The position numbers and the translations under genes are program-made. Positions 1 through 32,000 of a stretch of 32,000 bases of DNA are shown one piece after another. The first letter of the stretch is position 1. Every line of letters starts with the position of its first letter. The DNA comes from an uncultured Spirochaetales bacterium. GTDB taxonomy: Bacteria > Spirochaetota > Spirochaetia > DAHUYW01. The notes beneath the pieces are model-generated. The model was given only the letters and a program-made list of their open reading frames with translations, ran no database searches and had not been told where the DNA came from. The stretch spans positions 2,364-34,363 of the forward strand of contig CAZDMH010000014.1 of assembly GCA_964506755.1 (NCBI GenBank), written 5' to 3'.

Positions 1-11
1 ACCTGGGCCAT
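1..11 (-). CDS. First 11 nt (ATG GCC CAG GT...) of an unidentified CDS that leaves the window at the left edge
   Basis: ATG at 11..9 on the minus strand, with AAGGAG at 24..19 (7-nt spacing). A near-consensus promoter at 64..92 points toward it. The product cannot be named from 3 codons. Confidence 0.35.
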
Positions 12-63
12 AGTAATGCTCCTTGTTCGAAAGTGCAATCGGGTTCAGTCCACGATCGACGGA

Positions 64-92
64 AATATACTACCTTAGCCGGCACTTGTCAA
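64..92 (-). promoter_or_regulatory. Sigma70-type promoter: TTGACA - 17 nt - TATATT
   Basis: Minus-strand TTGACA at 92..87 and TATATT at 69..64, separated by exactly 17 nt. It lies in the 126-bp gap downstream of ricT, about 50 nt upstream of the ATG at 11. Confidence 0.55.
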
Positions 93-137
93 CCGATTCC
101 GCCATCGTGTGAATGCGCCGAGTCCGTCATTTGACCT

Positions 138-1082
138 TTATGGGTCCTCCCGGCCGTTATTCTCCGGAGGCACGTCAGCCGACCAGCGCTTCGATTCCGG
201 ATCATAGCGGAAGCTGTCGATAGGCAACGTGACGACCCCACCCTCTTGGCCGTTCAACACCACGGTGCCCGAAATCAAGTTGACATCTGAAACGAGATAA
301 TTCATCGAAGGTCCGATCACGACCGTACCGTGTTTCGGAAACCTTCCTCGCTCCCGAGAATAGAAATCGTACTCATAGGAGAGGCAGCACATGAGGCGAC
401 CGCACGGCCCGGACACCTTCATCGAACCGAGGGAAAGGTTCTGCTCTTTCGCCATTTTTATGGAAACCGAGCACATCTGATTAGGAAACGAATGACAACA
501 AAGCACTCGGCCGCAGATACCGACGCCTCCGACAAGCCTAGTTTCATCCCGAACACCGATCTGCCTGAGCTCGATCCGCATCCGGAACGTCGCGACGAGA
601 TCCCGCACGAGCTCGCGGAAATCGACCCTACCGTCAGCCGTGAAAAAGAAGAGGAGCTTGTTCTCTTCTGGAAGAACATGAGCGCTCAGGACTTTCATTT
701 TCAGCCGATGGGTATCGACCTTTCGACGACACGTCACGAGCGAGCTCGCCTCCAACTCTTCCGCCTTATCGTAGTCTGCGAGATCGTCCTCACCTGCGAT
801 TCGTAAAATGGGGAGTACCGTCTCAGAATCTCTCGCACAGCCTGGACCAATCGGTCCGAGGACGCGCGCAAGGTCCCTTCCATATCGGCTGGGCGCAATT
901 ACCTCTTGTCCCGGGCGAAGTGGCTGCTCCTCGTAGCTGCACACGGAAACCTCGCTCGTGTGGACAAAACGCACCAGATAGACAGTGCTATCCTGAACCG
1001 CGAACGGACAACCCTGTACCTGGATTTCCTCCTGGTTGCTGCCGCTTGATTCGGGGGATGCAGACGCACCATTACCCTTCAT
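138..1082 (-). CDS. ricT: PSP1 C-terminal domain protein, RicT/YaaT family (314 aa)
   Basis: ATG with AAGGAG 7 nt upstream. PSP1-like core KLLFFFTADGRVDFRELVRDL...RIELRQIGVRDE. Two Cys clusters (GICGRVLCCHSF, GPCGRLMCCLSYE) typical of YaaT Fe-S ligands. A yaaR homolog lies directly upstream, as in Bacillus. Confidence 0.85.
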   Translation of the reverse strand: MKGNGASASPESSGSNQEEIQVQGCPFAVQDSTVYLVRFVHTSEVSVCSYEEQPLRPGQEVIAPSRYGRDLARVLGPIGPGCARDSETVLPILRIAGEDDLADYDKAEELEASSLVTCRRKVDTHRLKMKVLSAHVLPEENKLLFFFTADGRVDFRELVRDLVATFRMRIELRQIGVRDETRLVGGVGICGRVLCCHSFPNQMCSVSIKMAKEQNLSLGSMKVSGPCGRLMCCLSYEYDFYSRERGRFPKHGTVVIGPSMNYLVSDVNLISGTVVLNGQEGGVVTLPIDSFRYDPESKRWSADVPPENNGREDP

Positions 1083-1129
1083 TCACACACTCCTTTCGTG
1101 GGTCTTGCGTCGGATGATCGATCGAATAG

Positions 1130-1618
1130 CTAGCTGAGGAGATCGATTAGCATGCCCGAGATCTCGTCGATTTGCTTGAGAATGTCGAGTTGCGTCCGTT
1201 GGTTCTGTATGATACCCGCGGCAAAACGCTCGAGCTTCTGATCGATCACTTTGATCAATGTGAAACGTTTGCGTTTGAGAACATTTGGACTTGATTCATG
1301 CTGCTCCACCGCGAGGGTGTTGCGCACGATATACGAAAGGAACTTCCTGACTGCCTTACGGTATTCACCAACGGCAGAAAGGTTGGCGTTTTCTTTGAGC
1401 TTTTCGCCGATTTCGTGGACGTTGTCGAGGAGCGTCTCGAGGTCTTCATCGCCTTCCGCAAGCCCGGAAAAACCGCTTGATACCGACGAAGACTCGCTGC
1501 TCGTCGTATCGAGCACCGTCGAGAATTGAGTCCGTTCGGCCGCTTTCTTGCCAACTTTGCGGCGATCCTTCTTCGAGGTCGGAAAGCTCGTCTCGACAAA
1601 GGGCTCTATCGGTTCCAC
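1130..1618 (-). CDS. yaaR: YaaR / DUF327 family protein (162 aa)
   Basis: Size, the K/R-rich N-terminal part, and the C-terminal LDILKQIDEISGMLIDLL resemble B. subtilis YaaR as I remember it. It is adjacent to ricT/yaaT. The only available start is GTG at 1618, which overlaps the bactofilin stop by 13 nt. Confidence 0.6.
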   Translation of the reverse strand: MEPIEPFVETSFPTSKKDRRKVGKKAAERTQFSTVLDTTSSESSSVSSGFSGLAEGDEDLETLLDNVHEIGEKLKENANLSAVGEYRKAVRKFLSYIVRNTLAVEQHESSPNVLKRKRFTLIKVIDQKLERFAAGIIQNQRTQLDILKQIDEISGMLIDLLS

Positions 1619-2094
1619 GACGTGAACTCTTCTTTGCCTTCCTCTTGTCGCTCCAAAGTCGCCTCTTGATAATCCGCTTCGGAGATATCGCCACGCTGCT
1701 CTTCCGCAACGGGAGTGACCTCAGCCTCCTCCGGCTGCGTGTCGGGGAAGTTCTTGCTGATGGTGCAATTGCCGTTCAGCACCACGCCTTCCTCCACGAT
1801 GAGCCTCGGAGTATTGATATTGCCAATTACCATGCCGGTGGAAAGGACAATTACCTTCTCTGAAGAGGAAATGTTGCCTCGAACAATGCCACCGACGACG
1901 ACGGTGCCCGCTTTGATCGTACACTCTGCACGCCCGTTTTTACCCACGAGAATCTTGCCATCGGTCGTGATCGAGCCGGTGAAATCTCCGTCAATACGGA
2001 GCAGACCGTTCAGTTTCAAATCGCCGCGGAACTCCGTCCCTTCGCCCACGATACTGTTGATGAAAGATCCGTCGGTTACAAAGTGGTCACTCAT
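1606..2094 (-). CDS. Bactofilin (DUF583/CcmA-type polymer-forming cytoskeletal protein, 162 aa) with an acidic C-terminal tail
   Basis: ATG start. Beta-helical repeat signature FRGDLKLNGLLRIDGDFTGSITTDGKILVGKNGRAECTIKAGTVVVGGIVRGNI...VIGNINTPRLIVEEGVVLNG. Begins 13 nt after the M23 peptidase stop. Confidence 0.85.
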   Translation of the reverse strand: MSDHFVTDGSFINSIVGEGTEFRGDLKLNGLLRIDGDFTGSITTDGKILVGKNGRAECTIKAGTVVVGGIVRGNISSSEKVIVLSTGMVIGNINTPRLIVEEGVVLNGNCTISKNFPDTQPEEAEVTPVAEEQRGDISEADYQEATLERQEEGKEEFTSWNR

Positions 2095-2107
2095 CGGAAA
2101 ATCCTAT

Positions 2108-3148
2108 TCAGTCCTGGCTGACCGGTATGGCCTGCGACTCCCTGTTGATATCCAAGTATCGCATCGGGTCTACCACTTCGGAGCCGAGTCGTATCTCAAA
2201 ATGGAGATGCGGGCCGGTCGAAAGGCCGGTGCTCCCCATTCTGCCTATCATCTGTCCTTGCTTAACTTCATCGCCCTCGTGCACATAGACTTGCTCCATA
2301 TGCGCGTATTTCGTGTAGAAACCGTAGCGGTGCCGGATCACCACGTAGTTGCCGAAGCCGAGTGCCTCGTACCGCTTCTCCACCACTTTGCCATCCGCGG
2401 CGGCGACGATAGGCACCCCGGGTCGGTATGCGATATCGACGCCCATGTGCAGGTACATCTGGTGGGTGAAGGGGTGTATGGCAGGACCGAAGTAGGTCGT
2501 CACTCTCCCCACCCCGCCTTGGACCGGCCACATCGTCGGCAGCTCGACGAGGAGCTTGCTGTGCGACTCAAATAGCGAGGTAATCTTCTCGAGTGAGCCC
2601 ACCGACCGGTTCATGAGATCAGTCAAGTTCTGCAGTTGGCTCTGTTCTTGAAGCATTCCCTGGCTCTGTTCGCTGATCTTGTTCAGGGACGCAAGATCGC
2701 CGCCGGCCGGGTTCGATGGGTTCGAGCTGTTGTCGAGACCAAGCGTGCCCATCGTCTTGTTGAGGGTGGTCTCGAAGACGCGGGAAACCTTGTTCAGATC
2801 GTTAACCTGGTCACGAAGAACTTCGAGACTTGCTTCGGTCTGATTCAGGTTCTTGGACCGATCGGCCAGCAGTCGCGACATGCCGCTGAAGTTGGTGCTG
2901 AACAGAAAGAAGGTAAAAAGGACCCCCGCGAGCAGAATACCGATGAATATGAGGGAAAATACGGAAATGCGGAAGTTGAAGATCTTCTTCTCTGAGTGGG
3001 GAATGAACATGACGGTGAAACGCTGTCGGCCAAGCACCATCATCCTGCGGAAGAAGCCGGAAACAACGTTGCCAAACGTTCGCGCTTGCTTCCCTAGGTC
3101 GTCCACCACCTGGTTTTCGAACTTCTTGTAGTGGTTGAGTGGCGACAC
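2108..3148 (-). CDS. Membrane-anchored M23/LytM family metallopeptidase with a coiled-coil spacer (346 aa)
   Basis: TM segment ISVFSLIFIGILLAGVLFTFFLF. C-terminal M23 motifs HMGVDIA (HxxxD) and GPHLHFEIR (HxH). GTG start at 3148 with GAGGA upstream. Confidence 0.85.
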   Translation of the reverse strand: MSPLNHYKKFENQVVDDLGKQARTFGNVVSGFFRRMMVLGRQRFTVMFIPHSEKKIFNFRISVFSLIFIGILLAGVLFTFFLFSTNFSGMSRLLADRSKNLNQTEASLEVLRDQVNDLNKVSRVFETTLNKTMGTLGLDNSSNPSNPAGGDLASLNKISEQSQGMLQEQSQLQNLTDLMNRSVGSLEKITSLFESHSKLLVELPTMWPVQGGVGRVTTYFGPAIHPFTHQMYLHMGVDIAYRPGVPIVAAADGKVVEKRYEALGFGNYVVIRHRYGFYTKYAHMEQVYVHEGDEVKQGQMIGRMGSTGLSTGPHLHFEIRLGSEVVDPMRYLDINRESQAIPVSQD

Positions 3149-3196
3149 GCTAGTTCCTCACCTGCATCCGAATGGCTCCCTGTTCAAATTATCGTC

Positions 3197-3225
3197 AGAC
3201 TATCACGCACCTAAACATTTGTCAA
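3197..3225 (-). promoter_or_regulatory. Candidate promoter for the M23-bactofilin-yaaR-ricT operon: TTGACA - 17 nt (ending gTGa) - TAGTCT
   Basis: Minus-strand TTGACA at 3225..3220 and TAGTCT at 3202..3197, with a TGn extended -10. It sits about 50 nt upstream of the GTG at 3148. Confidence 0.35.
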
Positions 3226-3232
3226 ATAAGGA

Positions 3233-3261
3233 TTGACGCACAGGAAAGTTCGTGGTAATGT
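3233..3261 (+). promoter_or_regulatory. Candidate divergent promoter toward tatD: TTGACG - 17 nt (ending TGg) - TAATGT
   Basis: TTGACG at 3233..3238 and TAATGT at 3256..3261. Its -35 element is only 7 nt from the -35 of the opposite-strand promoter. This would give a leader of roughly 200 nt before tatD. Confidence 0.25.
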
Positions 3262-3460
3262 TTCTCGGTGTAACTAGTGGCGTTTCCTGCGGCCAACTAT
3301 CACCACGCAAGGAATTATATATCATTTCACGGGTCGTGGCAGGGCTTGCGGAGTGACATGACCCCGGTTGGCGTCGTTCGGGTATGACCGGACGAATTCC
3401 AGACAAAAAAATCCCAGAGGATAGCACGAACGAGACTTCTTCTCTGAATTGGTAGGCAAT

Positions 3461-4234
3461 ATGCAGTTTTTCGATACGCATGCACACATCGGGCTGATCC
3501 ACGAAGACCCGATTGAACAGCTGATCATCACACAGGAAGCCCGGCAAGAGGGCGTGGAGCATATTGTCAGCATCTGCAACAATCTCCATGATTTCTTCCA
3601 GGTCTATGAGAATCTCGCGACGGCAACTCATGTCTACCATAGTATCGGCGTTTCTCCATCTGAAGTTGCGCATCCGGGAAAAGATTGGGAACTGAAAATC
3701 GAAAAGGGTGTCAAGCTCGACAGAATTGTCGCTATTGGAGAAATTGGACTTGATTACTACCGGAAGTTCGGAAACCGCGACGCCCAGATAGAGCTGTTCA
3801 TCCGACAGCTCGAGATCGCCGAGCGCCTGAGGCTGCCGGTCGTCATCCACAACCGGGATGCCGGCAGAGATGTGCTCGAAATCCTTAGAGAGAAGATTCC
3901 CGAACGCGGCGGTGTCCTGCACTGCTATTCGGAAGATTGGGAATACGCGAAAAAGGCGCTTGAGATCAACCTGTACATCTCATTCGCCGGGAATGTCACC
4001 TACCGAAACGCGAAGAACCTTCACGAAACCGCAGCCAATATGCCACTCGACCGAATGCTCATTGAATCGGAGAGCCCGTTTATGGTTCCGGCAGCCTATC
4101 GCGGGAAGAGAAACAAACCCGCTTACCTGCACGCGACGGCGGAGTTTATCGCAGAGCTGCGTGATGAACCGTTGGAGCAGGTCTCGGAGACTCTCTACCA
4201 GAACAGCCAGCGCTTTTTGGGCGTCTCAGACTGA
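3461..4234 (+). CDS. tatD: TatD family metal-dependent hydrolase/DNase (257 aa)
   Basis: N-terminus MQFFDTHAHIG, then EIGLDYY, VVIHNRDA, LHCYS and ESPFM. The ORF track begins at a TTG (3449), but the ATG at 3461 gives the canonical TatD N-terminus. Confidence 0.85.
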   Translation: MQFFDTHAHIGLIHEDPIEQLIITQEARQEGVEHIVSICNNLHDFFQVYENLATATHVYHSIGVSPSEVAHPGKDWELKIEKGVKLDRIVAIGEIGLDYYRKFGNRDAQIELFIRQLEIAERLRLPVVIHNRDAGRDVLEILREKIPERGGVLHCYSEDWEYAKKALEINLYISFAGNVTYRNAKNLHETAANMPLDRMLIESESPFMVPAAYRGKRNKPAYLHATAEFIAELRDEPLEQVSETLYQNSQRFLGVSD

Positions 4235-4235
4235 A

Positions 4236-4253
4236 GCCCTTTCCAAAAGGGGC
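4236..4253 (+). terminator. Hairpin GCCCUUU-CCAA-AAGGGGC immediately after the tatD stop. Possible weak terminator or attenuator; no U-tract.
   Basis: A 7-bp stem (one G-U pair) with a 4-nt loop, read directly from 4236..4253. It is followed by gcattcagaaaatc, not a T-run. Confidence 0.25.
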
Positions 4254-4332
4254 GCATTCAGAAAATCTCAGCTCGTCCCCCTCTCAGCCGTTGAACCGCC
4301 CTCGTATCTCTCGATGAGAGAGACGGCTCATC

Positions 4333-4362
4333 TTGACTGACGGATCGGCGAGGTGATAGTTT
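4333..4362 (+). promoter_or_regulatory. Candidate pur operon promoter: TTGACT - 18 nt (ending gTGa) - TAGTTT
   Basis: TTGACT at 4333..4338 and TAGTTT at 4357..4362. It shares the 8-mer GTGATAGT with the M23 operon candidate promoter. Caveat: only about 8 nt of leader would remain before the purF ATG at 4377. Confidence 0.25.
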
Positions 4363-4376
4363 TCCCTGTGGATGAT

Positions 4377-5765
4377 ATGGGGAAAAGTCTCGGGCATCAT
4401 TGCGGAGTCGTCGGCGTCTACGCAGAAACCGAACAGCCGATACCGGAAATGCTATTCTACGGGCTCTTTGCCCTTCAGCACCGTGGTCAAGAAAGCGCGG
4501 GGATTGCGTACCGTAAACCCCAGGAGATAGTTGTCTACAAGGATCTCGGAATGGTGTCCACTGTCCTCGCGCGCTACCTCGAGGAGAGCCGCCTGTCGAC
4601 GATCGGTATCGGACACGTTCGCTATTCAACCCTCGGCGGCAACCGAATCGAAAACGCACAGCCTATGCTGGTCAACTGCAACAAGGGAAGCATTGCACTC
4701 GCCCACAACGGCAACATTTCGAATACCATCGCGATCAAGGACAGACTCGAAGATGAGGGGTCGATCTTTCAGAGCACCTCAGACTCCGAGCTCATGCTCC
4801 ATCTTATCGCACGATCAAGGAAACCGGACTTCACAGAGGCGCTCCGCGAGATTCTCGTCTATCTCGAGGGTGCATTCAGCATGGTCTTGATCCACGACAA
4901 CTCGCTGGTCGCCGTCCGCGATCCAAATGGATTTCGGCCGCTGTACATCGGCTCGAAGGAGGGTGTGAACGTAGTGGCTTCCGAGACCTGCGCCTTGGAT
5001 ATCCTCCGAATTACGGATTATCGTTCCGTGAAGCCCGGCGAGATGATCACGATCGACGAGCGAGGAACCCGGAGCGAGATGTTCGCGTCGAAACCACGAA
5101 TCAGCCAGTGCGTTTTCGAGCTCATCTACTTCGCTCGGCCGGATTCCTACGTTTTCGATCAATCGGTGCATCTCATGAGAAAGAGGATGGGCGCGGCGTT
5201 GGCCAAATGCGATCCCTACGAAGGCGATATCGTTGTCTCTGTACCAGATTCCGGTAATAGCGCCGCTCTTGGATACGCCGAGGAGTCGGGGATTCCGCTG
5301 GAACAGGGCCTGCAGCGCAACCACTACGCCGGACGTTCGTTCATCATGCCGACCACAGCGCAACGCGAGCTCGCCGTTCGAATGAAGCTGCATCCGGTGA
5401 AATCGGTAATCACCGGTAAACGGGTAATCCTGATCGACGATTCACTCGTCCGCGGAACGACGAGCAGAACGCTCGTCAAACTCATCAAAGAGGCCGGAGC
5501 CAAGGAGGTCCATCTTCGCCTGACCTCTCCGGAGCTCAAACATCCCTGCTACTTCGGCATCGACATCCCAACCTCTGCGGAGCTCATCTCCAACAGCAAA
5601 TCGCCCAAGGAGATAGCGGAGTACGTGGGCGCAGACTCCGTGATTTTCCTTCCCATCGAGGAACTGGAGAGCTGCGTAGAGACGCCACGGGACTATTGCT
5701 TCGCCTGCTTTAGCGGCTCCTATCCGATCGACGTGACAAACAGCCGAGGAGGGCTCGCAGAATGA
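4377..5765 (+). CDS. purF: Amidophosphoribosyltransferase (glutamine PRPP amidotransferase)
   Basis: Propeptide followed by the Ntn nucleophile CGVVGV. PRPP-binding loop VILIDDSLVRGTTSR. C-terminal Cys cluster CYFGID...DYCFACFSGSYP. The start could be ATG 4377 or GTG 4353. The stop overlaps the purM start (ATGA at 5762..5765). Confidence 0.9.
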   Translation: MGKSLGHHCGVVGVYAETEQPIPEMLFYGLFALQHRGQESAGIAYRKPQEIVVYKDLGMVSTVLARYLEESRLSTIGIGHVRYSTLGGNRIENAQPMLVNCNKGSIALAHNGNISNTIAIKDRLEDEGSIFQSTSDSELMLHLIARSRKPDFTEALREILVYLEGAFSMVLIHDNSLVAVRDPNGFRPLYIGSKEGVNVVASETCALDILRITDYRSVKPGEMITIDERGTRSEMFASKPRISQCVFELIYFARPDSYVFDQSVHLMRKRMGAALAKCDPYEGDIVVSVPDSGNSAALGYAEESGIPLEQGLQRNHYAGRSFIMPTTAQRELAVRMKLHPVKSVITGKRVILIDDSLVRGTTSRTLVKLIKEAGAKEVHLRLTSPELKHPCYFGIDIPTSAELISNSKSPKEIAEYVGADSVIFLPIEELESCVETPRDYCFACFSGSYPIDVTNSRGGLAE

Positions 5766-6724
5766 AGCCCGGTAGCTATGCCCGCGCCGGCGTAGACATT
5801 GGTCGGGGCGATCGGTTCGTCGAGTTCATCAAAGGAATTCGCTCGCCTGCGGTTTCCAAAGGTATCGGCGGGTTCTCCGGCGCCTTCGAGGTGGATCCAC
5901 AGCGCTACCGACACCCTGTCTTTCTCACAACGACTGACGGGGTTGGAACGAAGCTGCTCGTTGCCCGCAGCCTCGCTCGTATGGACACAGTGGGAATCGA
6001 TCTAGTAGCGATGTGTGTGAACGACATACTCGTCTGCGGAGCCGAACCCGTTGCCTTCCTCGACTACATCGCGTGCGGACGCGTCGACGAGGCGACTCTC
6101 GAGGAGATTATGCGCGGCATAGTGACCGGGTGCGAGCTCGCCGGCTGCAGCCTCAGCGGCGGGGAGACTGCCGAGCTGCCCGACATGTACGCAGAGGGGG
6201 AGTTTGACCTTGCCGGTTTCGCAGTGGGCGTAGTCGAACGTGATAACCTCCTTCCGAAACAGCGTCAAATGAGAGAGGGCGATCTCGTCCTGGGGCTTCC
6301 TTCGGTCGGGATCCACTCCAACGGCCTGTCCCTTGCGAGAAAGGTGCTCCCGAAGAAAGAGACGACACTCTGGGCGGAGCTTCTCAAGCCGACGAAGATA
6401 TATGCCCGAGAAATGACAGCCCTCGCCAAGTCCGGGCTCGTCCTCGGTGCCGCCCATGTTACGGGAGGCGGGCTCGAATCCAACTTCGCACGCATCCTTC
6501 CGGAAGGTCTTGTTGGGAGCTTCGACTTTAGCTGGCCCGTGCCCGGAATTTTCGATCAAATTCAGCGCTTCGGAAGAATCCAAGATGGGGAAATGCGGCG
6601 TGTGTTCAACATGGGGATAGGTATCGCCTTTGTCGTGGCCGCTCGCGACCTGGCGGCAGTCGAACGCTTGGCAGTCGAGGCGGAATTCGAGATATTGAGG
6701 ATCGGGGAGCTCGCACGTGGCTAA
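5762..6724 (+). CDS. purM: Phosphoribosylformylglycinamidine cyclo-ligase (AIR synthetase)
   Basis: TTDGVGTKLLVA motif and PurM-typical length (320 aa). Coupled to purF by an ATGA overlap. Confidence 0.9.
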   Translation: MKPGSYARAGVDIGRGDRFVEFIKGIRSPAVSKGIGGFSGAFEVDPQRYRHPVFLTTTDGVGTKLLVARSLARMDTVGIDLVAMCVNDILVCGAEPVAFLDYIACGRVDEATLEEIMRGIVTGCELAGCSLSGGETAELPDMYAEGEFDLAGFAVGVVERDNLLPKQRQMREGDLVLGLPSVGIHSNGLSLARKVLPKKETTLWAELLKPTKIYAREMTALAKSGLVLGAAHVTGGGLESNFARILPEGLVGSFDFSWPVPGIFDQIQRFGRIQDGEMRRVFNMGIGIAFVVAARDLAAVERLAVEAEFEILRIGELARG

Positions 6725-7322
6725 CTTCGCGGTACTGGCGTCCGGAAACGGTTCCAATTTCCAGGCTCTGGCGAAGGCATTCGAGGAAGGGCCACATGCC
6801 CTCTGCTGTTTGATCTGCGACAAAGTGAACGCTCTTGTGATCCAGCGATCGAAAGCGATGGCGATTCCCGCGTTTGTCGTGAATTACGGCGGACGCGAAC
6901 GGCGGAAGGCCGAATTGGAGATACTCGAGGTGCTCCGCGCCCACAATGTTGACCTCGTTGTCCTTGCCGGTTTTATGCGTTTGCTTTCTCCCCTCGTCGT
7001 GGACGAATACGCCGGGCGGATCGTGAACATTCATCCCTCGCTCCTTCCGAAATATCCTGGGATCAACGCCATTGCCGAAAGCTACAATTCGAGAGATACT
7101 CGGGTCGGTATCACAGTGCATTGGGTCGATCATGGGATGGATTCCGGACCGGTGATCATTCAGAGATCGCTGAATCGAATACCAGGGGAATCGCTGGCAG
7201 AGCTGGAACGGCGCATACATGAGCTCGAGCACCGTACCTATCCTGAAACCGTTTTGAAACTCCTTGATCAATCGGAAAATCGAAAGCGGGCCGTGGGACA
7301 GGTCGAGAGGAGGACACAGTGA
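6717..7322 (+). CDS. purN: Phosphoribosylglycinamide formyltransferase
   Basis: N-terminus (V)ANFAVLASGNGSNFQAL, plus NIHPSLLPKYPG and HWVDHGMDSGPVI. GTG start at 6717 overlaps the purM end by 8 nt. Confidence 0.9.
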   Translation: MANFAVLASGNGSNFQALAKAFEEGPHALCCLICDKVNALVIQRSKAMAIPAFVVNYGGRERRKAELEILEVLRAHNVDLVVLAGFMRLLSPLVVDEYAGRIVNIHPSLLPKYPGINAIAESYNSRDTRVGITVHWVDHGMDSGPVIIQRSLNRIPGESLAELERRIHELEHRTYPETVLKLLDQSENRKRAVGQVERRTQ

Positions 7323-8575
7323 AAGCTCTTGTCTTGGGCTCGGGAGCCCGCGAGCACGCGCTCGCGTGGAAGTTCTCCAAGAGCAAGCGAATATCGGGGC
7401 TGTTCATTGCCCCGGGTAACGCCGGCACCGGCGAGTTGGGCGAGAATCTACCGGAACTTGATCCTCTGAACGCGGACGCGGTTGTTCGTACCTGTCGGGA
7501 ACGGAAGATCGATTTTGTTTTCGTTGGGTCCGAAGAACCTTTGTCCAGGGGCATCGTCGACCAGCTCACTTCGGAAGGAATTCGCGCCTTCGGGCCGACA
7601 GAGAAAGCAGCCCAACTGGAGTCCAGCAAGTACTTCGCAAAGCAGTTCATGCGGCGCCACAACCTTCCGACAGCCGAATCACGGGAGTTCGAAACAGAGT
7701 CTGAGTTCTCGAAGTATATGAGCTCCCACGAGGGACGTGTCGTAATAAAGAAGAGTGGATTGGCTGCCGGCAAGGGAGTCATGGACTCCGGCAACCGAGA
7801 TGACCTGTTGCGCTTTGGCAGGCAAATGCTGGCTGATGATCGCATTCTCGTCGAGGATTACCTCGTAGGATACGAGCTCTCGGTGTTCGCCCTGAGCGAC
7901 GGAAGCGACTGGGTCATGCTTCCCGTCTGCAGCGACTTCAAGAAGGCAGGTGAAGGAGACAAGGGCAAGAATACCGGCGGCATGGGAGCCGTTTGCCCGG
8001 TTCCGATCGTAGACTCCCGGTTGATGGAACGGATAACGACTGAGATCGTCGCACCTACGTTTCGCGGGCTCGTTGAAGACGGGCTTGCCTACAAAGGGGT
8101 GCTCTACTTCGGGTTGATGAACACATCGGAGGGGCCGAAGCTCCTGGAGTACAACGTGCGGTTTGGGGACCCCGAGGCCCAAGTTCTCCTCCCCCTCATC
8201 GAGTCGGACTTCGCGAACCTCATGGACGCAGTAATGGACGGTAAGCTTCGAGACTTTCCGCTTCGCATCTCCGACAAGTTTGCGTTGGGCGTTGTCATCG
8301 CGAGCGACGGGTACCCGGACCACTACAAGAAGGGCCACGTCGTTTCGGACATTCCAGGGTTTGCCGACGAGGAGGTTCTTGTCTTCCACGCCTCAACGCG
8401 GACGGACAAGAACGGCCGGTTGCTCACGGGCGGCGGGAGATGCTTCACGGTGGTCGGAATGGGAAGCAATCTCCTCAACGCAAACGTTCGCGCGTACGAG
8501 GCGGCAAAGCAGGTTCAATTCGACGGCAGTTGGTATCGACACGACATTGGCAAGAAGTTCTTCATCGACGAATAG
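7319..8575 (+). CDS. purD: Phosphoribosylamine-glycine ligase
   Basis: N-terminus (V)KALVLGSGAREHALAWK and an ATP-grasp body. GTGA start/stop overlap with purN, and GGAGGA 4 nt upstream. Confidence 0.9.
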   Translation: MKALVLGSGAREHALAWKFSKSKRISGLFIAPGNAGTGELGENLPELDPLNADAVVRTCRERKIDFVFVGSEEPLSRGIVDQLTSEGIRAFGPTEKAAQLESSKYFAKQFMRRHNLPTAESREFETESEFSKYMSSHEGRVVIKKSGLAAGKGVMDSGNRDDLLRFGRQMLADDRILVEDYLVGYELSVFALSDGSDWVMLPVCSDFKKAGEGDKGKNTGGMGAVCPVPIVDSRLMERITTEIVAPTFRGLVEDGLAYKGVLYFGLMNTSEGPKLLEYNVRFGDPEAQVLLPLIESDFANLMDAVMDGKLRDFPLRISDKFALGVVIASDGYPDHYKKGHVVSDIPGFADEEVLVFHASTRTDKNGRLLTGGGRCFTVVGMGSNLLNANVRAYEAAKQVQFDGSWYRHDIGKKFFIDE

Positions 8576-8661
8576 GCGAATCGCCTCTTGAGCAAGAGCA
8601 CGGCAGGCCGAACAGTGCGATGTACAAATAACAGAGAGACGAAAGACAAGTGGAGGGACGA

Positions 8662-9072
8662 ATGAAAGACATTCTGCTCATCATCGGTTCCGAGTCCGAC
8701 AAGAAGAGTGTCGCTCCGGGAGTCGATCTCATGCAGGAAAAGGGACTGTCGTTCGACTTGGTAGTCTACTCGGCCCACCGAAATCTCACCGAGCTGCTAC
8801 AGTTCCTCAAGGGAGCGCAGGAAGACTACCGGGTGATCATCACGGCGGCCGGCCTCTCGGCGGCGTTGCCGGGAGTGGTCGCCTCCCAGGTAAAGAACCC
8901 GGTTATAGGCGTGCCGCTCGTCGCAGGTGAGCTTGCCGGCGTCGAAGCACTGCTTTCGATCGTCCAGCTGCCGCGGGGTGTACCCGTGGCGACGATGGGA
9001 ATCGGAAAACAGGGGATACTCAACGCGGTTCTACTCGCGGAGAGGATCCTCGCCCTTGCTGAACGGCGGTGA
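8662..9072 (+). CDS. purE: PurE family protein (N5-CAIR mutase / AIR carboxylase; class uncertain), short at 136 aa
   Basis: GSESD, SAHR, AAGLSAALPGVVAS and QLPRGVPVATMGIG motifs. ATG 8662 has GGAGG 5 nt upstream, so I prefer it to the GTG at 8650 used by the ORF track. Confidence 0.8.
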   Translation: MKDILLIIGSESDKKSVAPGVDLMQEKGLSFDLVVYSAHRNLTELLQFLKGAQEDYRVIITAAGLSAALPGVVASQVKNPVIGVPLVAGELAGVEALLSIVQLPRGVPVATMGIGKQGILNAVLLAERILALAERR

Positions 9073-9091
9073 GCGTAGGCCGACGGCCCGC

Positions 9092-9820
9092 TTACCCCCA
9101 CTGCTGGCGCCTTGCCTCGTACATCAAGATACCCGCTGCGACTGAAACGTTGAATGAATCGACATGGCCACGAGTGGGTATCGCCACCAGCTCGTCGCAC
9201 CGTTCACGAAGAAGTCGTCCGAGTCCTCTCCCCTCACTCCCAAGCAGAAGCGCCGTTCTCCCACGTAGATCCAGACTCCCGGCAGACTTGCCCTCGGCAG
9301 CGGCGCCGTAGATCCAGAACTCGGAGGCTTTGAGGTCGGCAACCACACTGGCGAGATTTGGCACTGCAATCATCGGGACATAGACATTTGCGCCTGCGGA
9401 GACCCTCGCTACGGTCTCCGTCTCGTGGGCCGCGCGGCGCTCGGGCACTACTACGAGATCCACCGCAAACTGGTCAGCGCTCCGCAGTACCGCTCCGAGG
9501 TTATGAGGGTCGGTTACGCCGTCGAGAAGCAAGACCAGGGCCTGGGAGCCTGTCAGCGCCTGGAGGAACGACTTCAGCGTCCCGATCGGCTTACCGGGTG
9601 CTTTGTCGAGAACCAAAACCGCTCCACGATGATTTCGATGTCCACAGAGCCGCTCGAGCGCGCTATCCTTCTCCCGTCGAACCTCTATACCGACGGTTTT
9701 CGCCAGGCGAGCAAGCTCTTCGACTCGCCCCTCACCTCGAGAGACGTGGAGAGAGCCGTTGGAGACTCCTGCAGAGAGTGTTTCTTCAATCGCATGAAAT
9801 CCGGTGATCGCCTCGCTCAA
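9092..9820 (-). CDS. rlmB: TrmH/SpoU family RNA 2'-O-methyltransferase, RlmB-like (242 aa)
   Basis: GFHAIEETL N-terminal domain. SpoU motifs LLLDGVTDPHNLGAVLRSA, LLLGSEGRGL and IPTRGHVDSFNVSVAAGILMYE. I chose TTG at 9820 as the start (TTGA overlap with the upstream stop). The ORF-track start at 9949 would overlap the upstream gene by 133 nt. Confidence 0.75.
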   Translation of the reverse strand: MSEAITGFHAIEETLSAGVSNGSLHVSRGEGRVEELARLAKTVGIEVRREKDSALERLCGHRNHRGAVLVLDKAPGKPIGTLKSFLQALTGSQALVLLLDGVTDPHNLGAVLRSADQFAVDLVVVPERRAAHETETVARVSAGANVYVPMIAVPNLASVVADLKASEFWIYGAAAEGKSAGSLDLRGRTALLLGSEGRGLGRLLRERCDELVAIPTRGHVDSFNVSVAAGILMYEARRQQWG

Positions 9821-10263
9821 TTCGATGTGCCCCCGCCCGAGTTCGAGCTCTTCTGCTCCTGGAATACTCGCACAACATCGGGTTTGCCGTCGAAGTTCGT
9901 GTCCCTTTCGTATTTTACAACATAGATGCCGTCCGCCAACCAGACCCACAGGTCGATGCGGCCGTCGAAATTCGTGTCCACCTGCTGTGACACGAGGACC
10001 CCTTTGTTGTATTGGTAGAAGTCATCCATGCGTCCGTCATGGTTGTAGTCGATCGACTCGCTCAGCTTCGCGCCGGTGTCGTCCAGACGAACCACAAGAT
10101 CGATCCTACCGTCCCGGTTCGTGTCGTACTCGAGGCGCAACACTCCGCCGCCCTCGTCGACGGTCCTATCCGGCGCTCCAGATTGTGCAAACAGATTGTT
10201 CGAAAATAGGAAGAGAAAAACGAGAATCGAAGCTGCAAACCCCGCCGCAAGAAAGCGGTTCAT
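9817..10263 (-). CDS. Small secreted protein (148 aa) with four DxNxDGxxD calcium-binding-loop-like repeats
   Basis: ATG start. Signal peptide MNRFLAAGFAASILVFLFLFSNNLFAQ with no lipobox Cys. Repeats DTNRDGRID, DYNHDGRMD, DTNFDGRID and DTNFDGKPD. Confidence 0.7.
   Translation of the reverse strand: MNRFLAAGFAASILVFLFLFSNNLFAQSGAPDRTVDEGGGVLRLEYDTNRDGRIDLVVRLDDTGAKLSESIDYNHDGRMDDFYQYNKGVLVSQQVDTNFDGRIDLWVWLADGIYVVKYERDTNFDGKPDVVRVFQEQKSSNSGGGTSN
9877..10125 (-). repeat. Four protein-level repeats with a period of 24-25 residues: DxNxDGxxD followed by a hydrophobic strand
   Basis: Motif starts at residues 47, 72, 96 and 121 of the 148-aa protein. Each motif is followed by an alternating hydrophobic stretch (LVVRL, FYQY, LWVWL, VVRVF). 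Confidence 0.7.
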
Positions 10264-10275
10264 GGCTTTCCGTCG

Positions 10276-11403
10276 CTACCGCAAATCCGAGAGCGGCACG
10301 GGACCCGGACTCTCCACCTCGCCTTGAACTTCCGAGAGCTCCTTCAGGAGGTCTTTGGCGCGAGACGAGAGTTTCGCGGGGATCTGGACGAGTATCTTCA
10401 AGTAGAGGTCACCTCGTCGGTTCGAATTATGCGTGAAGGGGACTCCTTCACCACGAACACGCAGTGTGCGGCCGTTTTGCGTGCCGGAGGGTACCTTGAG
10501 CTTTATCTTCTTATCGTCGAGGGTTGTCACTTGAATATCTGCCCCGAGCGCAGCCTGGGTGATAGAGATAGGAATGGCGCAGTAGAGATCGTTTCCTTGT
10601 CGCTCGAAGTGTTTGTCCGAACGCGCCACGATATAGACGTAGAGGTCGCCTGCCTGTCCGCCATTCGGTCCCACATCTCCCTGACCGGTTATGTTGATAC
10701 GCTTACCTGACTCGACCCCGGGAGGAATGGTGACCTTTATCTTTTGATTCTTTGCCTCGAGACCCGTCCCATTGCATGAGCGACAAGGATGCTCGATGAT
10801 GAACCCTTCGCCGCCACAAGTTGCGCATGGCGAGGCGATCGAGAAGAATCCCGAGCTTCGCCTAACCTGTCCGCTTCCGCCGCAGGTCGGACACATTTTC
10901 TTCCCGCTACCGAACTCCGCCCCGCTGCCGCCGCACGTCGAGCAGCCAACGCTACGCTGATACGCAACCTCCACCTTTGTGCCGAAGACTGCGTCGCGAA
11001 AGGAGATCTCCAGGTTGTAGCGAAGATCGGATCCCCGCATGCTGGCACCTTCAGAGCGGCGCCTGCCCGTGGTTCCCCCGCCGAAAAAGGATTCGAATAT
11101 TCCGGAGAAATCTCCAAATATATCTTCGAAGTCGCGGAAGACTGAGGAATAGTCGTGAGCGCCACCGCCGCCCATTCCCTCGACCCCGGCAAACCCGAAC
11201 TGGTCGTAGGTTCTGCGTTTCTTCTCGTCCCGCAGAACCTCATAGGCCTCGGTTGCCTCCTTGAACATCTCCTCGGCCTTCTTGTCGCCCGGATTACGGT
11301 CGGGATGAAACTGAACGGCGAGTTTGCGGTATGCGCGTTTGATGTCGTCCACGGGGGCATCTCGGGACACCCCCAGGACTTCGTAGTAGTCTCGTTTTGC
11401 CAA
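10276..11403 (-). CDS. dnaJ: Molecular chaperone DnaJ
   Basis: J domain with HPD (FHPDRNPG), a G/F-rich region, and four CxxCxGxG zinc-finger motifs. The N-terminus (M)AKRDYYEVLGV is encoded from a TTG codon at 11403..11401. Confidence 0.95.
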   Translation of the reverse strand: MAKRDYYEVLGVSRDAPVDDIKRAYRKLAVQFHPDRNPGDKKAEEMFKEATEAYEVLRDEKKRRTYDQFGFAGVEGMGGGGAHDYSSVFRDFEDIFGDFSGIFESFFGGGTTGRRRSEGASMRGSDLRYNLEISFRDAVFGTKVEVAYQRSVGCSTCGGSGAEFGSGKKMCPTCGGSGQVRRSSGFFSIASPCATCGGEGFIIEHPCRSCNGTGLEAKNQKIKVTIPPGVESGKRINITGQGDVGPNGGQAGDLYVYIVARSDKHFERQGNDLYCAIPISITQAALGADIQVTTLDDKKIKLKVPSGTQNGRTLRVRGEGVPFTHNSNRRGDLYLKILVQIPAKLSSRAKDLLKELSEVQGEVESPGPVPLSDLR

Positions 11404-11437
11404 CGTGCAACTCTAACCTTTTTTTATCGCCCGCATG

Positions 11438-13408
11438 TTATTTCTTCTCTTCGTCCTCGTCAACCACTTCGTAGTCGACGTCTTCCACGTTGCCTGACTT
11501 GGAATCGTCGGTACCTTTGCCTTCTCCGTCTCCGCCCGAAGGGCCCTGGGCGCCGTTGGTGCTGCCGCCTTCGGCTGAACCCGACGCTTCACCCTGTGCT
11601 TGTGCACCGGCGGTCTTATAGACCTCCTCGGCCAGCTTGTGGCTCGCGGTCTTCAAGGCCTCGATCTTGTTCTTGATCTGGTCGACGTTGTCGCTCTCGA
11701 GAGCGCCGCGCAAGTCCGAGATCGCAGACTCGATGCCTTGCCGATCTCCGTCGGAGATCTTGTCGCCGTAGTCTTTGAGCGATTTTTCTGTCGAATAGAT
11801 GAGAGAATCGGCTTCGTTCCGCGCTTCGGCCCGCTCGCGAACCTTCTTGTCTTCAGCGGCGTGCGACTCGGCCTCGTTCACCATCTTCTTTATCTCGTCC
11901 TCTGAGAGCCCGGATGAGGATTCAATTCGAATCTTCTGCTCTTTCCCGGTGCCGAGGTCTTTCGCGGATACATGTACGATTCCGTTTGCGTCAATGTCGA
12001 ATGTGACTTCGATCTGCGGGACACCACGTGGAGCAGGAGGAATACCGACCAGGTCGAACCTTCCGAGGGTCCTGTTCTGGGTGGCCATCTCGCGCTCGCC
12101 CTGCAGAACGTGGATCGAAACTGCGGTCTGGTTGTCGGCCGCCGTCGAAAAGATCTGGCTCTTACGGGTCGGGATGGTCGTATTGCGCTCAATGAGTTTC
12201 GTGAAGACCCCACCGAGCGTTTCTATGCCGAGTGACAGCGGTGTGACGTCGAGGAGCAGAACGTCTTTGACGTCGCCACCGAGGATGCCACCCTGTACCG
12301 CCGCGCCAACGGCAACGACCTCGTCAGGGTTGACGCCTTTGTGCGGCTCCCGCTTAAAGAGCTCCTTCACAAGATTCTGCACCGCCGGAATACGGGTGGA
12401 GCCGCCGACAAGGATGACCTCGTCGATATCCGTTGCCTGCAGTCCGGCGTCCTTGAGCGCCTTTACGCAGGGGTCCTTCGTTCGAGAAAACAGATCCTCC
12501 ATCATCTGCTCGAACTTCGCCCGCGTGAGGTTGTACTGGAGGTGCTTGGGGCCAGAGGCATCCGCCGTGATGAACGGGAGGTTGATATCGGTCGACTGGG
12601 CGCTCGAGAGCTCGATTTTCGCCTTCTCAGCTGCCTCCTTGAGGCGCTGGAGTGCCATTCGATCCTGGCTCAGGTCGATGCCGTAGTCATTCTTGAAGCT
12701 CGAAACGAGCCAATCAATGATCCGTTGATCGAAATTGTCACCACCCAGGTGCGTATCCCCGTTCGTCGACTTGACCTCGAAAACACCGTCGCCGAGCTCG
12801 AGAATCGAAATATCGAAGGTTCCGCCGCCGAGGTCGTATACGGCGATCTTTTCTTCCTTCTTCTCCTTGCCGAACCCGTAGGCAAGGGATGCCGCGGTCG
12901 GCTCGTTGACGATGCGCTTCACCTCGAGCCCTGCTATGCGGCCCGCATCCTTTGTCGCCTGCCGCTGAGAATCGTTAAAATAGGCGGGGACGGTGATGAC
13001 CGCCTCCGTTACCGGCTCGCCAAGGTAGTCCTCGGCAGTCTTCTTCATCTTCTGCAGAATGATCGCCGAGATTTCCTGCGGGGAGTAGTCCTTGTCCGTG
13101 ATTTTCACACGTGCGTCGCCGTTTGCCGCTTCCATGACGTTGTACGGCACCATCCGAATCTCGTCAGGCACCTCACTCACCCTACGCCCCATGAAGCGCT
13201 TGATCGAGAACACCGTGTTCTCGGGGTTGGTGACCATTTGGTTCTTGGCGGGCTGCCCCACGAGCCGCTCACCTTTTGAGGTGAATGCTACGATTGACGG
13301 CGTGGTCCGCTGGCCCTCCGAGTTCTGAATGACAACGGGCTCGCCTCCCTCCATTATTGCAACGCACGAATTGGTTGTACCTAAGTCGATGCCGATTATC
13401 TTGCCCAT
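11438..13408 (-). CDS. dnaK: Molecular chaperone DnaK (Hsp70)
   Basis: [17 protein letters not shown] and [11 protein letters not shown] motifs, 656 aa. The ATG directly abuts the grpE stop (TAAATG), with AAGGAGAG inside the grpE 3' end. Confidence 0.97.
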
Positions 13409-14056
13409 TTACTTCTCTCCTTCTATTTCATCGTTTTGATCACTGTTCGCCGGCTCTTGGGACACCTTCACCTTTGCCGGACGGAGTACACGGTCATGAA
13501 GCAGGTATCCTTTCTGATAGTCTTCGAGCACGATTTGAGAGTTACCCTCCGGAGCGAGTTCCCCGACGCTGATCGCCTGGTGTCTCTCCGGATTGAATTC
13601 TTCGCCAGTGCTCTCGAACCGCTTCAGTCCGTACTTTCGTTCAAGCATCGACGTGAACTGCTTTTCGATCATCTCCACGCCGGCGTGGAAGGTATCGAAG
13701 TCTTTCGACTCCTCCGACGATTTGATCGCCCGCTCGAAATCATCAATGATAGCTATCAAGTCTGACAGAAGATCCGAGTTCGCAAACTTGATTGCATCCT
13801 CTTTTTCACGAAACATCCGTTTGCGAAAGTTCTCGAAATCCGCCTGTTTGCGGAGCAACAGGTCGTTCAGCCTGCCGTTTTCCTCTTCCAACTCCCGCAA
13901 TCGCGTTTCGAGACTGTCCAGAGACGACGAATCTGTTTGCTTCTCGCTCGCAGAGGGTTCGGCCGGTCGTGGCTGATCGGTGGCCTGGTCTTCTCCTACC
14001 TCGGAGAACACGGAATCATCGTTTTCGGCCGGTCTATCTCCGTTCTCGTTCGACAT
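13409..14056 (-). CDS. grpE: Nucleotide exchange factor GrpE
   Basis: Acidic N-terminus, a coiled-coil region, and C-terminal GYLLHDRVLRPAKVKV. It sits directly upstream of dnaK. Confidence 0.9.
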   Translation of the reverse strand: MSNENGDRPAENDDSVFSEVGEDQATDQPRPAEPSASEKQTDSSSLDSLETRLRELEEENGRLNDLLLRKQADFENFRKRMFREKEDAIKFANSDLLSDLIAIIDDFERAIKSSEESKDFDTFHAGVEMIEKQFTSMLERKYGLKRFESTGEEFNPERHQAISVGELAPEGNSQIVLEDYQKGYLLHDRVLRPAKVKVSQEPANSDQNDEIEGEK

Positions 14057-14128
14057 CTGTAACCCCTGTGGTTGATTACTTGAAGGCTCTGCGCCACGGA
14101 TTTGCGGAGCAGCAATTCTTGTGGAGAT

Positions 14129-14158
14129 AAGATACTAAGGGAGCTTTTAGGGTGTCAA
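14129..14158 (-). promoter_or_regulatory. Candidate grpE-dnaK-dnaJ promoter: TTGACA - 18 nt - TATCTT
   Basis: Minus-strand TTGACA at 14158..14153 and TATCTT at 14134..14129, about 70 nt upstream of the grpE ATG. The -10 region shares the 8-mer GTATCTTA with the ABC operon candidate promoter. Confidence 0.35.
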
Positions 14159-14203
14159 GAAATTTGGGCGTTGCGGCGATCTATTTAGTTTCTGCTTCAC
14201 AAC

Positions 14204-15187
14204 TTACGAGTAGAAAAGGATGACTGTTAAAGTCAGGTATCCGAGATACATCAGAACGAGGACGACACCCTTCCACCGTTCGAAGCGATAGCCCATTCGA
14301 GCGAAGATGAGCATGGTGAGAACGATGACAATCATGACCGGAAACGAGAAGAAGATCACTTTCGTTCCCACGTTGAGCGGATTCACGGTGGCGGAGGCTC
14401 CGACGATCCAGAGAATATTGAGAATATCCGCCCCGAGGATGTCTCCGAAGGCGAGGTCCCCGTGGCCCTTTCGGGCGGCCACGATACAGGTCGCAATTTC
14501 CGGGATCGAGGTTCCGATTGCCACAAGGGTCAGCCCGATGACTGCAGGCGTGACGCCGAAGAAATGGGCGATGAACTGGGCGCTGTTGACCAGGAACTCG
14601 CTCGCAACGAGTACTCCCGCGATACCGAGAATGAATCGTCCTACCTGCCGGCCGACCGACGCCGGCTCGTAGTACTCGTCCGCTTCCCCCTCGGCGCGGT
14701 TCGCCCGGCGATGCCGTCCCTCGTAGATCACAACAGTCGCAAGGTAGCCGGCCAGCACCACGAGCAGCACGATGCCTTCCCACCGATCGACGCTCCCGTT
14801 GAAGCTCAACCCGAATGCCAGTATGTCAATGCCGACCAGAAACAGTCCCGTCGAGCGCAGGACCCGCGAGTCGACGGCAATTGCTGTCGGTGCGACGAGT
14901 ATCCCCAATGCCAGGGCCAGCGCGTCGTCGACGATGACAGACCCCACCGCGTTTCCGAGTGCTATCTCCGGCTGTCCTTGAATGGCAGAGATGACGGAAA
15001 CCGTGAACTCCGGCGCGGTGGTCATGAAACCGACGAGGACTATTCCGACAATGATTTTTGGGATTCGCAGACCGTAGGCTATCCCCACAGCCCCTTCCAC
15101 GAGGATGTCGGCACTCTTTGCCAGCAGCACGAAACAGGCGACCACAATTCCAAGATGGACATAGATGTTGTCGGGAACGAAGCCCAT
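14204..15187 (-). CDS. CaCA family sodium/calcium antiporter (YrbG-like, 327 aa)
   Basis: Polytopic membrane protein with two alpha-repeat signatures (GNAVGSVIVDDALAL and GDILGADILNILWIVG). ATG 15187 is preceded by GAGGAGAG, so I prefer it to the upstream ORF-track start at 15256. Confidence 0.8.
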   Translation of the reverse strand: MGFVPDNIYVHLGIVVACFVLLAKSADILVEGAVGIAYGLRIPKIIVGIVLVGFMTTAPEFTVSVISAIQGQPEIALGNAVGSVIVDDALALALGILVAPTAIAVDSRVLRSTGLFLVGIDILAFGLSFNGSVDRWEGIVLLVVLAGYLATVVIYEGRHRRANRAEGEADEYYEPASVGRQVGRFILGIAGVLVASEFLVNSAQFIAHFFGVTPAVIGLTLVAIGTSIPEIATCIVAARKGHGDLAFGDILGADILNILWIVGASATVNPLNVGTKVIFFSFPVMIVIVLTMLIFARMGYRFERWKGVVLVLMYLGYLTLTVILFYS

Positions 15188-15272
15188 TTCTCTCCTCGTC
15201 TGTGTCGGGACGGCGGGAACCAGAGGAAGTCTCACGGATATGAAAAGCTTGGTCAAGGGGAGCGAAAACTCG

Positions 15273-15302
15273 TTGAATTATGTGACACGTCGGCGGTATC
15301 TT
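15273..15302 (+). promoter_or_regulatory. Candidate promoter of the ABC/LolA-like/barrel operon: TTGAAT - 18 nt - TATCTT
   Basis: TTGAAT at 15273..15278 and TATCTT at 15297..15302, about 60 nt upstream of the ATPase ATG. Confidence 0.25.
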
Positions 15303-15365
15303 AGACGGGGCGATTCAGCGCGCCGGCCCTCATTGCGGTCGGGGACAAAACCTCAGGAGAAGTCA

Positions 15366-16079
15366 ATGGCTATCGTGAAGCTCGAGAATGTGGAAAAGGT
15401 CTATCCCCTCGGCAAAACCGAGGTTCACGCGGTAAAAGGAGTATCGTTCGAGATAGAAAAGGGTGACTTCATTTCAATTGCCGGTCCGTCCGGTTCGGGG
15501 AAGACGACCATCCTCAACATGATCGGATGTATCGACGTGCCCACCTCCGGAAGCGTCGCGATAGACGGTCAGGTAACAAGTGGGTTGAGCGACCGCAAGA
15601 TCACCTCCCTTCGACACGAGGTGATCGGGTTCATTTTCCAGTCCTTCAATCTCATTCCGGTGCTCAACGTCTACGAAAATGTGGAGTTCCCCCTCCTGCT
15701 GGGCAAGGTAAAGGATGCGAAACGCGAGCGAGACGAATGGATCAAGTATCTAATTGAAGAGGTTGGACTCACCCAGTGGAGTCGGCACCGCCCGAACGAG
15801 CTCTCCGGTGGGCAGCGGCAGCGTGTCGCGATTGCACGTGCCTTGGTGACGAAGCCGCAAATCGTGCTGGCCGACGAACCGACGGCAAATCTCGATTCGA
15901 CGACCGGCGAGGCGATCATCGAGTTGATGAAGAAGATCAATCGAGACTTGGAGACGACCTTCATCTTCTCGACTCATGATGCGACGATTGTCGAAATAGC
16001 CGATCACATCATCCGACTCCACGATGGGGTTGTCGCGAGCGAGCAGCGAAGGGAGCGTGAAGATGCCGGTTCTCATTAG
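15366..16079 (+). CDS. ABC transporter ATP-binding protein, MacB/LolD/FtsE-like (237 aa)
   Basis: Walker A GPSGSGKTT, Q-loop region, signature LSGGQRQRVAIARAL, and Walker B IVLADEPT. ATG 15366 has AGGAGA 5 nt upstream. The 67 codons the ORF track adds upstream lie in the divergent intergenic region. Confidence 0.9.
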   Translation: MAIVKLENVEKVYPLGKTEVHAVKGVSFEIEKGDFISIAGPSGSGKTTILNMIGCIDVPTSGSVAIDGQVTSGLSDRKITSLRHEVIGFIFQSFNLIPVLNVYENVEFPLLLGKVKDAKRERDEWIKYLIEEVGLTQWSRHRPNELSGGQRQRVAIARALVTKPQIVLADEPTANLDSTTGEAIIELMKKINRDLETTFIFSTHDATIVEIADHIIRLHDGVVASEQRREREDAGSH

Positions 16080-17538
16080 GATCGCTTTCCGCAATCTTCT
16101 CGAGCACAAGTCCAAGAGCCTGATCATCGGCATCATAATGGCGCTCGGGATTATGATCCTCGTAGTCGGCAACTCGTTCATCGACACCTCGGCTCGGGGG
16201 ATCAGGCGCGCCTTCATAGACAACTTCACCGGAGATGTGATGATCACCGGGAAGACTCAGGGTCAAATCTCCCTTTTTGGAGTACAGTCCGTGGCCGGAA
16301 TGGAATCGACACCTCTCATTCCGGACTATACGAAGATCGTCGATCACCTTTCAAGCAGCTCGAACGTCGCATCCATGACCTCGCAGGTGTCCGGATTTGC
16401 GACGATCGGAACTGAAGAGAACAACGACACCCAAGACAACACGTTTACTATCCTCTTTGGCATCGAACCGGCCTCGTATCACGCGATGTTCAACAACATC
16501 GATCTGACCGCGGGAAGCTACTTGAAACCGGGAGAGGCCGGGATACTCCTATCCAAAGATCGGGTCAAAGAGATCGAAAAGAACCTCAAGACGACCATCA
16601 AGGTCGGCGACAAGCTCCTGCTCAACAGCCTCTCGAACGTCGGCTTCCACATTCGAGTAGTCCCGGTTCGGGGGATCTTTACGTTCAAGCAGAAGACTGG
16701 AGCGTTGGATGCCATCTCGTACGTGGACATTCAGACCGTCCGAGCCCTCCTCGGTATGGTAGTGGGGGACACCACGACAGAGGACTTGAGCCACGCGGAG
16801 ACCTCGCTCCTCGGATCGACGGACACCGAGAATCTTTTCGGGGGCGGCATGGTTCAGGAAGATACGAGCGGCACGACGGCCAACAACGTGGCGGGTCTCT
16901 CACAGGCGCTGGCCACAAGCCAGGGTTCCCAGTCGGCCCCCCAGCTCGATTCCGGGGCCTGGAACTACGTCTTGATCAAGCTCAAGAATCCGGGTGCTGA
17001 AGCCGGCTTCATTGCCAATATGAACATGTGGCTCGGCCAACAAGGAATCGCCGCACAGGCGCACGATTGGAAAACCGCCGCCGACGGTTTCGCCTCCTCT
17101 TCAGACATCATCCGAGTGGTCTTCGACGTGGCGATTCTCATCGTCGCGATCGTCGCAATCATCATCATAATGAACACACTCGTAATCAGCGTAATCGAGC
17201 GGACCTCGGAAATCGGAATGATGCGGGCACTCGGCGCACAGAAAGGCTTCATCTGGCGGATGTTCGTCGCGGAAACTCTCACCGTGAGCATCGTCTTCGG
17301 GCTTGTCGGGATAGCACTTGGTGCCCTCGCAATCGGCGTGATCAACCTCCTGGGAATCCAGATCTCGAACCAATTCCTCCAGGTGCTGTTTGCGGGTTCC
17401 GTCCTCAAGCCAACGATCTCTGTTTCGACCCTTGTCGGGTCGCTTGTAGTCGTGATATTCGTCGGGATTCTATCGCACCTCTATCCGGTTTCAATCGCGC
17501 TGAAGGTGCAGCCGGTGAAAGCGATACAGACAGATTAG
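16063..17538 (+). CDS. FtsX/MacB-type ABC permease 1 (491 aa) with a large extracytoplasmic domain
   Basis: N-terminus MPVLIRIAFRNLLEHKSKS followed by a TM segment, then about 330 aa of extracytoplasmic domain. C-terminal FtsX module NTLVISVIERTSEIGMMRALGAQKGFI. Overlaps the ATPase gene by 17 nt. Confidence 0.85.
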   Translation: MPVLIRIAFRNLLEHKSKSLIIGIIMALGIMILVVGNSFIDTSARGIRRAFIDNFTGDVMITGKTQGQISLFGVQSVAGMESTPLIPDYTKIVDHLSSSSNVASMTSQVSGFATIGTEENNDTQDNTFTILFGIEPASYHAMFNNIDLTAGSYLKPGEAGILLSKDRVKEIEKNLKTTIKVGDKLLLNSLSNVGFHIRVVPVRGIFTFKQKTGALDAISYVDIQTVRALLGMVVGDTTTEDLSHAETSLLGSTDTENLFGGGMVQEDTSGTTANNVAGLSQALATSQGSQSAPQLDSGAWNYVLIKLKNPGAEAGFIANMNMWLGQQGIAAQAHDWKTAADGFASSSDIIRVVFDVAILIVAIVAIIIIMNTLVISVIERTSEIGMMRALGAQKGFIWRMFVAETLTVSIVFGLVGIALGALAIGVINLLGIQISNQFLQVLFAGSVLKPTISVSTLVGSLVVVIFVGILSHLYPVSIALKVQPVKAIQTD

Positions 17539-17549
17539 GGAGTTGCGAC

Positions 17550-18860
17550 GTGAAGAATATGATGATAGCACTTCGGAACCTGAACCGGCAGAAGAAACGG
17601 AGCTTCCTCCTTGGCGGCGCTATAGCCTTCGGAATACTCATCATCACCCTCATCAACGGGTTTGCCGGCAGCTTCGTTAACAACGTCAGCGAGAACTTCT
17701 CCCACCTCTTCGGTGGACAGATCTTCATCGACGGGTTCGAAAAGTCGCCCTCGGGGCGACGGATCTCGATCATACGTGATGACAGCGTCTTGACCGACGC
17801 AATCAAGGAATCCGGAATCCCTACAACCTACATTACGAAGGCATCGAGCTTCTCCGGGACGCTGATTTTCCAGAACAACACCGCTGCGCAGCAAGTTGTC
17901 GGAACGGACTGGCAGAAGGCGAGCTATATTCGCAGCAGGCTTACCCTCGTCAAAGGCAGCTTCGCCAACATGGACAACCCTCACGGCATCATAATCAGTG
18001 ACCGTGTCGCAAAGCAGCTGAAAGTCGAGCTCGGCGACACCATTCTCGCCCAGCTTCGAACGGCGACCGGTCAGCTCAACGTGGGTGAGTTCCAGGTTGC
18101 GGCGGTTAGTCATGACCCGGGGCTGTTCGGTTCCATCGCCGCGTACGCGAATCTGCAGTACGTCAACACTCTGCTGAATATTCGCAGCGGAGACTACCAG
18201 ACCCTCGGAATCTTTCTGACGCAGGGAGAGAACATGGATGTCGCTGCCGCCAAGCTTTACTCGGTGCTGAAGGGCAAGGTCCAGATGTTCAAACGTGAGA
18301 CGACGACCGCTTCGACAAATCCCTTCACGGCAATGCAGCGTGCGACGCAGAACGAAACCTGGAGCGGCACGAAATATCGCCTGTATACGCTCAACGATCG
18401 CCTGGCCGAGCTCAAACAGATCGTCGGAACACTCAATACATCAGGCTTGGTCATTCTGCTCATCCTTCTCGTGGTCATCATGATCGGAATAACGAACACC
18501 TTCCGCATGATCATGTACGAGAGGATCCGAGAGATCGGGACTATGAGGGCGCTCGGTATGCAGCGGCCCACGGTCCGAAATCTCTTTCTCCTCGAGGCGC
18601 TGTTCCTCTCGCTTGGTGGGACGGTGCTCGGGCTCATAGCCTCGGCGATCGTCATGACTCTCCTGCACCTGATCAATTTCGGTCTCAATACACCGCTCTT
18701 TCTTCTTCTGAAAGACGGCCATATGACCTTTGATCTGAAGGCGGGACAGTTGATCGGCAATCTCTTGATCGTTGCAGTACTGACAATTCTAGCCGCCTAT
18801 TTCCCAGCGCGCAAAGCTGCGCGGCTGAATCCAGCGGATGCGCTCCGCTCGACTCACTGA
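17550..18860 (+). CDS. FtsX/MacB-type ABC permease 2 (436 aa)
   Basis: N-terminus (V)KNMMIALRNLNRQKKRS followed by a TM segment. FtsX module FRMIMYERIREIGTMRALGMQRPTV. GTG 17550 has AGGGAG 8 nt upstream. The ORF-track 5' extension to 17028 is an Arg-rich out-of-frame overlap with permease 1. Confidence 0.85.
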   Translation: MKNMMIALRNLNRQKKRSFLLGGAIAFGILIITLINGFAGSFVNNVSENFSHLFGGQIFIDGFEKSPSGRRISIIRDDSVLTDAIKESGIPTTYITKASSFSGTLIFQNNTAAQQVVGTDWQKASYIRSRLTLVKGSFANMDNPHGIIISDRVAKQLKVELGDTILAQLRTATGQLNVGEFQVAAVSHDPGLFGSIAAYANLQYVNTLLNIRSGDYQTLGIFLTQGENMDVAAAKLYSVLKGKVQMFKRETTTASTNPFTAMQRATQNETWSGTKYRLYTLNDRLAELKQIVGTLNTSGLVILLILLVVIMIGITNTFRMIMYERIREIGTMRALGMQRPTVRNLFLLEALFLSLGGTVLGLIASAIVMTLLHLINFGLNTPLFLLLKDGHMTFDLKAGQLIGNLLIVAVLTILAAYFPARKAARLNPADALRSTH

Positions 18861-18876
18861 CAACCGGAGGCACATT

Positions 18877-19638
18877 ATGTTTCGCAAGTTCATGAAGACC
18901 ACGCTCCTTACAGCAACCCTGTTGACGGCCGCCTCCTTTGCGGCGTTGGCGCAGCAGCCGGATTTCCACAGGATTCTCCAGCGGGTAGACGAGCTGAACA
19001 ACTTCACGACTGATTTCTCAGCAGTGTTCACGGTCGTATCAGAGAAACCCGGTCAGGACCCGAGCGTTACGAGGGCACAGATCTTTCGTCGGGATCCGAA
19101 GAAGCAGTTCTTGATCGTCATCCTGAAGCCCGACACCCAGAAAGGGCAGGGATATCTCCAAGTGGACAACAACCTGTGGTTCTACGATCCTCAGAGCAGA
19201 CAATTCTCGCACTCCTCTCTCAAGGAAAACTTCCAGAGCTCTGACGCGAAGAACAGCGACTTCAACCAACAATCACTCGCGGAGGACTACACGGTCGCCG
19301 GTTCAAGCGACGGGAAACTCGGGATCTACCCGGTTTACGTTCTCGATCTCAAGGCGAAAAACAACGAGGTCACCTACCCACATGTCAAGCTCTGGGTGCG
19401 GAAGGATCTCGAAATCGTGCTCAAGGCCGAGGATTACAGCCTGTCGGATCGGCTTATGCGAACGGCCTACTATCCAAACTACGCGAAAATCGGGGACAAG
19501 TACTTCCCGTCGCGAATGTTGTTCATCGACAATCTCAATACGGGAAATAAGACCCAGATCACGGTGACGGATCCGTCGATTGCTGCGCTTCCCGACTATC
19601 TGTTTACCAAGGCCTATCTCGAACGAGTCAATCGTTAG
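18877..19638 (+). CDS. LolA-like 'outer membrane lipoprotein-sorting protein' family periplasmic protein (253 aa)
   Basis: GGAGG 6 nt upstream of ATG 18877. Signal peptide MFRKFMKTTLLTATLLTAASFAALA|QQ. The body (…LWFYDPQSRQF…YPVYVLDLKAK…VTYPHVKLWVRKDLEIVLKAEDYS…YFPSRMLFIDNL…) fits my memory of the LolA_like family, which is usually encoded next to FtsX-type ABC genes. Confidence 0.65.
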   Translation: MFRKFMKTTLLTATLLTAASFAALAQQPDFHRILQRVDELNNFTTDFSAVFTVVSEKPGQDPSVTRAQIFRRDPKKQFLIVILKPDTQKGQGYLQVDNNLWFYDPQSRQFSHSSLKENFQSSDAKNSDFNQQSLAEDYTVAGSSDGKLGIYPVYVLDLKAKNNEVTYPHVKLWVRKDLEIVLKAEDYSLSDRLMRTAYYPNYAKIGDKYFPSRMLFIDNLNTGNKTQITVTDPSIAALPDYLFTKAYLERVNR

Positions 19639-19655
19639 GTTGAGGAGGCGCGATC

Positions 19656-21188
19656 ATGAAACGAGCTTACACCGTGCTCTTGCTGCTTCTTCTCGCCGCA
19701 GGCGCATATTCCCAGGATCAATCTACCGGCTCGAATCCTCCTCCGATCCCGACGAATCCCGACTCGCTGTTCGGCTCACCGTCGACCTCCTCTGTCGAAG
19801 GTTCAGGCGGATCCACGGGTAGTGCCTCGAACGGAGGGGGAGACCAGACGGGCCCTTCCACTCAATCTCCGAGCTCTATGTTCCAGGGCGGGATGGTCGA
19901 GGATGTAACGAAGAGCAAGGCCGAGTCCAGTGCTACTGCGGCGACCTCCCTGCTCAAAAGCCAGGGTATCCAGTTCGGAGGAAGCATTGAATCGACCTAC
20001 ACCGCATACGGTTTCTGGCTCGGTGCGTATCCTGATCTGTCGAACCTTGCCAGCGGCTACACCGACCAGATGGTCCCCGTCCTGCAGGGCACGATGTTCT
20101 TCGATGCCCGGCCGGATCAGCATTTTCGGGTCTTCGGAAAAGCCAAGGCGAGCTATCCCTTTCAGGTTTCGGGTGGGACGAGCTCCACAGGCGTGACGAG
20201 CGCGCTTGGAGTGCCGCCCACACAGACAGTGACACCGAACATCAACATCTTCGAGCTCTACTCCGATTTCGACTACAAGAACAAACTCTATTTCCGCGTC
20301 GGCAAACAGGTGGTGAACTGGGGGGTCGGCTACTTCTTCAGCCCGGCGGACATCATCAGCGTTACGCCAATCGACCCCCAGAACCCGACGATCGAGCGTG
20401 AGGGACCAGTCGCCTTCAAGGTCAACATGCCGTTTGCGGAAGTCGACAACCTCTACCTGTACCTCGTTGCGAATCAGAGCTTCGCGACGGGGAGCGCATT
20501 TCACCTCAACGATGTTGCGGTTGCCCCCAAGGCGGAGTTCGTGGTCGGTGACTATGAGTTTGGCCTCGGTGGCTACTACCAACGCAACCAGCGCCCGAAA
20601 GCGATGGTGACTGCCACCGGCTCGATCGGCAAGATCGGCGTATTCGGAGAGGCGGTCGTCAGCAGGGGAGCCGACGGGACCCTTGTGCGACAGGGTGGAG
20701 CGATGGGTTACGAGACCTACACCGACACCACCACCCCCTACTTCCAAGGTACGGTGGGATTCAACTACATGCAGAGCGACTGGCACCTGTCCCTCTACGG
20801 CCAGTACTACTACAACGGACAGGGCTACGCGGACCCCACGCTCGAGAAAGAGGCCTATATCCTCTACGCCGGCCAGGTGGCCGGCACCCTCCCCGTCAGC
20901 CCTCAGCTCAGCCTGCAGGACCTCCAGCTGCCGGCGCGCAACTACGGGGCCGCGGTCGCAAGCTGGAGCAACATCAAGGATTCGAACGTTACGCTGTCGC
21001 TCTTTTGGGAAGGCAACTTCACCGACGGGTCAGGGATCGTGAGCCCGAGCGTGAGCTACAAGCTATTCGATCACGCGAGCCTCACGGCGGCAACACATAT
21101 CGCCTATGGTGGACAGAGCACCCAGTTCATGCAGACCGGGCACATGTCGGTGTCGCTTCAGGCCTCACTCGGTACCGGTGATTTCTAA
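19656..21188 (+). CDS. Predicted outer-membrane beta-barrel protein (510 aa), family unknown
   Basis: GAGGAGG upstream. Signal peptide MKRAYTVLLLLLLAAGAYS|QD. An S/G/P/T-rich low-complexity segment of about 55 aa. Then a long run of alternating aromatic/small-residue strands, a YFRVGKQVVNWGVGYFFSPADI motif, and a C-terminal ...SLGTGDF with terminal Phe. Confidence 0.6.
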   Translation: MKRAYTVLLLLLLAAGAYSQDQSTGSNPPPIPTNPDSLFGSPSTSSVEGSGGSTGSASNGGGDQTGPSTQSPSSMFQGGMVEDVTKSKAESSATAATSLLKSQGIQFGGSIESTYTAYGFWLGAYPDLSNLASGYTDQMVPVLQGTMFFDARPDQHFRVFGKAKASYPFQVSGGTSSTGVTSALGVPPTQTVTPNINIFELYSDFDYKNKLYFRVGKQVVNWGVGYFFSPADIISVTPIDPQNPTIEREGPVAFKVNMPFAEVDNLYLYLVANQSFATGSAFHLNDVAVAPKAEFVVGDYEFGLGGYYQRNQRPKAMVTATGSIGKIGVFGEAVVSRGADGTLVRQGGAMGYETYTDTTTPYFQGTVGFNYMQSDWHLSLYGQYYYNGQGYADPTLEKEAYILYAGQVAGTLPVSPQLSLQDLQLPARNYGAAVASWSNIKDSNVTLSLFWEGNFTDGSGIVSPSVSYKLFDHASLTAATHIAYGGQSTQFMQTGHMSVSLQASLGTGDF

Positions 21189-21196
21189 CCCGGGAG

Positions 21197-21216
21197 TTGC
21201 CGAGTGCCCTCGGCAG
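21197..21216. terminator. Hairpin between convergent genes (uuGCCGAG-ugcc-CUCGGCag). Possible bidirectional terminator; no U-tract.
   Basis: Perfect GCCGAG/CTCGGC inverted repeat, extendable to 7-8 bp, with a 4-nt loop. It lies in the 34-bp gap between the barrel gene stop (21188) and the SDR stop (21223). Confidence 0.35.
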
Positions 21217-21222
21217 CGACGC

Positions 21223-21981
21223 CTACGTCAGAGTGCGAAGGTCGAGAACGGCGCCGCTCTCGAATGAACCGCTGTAGACAAGTGAGAGAATTCGGCGGGC
21301 CGCCTCTGTCGGAGAGCTTAGCTTCCCCTCCTCCTTCAATGTGACGAAACGAGCCTTCGCCGGGAAGAGCGCCTCATCTACCTGGCGGATCCGGTTCTGC
21401 ATGGGAGTATCAAGCACGCCAGGAGCGATCGCGAGAATGCGAACCGGATTCTTCGCCTTCTCCTGCTCGAGGGCGAGGCAGCGCCCGAACATGTCCAGTC
21501 CGGCCTTCGAGGCGCAATATGCGCTCATGCCATCATAGGGATGCTGAGCCGCTCCGGAGGTGATATTCACGATCGTGCGCTGGGCGCCCCAATCTTGCGT
21601 GAAGCGGATGAACATACTCGATAGAAGCATGCACGCAGTCAGGTTCACGGCCACGTGACCTATGATGCCGCGATCATCCAGCTGTCCCACCGGAGCGAGC
21701 GGCCCCTCCACCGCAGCATTGTTGATGAGAACGATTTCCGAATCTTCGTCGTTGTTGAGGTGTGCAAAAACCTCGGAAGCAGCCGCTGCGACTTCGGAGC
21801 TTCGCGAGAGGTCTATACGGTGATCGAAGTACCGTCCGCCCCGATCAAGCACCCTCTCTTCGAGTGCTCGGTTGCCCCTGCGCGAGACGCCGATTACGGT
21901 TGTGTCTGCCTCCCGTGAGGAGAGATCGGCGAAAGCCTCCCCGAGCCCGGACGAGACGCCGGTAATGATAAAAAACCGCAT
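21223..21981 (-). CDS. Short-chain dehydrogenase/reductase (SDR) family oxidoreductase (252 aa)
   Basis: Cofactor-binding motif TGVSSGLG, LINNAAV, and catalytic YCASK. ATG lies 3 nt after the upstream stop. Confidence 0.85.
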   Translation of the reverse strand: MRFFIITGVSSGLGEAFADLSSREADTTVIGVSRRGNRALEERVLDRGGRYFDHRIDLSRSSEVAAAASEVFAHLNNDEDSEIVLINNAAVEGPLAPVGQLDDRGIIGHVAVNLTACMLLSSMFIRFTQDWGAQRTIVNITSGAAQHPYDGMSAYCASKAGLDMFGRCLALEQEKAKNPVRILAIAPGVLDTPMQNRIRQVDEALFPAKARFVTLKEEGKLSSPTEAARRILSLVYSGSFESGAVLDLRTLT

Positions 21982-21984
21982 CAG

Positions 21985-24900
21985 CTATTTCGATTTCGGC
22001 AGCAACTCGAGAATCAGCTCTACCTCTCCCCGGCTGAGCTTCGTTGCCTGAGCGATCTGCGGCACCTTCCAGCCCTGATGCGCAAGCCGTGTAACCATGT
22101 CGCGCGTCGACAAGGAAGGGGCTCCCTTGTCCTTCTTTCCCTGCTTTGCCTCGTCCTTCAGGAGAGAACCGAGGAGCTTGACCTGTTCCTCGGCCTGCTT
22201 GCTGATCTCCTCCAGCCTCGTCTCCGTCCGCGCGAGCCACTCCCGGGCCTGTTGCATCTTCTCGGTTCGTCCCTCGATATCCTTCAGTACGGAACCGAGA
22301 GAAGAAAGCTGCTCCACCGCGCTGTCGGCATCCTTTTTGCTCTTTGCGAGAACCTCGATTCGCTGCGAAAGATCGTCGAGTCGCTTCGGCATTGCCTTTA
22401 CGCCGTTTTCGAGGCTCTGGAGCTGTTGCTCGAGGCTCTCCAACTGCTGGAAGTTCTTGTCCACTCCGTCGGTCGTCGTTTCGAGGATCTTGTCCTTCCC
22501 TTCGAGCCGTTCGTACTTGGCAAATACATCTTTCTCCAGCTCCTCGAGCTTTCGGATTTCCGCTTGAACCGCCTGCAGCTCGTCATGGCTCCCAGTGACC
22601 TGATCGAGCTTCGCATCGACCGACTGGGAGATTGTGATCAGTTTCTTGAAATCGCCTTCCATGACCTCTATGCGATGCTTCTCCGCGAGGAATTTCGCAA
22701 GCTTCGAGGAAACGTCATCTCCGAGCTTCTTGGTCTTCTGAAAGCTCTTCTCGAGATCCTTGAGCTCTTTGGTCTCCGCCTTAACCGCCTCGAGCTGCTC
22801 CTTGAGCTGCTCGATATCCTCAGTCAAAGTCACCTTCAGCGTATCCGCTCGGTTGAAGATCTTCGTTTGCGCAATGAAATCCTTCTGTTTCTTCTCGATC
22901 TCGGCAAGGTTCTGCGAGAGTAGCTTGTAGCTTTCTTCGATCTTCGAGGCCAGCCGTTTCTGGGATTCCTCCATACGGTCGTAGCTCTCCTGGGACGAGG
23001 AGCGCAAATCTCTGAGACGCTGATCGGCCTCGCCCGCGAGCTCGTGCGTCTTCGCCTGGAGATCTTTCATGAACAGATCGTACTGCTGCCGGAACTCCGA
23101 GATGGCGTCCGCGCTCCTCTGTTTCAAATCGGCTTCCAGCCGGTCGACGTCTGCGCCGACGCGCGCAAGATCTTCCCTTAGCCTCGTTCGCTCCTCTTCG
23201 CTGCCCGTTATGAGCTCCCCTTTTTCGTGCTCGAACTCGACTCGGAGCTCCTCGAGGTCCTTGCCTATCCTGTCCTCGGCCTCCTTGACCTGGGCAAGGA
23301 TCTTTTCCTGCCATGAGGCAACATCACTCCTCGTGGCGTCGAGCATTGCCTGGATGTCGCTCTTCCGAGCCTCGAGCTGCTCGGTGATTCCACCGAACTC
23401 CTGCTCAACCGTGCGTTCGTACTGAGATACCCGTTCGCCGACCCGCTCCGAGTGGCCCTCTAACTCCTGCGAAATGAGATTCATAGCCGCCTGCCGCGCT
23501 TCGGCTATTCGTTCGCGCATTTCAGTGCTGAAGCGGTCGAGAGTTTCCGTTCTGCTCTGGTCGGCCTCCGACGCTATTTCGTCCATTCGGCTACCGATAC
23601 TCGACTGCCACTCTTCGAGCCGCTCGTTGAGGCCGTCGGTACGCACCTTGAGGTCGGCGAAGAAATCATCCTCGAAAACCTGGAGCTTCTCCGAGACATT
23701 CTCGTAGGCCCGGGACTTCAAGTCGGTAAGACCGTGCTCAACCTCTTCAACCGAAGCGTGGATAACGGCGAGCTCCTCCTCGACTCTTTGGCGTTCGGCT
23801 TCACGACGCTCGGCAAGCTGCTTCGTCCATTCGTCGAAATCCGTTTCGATCTTTATCCTTACCTTTTCCATGATCGACCGAAGGTTCCGGTCGAGCTCTT
23901 CGATATCGATGTTGACCGCCTCGATCTTTCCCATTCGATATGCTACGTCGGCCTCGTAGTCGGCGACCTTGGTTTCCACTTCGGTAAGCCGACCCGTCAT
24001 ATCTTCTTCGAATCTTCCGACCTGACTCGAGAAGCGCTCGATGACGTCGTCGGCTAGCCCGTTGTTTCGCTCATCTATTTCTCCGAGCGAAGTCCGGAAG
24101 GAGCTCTCCTTCTCCTCAATGAGCTCTTCGACATTGTTCAACCGATCGCGAAGAGAGGATTCGAGGTCGCGAACGGTGATGTTCATCTCGCTCACGAAAG
24201 CATTGAGTTCGTTTCTCTGCTCCTCTTTGCGCTTTGCGGTTTCGGAAGCGAGGGTAGTCAGGTTGTTGTCGACATCCGCAGAAAAAACGCCATAGCGCTC
24301 CGAGAACTCCCCTTCCTTGTCTTCGATTAGCTTCTGAATTTCCGCCTGCCAAACCGTAATCTGAGATCGGCTCTCGCCAAACATCTGGTCGAGCTCCTTG
24401 CGCGACTCTTCGAGACTCGCCTTCGTTTCGTTGAACGAGCTCGTGAGCAGCTTCTGGACCTCCCGTGCCCTACTCTCAATGTGACTTTTCAGCTGCACGA
24501 AGACGTCATCTTCGAGATTGCGCGCCTTCTCGGCAACATCGCGGATGTTCTCCTGGTAGCTTTGCTCTATGGTGTTCACCCGCTCCTGGAACGCGTCGAG
24601 TTTCTCGATGATGGTTCGTTCTGTTTCCACCACCTGTTCTTTCAACTCGGAATGGAGCTTTGCGATGCGATCCGTTACGCCTTTGCCGTTTTCCGTCGCT
24701 TTGTCGAGCAGCAAATTGAGGTTCGTCTCAAACTGGCCCCGGAGCTCATCGCCGGTGCCCTGCGCGTTCTTGATGAATCCCTGAAACACCTGTTCCAGGT
24801 TGCGTACTGTCTCCGCCTCCATGCCGTCGCGGCGCGCCTCGAGGCCGGCGAGGTACTCGGAGAAGCGTTCGACTGACTTCTCCGCCTTCTCGAGCTCCTT

Positions 24901-25452
24901 CGCTATGGCCGATGCGTTGTCCTTGCTGACCTTCATGACGTTGCCCGACACAACCTTAAGCTCGCGTTCGTTGATCTTGGCGAACTCGTCTTTCAGCTCA
25001 GGGATGCTCTTCTCAATTCCTTGCATCCTGACAACGGCATCTTTGATGCGCTTCCCGACCGCATCGACGAACTCCGATTCCTGATGAAGGCGCTTGAGGT
25101 TCTCTTCTACCCGTCCGGTCATCTGGACGAGATCGGCCAAAGCCTGGTCATATTCGTTCATTCGAGTGCTGAGCTTCTCGAATCCCTTGGCTCGATCGCC
25201 AATGCCGTCCTCCACATTCGAAATGTGCTTGACGATCTCTTTTGCAGTCCGCTGATGAACGTCGAGCTCTATCGAGAGGTTCTTGAGCTCCGTCGTTTTC
25301 GATTCGACGAACTCACTCAGCTGATCTCTGACCTTGTCGGAGAAGCGTTTCACCTTGTCGAGTGATCTGTTGTTGCGGTCCAGCTGCCGATAAACGACGA
25401 GAACGAGTATCACTATTAATAGAGTGATAATGTTTCCTATCGTCAGAATCAT
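21985..25452 (-). CDS. 1155-aa membrane-anchored coiled-coil protein with a C-terminal helix-turn-helix-like tail
   Basis: GGGAGAG upstream of the ATG. N-terminal TM ILTIGNIITLLIVILVLVV is followed by YRQLDRNNRSLDKVKR (positive-inside rule, so the body is cytoplasmic). About 1080 aa are E/K/R/L/Q-rich, Pro-poor sequence. The last ~40 aa read TRDMVTRLAHQGWKVPQIAQATKLSRGEVELILELL. Confidence 0.8.
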   Translation of the reverse strand: MILTIGNIITLLIVILVLVVYRQLDRNNRSLDKVKRFSDKVRDQLSEFVESKTTELKNLSIELDVHQRTAKEIVKHISNVEDGIGDRAKGFEKLSTRMNEYDQALADLVQMTGRVEENLKRLHQESEFVDAVGKRIKDAVVRMQGIEKSIPELKDEFAKINERELKVVSGNVMKVSKDNASAIAKELEKAEKSVERFSEYLAGLEARRDGMEAETVRNLEQVFQGFIKNAQGTGDELRGQFETNLNLLLDKATENGKGVTDRIAKLHSELKEQVVETERTIIEKLDAFQERVNTIEQSYQENIRDVAEKARNLEDDVFVQLKSHIESRAREVQKLLTSSFNETKASLEESRKELDQMFGESRSQITVWQAEIQKLIEDKEGEFSERYGVFSADVDNNLTTLASETAKRKEEQRNELNAFVSEMNITVRDLESSLRDRLNNVEELIEEKESSFRTSLGEIDERNNGLADDVIERFSSQVGRFEEDMTGRLTEVETKVADYEADVAYRMGKIEAVNIDIEELDRNLRSIMEKVRIKIETDFDEWTKQLAERREAERQRVEEELAVIHASVEEVEHGLTDLKSRAYENVSEKLQVFEDDFFADLKVRTDGLNERLEEWQSSIGSRMDEIASEADQSRTETLDRFSTEMRERIAEARQAAMNLISQELEGHSERVGERVSQYERTVEQEFGGITEQLEARKSDIQAMLDATRSDVASWQEKILAQVKEAEDRIGKDLEELRVEFEHEKGELITGSEEERTRLREDLARVGADVDRLEADLKQRSADAISEFRQQYDLFMKDLQAKTHELAGEADQRLRDLRSSSQESYDRMEESQKRLASKIEESYKLLSQNLAEIEKKQKDFIAQTKIFNRADTLKVTLTEDIEQLKEQLEAVKAETKELKDLEKSFQKTKKLGDDVSSKLAKFLAEKHRIEVMEGDFKKLITISQSVDAKLDQVTGSHDELQAVQAEIRKLEELEKDVFAKYERLEGKDKILETTTDGVDKNFQQLESLEQQLQSLENGVKAMPKRLDDLSQRIEVLAKSKKDADSAVEQLSSLGSVLKDIEGRTEKMQQAREWLARTETRLEEISKQAEEQVKLLGSLLKDEAKQGKKDKGAPSLSTRDMVTRLAHQGWKVPQIAQATKLSRGEVELILELLPKSK

Positions 25453-25467
25453 GGTCTCTCCCAGTTT

Positions 25468-26133
25468 TCAAGAGGTGTGGATATACTTCATGATCGAGTC
25501 GCGCAGATCTCCGTACGAGGAGAAGGTGAGATCGGCCTTCGAATCTATCACCTTCCTGCTCGATAGATGCGCAGACTTCATGCCAACCTCTTTCGCACCA
25601 AGTATATCATACTTGTAGTGATTTCCAACATACATAATCTTGTCGGCAGGGAGCCCGAGGCGCTTCGAGAGCTCGAGGAACGGTTCCGGATTCGGCTTGA
25701 GATACCCGGTTTCTTCGGAGGAAAAGGCACAATCAACGAGGTCGTCAAGTCCGAGATACTTGAGCTTGCGTTCCACCGGAAAGTCGGAGATGACAGCAAT
25801 CCGGAGCCCGCCGCTGTGTAGCCCTTCGAGACAATTGCGCACGCCGCTGTAGGCAGAAATCCCTTGGAAGGTTTCCTCCCAGCGACCGTAGATGTTCCGC
25901 TCGATGAGCTCAGCCGCGTGGTTCGTGGTTACGCGAAGCGAGACTGCGAGTAGCTCCGCCTGAAGGCCGCGGAAGTTGTGTATTGGCCGGATCATCCTGA
26001 TGGTTCTACGGATTTTTCCGAAGTGGCGCACGAGCCGCGCGTGGGTAAGGAAGAACGGGATGGATCGAAGATACATCTTGTGATTTGGGTACAGGGTACC
26101 GTCGAGGTCGAAGGCTACCGCCTGTATGTCCAT
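25468..26133 (-). CDS. HAD superfamily hydrolase (221 aa)
   Basis: Motif I AFDLDGTLY (DxDxT), motif II VISDF, a conserved Lys (YLKPNPEPF), and motif IV-like VGNHYKYDILGA. Confidence 0.8.
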   Translation of the reverse strand: MDIQAVAFDLDGTLYPNHKMYLRSIPFFLTHARLVRHFGKIRRTIRMIRPIHNFRGLQAELLAVSLRVTTNHAAELIERNIYGRWEETFQGISAYSGVRNCLEGLHSGGLRIAVISDFPVERKLKYLGLDDLVDCAFSSEETGYLKPNPEPFLELSKRLGLPADKIMYVGNHYKYDILGAKEVGMKSAHLSSRKVIDSKADLTFSSYGDLRDSIMKYIHTS

Positions 26134-26134
26134 T

Positions 26135-27289
26135 CTACCTCGCAGTATCTGCTTGTATTACGTACTGCAGTGTTCCTTGTGCCACCTGGTCGCCGCCAAC
26201 CGGCTGAAAGCGCCACTTTTCCATCCAAGCCTCCAGCGCGCTGTTCAACTCAGGATAAACCAACGACGGCGTGATATTCAAGACATTGACGTTTCCAGAG
26301 GGTGAGACGCTGAACGCGATTTTCAGCTCGATAGTTGGAGGAATCTCATTCAGATACTGCTCCGGAATCTTGAACGGTTCCGGCTGCTGCATCACACGTC
26401 GTTGCGCCGAATCGCTCTTCCATTGGATGTTTGGTCCAGTCGAGGAGGGCGCGGATTGCGAACCGACGCTTCCTGATCCGCCTGTGGAGCCGCCTGCCGC
26501 GGCACCCGATTGACCTCCGGCGGCGCCGGACGCTCCGGATGTCGACGGCGCGCCTTGACTACTCGACGAGCTGCCCGGAGAGGGGCTCGAGGAACCGGCC
26601 GCCGCCGCAAGATCTGAGTTGAAGATGCTGGTGGGGGCCTGAGTCTTGGGACCGTAGAAGGTCTGCGACTGACCCTGGTCCGTTTCAGTGCCGGCTCCGC
26701 CGGCCCCTTGTGGCGGTGACGAGCTCTGCTGTGCTCCTTGCGGATAGTTGACGCCGGGCCTGGCCGACTGCGGGCCGGTTACGGGACCGCTGCGCTGTGA
26801 TGTCGGGCCGGTGACGCCGGTCAAGTTCGTTGACGTTCCGCCACCCGTGCTTGTCATGCTCTGCGGGATATTGGGGCCTCGAGGAATCGCCGTAGCCTGT
26901 GACGGGACCGGCGAGGGTGCCGCAGAAGGCTGTTGCCGGGAGGCGACCGAGGGGCTCGCCGGCACCTTCGTCGCGGGCTGATCGGACGGGGAGACCACAC
27001 TATCGGGGGAAGAGACACTGGTCTGCGCGGCTGACTGAGATTCTTCGGTCGACGCCGTCGGCTGCCGGGCAGATGCTTTCTCGGGCGAGGCCGCTTTTGT
27101 CTGGGTGGCGGTGAGCTCGCTGAGAGAATTGCCTTCCAGGTTGACGTATACCGACACCGGCGGGGAGATACTCCGGAAGGGGGCCGCCGGAGGCCAATGC
27201 AGCCCCATCAACAGGACGAAAATAACGGCGTAACCGACGAGCACGATGCCTGTGCTGAGGGCAAGCCGCTCTCGGTCCTTCAAATCCAT
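26135..27289 (-). CDS. TonB/TolA-like energy-transducer protein (384 aa) with a very long uncharged low-complexity linker
   Basis: GGAGAG upstream of the ATG. N-terminal TM LALSTGIVLVGYAVIFVLLMGL. A linker of about 225 aa rich in S/P/G/A/Q/T. C-terminal TonB_C-like domain IELKIAFSVSPSGNVNVLNITPS..YPELNSALEAWMEKWRFQP. Located directly after exbB-exbD. Confidence 0.7.
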   Translation of the reverse strand: MDLKDRERLALSTGIVLVGYAVIFVLLMGLHWPPAAPFRSISPPVSVYVNLEGNSLSELTATQTKAASPEKASARQPTASTEESQSAAQTSVSSPDSVVSPSDQPATKVPASPSVASRQQPSAAPSPVPSQATAIPRGPNIPQSMTSTGGGTSTNLTGVTGPTSQRSGPVTGPQSARPGVNYPQGAQQSSSPPQGAGGAGTETDQGQSQTFYGPKTQAPTSIFNSDLAAAAGSSSPSPGSSSSSQGAPSTSGASGAAGGQSGAAAGGSTGGSGSVGSQSAPSSTGPNIQWKSDSAQRRVMQQPEPFKIPEQYLNEIPPTIELKIAFSVSPSGNVNVLNITPSLVYPELNSALEAWMEKWRFQPVGGDQVAQGTLQYVIQADTAR

Positions 27290-27304
27290 CGACTCTCCGC
27301 TCTC

Positions 27305-27721
27305 CTATTGACTCGGCCCGACCGGGAGCAACTTCAAGTTGACTCCCGTGAATCCGTTCTTCCTTAGATCGTCGAGCACCTTGATCATCAAGTCATAAGA
27401 TATACTCTTGTCTCCCTCCAAGACAACTGAATGGATCGATTCACGCTCCTTCGCGGTGAGCTGCGACAAACGCGTGTCCAAGCTCTGAAGGTCGTATTTC
27501 TCCTTGTTGAGGTAGATCTCGCTCGGTGAGACCACCGTCACGACGAGTCGGGTCATGACGACAGGCTCGGCGGTTGAGGATTGCGGAAGTAGCAGGCGAA
27601 TGCCCGGTGTGACGACGAAGGTGCTCGTCACCATGAAGAAGAACACGAGTTGGAATGCGATATCGATCATGGGAATGAGGTTGATCTGATTGATCGGCGC
27701 GAGACGTCTTCGAAACTGCAT
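27305..27721 (-). CDS. exbD: ExbD/TolR family biopolymer transport protein (138 aa)
   Basis: INLIPMIDIAFQLVFFFMV TM signature and typical size. The start abuts the exbB stop with no gap. Confidence 0.85.
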   Translation of the reverse strand: MQFRRRLAPINQINLIPMIDIAFQLVFFFMVTSTFVVTPGIRLLLPQSSTAEPVVMTRLVVTVVSPSEIYLNKEKYDLQSLDTRLSQLTAKERESIHSVVLEGDKSISYDLMIKVLDDLRKNGFTGVNLKLLPVGPSQ

Positions 27722-28330
27722 CTACCTTCCCTTCACCAGAAGCAGAACCATCTCGCCTACTCGGTTTTCGAGTCTGATGATGATATGATTCACCTTCGAG
27801 ACGAGATGATTGTAGAATGCGATCGAAGGTATCGCAACGATAATCCCAGCGGCTGTGGTAAGCAACGCTACGGCGATCCCCCGGCCCAGCACGCTTGGAT
27901 CGTTTACGACGCCGCTTGATCCGAGTACCCCGAACGCCTGTATGGTACCTACGACGGTACCAAGGAGGCCCAGCAGGGTCGCGACATTGGCGATTGTTCC
28001 GAGAGTCGGGAGGAAGCGCTCGAGGCGAGGAATCTCGAGGTTTGCCGCGGCCAAGATCGCCTCTTTGATTGCCGATTCGGAATGCTCGTGGTGCTCGATT
28101 CCGACCCGCATGAGGTTCGTAATAGGAGCCGGGCTGCTTTCACATATACTGAGCGCTTCGTCGAAATGACCTTTTTCCAGCGTTGCCCTCAACCGACTAA
28201 TCATCTGATCTTCATCGACTCGGATTCGGCGGAAAAAGATCAAGCGCTCGATAATGATCACGGCGGCAATGAGAGACAGGAGGATGATGACTATCATCAC
28301 GATGCCGCCCTTCTGAATGAGAAACACCAT
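27722..28330 (-). CDS. exbB: MotA/TolQ/ExbB family proton channel (202 aa)
   Basis: Three TM segments and the LGTIANVATLLGLLGTVVGTIQAF signature. GAGGAG lies 8 nt upstream of the ATG. Confidence 0.85.
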   Translation of the reverse strand: MVFLIQKGGIVMIVIILLSLIAAVIIIERLIFFRRIRVDEDQMISRLRATLEKGHFDEALSICESSPAPITNLMRVGIEHHEHSESAIKEAILAAANLEIPRLERFLPTLGTIANVATLLGLLGTVVGTIQAFGVLGSSGVVNDPSVLGRGIAVALLTTAAGIIVAIPSIAFYNHLVSKVNHIIIRLENRVGEMVLLLVKGR

Positions 28331-28373
28331 TCTAGTTACTCCTCATAAGGATTTCTCGCCATAGTTGGACCGT

Positions 28374-30017
28374 CTACAGAGATATTCGAGTGGTCACGGT
28401 GACCCGGAATCCGGGCTCGTAGTAGTAGTTCCATGTCTTTCGGCCGGAGCTGAGCGGAGACAGCAGGTCGTTCATGTTCAAATGGAAGCTCACGCCGCTC
28501 GATACACGAAGGTATCCCGAAAGGGATATATTGGGCATCTCTGCGGCGAACGGCGAAATGGTGTCCAGGTTCATCGTTCCTGACAACGCGCCGCCGTATC
28601 GACCGTTTGTGTCACTCAACTCTGCATCGACGTTGAAGCTGCTCAAAGGTACGAATGGTCCCGGATTCAGGAAGTTGCCTTTCCAGCCGAGCTTCAACGA
28701 GAACGGACCGGTGGGATCCCACGAGAGCTCCGCCGACGGACCGAGCACCGTCGCACGGCCCTGCGTGAAGGAAAACAATCCGGTACCGGCCTGCGCCGAA
28801 CCGGGGAGTACGGCTGCGCTTGCGTCGGAGAAATCCACGCCGCTCTGAAGCCCGAGCGCAGGACCGAAATGCCAGCTCGCGCTCGCTCCTCCATACCACT
28901 CGAGCGAAGGCACCAGGTTCGTGCTCTGATCGAGGAACGGATACTCTGTCCAGAGGTCGAAGTAGCTCTGACGATCCACTCGATAGCCTCCATAGAGGCG
29001 GTACGTCAGAAGGTCCTTGTACACCCCGTCGAGCTCGAGGGAGAACGGGATCGCCCACCGAATGGTCTTTTCCCATTCCGCTCCGACGCTCCCTTTGAGG
29101 GTGAGGGCCAGGGGAAGCTCGGCACTCATGGAGAGCGTGCCGCCTGCAGTCTGTCCAACTGACTGCACCGGTCCGGTAGTTTGCGTAGCGCTATAGTACC
29201 CGGTGAGCGTGCCGTTCACCTTCGAGAAATTCAGGCCGAGATTCAGCGCCGGGTTTACCGCCAACTCCTGTGCGTTCAGGGCATTTGTCGGAGAAGGACC
29301 GGCGAGACTCATATCTCCACTTGTCGCACCGATGCTCACGCCGAAGGTGAATGGTGAGGCGCCGGCGTACTCCGCTTTCGCCGCCCCGGAAATGAATCGA
29401 TGGGTGACCGAGCTGTAGGTGTTCGCGTTTCCCTGGAGCCCGTCTTCAGTCTCACGGTAATAGTCGTGGGTATCGAAGTTGAACACGTTCTTCGCGGAAT
29501 AGGTCAGGCTGCCGACGAGCGCATCCTTCCGATTGAAGAAACCGGCACCGGCCGGTTGGAAGGTGCTCGTCGACGAAGGTGCCAGATAGCCATCGAGTCG
29601 TTCGTGCGAGAATTCGATGTTGAACCTCGGGTCGCTTCCGAGCTTGTAGAGGGTAATGTCCCCGATGATGTGGTTCATCGATCCGGCACCGATCAAGCCG
29701 TCACTGAAGAAACTCGCCTGAGACTGGGAAGTGGTCTGTACCGAAGTCCCGTTCGGACCCTGAGTCGGGACTGGAACATCGTAGGCGGCGCTTCCGAGCT
29801 TGATGTTCTGTACCTGGGGCAGAGCGACGTCGATTTGCGGCAATGAAGGGGCCTGTTCCTCAGGCAGCGGAGTGTCGATCTTCTCCTGAGTAACGTCTTG
29901 CACTTTGAGCAGGATCGGCGGAAGGACGATTTCGGGCTCGGACGGCTCCACCTGCTGCGCCGGGAGCGCTGCCGCGGCGACCAGCGCTACGAATAGCCCA
30001 TAGACAACCTCTTTCAC
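28374..30017 (-). CDS. Secreted protein of unknown family (547 aa), predicted outer-membrane beta-barrel
   Basis: GTG start at 30017 forms a GTGA overlap with the TPR gene stop. Signal peptide (V)KEVVYGLFVALVAAAALPA|QQ. A P/E/Q-rich N-terminal extension is followed by more than 450 aa rich in G/S/T/Y/F/L with an alternating pattern, ending ...GFRVTVTTRISL. I recognise no family motif. Confidence 0.55.
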   Translation of the reverse strand: MKEVVYGLFVALVAAAALPAQQVEPSEPEIVLPPILLKVQDVTQEKIDTPLPEEQAPSLPQIDVALPQVQNIKLGSAAYDVPVPTQGPNGTSVQTTSQSQASFFSDGLIGAGSMNHIIGDITLYKLGSDPRFNIEFSHERLDGYLAPSSTSTFQPAGAGFFNRKDALVGSLTYSAKNVFNFDTHDYYRETEDGLQGNANTYSSVTHRFISGAAKAEYAGASPFTFGVSIGATSGDMSLAGPSPTNALNAQELAVNPALNLGLNFSKVNGTLTGYYSATQTTGPVQSVGQTAGGTLSMSAELPLALTLKGSVGAEWEKTIRWAIPFSLELDGVYKDLLTYRLYGGYRVDRQSYFDLWTEYPFLDQSTNLVPSLEWYGGASASWHFGPALGLQSGVDFSDASAAVLPGSAQAGTGLFSFTQGRATVLGPSAELSWDPTGPFSLKLGWKGNFLNPGPFVPLSSFNVDAELSDTNGRYGGALSGTMNLDTISPFAAEMPNISLSGYLRVSSGVSFHLNMNDLLSPLSSGRKTWNYYYEPGFRVTVTTRISL

Positions 30018-32000
30018 TGAGCGCCCTCCAGCAGTTTCTTCGCCTCCACCGCCCATTCGGTGTTGGGGAAGTTGTTCTGGATCTTGTCGACCATCGCCCT
30101 GACGTCTGAGAGATTACCTGAAAGCTTCGCCATCTCGGCCGCCCGGTAGAGAGAGGCGGCGGTCAAGTCTCTGTTCGCAGGGTCGAGTGTGGCCGCGGCA
30201 AGAAAATCGTTCGCCGCCTTTCTGAGATCCCCGTTGCGATACGCGTACTCGCCGAGGAGATACTGAGCCTGGGCCGCGTTCGTCGGGTCTTGGCTCTCCT
30301 TTTCGATGACCTGATGAAGGAGAGGAACCGCTTGATCCTGTTTCGCTCCGGACTTGTAAATGTAGATCCGCGCCAGGTCGACCATTGCCGTGCGCCCCGC
30401 CTTCGTATCGGCGCCTTTGTCCCTACCGATCGTAACGAGCAATTCGGCCTCTTTCTCCGATTGCCCGGTGAGGATGTAGCGTATCTTCTGCGCCTTCTCT
30501 GCGGCCCCTACGGCGGCCGCTTCCTTAGGATAGACCGCTTCGAGCTCAGTATAGAGCTTCAAGGCCTGGCGCAAGTCTCCGCGCTGCGAATAGACCTCGG
30601 CCGTACGCTGCATCGCATCGGCTCGGTAGGAGCTGTCCTTGTGGTCATCAATCAACTTCTGCCAGAGCAGGACAGCCCCGAAATCCTCGCCTGCCGCCAG
30701 CGATGCACGTCCGCCCCAGTACAGCGCGGCGGCTACCCGGTCACCGTTGGGGAATTGAAGACGATAGTCTGTGAAAGCGGCCTTGGCCTCGTCGTATTTC
30801 TTGTTCTCGTACAGCAACTGGGCTCGCTTGTAAAGTGCATCTGCAACAAGGGGGCTGTTGGGATACTCGGCCGCGAGCTTCTTGTAGGCCGCTGCGGAGT
30901 CTGAAATCTTCTTCTCAGCTGCGAGCACACCTGCGTACTCGAACATCGCGTCATCGGCGTAGTCGGACTTCGGGTTGTCGACGAAGATGTTCTGAAAGGC
31001 CACAGCGGCATCCTGCAACTTCCCTCCGGTCTCCAGGCTCTTTGCGTACATGTAGAGTCCCTTTTGCCGTTCACCAGCATTCTGGCCGTTCGCATACTGA
31101 AGGAAGTAGCGGCCCGCTCTGTCGTAATTCTTGAGAAGGTAGGCACACCATCCTGCGAGGTAGAGCGTGCGACTCTTTAGGTCACTCGACGCATTGCCGT
31201 GGATGATCTCGTCAAACAGCGACGCCGCCGTACTGTAGTCCGCCAGGCGGTATGAGGCCCAGCCCTGGTAGTACAGAGCATATGGCACGATGATCGAGAG
31301 GCCGGCCGAGTCCAGAGTCTTCGTTGTCAGAGGCCGAAGCAAGTCGAGCGCATCCGAGTACTTCTTATCGGAAAGCAGCGCAAGACCACGCATGTAGCGA
31401 ACGATGAGCTCGGCGCGGACGTCCTTCGTTGCGAGGTTGGGGTTGTCCTTCAACACCTTCTGACTCTCATCGAGCACCGATGTGTAGTCCTGGCTTTCGA
31501 AGTAGAGCTTCGTGAGGTCAACCTGCGCCGCCACATCCTTGCCGACGAGTGGAAGGTATTCTTTCAATGTGGAAATGGCCTTGTCGACCTGTCCAAGACG
31601 GATATACGCAAGCGATTTGAGTCTCAGCATCTTCGCCGCATATCCGCCGGCCGTCGCAGCCGAAAACTGCGCGTCTATTGCCGCGACCGTCTGTTGATAG
31701 TCACCAAGCTCGTAGATTGCATACGCCTCGAGATAGCCCGCCTCGCTTCGGTAGGGCGAATTCGGGTAGCTGTCAATTAGCTTCGCGAAGGAGCTTCGGG
31801 CATCTTCATAGTCCCCGCCCTGCAGCTCGAAGCCGGCGAGGCGAAACCGGAGCAGGTCCTGGTATTCCGAAGCATTGGGCAGCGCCACCTTCAGGATCGC
31901 GACCGCCTGAGAGAGTCTCTTGGTTTTGGCATAGATCTCGGCCAGATAGAGCGGAACCAAGGGGCTGACTTTTCCTTGCGAGCGTAGACCCCATATGCGC
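30014..32000 (-). CDS. Large TPR-repeat protein with YbgF(CpoB)/BamD-type repeats. 5' end lies outside the window (about 660 aa visible).
   Basis: The reading frame stays open to position 32000; the ORF-track 'M' at 31960 is a TTG inside the frame. At least 8 repeats carry the xP(N/K)(S/T/G)xxxx(A/E)A hallmark (SYPNSPYRSEA, EYPNSPLVADA, QFPNGDRVAAA, NFPNTEWAVEA, DNPKSDYADDA, ...). Confidence 0.8.
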   Translation of the reverse strand, partial: RIWGLRSQGKVSPLVPLYLAEIYAKTKRLSQAVAILKVALPNASEYQDLLRFRLAGFELQGGDYEDARSSFAKLIDSYPNSPYRSEAGYLEAYAIYELGDYQQTVAAIDAQFSAATAGGYAAKMLRLKSLAYIRLGQVDKAISTLKEYLPLVGKDVAAQVDLTKLYFESQDYTSVLDESQKVLKDNPNLATKDVRAELIVRYMRGLALLSDKKYSDALDLLRPLTTKTLDSAGLSIIVPYALYYQGWASYRLADYSTAASLFDEIIHGNASSDLKSRTLYLAGWCAYLLKNYDRAGRYFLQYANGQNAGERQKGLYMYAKSLETGGKLQDAAVAFQNIFVDNPKSDYADDAMFEYAGVLAAEKKISDSAAAYKKLAAEYPNSPLVADALYKRAQLLYENKKYDEAKAAFTDYRLQFPNGDRVAAALYWGGRASLAAGEDFGAVLLWQKLIDDHKDSSYRADAMQRTAEVYSQRGDLRQALKLYTELEAVYPKEAAAVGAAEKAQKIRYILTGQSEKEAELLVTIGRDKGADTKAGRTAMVDLARIYIYKSGAKQDQAVPLLHQVIEKESQDPTNAAQAQYLLGEYAYRNGDLRKAANDFLAAATLDPANRDLTAASLYRAAEMAKLSGNLSDVRAMVDKIQNNFPNTEWAVEAKKLLEGAQ

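What the first reader, a model, noticed from the sequence alone, without database searches (positions are those of the whole stretch)
15366..21188. Five-gene operon: MacB/Lol-type ABC (ATPase plus two different permeases), a LolA-like carrier and an outer-membrane barrel
Seen in sequence: five plus-strand genes are packed with a 17-nt overlap and gaps of 11, 16 and 17 nt, each with its own GGAG-type SD. The last two proteins have classical signal peptides, and the final one ends in a terminal Phe like an outer-membrane beta-barrel. Established knowledge: FtsX/MacB/LolCDE-type (type VII) ABC transporters expel substrates from the periplasmic face of the inner membrane, and LolA-fold proteins shield acyl chains in the periplasm. 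Inference: the operon encodes a complete route from inner membrane to periplasmic carrier to outer-membrane acceptor for a hydrophobic cargo such as a lipoprotein, glycolipid or lipid. A barrel takes the place of a LolB-type lipoprotein as the terminal component. I do not know of a characterised system with this exact five-part composition.
Basis: partly seen in the sequence, partly recalled or inferred. Interest (0 to 1): 0.7.

Follow-up and report, generated by a model that had tools for sequence, protein, structure and literature searches.

The report
ABC pump, lipid carrier, outer-membrane barrel
A spirochaete operon encodes an ATP-driven membrane extractor, a soluble LolA-shaped carrier and an outer-membrane barrel; it most likely moves an unknown greasy molecule from the inner to the outer membrane, and is an ABC-powered version of a widespread, barely studied carrier-plus-barrel cassette.

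Summary
Five plus-strand genes (15366-21188) have junctions of -17, +11, +16 and +17 nt, each preceded by a GGAG-type ribosome-binding site. They encode an ABC ATPase, two paralogous MacB/FtsX-type permeases, a secreted PF17131 LolA-fold protein and a secreted 510-aa protein modelled confidently as an 18-strand barrel ending in Phe.

The barrel is syntenic with the rest. 49 of 51 related loci with enough flank keep the whole ordered cluster, and 316 species genomes, mostly Spirochaetota, encode a relative.

It is not a Lol system. The LolD, LolCE and LolA equivalog models all score far below their cut-offs. The carrier groups with NE2245, DUF1329 and LolA3, not with true LolA.

The barrel has no Pfam match itself. 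However, 31 of 71 family members hit DUF1302 below threshold. Genuine DUF1302 genes follow PF17131 genes next to an MMPL transporter in Prevotella. A remote homologue follows ABC plus PF17131 inside a fatty-acid/polyketide-type cluster in E. coli O157.

The nearest studied relative is AmeABCD (DUF1302, DUF1329, RND), implicated in hydrophobe export.

Verdict: a real, conserved, uncharacterised ABC-driven variant of the DUF1329/DUF1302 carrier-and-barrel export class. The cargo is unknown.

The parts
15366..16079 (+). ABC ATPase (237 aa), MacB/LolD/FtsE-like nucleotide-binding subunit
   Evidence: ABC_tran 5e-34. Best NCBIfam model is LolD, 234 bits, below its 307.75 cut-off; DarD, DevA, FtsE and MacB score nearly as well. 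AGGAG lies 6 nt upstream. Orthologues are 68-82% identical in related loci.
16063..17538 (+). Permease 1 (491 aa): FtsX-type, four transmembrane helices, with an enlarged and diverged periplasmic domain. Overlaps the ATPase gene by 17 nt.
   Evidence: FtsX 1.1e-16 at residues 357-484. Aligns over its full length to permease 2 at 23% identity (E 2e-15), including the MacB_PCD region, with an insertion at about 240-345. Orthologues in other loci do hit MacB_PCD. PDB matches to MacB, LolC/E/F, YtrF and FtsX are all similar (1e-9 to 3e-5) and cover only the C-terminal transmembrane region.
17550..18860 (+). Permease 2 (436 aa, GTG start; alternative ATG at 17559): MacB_PCD plus FtsX
   Evidence: MacB_PCD 2.6e-11 and FtsX 1.4e-20. 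lolCE model 77 bits against a cut-off of 362. PDB matches: YtrF 3.7e-12, LolF, MacB, LolC/E. GGGAG lies 7 nt upstream of the GTG. Public gene call uses the ATG at 17559.
18877..19638 (+). Soluble periplasmic LolA-fold carrier (253 aa), family PF17131 (LolA_like / 'TP_0789-like')
   Evidence: PF17131 1.8e-44. PDB sequence hit 3BUU at 5e-23. AF2 model pLDDT 83. Foldseek TM 0.71-0.80 to 3BUU, 3BK5, 4Z48 (DUF1329) and 9TP6 (LolA3), against 0.35-0.57 to LolA or LolB. Sec-type signal peptide with no lipobox here or in the 62 orthologues; the two regex matches lie inside hydrophobic cores, not at a cleavage site. Directly upstream of the barrel in 69 of 75 loci.
19137..19215 (+). Invariant, poorly modelled segment of the carrier (residues about 87-113, KGQGYLQVDNNLWFYDPQSRQFSHS)
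   Evidence: Invariant columns G90, Q91, G92, Y93, W101-P105, S107, R108 and F110 (plus P85 just upstream) fall in or next to the only segment with pLDDT below 50 (87-113). Inferred to be a mobile lid or docking element.
19656..21188 (+). Outer-membrane 18-strand beta-barrel (510 aa), a divergent DUF1302-like family with no Pfam model
   Evidence: No Pfam or NCBIfam hit. AF2 pLDDT 82 overall and above 90 in the barrel, with 18 long strands. Foldseek PDB matches: MOMP, OmpU, chitoporin, AlgE and Occ, TM 0.46-0.59. 31 of 71 family members hit DUF1302 below threshold, best 1.3e-5. The family has 3018 representatives at 50% identity with E<=1e-3. C-terminal F510 is conserved.
19713..19940 (+). Disordered periplasmic N-terminal tail of the barrel (residues 20-95), carrying the conserved 'DSLFG' motif (D36-G40, nt 19761-19775)
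   Evidence: pLDDT below 50. F39 is invariant in 71 sequences. The motif [DE]-x-[LM]-F-[GE] occurs once or several times per orthologous tail (up to four clear repeats, e.g. L039), usually in an acidic context. 56 of 63 tails match the regular expression, with a mean of 2.1 matches against 0.26 in shuffles; overlapping matches were counted, so the copy number is inflated.
20295..20408 (+). Most conserved stretch of the barrel (residues 214-251, RVGKQVVNWGVGYFFSPADIISVTPIDPQNPTIEREGP), mostly the long connection between strands 5 and 6 (third extracellular-side loop by strand count)
   Evidence: Invariant or nearly invariant R214, G216, W222-D232, P241, P244, G250 and P251. Residues 218-251 are non-strand but confidently modelled. 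This is the region that matches DUF1302 profile positions about 104-196 in members such as P0092. It also aligns to 'GK...G.F.LkSPA.L' in the E. coli family.
21198..21215 (.). 7-bp GC-rich hairpin (TGCCGAG-TGCC-CTCGGCA) between the convergent barrel and SDR genes; a possible end of the transcription unit
   Evidence: Read directly from the sequence. Not called by the terminator scan because no T tract follows. Weak evidence.

Best explanation
The operon encodes a self-contained, ATP-driven route that carries a hydrophobic or amphiphilic, lipid-like cargo from the inner membrane to or through the outer membrane.

**Proposed steps**
1. Two ATPase subunits power a heterodimer of two paralogous MacB/FtsX-type (type VII) permeases. 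[quoted passage not shown]
2. The cargo is loaded into the hydrophobic groove of a soluble PF17131 LolA-fold carrier.
3. The carrier docks on an 18-strand DUF1302-like barrel. Docking may use the barrel's flexible N-terminal tail with its conserved DxLFG motif and the carrier's invariant mobile segment.
4. The barrel inserts the cargo into the outer membrane or releases it outside, using its conserved inward-facing third loop.

**Classification.** This is the spirochaetal, ABC-powered variant of the DUF1329/DUF1302 carrier-and-barrel cassette. In Proteobacteria and Bacteroidota that cassette is coupled to HAE3/MMPL RND pumps. I judge the cargo more likely to be a small lipid or hydrophobe (an endogenous envelope lipid, or toxic hydrophobic compounds) than a lipoprotein.

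**Shown:** gene content, folds, synteny and family relationships.
**Inferred:** the physical hand-over, the direction of transport and the cargo.
For: **Components and folds**
- The barrel and carrier models are confident, and their structural neighbours are outer-membrane barrels and PF17131/DUF1329 proteins.

**Functional coupling**
- Junctions are tight or overlapping.
- 49 of 51 loci keep the ordered five genes, and 69 of 75 have the carrier directly upstream of the barrel, while the flanking genes differ.
- 316 species genomes carry a relative.

**Link to the DUF1302/DUF1329 class**
- 31 of 71 barrel homologues hit DUF1302 and no other family recurrently. The hit falls in the conserved motif region.
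- DUF1302 is reported as an 18-strand barrel whose best PDB matches are AlgE and Occ, with an AlphaFold-Multimer DUF1302-DUF1329 complex at ipTM 0.84 (PMC13499233). The barrel here shows the same strand count and the same PDB neighbours.
- In Prevotella nigrescens a PF17131 protein, which also hits DUF1329, is followed by a bona fide DUF1302 (51 bits against a gathering cut-off of 23) after an MMPL transporter.

**Evidence that the direction is export**
- Deleting AmeABCD (DUF1302 + DUF1329 + beta-propeller + HAE3 RND) lowers monoterpene tolerance and raises Nile Red accumulation (PMC6394551).
- Cofitness of the DUF1302/DUF1329/BNR/RND genes was interpreted as export of an envelope component (bioRxiv 10.1101/072470).
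- In E. coli O157, ABC ATPase + FtsX permease + PF17131 + a 462-aa remote homologue of this barrel (hhalign profile-profile probability 87%, E 4e-6, 314 columns) sit inside an acpS/KR/DH/ACP/KS/KS/FabD lipid-synthesis operon.
- Paraburkholderia has ABC-FtsX-PF17131-hypothetical next to P450 and PPTase genes.
- From established knowledge, all characterised type VII ABC systems (LolCDE, MacB, DevCA, HrtBA) expel or extract substrates; none imports.
Against: - No experiment exists for any ABC-driven member, and the cargo is unknown.
- The window barrel itself has no DUF1302 hit at any threshold.
- Single-sequence hhalign to the Prevotella DUF1302 protein is weak (probability 22%, 50 columns). It is also weak to the Paraburkholderia protein (probability 6%).
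- No carrier-barrel or carrier-permease complex could be modelled here.
- The COG4447 beta-propeller of AmeABCD-type cassettes is absent from the operon and from the Pfam-scanned ORFs of the window.
- No biosynthetic or regulatory gene is linked in spirochaetes, so context gives no cargo clue.
- Six loci carry a barrel paralogue after panB without the ABC or carrier genes. The barrel can therefore exist uncoupled, at least locally.
Confidence: 0.55

Rival explanations
1. An alternative Lol-like lipoprotein pathway. The ABC extracts acylated lipoproteins, the LolA-like protein ferries them, and the barrel replaces the missing LolB as outer-membrane acceptor or as a surface-lipoprotein translocon.
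For: - It has the same logical architecture as LolCDE-LolA-LolB, including two different permeases.
- LolD and lolCE are the best-scoring NCBIfam models.
- Spirochaetes are reported to lack LolB, and a Borrelia ABC + LolA-like + Omp85 cluster has been proposed computationally for such a role (PMC13078400).
- The PF17131 namesake TP0789 is among the abundant proteins of the minimal T. pallidum proteome (PMC5015957).
Against: - All Lol equivalog models fail their cut-offs by wide margins.
- The permeases are no closer to LolC/E/F than to MacB or YtrF.
- The carrier is structurally in the 3BUU/DUF1329/LolA3 group, not the LolA group.
- P. gingivalis LolA3 binds LolB only very weakly and lacks the LolA Arg and the LolB Leu. 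F. johnsoniae lolA3 deletion has no gliding or type IX secretion phenotype.
- Relatives sit in lipid-synthesis or hydrophobe-efflux contexts.
- Spirochaetes have a separate LolA homologue (Borrelia BB0346). A separate LolCDE is background knowledge and was not checked here.
Confidence: 0.15
2. An uptake or retrograde route. The barrel admits hydrophobic nutrients such as long-chain fatty acids or lipids, the carrier shuttles them inward, and the ABC inserts them into the inner membrane.
For: - DUF1302/DUF1329 genes often lie in catabolic islands for hydrophobic substrates such as phenanthrene, p-cresol, steroids and monoterpenes.
- The barrel resembles substrate channels (Occ, chitoporin, AlgE).
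- Many spirochaetes depend on exogenous fatty acids (background knowledge).
Against: - No type VII ABC transporter is known to import (established knowledge).
- The only genetic data point to efflux or tolerance.
- The E. coli and Paraburkholderia versions are embedded in biosynthetic clusters, not catabolic ones.
- There is no substrate-binding-protein type of importer architecture.
Confidence: 0.1
3. The ABC is a mechanotransmission regulator like FtsEX, not a transporter. It uses ATP to switch the LolA-like protein or the barrel between states, for example gating a porin or activating an envelope enzyme, without moving cargo between them.
For: - FtsX-family complexes include pure signal transducers (FtsEX; PDB and NCBIfam matches to FtsX).
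- LolA-fold proteins can be allosteric regulators, such as GerS (found), or anti-sigma partners, such as RseB and MucB (distant Foldseek matches).
Against: - The same carrier-barrel pair is coupled to RND/MMPL transporters elsewhere, which argues for a transport role.
- No hydrolase or regulator gene is linked.
Confidence: 0.07

Closest known systems
AmeABCD of Castellaniella defragrans, and the DUF1302/DUF1329/COG4447/HAE3-RND cofitness cluster of Shewanella, Pseudomonas and Kangiella
   Same: - An outer-membrane DUF1302-type 18-strand barrel is paired with a LolA-superfamily periplasmic protein and an inner-membrane energised transporter, in one conserved cassette.
- It is implicated in export of hydrophobic compounds or an envelope component.
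- The carrier here superposes on the DUF1329 structure 4Z48 at TM 0.71-0.74.
   Different: - The engine is a heterodimeric type VII ABC transporter rather than an RND pump.
- There is no COG4447 beta-propeller.
- The carrier is the short PF17131 form (253 aa), not the roughly 450-aa DUF1329 form.
- The barrel is so diverged that it falls outside the Pfam DUF1302 threshold, and it has an N-terminal DxLFG tail.
MMPL - PF17131 - DUF1302 cassette of Bacteroidota (Prevotella nigrescens; probably the context of P. gingivalis LolA3, PDB 9TP6)
   Same: The same carrier family (PF17131) sits immediately upstream of a roughly 435-aa DUF1302 barrel. The carrier fold matches at TM 0.68-0.73.
   Different: - An MMPL/RND engine replaces the ABC.
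- The Prevotella cluster has a TetR regulator and extra ABC exporters nearby, whereas the spirochaete operon has no regulator.
- Function is also unknown there; LolA3 binds LolB only very weakly.
ABC - FtsX - PF17131 - 462-aa protein module in the E. coli O157:H7 island near ycdU (OI-47 region), with a similar module in Paraburkholderia ginsengisoli
   Same: - It has the same order: ABC ATPase, FtsX/MacB_PCD permease, PF17131 carrier, then a roughly 400-460-aa protein.
- The E. coli protein family is a remote homologue of the spirochaete barrel (hhalign probability 87%, E 4e-6, 314 columns).
   Different: - It has a single permease gene plus a 218-aa unknown protein, rather than two paralogous permeases.
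- It is embedded in a fatty-acid/polyketide-type biosynthetic operon.
- The E. coli barrel-like protein has a conserved Cys23 suggestive of a lipobox and no acidic tail.
- It is uncharacterised in the literature searched.
LolCDE-LolA-LolB lipoprotein trafficking
   Same: It shares a type VII ABC with two non-identical permeases and a separate ATPase, a soluble LolA-fold periplasmic shuttle, and a dedicated outer-membrane acceptor.
   Different: - None of the Lol equivalog models is satisfied.
- The carrier is in a different LolA-superfamily branch.
- The acceptor is an integral barrel, not a LolA-fold lipoprotein.
Borrelia BBJ23-BBJ29 cluster (predicted MacB-like ABC + LolA-like + Omp85 barrel)
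   Same: It is also a spirochaete cluster that combines a type VII ABC, a LolA-like periplasmic protein and an outer-membrane barrel, proposed to export a non-polar ligand.
   Different: - The barrel there is Omp85/BamA-like, whereas here it is an 18-strand porin/AlgE/DUF1302-like barrel.
- Borrelia has a homodimeric permease, TPR proteins and a plasmid location.
- It is likewise only a computational prediction.
MacAB-TolC tripartite efflux pump
   Same: It shares the MacB_PCD plus FtsX permease architecture and ATP-driven expulsion from the periplasmic side.
   Different: - No membrane-fusion adaptor and no TolC-like duct occur in the operon or among the Pfam-scanned ORFs of the window.
- The ATPase is a separate polypeptide.
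- A soluble carrier plus a porin-like barrel replaces the continuous duct.

Membership tests
LolCDE (lipoprotein-releasing ABC transporter) | ATPase meets the LolD equivalog model (TIGR02211, cut-off 307.75 bits) | tested here: not met
   234.4 bits. DarD, DevA, FtsE and MacB models score 194-216 bits.
LolCDE (lipoprotein-releasing ABC transporter) | Permeases meet the lolCE equivalog model (TIGR02212, cut-off 362 bits) | tested here: not met
   66.2 and 77.3 bits, matching mainly the C-terminal part. PDB LolC/E/F matches are no better than MacB or YtrF.
LolCDE (lipoprotein-releasing ABC transporter) | Two non-identical permease subunits with a separate ATPase | tested here: met
   The permeases are 23% identical full-length paralogues. 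Both are conserved in 49 of 51 loci.
LolA (periplasmic lipoprotein chaperone) | Meets the LolA equivalog model (TIGR00547, cut-off 112 bits) and is structurally closest to LolA | tested here: not met
   29.3 bits. Foldseek TM 0.35-0.57 to LolA structures, against 0.71-0.80 to 3BUU, 3BK5 and 4Z48.
PF17131 LolA_like ('TP_0789-like', outer membrane lipoprotein-sorting protein) | Pfam gathering threshold (30 bits) over the full domain | tested here: met
   152 bits, profile positions 3-184 of 184. The precomputed label PF17131 is present on all listed homologues.
DUF1302 (PF06980) outer-membrane barrel | Pfam gathering threshold (23.2 bits) | tested here: not met
   The window protein has no hit even at E<=5. 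31 of 71 family members hit below or near threshold (best E 1.3e-5; P0092 scores 20.7 bits).
DUF1302 (PF06980) outer-membrane barrel | 18-strand barrel with AlgE/Occ-like structural neighbours, encoded directly downstream of a DUF1329/PF17131 gene | tested here: met
   - The AF2 model has 18 strands.
- AlgE and Occ are among the top PDB matches, as reported for DUF1302.
- It occupies the same position as the genuine DUF1302 gene in Prevotella.
AmeABCD-type tetrapartite HAE3-RND system | HAE3 RND inner-membrane pump and COG4447 beta-propeller encoded in the cassette | tested here: not met
   Neither is present in the operon or among the Pfam-scanned ORFs of the 32-kb window. The engine is an ABC transporter.
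MacAB-TolC tripartite pump | Membrane-fusion (HlyD-type) adaptor and TolC-type outer-membrane factor partner | tested here: not met
   No HlyD or OEP family protein occurs in the operon or among the Pfam-scanned ORFs of the window. The barrel's PDB neighbours are porin-like, not TolC-like.
Type VII (MacB/FtsX-fold) ABC transporters | N-terminal transmembrane helix, large periplasmic domain (MacB_PCD), C-terminal FtsX three-helix module, and a LolD/MacB-type ATPase | tested here: met
   MacB_PCD plus FtsX in permease 2. FtsX in permease 1, whose periplasmic domain aligns to that of permease 2. The three-dimensional fold of the permeases was not modelled.
Borrelia BBJ23-29-type cluster | Omp85/BamA-like barrel and TPR periplasmic proteins | tested here: not met
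   None of the 50 listed PDB matches of the barrel is an Omp85/BamA/TamA structure, and no Omp85 or POTRA Pfam hit was found. The TPR protein at 30014-31960 is 9 kb away on the other strand and unlinked.

The most novel reading that the evidence does not exclude
This operon is the missing LolB-independent delivery route of spirochaetes. A dedicated type VII ABC and a soluble PF17131 carrier hand acylated cargo (outer-membrane or surface lipoproteins, or the abundant spirochaetal glycolipids) to a DUF1302-like barrel. The barrel captures loaded carriers with its acidic DxLFG tail and inserts or flips the cargo. More broadly, PF17131/DUF1329 + DUF1302 would be a fourth general trans-envelope lipid pathway, alongside Lol, Lpt and Mla, with interchangeable ABC or RND engines.
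Probability: 0.12. Interest if true: 0.85.

Novelty: new variant of a known kind. Interest (0 to 1): 0.55.

Why it matters
How diderm bacteria move hydrophobic molecules across the aqueous periplasm is understood for only a few cargoes: lipoproteins (Lol), LPS (Lpt) and phospholipids (Mla and AsmA-like proteins).

The DUF1329/DUF1302 pair is widespread but essentially uncharacterised, and no DUF1302 member has a solved structure. This work adds four points:
- Hundreds of spirochaete species carry a stand-alone version driven by a LolCDE-like heterodimeric ABC instead of an RND pump.
- The barrel family, about 3000 clusters at 50% identity, has no Pfam model and is a remote DUF1302 relative.
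- The same module sits inside a lipid-biosynthesis operon in E. coli O157. That gives a genetically easy system in which to find the cargo class.
- Conserved elements provide concrete hypotheses for docking and hand-over. These are the DxLFG tail, the invariant loop between strands 5 and 6, and the invariant mobile segment of the carrier.

If the cargo turns out to be an envelope lipid or lipoprotein, it would bear on outer-membrane biogenesis in spirochaetes, which lack LolB. It would also bear on the pathogens Treponema and Borrelia.

Tried and rejected
**Libraries that were unavailable**

**Searches that found nothing useful**
- Literature on TP0789 / TP_0789 gave only a proteomics mention.
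- I could not establish whether the T. pallidum TP0786-0789 locus has the barrel.
- Literature on the E. coli OI-47 lipid cluster gave only comparative-genomics mentions.

**A complex model I could not run**
- I prepared 62 paired carrier-barrel sequences for a fused-chain AlphaFold model.

**Weak comparisons**
- Single-sequence hhalign of the barrel profile against the Prevotella DUF1302 protein (probability 22%) and the Paraburkholderia protein (probability 6%) was too weak to count on its own.
- The E. coli family itself shows no DUF1302 hits.

**Scans and readings rejected**
- The promoter and terminator consensus scans found nothing above shuffle expectation.
- I rejected 'canonical Lol system', 'MacAB-TolC pump' and 'Omp85-type cluster like Borrelia BBJ' after the membership tests.
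- I rejected 'chance juxtaposition' because of the 49/51 synteny.

Full report
**1.

The ORF list and the junction read-out confirm five plus-strand genes.

| Gene | Coordinates | Junction to previous gene |
|---|---|---|
| ATPase | 15366-16079 | (first gene) |
| Permease 1 | 16063-17538 | 17-nt overlap |
| Permease 2 | 17550-18860 (GTG start) | 11-nt gap |
| LolA-like protein | 18877-19638 | 16-nt gap |
| 510-aa protein | 19656-21188 | 17-nt gap |

Each start is preceded by a GGAG-type ribosome-binding site. Public gene calls on the identical metagenome contig (JGI sample 3300031367) agree, except that they start permease 2 at the ATG at 17559.

Pfam gives ABC_tran, FtsX, MacB_PCD plus FtsX, and LolA_like PF17131 (152 bits). 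It gives nothing for the fifth protein. The two permeases are full-length paralogues at 23% identity, so permease 1 has a diverged and enlarged MacB-type periplasmic domain.

The last two proteins have Sec-type signal peptides without a lipobox. This is true of essentially all 62 orthologous carriers examined. The last protein ends in Phe, and that position is conserved in at least 90% of 71 homologues.

The surroundings are ordinary chromosomal genes: pur genes, dnaJ-dnaK-grpE, a Na/Ca exchanger, an SDR and a giant coiled-coil protein. Among the ORFs scanned there is no adaptor, TolC-like, RND or regulator gene.

**2. The fifth protein is an outer-membrane barrel**

An AlphaFold2 model built on 71 homologues has mean pLDDT 82, rising above 90 across the barrel. 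It shows 18 long strands, a disordered tail at residues 20-95 and one disordered loop.

Foldseek against the PDB returns only outer-membrane barrels: Campylobacter MOMP, OmpU, chitoporin, AlgE, Occ channels and OmpM1. The TM-scores are 0.46-0.59 when normalised on the target. The match is generic, with no close solved relative.

The most conserved sequence is R214-P251 (RVGKQVVNWGVGYFFSPAD...P..P..EREGP). From residue 218 it is a confidently modelled non-strand segment between strands 5 and 6. By strand count this is the third extracellular-side loop, which is the position of the constriction loop in classical porins. That positional reading is inference.

**3. The barrel belongs with the other four genes**

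The barrel has 93 unnamed homologues in the protein database. A profile search finds 3018 representatives at 50% identity (710 of them at E<=1e-30). 316 species genomes encode a relative. Nearly all of the 80 loci retrieved are Spirochaetota, with a few MAGs labelled Limnochordia, Clostridia or Bacillota.

I ran tblastn of the four upstream proteins against 84 fetched loci:
- 49 of 51 loci with at least 4.7 kb of upstream DNA carry the complete ordered cluster.
- 69 of 75 have the carrier gene directly upstream of the barrel.
- Flanking genes differ between loci, so the five genes behave as a self-contained module.

The six exceptions are one sublineage in which a barrel paralogue follows panB. 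Some MAGs carry two complete clusters (for example L011 and L021).

**4. It is not a Lol system**

| NCBIfam equivalog model | Score (bits) | Cut-off (bits) |
|---|---|---|
| LolD | 234 | 308 |
| lolCE | 66 and 77 | 362 |
| LolA | 29 | 112 |

The permeases match MacB, LolC/E/F, YtrF and FtsX structures about equally, and only in the C-terminal transmembrane region.

The carrier's nearest solved relatives by sequence are NE2245 (3BUU, 5e-23), a DUF1329 protein (4Z48), P. gingivalis LolA3 (9TP6) and 3BK5. Its AF2 model (pLDDT 83) superposes on these at TM 0.68-0.80, but on true LolA or LolB at only 0.35-0.57.

What is known about this branch points away from lipoprotein sorting:
- LolA3 interacts only very weakly with LolB and lacks the diagnostic LolA Arg and LolB Leu (PMC13103446).
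- Deleting F. johnsoniae lolA3 has no gliding or type IX secretion phenotype (PMC11885536).

**5. What it is related to**

Scanning all 71 barrel homologues against Pfam at a permissive threshold gave one recurrent family. DUF1302 was hit by 31 members, with a best E-value of 1.3e-5. The hits fall on the conserved motif region.

Published information on DUF1302 fits:
- It is described as an 18-strand barrel with AlgE and Occ as best PDB matches.
- It is genomically paired with DUF1329.
- AlphaFold-Multimer predicts a DUF1302-DUF1329 complex at ipTM 0.84 (PMC13499233).
- In Proteobacteria, DUF1302, DUF1329, a COG4447 beta-propeller and an HAE3 RND pump form a cofit cluster proposed to export an envelope component (bioRxiv 10.1101/072470).
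- In Castellaniella this cluster is AmeABCD. Its deletion lowers monoterpene tolerance and raises Nile Red accumulation (PMC6394551).

A tblastn of the carrier against annotated plasmid and chromid records gave three informative contexts:
- **Prevotella nigrescens:** TetR, two ABC exporters, an MMPL transporter, a PF17131 protein (which also hits DUF1329) and a bona fide DUF1302 at 51 bits.
- **Paraburkholderia ginsengisoli:** P450, ABC ATPase, FtsX permease, PF17131, a 404-aa hypothetical protein and a PPTase.
- **E. coli O157:H7:** an island next to ycdU encodes acpS, KR, FabZ-like DH, ACP, two ketosynthases, ABC ATPase, a 218-aa unknown, an FtsX/MacB_PCD permease, PF17131, a 462-aa hypothetical protein and FabD.

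The 462-aa E. coli family (alignment A3) is a remote homologue of the spirochaete barrel. Profile-profile hhalign gives probability 87% and E 4e-6 over 314 columns, and the hallmark motifs line up.

So a conserved two-gene cassette, a PF17131/DUF1329 carrier followed by a DUF1302-like barrel, is combined in different phyla with either an RND/MMPL engine or a type VII ABC engine. The spirochaete operon is the stand-alone version with a heterodimeric ABC.

**6. Mechanism**

Shown here are the parts list, the folds, the tight synteny and the family links. The following steps are inferred:
1. The ATPase dimer drives the permease 1/2 heterodimer.
2. Cargo is extracted at the periplasmic face of the inner membrane and loaded into the soluble carrier.
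3. The carrier delivers it to the barrel.

Every informative context argues for export: Ame efflux, a TetR-linked efflux cluster and biosynthetic operons. So does the absence of any known importing type VII ABC transporter.

Two new sequence features suggest how hand-over might work:
- **The barrel's N-terminal tail.** It carries one or several copies of a [DE]-x-[LM]-F-[GE] motif, usually in an acidic context. F39 is invariant. 56 of 63 tails match, with a mean of 2.1 matches against 0.26 in shuffles.
- **The carrier's invariant residues.** G90-Y93, W101-P105, S107, R108 and F110 cluster in the only low-confidence segment of its model, residues 87-113; invariant P85 lies just before it. This suggests a mobile lid or docking hairpin.

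I propose that the tail recruits carriers to the barrel. This is untested.

The cargo is unknown. The spirochaete operon has no linked biosynthetic or regulatory gene. I favour a small lipid or hydrophobe over lipoproteins, for the reasons given in section 4.

**7. Rivals**

| Rival | Confidence | Main reason against |
|---|---|---|
| Lol-like lipoprotein route with the barrel replacing LolB | about 0.15 | Fails every Lol membership test |
| Uptake of hydrophobic nutrients | about 0.1 | No precedent for an importing type VII ABC, and the contexts point to export |
| FtsEX-like regulatory device | about 0.07 | The same pair is coupled to RND transporters elsewhere |

The Lol-like route is attractive because spirochaetes lack LolB, and because a Borrelia ABC + LolA-like + Omp85 cluster has been proposed for a similar role (PMC13078400).

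**8. Novelty and limits**

It is nevertheless a variant of a recognisable class rather than something categorically new.

The limits are these:
- No multimer modelling was possible.
- The DUF1302 link is sub-threshold for the window protein itself, and single-sequence hhalign comparisons were weak.
- I could not determine whether T. pallidum TP0786-0789 includes the barrel.
- No experiment addresses any ABC-driven member.

Noticed in passing
window 19713-19940 (barrel residues 20-95); motif at 19761-19775: The barrel's disordered N-terminal periplasmic tail carries a short conserved motif, [DE]-x-[LM]-F-[GE] ('DSLFG' here, with F39 invariant in 71 sequences). The motif is repeated in several orthologues (up to four clear copies), usually within a strongly acidic linker. 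A second 'LL.[ST][DE]' motif sits just before strand 1. It looks like a short linear docking motif.
   Followed up: partly
window 19137-19215 (carrier residues 87-113): Nearly all invariant residues of the LolA-like carrier (G90-Y93, W101-P105, S107, R108, F110) lie in the only segment that AlphaFold models with pLDDT below 50; invariant P85 sits just upstream. This suggests a mobile functional element.
   Followed up: partly
L087/L088 (E. coli O157:H7 record NZ_CP124742.1, 148.8-162.7 kb): An island next to ycdU encodes a type II FAS/PKS-like set (acpS, KR, FabZ-like, ACP, aminomethyltransferase, two KS, FabD). Interleaved with it are an ABC ATPase, a 218-aa unknown, an FtsX permease, a PF17131 carrier and a 462-aa protein that is a remote homologue of the spirochaete barrel. 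That protein family has a conserved Cys23 suggestive of a lipobox. No functional literature was found.
   Followed up: partly
L017, L019, L030, L032, L048, L084: A sublineage of barrel paralogues is encoded directly after panB (ketopantoate hydroxymethyltransferase), with no ABC or LolA-like genes nearby. Where the sequence is readable (for example L017, L084), the N-terminal D-x-L-F-E motif is retained.
   Followed up: partly
L031, L034, L039, L040 and P0092 loci L002-L004: Complete five-gene clusters occur on contigs binned as Limnochordia, Clostridia or Bacillota, from anaerobic digesters. This is either horizontal transfer into diderm Firmicutes or mis-binning of spirochaete contigs.
   Followed up: no
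L011 and L021 (same MAG JAUWZD01); L047 and L061 (same MAG JAFGHN01): Some genomes carry two copies of the barrel gene. In JAUWZD01, both copies sit in complete five-gene clusters. This hints at cargo or condition specialisation.
   Followed up: no
window 21198-21215: A 7-bp GC-rich hairpin (TGCCGAG-TGCC-CTCGGCA) with no T tract lies in the 34-nt gap between the convergent barrel gene and the SDR gene.
   Followed up: no
window 21985-25452 (- strand): A 1155-aa, almost entirely coiled-coil, Glu/Lys-rich protein with a short N-terminal hydrophobic segment. Its only Pfam match is a sub-threshold apolipoprotein-repeat hit.
   Followed up: no
window 27722-31960 (- strand): A MotA/ExbB-type proton-channel protein is followed by two large proteins. 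One is a 648-aa TPR/YfiO-like protein and the other a 560-aa protein with no Pfam hit. This may be a Tol/Exb-like envelope cluster unrelated to the finding.
   Followed up: no
window 17550 vs 17559: The start codon of permease 2 is ambiguous. The GTG at 17550 lies 7 nt after GGGAG, whereas public gene calls use the ATG at 17559. The choice changes the intergenic gap from 11 to 20 nt.
   Followed up: yes

Follow-up and report, generated by a model that had tools for sequence, protein, structure and literature searches.

A predicted plug-less TonB-dependent-transporter-type barrel encoded with an ExbB/ExbD/TonB-like motor in a spirochaete gene array

Introduction

Ton/Tol-class motors energize plugged receptors in the Ton system and TolB-Pal in the Tol system; gliding complexes and a few other machines also depend on them. 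The ExbB5ExbD2 complex is a motor driven by the proton motive force, and the C-terminal domain of TonB (TonB_C) binds TonB boxes via strand addition. The plug domain has a length of about 130-150 amino acids. To our knowledge, the trans-envelope energetics of free-living spirochaetes is essentially unstudied.

Here, we analyzed a gene array in a 32,000-nucleotide stretch of DNA from an uncultured Spirochaetales bacterium (GCA_964506755.1 CAZDMH010000014.1:2364-34363), which is referred to as the window. A preliminary description of this DNA proposed that the array encodes a non-canonical envelope system driven by the proton motive force. The analysis supports this proposal, as ExbB and ExbD domains are present and neither TolB/Pal nor a plug-domain receptor was found.

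Results

Recomputation of the array in the window gave eight co-directional minus-strand genes (Table 1) with junctions of -4, 43, 0, 15, 1, 15 and 3 nt, the same values as in the preliminary description. The TPR and barrel genes overlap by 4 nt, and the start of the ExbD-like gene abuts the stop of the ExbB-like gene with a gap of 0. The earlier domain calls (adh_short, HAD, ExbD, MotA_ExbB and TPR/YbgF repeats) were also upheld. The reading frame of the TPR gene is open up to base 32000, so the gene is truncated by the window edge. For the region beyond the window we used contig L001, which differs from the window by 5 mismatches over 5449 nt, and found that the full TPR protein has 978 amino acids with a signal peptide and a start at the window-equivalent position 32950. 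Upstream of the TPR gene on the same strand, the contig encodes a secreted 427-amino-acid protein (P427), der and ptsI. What had been called at least eight genes is thus an array of 11 co-directional genes (ptsI-der-P427-TPR-barrel-exbB-exbD-tonB-HAD-SpiroCoCo-SDR), of which the window covers the 3' two-thirds, and in relatives the array adjoins the dnaK operon. Domain searches of the array and 5.7 kb upstream found no TolB, Pal/OmpA or Plug domains, in agreement with the reported lack of TolB, Pal and a plug-domain receptor; the genes immediately upstream, where tolB and pal had been considered, are P427, der and ptsI.

Table 1. Genes of the array within the window
Gene product	Position (nt)	Strand	Domains and remarks
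SDR oxidoreductase, 252 aa	21223-21981	-	PF00106
SpiroCoCo-family coiled-coil protein, 1155 aa	21985-25452	-	NF047514, NF047515
HAD-IA phosphatase, cytoplasmic (predicted), 221 aa	25468-26133	-	PF00702/PF13419
TonB-like transducer, 384 aa	26135-27289	-	C-terminal TonB_C
ExbD/TolR-like subunit, 138 aa	27305-27721	-	PF02472
ExbB/TolQ-like proton-channel subunit, 202 aa	27722-28330	-	PF01618
Outer-membrane barrel protein, 547 aa, secreted	28374-30017	-	GTG start; alternative ATG at 30056
TPR protein, C-terminal 661 codons of 978 aa	30014-32000, runs past window edge	-	TPR/YbgF repeats

Promoter-like sites numbered 6, as compared with 2.9 +/- 1.3 in shuffles, and terminator-like sites numbered 10, as compared with 9.9 in shuffles. 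The only terminator-like site on the minus strand was weak and lay within the barrel gene. The hairpin noted earlier after the last gene is present 3' of the SDR stop (GCUGCCGAG-GGCA-CUCGGCAAC), but it has no U tract and the folding z-score of the region is only -1.6.

The ExbB-like subunit matched PF01618 with 108 bits and the TolQ model TIGR02796 with 91.8 bits (cut-off 221), and its closest solved sequence was TolQ (E 5.7e-15), followed by ExbB (E 6e-9). The ExbD-like subunit matched PF02472 with 96 bits and TIGR02801 with 70.9 bits (cut-off 127.3); its closest solved sequence was ExbD (E 5.4e-12), followed by TolR (E 1.2e-6). Both subunits scored below all NCBIfam equivalog cut-offs for ExbB/ExbD and TolQ/TolR. 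Nevertheless, a MotA_ExbB protein is encoded together with an ExbD protein that has the transmembrane aspartate (D20 in IPMIDIAF), as is characteristic of a Ton system.

The transducer has an N-terminal transmembrane anchor, a low-complexity linker of about 265 amino acids (76% S/P/G/A/Q/T) and a C-terminal TonB_C domain. The window's transducer alone matched TonB_C with 18.6-20.2 bits, under the cut-offs (24.6 for Pfam), and 17 of 21 orthologues matched Pfam TonB_C (PF03544). When a profile of the 21 orthologous C-termini was compared with the PDB, TonB was matched with an E value of 2.7e-10 and TolA with an E value of 0.2. The protein had been described as TonB/TolA-like; as judged by this profile, its C-terminal domain is of the TonB type, not of the TolA type. 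Most orthologues (for example, those of L011, L012, L015, L047, L056 and L088) keep an S-x3-H motif in the transmembrane helix, in which the His is replaced by Tyr in the window's transducer (LVGYAVIF).

The barrel protein consists of a signal peptide (residues 1-20), a tail (residues 21-100) and a beta-barrel of the TonB-dependent transporter (TBDT) fold (residues 103-546). An AlphaFold2 model built from an alignment of 150 sequences had a pLDDT of 89.4 and a pTM of 0.80, with the barrel part above a pLDDT of 90 and residues 22-100 at about 50 without secondary structure. In a Foldseek search of the PDB, all of the top 50 matches were TonB-dependent transporters (E 1e-13 to 3e-17, TMq 0.51-0.64), including BtuB (E 2.8e-17, TMq 0.62). 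The DSSP listing of the model gives 22-23 strands, in keeping with the 22-stranded TBDT fold. In the model and in the domain search the plug domain (PF07715) is absent, and about 80 disordered residues stand at its place. By sequence, the barrel has no Pfam or NCBIfam match and no membership in PF00593; none of 15 family members matched Plug or TonB_dep_Rec even at E <= 1, and the family profile matched no PDB chain at E <= 10. The preliminary description had taken the barrel for an unknown fold. On the strength of the model, we conclude with high confidence that it is a TBDT-type fold without a plug.

The tail of about 80 residues is conserved, disordered, acidic and Pro-rich. It begins with an EPxIVLP box, 5-13 residues past the predicted signal cleavage site, which is followed by repeated hydrophobic-x-LP motifs. 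Among the 150 sequences, conservation reaches 74% for I30, 84% for L32 and 99% for P33 in the box, and 97% for P52 and 92% for P67 further along. By its position and sequence character, the EPxIVLP box is a putative TonB box. The barrel had also been suggested to replace Pal/TolB or the receptor. The combination of a TBDT-type barrel with a TonB-type transducer makes the system more similar to a Ton system that has an unusual receptor of its own than to one with a Pal/TolB substitute.

The TPR protein is predicted to be periplasmic, has no lipobox and contains many YbgF/CpoB-type TPR units. It matched TIGR02795 with 224 bits (cut-off 90), a score summed over 6 repeated stretches in 978 amino acids, and the CpoB model NF008068 with 73 bits as compared with a cut-off of 383; its closest solved sequence was CpoB (E 1.2e-6). 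Matches to TPR_Slam (19.8 bits) and PorW/SprE (64 bits) were both under the cut-off, as was the match to NF033756 (GltC; 19.4 bits, cut-off 450).

The 1155-amino-acid protein belongs with the SpiroCoCo family (NF047514/NF047515; LA_3659 family N-domain), as it scores well above both cut-offs (240.4 bits against 75 for NF047514, and 345.7 bits against 125 for NF047515). As the family exists only as a name in annotation, membership gives no function, and no mention of SpiroCoCo was found in the literature searched. The protein has one N-terminal transmembrane helix, the juxtamembrane motif YRQLDRNNRSLDKVKRF, about 1000 amino acids of coiled coil, and a C-terminal HTH-like module of about 35 amino acids (QGWxVxEIAxATKLSRGEVELILE), which matched DUF2802/DUF6115 in all 13 members examined, HTH_23 in 11 of these, and a Pax HTH with an E value of 0.02. 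The transmembrane helix and the juxtamembrane motif have the same conservation in lineages with and without the motor, which argues against a motor-specific interface. The length of the protein ranges from 338 to more than 2000 amino acids, independently of the five-gene block. SpiroCoCo proteins also occur in Borrelia and Treponema-like lineages.

The HAD phosphatase has an intact DLDGT motif, and its gene stays adjacent to the SpiroCoCo gene in loci with the block, in loci without it and in Treponema-like loci. The HAD gene is a conserved neighbor of the coiled-coil gene and is not specific to the motor block. The SDR is of the benzil/sepiapterin-reductase type (NF005381, 248 bits against a cut-off of 258); no homologue was found in about 80 related loci, and it is a lineage-specific addition outside the conserved array. 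An invariant GFNCSGF...H pattern in P427 hints at a Cys/His hydrolase, and no family or PDB relative of P427 was detected.

Of 54 informative Spirochaetia genomes, 41 have the order TPR-barrel-ExbB-ExbD-TonB-HAD-CoCo, and so does one deeply divergent lineage (L088), with identities of 22% for the barrel, 33% for the TPR protein, 61% for ExbB and 78% for DnaK. That the order recurs in 41 other genomes, and also where the barrel is only 22% identical, confirms that the gene row is real and beyond chance. Of the eight-gene order given in the preliminary description, the part through the SpiroCoCo gene is conserved and the SDR gene is not. Nor is the array one fixed unit, as had been supposed; it is modular. 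Eleven genomes, distributed over at least three clades, cleanly lack the five-gene block from TPR to TonB at this locus (for example, OY759746.1 and OY764342.2), and P427 directly adjoins HAD there. None of the 80 Treponema-like contigs has the block, and P427-HAD-CoCo is retained in them. No barrel or TPR gene without the motor was found in the loci examined. In Thiospirochaeta perfilievii, the ExbB-ExbD-TonB trio adjoins P427 and HAD-CoCo, and the TPR and barrel genes are absent there, so its transducer may act on something else, unless the barrel is encoded elsewhere in that genome. Motor genes lie directly upstream of HAD-CoCo in the window's clade (41 loci), the L088 lineage and T. perfilievii, with CoCo identities of just 24-34%. 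In three deep lineages the trio is flanked by P427 and HAD-CoCo, which could be a sign of real coupling to those genes.

Discussion

We propose, as an explanation somewhat more probable than not, that the TPR, barrel, exbB, exbD and tonB genes encode a self-contained module of the Ton/Tol class that is restricted to the Spirochaetota and transmits force across the envelope. The ExbB/TolQ-like and ExbD/TolR-like subunits would form a proton motor in the inner membrane that drives the TonB-like transducer, whose linker of about 265 disordered residues would be long enough to span the flagellum-containing periplasm. The outer-membrane endpoint would be the TBDT-fold barrel with its conserved disordered periplasmic tail instead of a plug. 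TonB_C may bind the EPxIVLP box at the N-terminus through beta-strand augmentation, in the manner of a TonB box, and a pull on the tail driven by the proton motive force may gate or remodel the barrel. The CpoB-like TPR protein, translationally coupled to the barrel, may be a periplasmic scaffold that would bind the remaining hydrophobic-x-LP motifs or cargo. The module appears to sit in an older conserved housekeeping backbone (der-P427-...-HAD-SpiroCoCo-grpE/dnaK), with HAD and SpiroCoCo as persistent neighbors that would work without it and the SDR as a recent local addition. The coiled-coil protein, the HAD phosphatase and the SDR are neighbors of the module and at most candidate parts of the machine.

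It is unlikely that the system is instead a functional analogue of Tol-Pal, which would tether and constrict the outer membrane and coordinate the cell wall in division, with the TPR protein and/or P427 as targets and the barrel as a mere anchor without transport. Such an analogue would fit the YbgF/CpoB-type repeats of the TPR protein and its closest solved sequence CpoB, the closeness of the ExbB-like subunit to TolQ, the GFNCSGF...H pattern of P427, and one conserved housekeeping locus that has long been inherited vertically (22% identity for the barrel as compared with 78% for DnaK); it would also fit T. perfilievii, in which the motor stays beside P427 without the TPR protein and the barrel. 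However, the transducer C-domain is of the TonB type and not of the TolA type, the ExbD-like subunit resembles ExbD more closely than TolR, and TolB, Pal and an OmpA-like peptidoglycan-binding domain are all missing from the array. For P427, neither a family nor a PDB relative was detected, and the block is dispensable in many Spirochaetia.

Slightly more doubtful is a single machine of all eight or more genes, in which the motor joins the SpiroCoCo filament with its HTH-like tip to the TPR protein and the barrel, and thereby the outer membrane and the periplasm to the nucleoid or the cytoskeleton. Against it stand the persistence of CoCo, HAD and P427 without nearby ExbB/ExbD in the 11 genomes and all 80 Treponema-like contigs, the equal conservation of the CoCo transmembrane helix and juxtamembrane motif in motor-less lineages, a CoCo length that varies independently of the block, and the SDR, which is not conserved. 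Moreover, with der and ptsI in the array and the dnaK operon next to it in relatives, the locus looks more like a housekeeping synteny block than a dedicated operon. What speaks for a single machine is the tight co-directional packing, the motor directly upstream of HAD-CoCo in the window's clade, the L088 lineage and T. perfilievii, the single CoCo transmembrane helix with its strongly conserved juxtamembrane motif, and the HTH-like CoCo C-terminus. We regard with the same doubt a related proposal, that the trio is an ancient partner of P427, HAD and SpiroCoCo and, together with the barrel and the TPR protein, forms a spirochaete-specific substitute for Tol-Pal. Such a substitute would couple the outer membrane, across a periplasm that houses the flagella, to the membrane-anchored cytoplasmic coiled-coil/HTH protein, and in this way the constriction or the integrity of the envelope would be coordinated with the nucleoid or the cytoskeleton.

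It is quite improbable that the TPR protein and the barrel form an export conduit for a polymer or lipoprotein in the style of AlgK/AlgE, BcsC, PgaA or Slam, powered or gated by the Ton-like motor. Although the translational coupling of the barrel to a large periplasmic TPR protein would fit, as would the weak matches of the latter to TPR_Slam and PorW/SprE below the cut-off, the top 50 structural matches of the barrel are all TBDTs, with none to AlgE, BcsC or PgaA, and no synthase, glycosyltransferase or OPX genes were found in the array or its relatives. We give least credence to an ordinary TonB-dependent nutrient importer with a plug too divergent to recognize: a TBDT-fold barrel does adjoin exbB-exbD-tonB, but residues 22-100 are modelled from 150 sequences at a pLDDT of about 50 without secondary structure beside a barrel above 90, the Pro-rich N-terminal region of about 80 residues is too short for a plug, none of the 15 members matches Plug or TonB_dep_Rec at E <= 1, and the family profile matches no PDB chain.

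If confirmed, the five-gene module would represent a new mode by which a motor driven by the proton motive force is coupled to an outer-membrane barrel; in free-living spirochaetes it would be a candidate system for envelope maintenance or gated transport. It appears to be a conserved, vertically inherited variant of the Ton/Tol class, in which a TBDT barrel has a tail for a plug and a CpoB-like TPR protein is always present. The analysis also defines an uncharacterized barrel family of 478 clusters at 50% identity, without a Pfam or NCBIfam model. Marispirochaeta and T. perfilievii offer a culturable test bed for the SpiroCoCo family. For annotation, the locus is a caution that genes of spirochaete housekeeping arrays, with neighbors such as der, ptsI and dnaK, do not make up a machine merely because they are closely packed in one direction.

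Among known systems, the Agl-Glt/Nfs machinery of Myxococcus is the closest precedent for a link from the outer membrane to the cytoplasm, as it has a TolQR-type motor, TonB-like proteins, TPR proteins, outer-membrane barrels and the cytoplasmic coiled-coil protein AglZ. The spirochaete locus differs in having far fewer components and no Glt/Agl orthologues (apart from the low GltC score, no Glt family was matched); SpiroCoCo is unrelated to AglZ, and the CoCo link is not obligatory here. The SusC-like 'Type S' transporters of Bacteroides are naturally plug-less glycan importers encoded in PULs, described in a preprint as lidless channels for small substrates (10.1101/2025.11.13.688124). They share a TBDT-type barrel without a plug domain with the system described here. 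On the other hand, they belong to another phylum and have no detectable sequence relation to the barrel in the window, which carries a conserved disordered tail and is encoded with its own ExbBD-TonB and a giant TPR protein.

With Tol-Pal, the locus shares a TolQ-leaning motor subunit, a co-encoded, predicted periplasmic protein with TPR repeats of the CpoB/YbgF type and a housekeeping chromosomal context. It differs from Tol-Pal in the lack of TolB, Pal and YbgC, in a transducer C-domain that matches TonB and not TolA, in a TPR protein about four times the length of CpoB, and in an outer-membrane component that is predicted to be an integral barrel.

The Ton system, with TonB-dependent transporters such as BtuB, FepA and PfeA, has the same MotA_ExbB and ExbD domains with the transmembrane Asp, and the same transducer layout of transmembrane anchor, disordered linker and TonB_C domain. 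The barrel protein has a conserved short hydrophobic box at its mature N-terminus, at the expected position of a TonB box, and its model superposes on TBDT barrels such as that of BtuB. Unlike the Ton system, however, the spirochaete system has an 80-residue conserved acidic and Pro-rich disordered tail and no plug, a barrel without sequence similarity to PF00593 or PF07715, and a 978-amino-acid TPR protein within the block. Its ExbB is nearer to TolQ, all subunits fall under the NCBIfam equivalog cut-offs, and the transmembrane His of the transducer is Tyr in the window's genome. While many receptors share one TonB in the Ton system, here one dedicated barrel is encoded with the motor.

Gene organization of the array

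The preliminary description, made from the sequence, placed eight consecutive genes on the minus strand, and the eight open reading frames were found at the same coordinates (Table), with recomputed junctions of -4, 43, 0, 15, 1, 15 and 3 nt that are identical to those first listed. Domain searches confirmed the assignments of the SDR, HAD, ExbD/TolR, ExbB/TolQ and TPR proteins: the HAD protein is a HAD-IA phosphatase with an intact DxDGT motif, the ExbD/TolR protein keeps its transmembrane aspartate, and the TPR protein is rich in YbgF/CpoB-type repeats. The TPR frame stays open up to base 32000, so the window cuts the gene short, and it runs on past the window end. On L001, a metagenomic contig with 5 differences from the window in 5449 bases, the full-length TPR protein has 978 aa, with a signal peptide and no lipobox. 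Upstream of it on the same strand lie the genes for P427 (a secreted 427-aa protein), the GTPase Der and PtsI, in that order and with gaps of 15-25 nt, and a divergent gene beyond them forms the 5' boundary; the array therefore has 11 genes. Neither tolB nor pal, which just upstream would have counted against the preliminary reading, is present upstream on L001.

Consensus scans of the array gave no meaningful internal signals, either for promoters (6 promoter-like sites against 2.9 ± 1.3 expected) or for terminators (9.9 terminator-like sites expected and 10 obtained, of which a single weak one is on the minus strand). Behind the SDR stop there is indeed the hairpin reported after the last gene, but it lacks a U tract and is unremarkable (z = -1.6). 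Co-transcription of the array is plausible. No RNA elements, and so no riboswitch lead, turned up when the window and L001 were searched with Rfam and for tRNAs.

On the '(S)-benzoin forming benzil reductase' model the SDR reaches 247.8 bits and narrowly misses the cut-off of 258. On the plus strand, an array that converges on it comprises genes for an ABC ATPase, two FtsX/MacB-like permeases, a LolA-like protein and a protein of 510 aa that belongs to no family. The 510-aa protein is probably a further outer-membrane barrel, as it carries a signal peptide, a linker rich in S and G, and ...GTGDF at its C-terminus; the pair of 510-aa and LolA-like genes also occurs downstream of the coiled-coil gene in several related genomes. 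Four co-directional minus-strand genes near the start of the window, for a PSP1-domain protein, DUF327, bactofilin and an M23 peptidase, may be a cell-shape or cell-wall cluster.

Table. Location of the array, its neighbors and the related features discussed in the text
Feature	Sequence	Coordinates	Strand
Four-gene cluster (PSP1-domain protein to M23 peptidase)	window	138-3148	minus
Array converging on the SDR	window	15165-21188	plus
Eight-gene array	window	21223-32000	minus
SDR (252 aa)	window	21223-21981	minus
SpiroCoCo coiled-coil protein (CoCo, 1155 aa)	window	21985-25452	minus
HAD phosphatase (221 aa)	window	25468-26133	minus
TonB-like protein (384 aa)	window	26135-27289	minus
P427, just past the window end	L001	3473-4756 (window-equivalent about 32966-34249)	minus
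TonB-like gene called as two ORFs	L088 (GC-rich lineage)	5859-7225	
'Mini' CoCo (338 aa)	L088	8001-9017	
CoCo ORF of more than 2300 aa	L104 (termite-gut Treponema-like contig)	4622-11629	
Thiospirochaeta perfilievii locus	L173 (CP035807.1)	537110-560409	

A Ton-like transducer with a mixed motor

Alone, the TonB-like protein scores just under the TonB_C cut-offs. When the C-termini of 21 orthologues from related loci are combined in a profile, solved TonB structures are matched with an E value of 2.7e-10 and TolA with only 0.2, and Pfam TonB_C is matched in 17 of these 21 orthologues. The N-terminus is a transmembrane anchor, and the S-x3-H motif of TonB/TolA is kept in most orthologues. In the window protein (residues 12-24) the transmembrane His of this motif is Tyr, and its closest relatives (L008, L025, L046, L054 and L057) carry either Tyr or Phe there. 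The linker of about 265 residues, 76% of which are S, P, G, A, Q or T, would by its length suit a wide, flagellum-containing periplasm. In L088 the gene is split between two called ORFs (373 and 92 aa), of which the 92-aa one contains TonB_C; on the sister contig L089 one ORF of 328 aa is called, and a frameshift or an assembly error in L088 is possible.

Among the other subunits, the ExbB-like protein is closest to TolQ (5.7e-15; ExbB 6e-9), the ExbD-like protein to ExbD (5.4e-12; TolR 1.2e-6) and the TPR protein to CpoB (1.2e-6), and all subunits score below the NCBIfam equivalog cut-offs. The system is a mosaic within the Ton/Tol class, in which a Ton-like transducer and barrel are combined with a Tol-like ExbB and TPR partner.

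A predicted plug-less barrel with a conserved tail

The 547-aa protein, previously termed an orphan barrel, has no sequence relative in Pfam, NCBIfam or the PDB even with a family profile; only comparison of folds was informative. The family comprises 478 clusters at 50% identity, nearly all of 520-570 aa; a repeat search with a 150-sequence profile yielded no protein beyond the 16 already found and no further taxonomic information. An AlphaFold2 model from the 150-sequence alignment (pLDDT 89.4, pTM 0.80) superseded an earlier one from 15 sequences (pLDDT 69.9, residues 10-141 uncertain). Residues 103-546 are modeled as a large barrel with a provisional DSSP count of 22-23 strands, and the model has no plug domain. 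The best 50 Foldseek matches in the PDB are all TonB-dependent transporters (TBDTs; BtuB E 2.8e-17, TMq 0.62-0.64), a ranking unchanged with the shallower model.

Residues 22-100 remain disordered (pLDDT about 50), and this tail is strongly conserved across the family in an acidic background. An E-P-x-I-V-L-P box lies 5-13 residues past the signal-peptide cleavage site, with P33 in 99% of sequences, and is followed by further hydrophobic-x-L-P motifs (P52 in 97%, P67 in 92% and P84 in 80%). The protein is thus predicted to be a plug-less barrel of the TBDT fold with a conserved linear-motif tail. The earlier statement that no plug-domain receptor is present is literally correct, yet the barrel is itself the receptor-like element.

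Conservation of the locus in spirochaetes

A scan with the SpiroCoCo C-domain, taking one genome per species, gave 80 Spirochaetia loci with 10-kb flanks, which were annotated by phmmer and by HMMs built from the window proteins; 54 had enough upstream sequence. The order (P427)-TPR-barrel-ExbB-ExbD-TonB-like-HAD-CoCo was present in 41 of the 54. Eleven had PtsI-Der-P427-HAD-CoCo with P427 abutting HAD (two without HAD) and no motor, TPR or barrel genes within 20 kb, and two had unrelated genes upstream of CoCo. A rough neighbour-joining tree of the CoCo C-domain spreads the 11 genomes without the block over at least three clades, which are nested among those that have it; this suggests repeated loss or relocation of the block. 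No related locus carries an SDR homologue (about 80 loci, with the SDR only in the window lineage), so the SDR is a local addition.

In the GC-rich lineage of L088, whose DnaK is 78% identical to the window's (Borrelia DnaK 71%, for scale), TPR (33%), barrel (22%), ExbB (61%), ExbD (47%), TonB-like and HAD (44%) genes are followed by the mini CoCo and grpE-dnaK-dnaJ. Since this deeply divergent lineage keeps the same order, the seven-gene order is ancient. Of the eight-gene order that was to be surveyed, the seven genes from TPR to CoCo are conserved in most informative loci and the SDR in none. Recent horizontal insertion was rejected, with a uniform GC content (0.53-0.62) and components deeply divergent yet syntenic in L088.

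A metagenome scan was seeded with CoCo sequences of the Treponema type. Among the 80 loci obtained, none had ExbB, ExbD, the TPR protein or the barrel, 55 had HAD-CoCo, and 21 of 31 informative ones had P427-HAD-CoCo. The cultured T. perfilievii has PtsI-Der-P427-ExbB-ExbD-TonB-like-HAD-CoCo-GrpE-DnaK-DnaJ, that is, the motor trio without TPR and barrel. Synteny with genes of the window extends over its whole neighborhood (Germane-domain gene, ptsI, der, grpE-dnaK-dnaJ, rlmB and purDNMF), and in the window lineage a rearrangement has split CoCo from the dnaK operon. Treponema denticola TDE2508 was considered as a lead and dropped, since its paper shows no connection with TPR or ExbB genes.

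The coiled-coil protein and P427

The 1155-aa protein passes both NCBIfam SpiroCoCo models (N-domain 240 bits, cut-off 75; C-domain 346 bits, cut-off 125). It has one N-terminal transmembrane helix, a juxtamembrane motif that is almost invariant, YRQLDRNNRSLxKVKR(Y/F), coiled-coil-type matches over about 1000 residues, and a C-terminal module of about 35 residues (QGWxVxEIAxATKLSRGEVELILE). In this module 13 of 13 members match DUF2802/DUF6115, and the matches to HTH families are weak (Pax HTH, E 0.02). Both terminal domains are conserved, and it is the coiled coil between them that expands and contracts, from the mini form, with only the TM/N-domain and HTH-like C-domain, to the termite-gut ORFs. 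On the Borreliella burgdorferi contig JAJNEV010000042.1 (L087), viewed on its pheST-trxB and dnaK-operon side, the CoCo homologue is followed by pheS, pheT, trxB and an rlmB-dnaJ-dnaK-grpE cluster; CoCo and the dnaK region are therefore linked in Borrelia as well. By the pheS-pheT-trxB-dnaK gene order, this homologue is probably BB0512. Literature searches for the SpiroCoCo family and for BB0512 found no papers.

The preliminary description further regarded the coiled-coil protein as part of the machine, and its adjacency to the motor does persist in three deep lineages. However, many lineages have CoCo alone, and its transmembrane segment and juxtamembrane motif are no less conserved where the motor is missing than where it is present, so that such a role seems improbable.

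P427 has no relative in Pfam, NCBIfam or the PDB. The invariant GFNCSGFxKWxxDG motif and His H372, the sole basis for an assignment, suggest a Cys/His hydrolase. Its gene keeps its place directly in front of the block or, in loci that lack the block, of HAD-CoCo, also in Treponema-like lineages and T. perfilievii.

A proposed Ton-class module and its relation to known systems

The locus is modular, with four parts: P427; TPR and barrel; ExbB-ExbD-TonB; and HAD with CoCo. In the examined loci TPR and barrel never occur without the motor, the motor occurs once without them, and P427, HAD and CoCo are widely retained where both are missing. On the best-supported reading, the five genes from TPR to TonB are a self-contained Ton-class module that has the plug-less barrel as its outer-membrane target and is embedded in an older housekeeping synteny block. 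We propose that the TonB_C domain engages the EPxIVLP box of the barrel as a TonB box, and that a pull on the tail driven by the proton-motive force would gate or remodel the barrel. A scaffold or adaptor role may fall to the TPR protein, its gene having a 4-nt overlap with that of the barrel. The module may serve gated transport or envelope maintenance.

Literature searches for this cassette found nothing. Spirochaetes go unmentioned in the main text of a 2025 survey of TolA/TonB evolution (PMC12204202), in which other motor-TPR clusters of non-canonical type are described. Natural plug-less SusC-like barrels were recently described in Bacteroides (10.1101/2025.11.13.688124); the barrel here is unrelated to them in sequence, context and partners. 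It also stands apart from the TBDTs in plug and sequence family, and the module differs from Tol-Pal in TolA, TolB and Pal. In its proposed working, the module is like a Ton system.

Follow-up and report, generated by a model that had tools for sequence, protein, structure and literature searches.

A long SpiroCoCo-family protein of spirochaetes with a predicted membrane anchor and a C-terminal tail most similar to DUF2802 and DUF6115

Judged by its sequence, the 1155-residue protein encoded at 21985..25452 on the minus strand of the 32,000-nucleotide stretch of DNA analysed here (the window) is an ordinary member of SpiroCoCo (NF047514, NF047515; NF047516, LA_3659 family), a family that is already named in NCBIfam without a described function. 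Its C-terminal tail is most similar to DUF2802, the domain of FipA, and to DUF6115, with both of which it appears to be homologous. We tentatively suggest that the protein is a FipA-like, membrane-anchored scaffold or spacer that recruits other proteins, possibly for FlhF and the placement of flagella. We favor this reading over a tether to DNA because the tail is nearest to DUF2802 and DUF6115, shares the spacing of glycine, glutamate and leucine found in FipA, and has an acidic third helix.

The gene is an uninterrupted ORF of 1155 codons (ORF list and translation) with a TAG stop at 21985-21987; the original prediction gave no strand for it, and the coordinates of all protein features below likewise refer to the minus strand. 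As read from the sequence, its ATG lies at 25452, 15 nt past the stop of an upstream HAD gene, and is preceded at a distance of 4 nt by a Shine-Dalgarno-like GGGAGAG (25456..25462, minus strand). Both NCBIfam domain models match well above their cut-offs: SpiroCoCo_N (NF047514) with 240.4 bits (cut-off 75; E 1.6e-71) over residues 8-228 and profile positions 1-218 of 221, and SpiroCoCo_C (NF047515) with 345.7 bits (cut-off 125; E 2.2e-103) over residues 837-1148 and profile positions 1-313 of 313. SpiroCoCo is thus the spirochaete-restricted family of long coiled-coil proteins that the original prediction had mentioned. That prediction also took membership in a functionally characterized family as grounds against itself; the protein does belong to a named family, but one that is not functionally characterized, and a literature search for "SpiroCoCo" or "LA_3659" found no paper. 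The phyletic profile agrees with this restriction to spirochaetes. Relatives occur in 401 species genomes, and the 80 loci listed of these are all from Spirochaetota (source names among the matches listed include Sediminispirochaeta, Marispirochaeta, Alkalispirochaeta, Treponema and Hollandina), suggesting that, within this listed set, the family is confined to spirochaetes. Full-length homologues are 33-79% identical to the target. Both termini are nearly invariant in the family, and the middle ranges from ~835 to 2718 aa, an approximately three-fold change in length; in one homologue it is lengthened by tandem 80-residue repeats.

The only hydrophobic segment of the protein spans residues 1-27, with Kyte-Doolittle 19-residue windows above 1.6 starting solely at positions 1-8. 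It contains a single TM helix (residues 6-25, 25378..25437; hydropathy and an AF2 helix at 6-25) that is kept across 118 homologues. The five residues ahead of this helix are all uncharged, and residues 22-36 (RQLDRNNRSLDKVKR) have a net charge of +4. They fall within a juxtamembrane motif, YRQLDRNNRSLDKVKRF (residues 21-37; 25342..25392), that is basic by charge count (net +4) and near-invariant, with R22, D25, N28, S30 and K33 unchanged in 44 sequences. The helix and its positive flank were therefore correctly anticipated. Following the positive-inside rule (charge 0 ahead of the TM helix and +4 behind it), we predict an N-out/C-in signal anchor with a cytoplasmic body. The conserved N-terminal domain recognized by the SpiroCoCo_N / LA_3659_fam model (NCBIfam match, residues 8-228) occupies 24769..25431, and block conservation is 0.59-0.72 over residues 1-150.

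This topology bears on a reading in which the helical body would span the periplasm as a TolA-like connector within the adjacent Tol/Ton-like motor. TolA has an N-terminal TM helix and a long helical domain, a combination that the target shares, and the target gene lies downstream of ExbB/ExbD. However, the distribution of charge around the TM helix points to a cytoplasmic body, the homologous FipA is N-out/C-in by experiment, and the gene cluster already includes a TonB/TolA-like gene (26135-27289). Moreover, the target gene is kept where the Tol-like cluster is missing, and a helical rod of ~1,080 residues would, by rough estimate, far exceed the width of the periplasm. We regard a periplasmic connector as scarcely credible.

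Between its conserved ends, the protein is predicted to be a rod. The body (~1,080 residues) is acidic, and AF2 models it as nearly all alpha-helical, with about six long helices separated by breaks, although confidence for the full-length target is low (pLDDT 62.7, pTM 0.24). Only five prolines occur in the 1155 residues (P151, P1022, P1112, P1131 and P1152), in line with the nearly proline-free body of ~1080 residues described originally, and the composition is rich in E (14.3%), L (10.2%), K (8.6%) and R (7.5%). The accompanying description of the body as heptad-compatible applies to part of it. Residues ~31-110 and ~811-1099 have a heptad-like hydrophobic period of 3.46-3.5, but in the central ~700 residues the period is 3.62-3.68 and the sequence resembles itself at spacings of 11/22 residues, a hendecad or apolipoprotein-like pattern. 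Each segment exceeded all 200 of its shuffled versions in the periodicity test, and autocorrelation of the rod peaks at lags 22, 11, 18 and 29. A match of the rod to Apolipoprotein A1/A4/E is sub-threshold (66 bits; cut-off 90). The family's variation in length is located in this central rod (residues ~130-810, 23023..25065), which is net acidic, consists of amphipathic helices with 11/22-residue quasi-repeats (periodicity and autocorrelation), and shows low conservation and indels.

Two conserved islands that are not coil-like interrupt the rod. The first, ..LKSRAYENVSEKLQVFEDDFFADL.. (residues 571-601, 23650..23742), is supported by invariance, block conservation (0.72) and the AF2 model; L575, K579, L590, E594 and F597 are invariant in 44 sequences, and AF2 predicts that the helix breaks here, at 585-590. 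The second covers residues 918-957 and lies within the conserved C-terminal domain (SpiroCoCo_C model, residues 837-1148, 22009..22944), which is supported by the NCBIfam match, periodicity and conservation. A linker that AF2 leaves non-helical, ..DEAKQGKKDKGAPSLS.. (residues 1100-1113, 22114..22155), joins the rod to the tail. It is flexible and rich in basic residues, Gly and Pro, and its sequence varies across homologues with "GAP" kept. Overall, hydropathy, charge and AF2 uphold the architecture first proposed for this protein, namely a membrane anchor, a predicted cytoplasmic helical body and an HTH-shaped tail.

The tail itself (residues 1114-1151, 22000..22113; Pfam scans, hhalign and AF2) forms three helices in the AF2 model (1114-1125, 1130-1137 and 1141-1149; pLDDT 77-89), with G1127, L1139, E1143 and L1146 as key positions. 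It was within this region, at residues 1116-1151, that the original prediction saw a resolvase/Hin-type HTH and, from it, a possible membrane-to-DNA tether in which the HTH would bind the chromosome and the rod would link the nucleoid to the inner membrane. The three-helix fold of that proposal survives, with weak matches. Foldseek places HTHs of resolvases (Tn3 and gamma-delta), Pax proteins and the G20C small terminase, all DNA-binding, at the top (E 0.08-0.3), and the Pax5/6 paired domain aligns at an rmsd of 1.6-2.1 A over 44-46 columns with 33-34% identity. Weak Pfam matches to HTH_23 (10/32 family tails), HTH_7 (7/32, best E 6.8e-4) and Sigma70_r4_2 (5/32) are likewise consistent with a tether, as are R1117 and R1141, conserved in 44 sequences. 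However, the PDB fold search with the tail returned no match at E 0.001 and the PDB sequence search none of significance, and HTH_7 (PF02796) scores 12.5 bits (E 0.16) against the target itself, under its gathering cut-off of 23.8.

The nearest sequence relatives of the tail lie elsewhere. DUF2802 and DUF6115 each match 32/32 family tails (DUF2802 at E <= 0.01; best E 1.7e-9 and 2e-8, respectively), more strongly than the true HTH families, which match just 5-10 of 32 at E ~3e-4 or weaker. For the target, the DUF2802 (PF10975) score is 27.1-27.5 bits (E 3.5e-6 to 4.6e-6), below the gathering cut-off of 33.5, and the DUF6115 (PF19610) score is 25.8 bits (E 1.6e-5), just below the cut-off of 27 that two homologues pass (P0112, 28.9 bits; P0116, 30.7 bits). 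In FipA, DUF2802 binds protein. Furthermore, helix 3 of the tail (RGEVELILEL) would be an atypical recognition helix: E1143, E1145 and E1149 are invariant, one face is hydrophobic, and the net charge across 32 tails averages -2 (range -3 to -1). We therefore consider the tether quite improbable and do not expect the tail to bind DNA.

FipA, an interaction partner of FlhF in polar-flagellated gamma-proteobacteria, is the one characterized DUF2802 protein, and it is through this domain that it binds FlhF, a GTPase (eLife 2024, PMC11620751). We derived FipA fragments of Vibrio, Shewanella and Pseudomonas from published mutagenesis primers, checked them against Vibrio DUF2802 proteins, and found that they align without gaps to target residues 1120-1154. 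Positions shared by the target and FipA are G1127 (G110), L1139 (Pp L116 / Sp L118), E1143 (E126), E1145, L1146 (L129), L1148 and L1150. The spacing from G1127 to E1143 (+16) and L1146 (+19) is identical in the Vp, Sp and Pp proteins; among 44 SpiroCoCo sequences, E1143 and L1146 never vary and conservation of G1127 is at least 90%. A comparison of profiles by hhalign gives the same register over 33 ungapped columns (P 2.8e-4), with a probability of 41% from short, shallow profiles. Two of the shared positions, G110 and L129, are required for FlhF binding by V. parahaemolyticus FipA (PMC11620751). These residues could also maintain the fold, as the glycine of the HTH turn and a core leucine, in which case their conservation shows a shared fold and not a shared partner.

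The genes surrounding the target suggest other candidate partners. An HAD-family hydrolase (25468..26133, minus strand; Pfam Hydrolase/HAD_2; stop codon 25468-25470) lies immediately upstream and is found there, on the same strand, in 67/71 related loci, including Treponema, showing that it is the conserved partner gene of the target. Beyond it is a Tol/Ton-like cluster (26135..30056, minus strand; Pfam and NCBIfam), comprising genes for a TonB-like protein (26135-27289), ExbD/TolR (27305-27721) and ExbB/TolQ (27722-28330), all on the minus strand, and for a 560-aa protein that matches no family in Pfam or NCBIfam; a YbgF-like TPR protein (30014-31960) precedes the cluster. Co-transcription of the target with Tol-like genes, as proposed earlier, is plausible given the tight packing of genes in the window, but the linkage does not extend to the family as a whole. 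ExbB lies upstream in 42/56 loci with enough flank, and the cluster is missing in the other 14/56, including Treponema; the Tol-like linkage is lineage-specific. Downstream, the start codon of an SDR oxidoreductase (21223..21981, minus strand) falls 3 nt past the target stop. It is not a conserved neighbor, and other loci have grpE (47/67) or an ABC transporter in this position. The conserved neighborhood thus consists of the HAD hydrolase, often the Tol-like cluster, and grpE-dnaK-dnaJ. No flagellar gene adjoins the target in the window or in four loci with listed genes (L001, L002, L083 and L084); the remaining loci were scanned for the window's own neighbor genes only.

These neighbors raise the prospect of a generic cytoplasmic scaffold or cytoskeletal element at the membrane, akin to EzrA, DivIVA or FilP, that would serve division, the envelope or cell shape and whose tail would have a binding partner different from FlhF, with a possible link to the Tol-like machine or to the upstream HAD enzyme. 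EzrA-type factors share the plan of a TM helix with a long helical body behind it in the cytoplasm. The target gene is packed tightly with ExbB/ExbD/TonB-like and YbgF-like genes, with the Tol-like cluster in 42/56 loci and the HAD gene in 67/71, and the islands at 571-601 and 918-957 could be sites for partners. Nonetheless, neither EzrA, DivIVA nor any other cytoskeletal family in Pfam matches at E <= 0.1 (for EzrA, this holds in NCBIfam as well), the gene persists in the 14/56 loci that lack the Tol-like cluster, and the only functionally characterized relative of any part of the target is FipA. A scaffold of this generic kind is a credible proposal that we nevertheless rate as rather unlikely.

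Under the FipA-like reading that we prefer, the target would act as a very long FipA, a membrane-anchored scaffold or spacer. The rod, probably a dimer or bundle, would present a protein-binding tail at a set distance from the anchor, and the tail would bring in or place a partner in the cytoplasm, FlhF being the candidate of greatest specificity. According to published work, both FlhF and FlhG are encoded by spirochaetes, and the spirochaete FlhF GTPase is described as polar or subpolar and as controlling the number and position of periplasmic flagella; in the literature consulted, FlhG is the sole factor shown to control polar localization of FlhF in spirochaetes, and a membrane anchor for FlhF is not named (bioRxiv 10.64898/2026.04.08.717139). 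For the role of FlhF in spirochaetes, Zhang et al. 2020 is cited both there and in the FipA study (PMC11620751), according to which spirochaetes lack FipA homologues. The position of the target outside flagellar loci, its DUF2802 score below cut-off and this reported absence of FipA all count against an FlhF partner. We speculate further that the protein is a giant spirochaete FipA homologue whose rod, of evolving length, is a ruler or scaffold that sets the sites and the spacing at which periplasmic flagellar motors assemble near the cell pole, and that DUF2802, DUF6115 and the SpiroCoCo tail make up one cross-phylum superfamily of FlhF anchors. In such a ruler, the rod, its length evolving through repeat expansion, would separate the conserved anchor from the FlhF-binding tail. 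We hold this extended version to be improbable.

SpiroCoCo, as a phylum-wide, highly conserved giant protein with a FipA-like domain and predicted topology, provides a concrete candidate for a membrane anchor of FlhF. Even if the link to FlhF fails, an anatomy has been assigned to a large unstudied family, the readings of the protein as a DNA-binding HTH and as Tol-coupled have been corrected, and its conserved partner is the HAD hydrolase.

Compared with known systems, the target matches other SpiroCoCo proteins in TM helix, rod and tail, in spirochaete distribution and in gene neighborhood; its length and sequence fall within the family range, and nothing material differs. EzrA-type scaffolds likewise have an N-terminal TM helix and then a long, all-helical cytoplasmic body, but the target is predicted to be N-out with a 5-residue stub, its rod is about twice as long with an 11-residue periodic core, and a DUF2802-like module forms its C-terminal end. 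When the AF2 tail is superposed on HTHs of resolvase/Hin, the Pax paired domain and small terminase, the fit is 0.5-2.1 A over 34-46 residues, and the E-helix, arm and HTH of resolvases are echoed by the target's succession of long helix, linker and HTH. Sequence matches to such HTHs fall short of every curated cut-off. In contrast to these DNA-binding modules, the target's helix 3 is acidic and hydrophobic and not basic and polar, and the protein contains no catalytic or DNA-related domain. The C-terminal ~100 residues, coil and HTH-like tail together, align to positions 34-133 of the 134-position DUF6115 profile, which is far shorter than the 1155-aa target and belongs to an uncharacterized family, so this match adds no mechanism. 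FipA is also much smaller (~130-165 aa with a ~30-residue coil, against 1155 aa with ~1,070 helical residues between TM helix and tail), and its gene immediately follows the flhA-flhF-flhG-fliA-che operon; the target gene is instead flanked by that of the HAD hydrolase on one side and by an SDR gene or grpE on the other. Both proteins nevertheless begin with a short external N-terminus and one TM helix, continue as a coil in the cytoplasm and carry a DUF2802-type module at their C-terminal end or close to it, a layout that is predicted for the target and mapped by experiment for FipA (residues 1-5 periplasmic, TM 6-28). Within the module, G110, L122, E126 and L129 of Vp FipA correspond to G1127, L1139, E1143 and L1146 of the target, and the motif E-x-E-L-h-L-x-L is common to both.

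The gene at positions 21985-25452 of the minus strand, referred to here as the target, is a single unbroken open reading frame (ORF) of 1155 codons in both the ORF list and its translation. Its ATG (25452) lies 4 nt downstream of a Shine-Dalgarno-like element, GGGAGAG, and 15 nt after the stop codon of a HAD hydrolase gene, and 3 nt separate its TAG stop from the start codon (ATG) of the SDR oxidoreductase gene that follows; promoter and terminator scans gave no informative excess over shuffles. The encoded protein contains 14.3% Glu, 5 prolines and zero cysteine, and its net charge is -62. Hydrophobicity is confined to the N terminus, where 19-residue Kyte-Doolittle windows above 1.6 start at positions 1-8. 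No charged residue precedes the transmembrane (TM) helix and residues 22-36 sum to +4, so the body is predicted by the positive-inside rule to be cytoplasmic. A full-length AlphaFold2 model built on a 44-sequence alignment predicts an almost wholly helical chain, comprising the TM helix (residues 6-25), rod helices (31-81, 99-274, 289-584, 591-727, 740-918 and 957-1099), a linker (1100-1113) and three short tail helices (1114-1125, 1130-1137 and 1141-1149). Confidence in this model is low (pLDDT 62.7, pTM 0.24), so it is usable for secondary structure only, and neither for tertiary arrangement nor for a fold search. The ORF, N-terminal TM helix, basic flank and low-proline helical body of the original prediction are all borne out by the ORF list, hydropathy, charge and AlphaFold2.

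By its sequence matches to NCBIfam, the target is an unambiguous member of the SpiroCoCo family, the spirochaete-restricted family of long coiled-coil proteins mentioned in the original prediction. Both models score far above their cut-offs: SpiroCoCo_C (NF047515) aligns over its entire 313-position length to residues 837-1148 (345.7 bits, cut-off 125), and SpiroCoCo_N (NF047514), which is duplicated as the LA_3659 family model, aligns to residues 8-228 (240.4 bits, cut-off 75). We regard this assignment and the anatomy described here as close to certain. Full-length homologues with 33-79% identity occur in Sediminispirochaeta, Marispirochaeta, Alkalispirochaeta, Treponema and many uncultured Spirochaetales, and when one genome per species was scanned, 401 genomes proved to hold a relative; the 80 of these that were listed are all spirochaetes. 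Literature searches found no paper containing "SpiroCoCo" or "LA_3659", and nothing on BB0512, a possible Borrelia member. SpiroCoCo is therefore a named, curated family whose function has no published account in the literature searched, and the target is an ordinary new member of it. Three Pfam accessions (PF28217.1, PF27974.1 and PF27241.1) are pre-assigned to many SpiroCoCo proteins and were never returned by our Pfam scans; the local Pfam copy may lack them.

Both ends of SpiroCoCo proteins are nearly invariant. The near-invariant motif YRQLDRNNRSLEKVKRY follows the TM helix, and the extreme C terminus reads GAP-x4-R(D/E)xVxKLAHQGWxVxEIAxxTKLSRGEVELILEL. Block conservation is 0.6-0.7 across residues 1-150 and 840-1155 and 0.2-0.45, with many indels, across residues 150-830, where residues 571-600 form a conserved island at a predicted helix break. 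Family lengths range from ~835 to 2718 aa, with the tail at the very end in every case. In the longest member (P0349, Hollandina sp., 2718 aa), the extra length comes from a tandemly repeated unit of 80 residues (z = 41 in autocorrelation; lags 80, 160, 240 and onward), and a 2084-aa Treponema sp. homologue (P0323) has autocorrelation maxima at lags 80, 120 and 160. Repeat expansion is therefore the route by which rod length evolves in these giant members. Conserved ends joined by a length-variable rod are what would be expected of a tether, spacer or ruler.

The heptad-compatible body of the original prediction holds in part. A heptad-like hydrophobic period (3.46-3.5) is restricted to residues ~31-110 and ~811-1099, whereas the central ~700 residues have a period of 3.62-3.68; each segment beats all 200 shuffles. 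A peak at 3.63-3.64 also appears in 8/9 homologues tested, the exception being a short 946-aa member with its peak at 3.46. The central region is most self-similar at lags 22, 11, 18 and 29, a pattern that explains a sub-threshold Pfam match to Apolipoprotein A1/A4/E (66 bits, cut-off 90). We rejected an apolipoprotein- or synuclein-like region of 11-mer amphipathic repeats lying on the membrane: the central region is strongly acidic (155 D/E versus 96 K/R), and its K/R residues are just marginally nearer the hydrophobic face than its D/E. Matches to ZorA, LmuB and JetC in PADLOC and to SMC and Rad50 in NCBIfam involve coiled-coil arms only, lie far under cut-offs and were dismissed as compositional.

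The target closes a tightly packed minus-strand run, with the gene for the SDR oxidoreductase (21223-21981) coming after it. The run comprises genes for a YbgF-like TPR protein (30014-31960), a 560-aa protein (28374-30056), ExbB/TolQ (27722-28330), ExbD/TolR (27305-27721), a TonB-like protein (26135-27289) and, directly preceding the target, the HAD hydrolase (25468-26133). Of the related loci whose flanks are long enough to judge, 67/71 have the HAD gene immediately upstream, 42/56 have ExbB upstream and 47/67 have grpE downstream; the SDR gene is not a conserved neighbour. On a Treponema contig and a 920-kb metagenome contig, the Tol-like block is absent and the HAD-SpiroCoCo pair is kept. 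The linkage to a Tol-like motor is thus common but lineage-specific, and the proposed coupling is only partly supported.

Several neighbours have features of their own. From a TTG start at 31960, the YbgF-like ORF encodes 648 aa here, versus 962-974 aa in two syntenic loci (L001 and L002); the ORF finder rates it complete, which requires an in-frame stop within 31961-32000, and the gene may be split, frameshifted or otherwise started. The 384-aa TonB/TolA-like protein has an N-terminal TM helix, a ~250-residue low-complexity spacer rich in Ser, Pro, Gly, Ala and Gln, and a weak TonB_C match (15.5-20 bits, under cut-offs). The 560-aa protein has no match in Pfam, NCBIfam or PADLOC; its position between the TPR and ExbB genes is kept in most related loci, and it may serve the Tol-like system as an outer-membrane component. 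On the plus strand, 15165-21188 encodes a MacB-type ABC transporter (an ATPase ORF and two FtsX/MacB_PCD permeases), a LolA-like protein (18838-19638) and a 510-aa protein that matches no family (19656-21188); in one related locus (L001) a similar FtsX/MacB/ABC set adjoins the SpiroCoCo gene in the opposite orientation. Elsewhere in the window, an M23 peptidase gene (2108-3148, minus strand) is directly followed by genes for a bactofilin (1606-2094, minus strand), a DUF327 protein (1130-1618, minus strand) and a PSP1-domain protein (138-1082). Bactofilin and M23 peptidase pairs are typical of helical cell-shape loci, such as Helicobacter CcmA/Csd, and this pair could be relevant to spirochaete morphology.

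The C-terminal tail (residues 1114-1151) had been read as a helix-turn-helix (HTH)-like module that might tether the membrane to DNA. The fold was right: AlphaFold2 of the last 85 residues gives pLDDT 77-89 across a three-helix module, and the tail is, as modeled, an HTH. Its closest PDB folds are Tn3 and gamma-delta resolvase, the Pax5/6 paired domain (1.6-2.1 A over 44-46 columns), SIRV1 ORF55 and small-terminase HTH; no PDB fold match reached E 0.001 (best 0.08), and PDB sequence searches gave no significant match. The would-be DNA-reading helix, RGEVELILEL, has invariant glutamates at three positions and one hydrophobic face, and the mean net charge of the third helix across 32 diverse family tails is -2. 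In the same tails, the matches to HTH_23 (10/32), HTH_7 (7/32) and Sigma70_r4_2 (5/32) have E values of 3e-4 or weaker, and DUF2802 and DUF6115 each match 32/32 (best E 1.7e-9 and 2e-8). With the tail nearest these two families and its third helix acidic, a DNA tether lacks support and seems improbable. Protein binding is the more likely role, given the acidic and hydrophobic composition of the helix and the documented use of the DUF2802 domain in FipA.

DUF2802 is the defining domain of FipA, a partner of the GTPase FlhF in polar-flagellated gamma-proteobacteria (eLife 2024, PMC11620751). FipA binds FlhF and aids its polar recruitment; G110, E126 and L129 are invariant, and FlhF binding is lost on substitution G110A or L129A (PMC11620751). 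In V. parahaemolyticus the protein is 163 aa long: residues 1-5 lie in the periplasm, residues 6-28 form the TM helix, and a short coil in the cytoplasm leads to the DUF2802 at the C terminus (PMC11620751). This mapped topology and the charge distribution of the target both contradict a periplasmic, TolA-like connector, which we consider highly improbable.

In Pfam, the last 101 residues of the target match DUF2802 (E 3.5e-6) and DUF6115 (E 1.6e-5), just under both cut-offs; for DUF6115, two homologues score above the gathering threshold. A query trimmed to the final 55 residues still gives 4e-5, so coiled-coil bias does not account for the match. We rebuilt FipA sequences around the key residues from published mutagenesis primers: ATKMVQLG110ADINELIEECELPKAE126AEL129MLSLQKKL (Vibrio), KMVGLG106AGVDE.IKECEL118PKAEAEL125LIRLHRK* (Shewanella) and LVGMG104ASIDELTQSCGL116TQAEAEL123MSKVYRAP* (Pseudomonas). 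These align without gaps to the target tail, V1120-TRLAHQG1127WKVPQIAQATKL1139SRGE1143VEL1146ILELLPKSK*, sharing the Gly, a Leu at +12, a Glu at +16 and an E-L-h-L-x-L run. A homologue search with the Vibrio fragment validated it by returning seven short Vibrio fragments annotated as DUF2802 domain-containing; full-length FipA was not among its matches, and the resulting profile is thin. With hhalign, two small profiles align in the same register over 33 columns (P 2.8e-4, probability 41%). A tail-profile search of 1.84 billion representative proteins gave 790 matches at E <= 1e-3, of which the best 150 are all SpiroCoCo, with no small FipA-like protein among them; a word-indexed search returned only contig-end fragments of the family. 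At the level of sequence, these comparisons support common ancestry of the tail with DUF2802 and DUF6115, and the key residues of FipA are kept.

We therefore propose, tentatively and at somewhat less than even likelihood, that the target would act as a much-extended FipA: a scaffold or spacer, anchored in the membrane, that presents a protein-recruiting tail. Scores under both Pfam cut-offs count against this, the conserved Gly and Leu may serve only to maintain the fold, and the gene does not sit in a flagellar locus: the genes beside SpiroCoCo in the window and in four related loci (L001, L002, L083 and L084) include no flagellar gene. A general scaffold for division, envelope or cell shape that binds some other partner is a possible, if rather unlikely, alternative. 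For an extended FipA, FlhF would be the most specific candidate partner, a step we hold to be doubtful; in B. burgdorferi, FlhF has a polar or subpolar location and determines the number and position of flagella (bioRxiv 10.64898/2026.04.08.717139). That the rod serves as a ruler for flagellar placement is unlikely. FlhF of C. jejuni reportedly binds TonB2 (PMC13640089), and here the gene for the target, with its FipA-like tail, closely follows those for ExbB, ExbD and a TonB-like protein, which may be coincidence. FipA homologues were described as absent from spirochaetes (PMC11620751), which also counts against an extended FipA. The link between the SpiroCoCo tail and the FlhF-binding domain of FipA, which may be the new element here, contradicts that published absence and makes SpiroCoCo a testable candidate for FlhF anchoring in spirochaetes.
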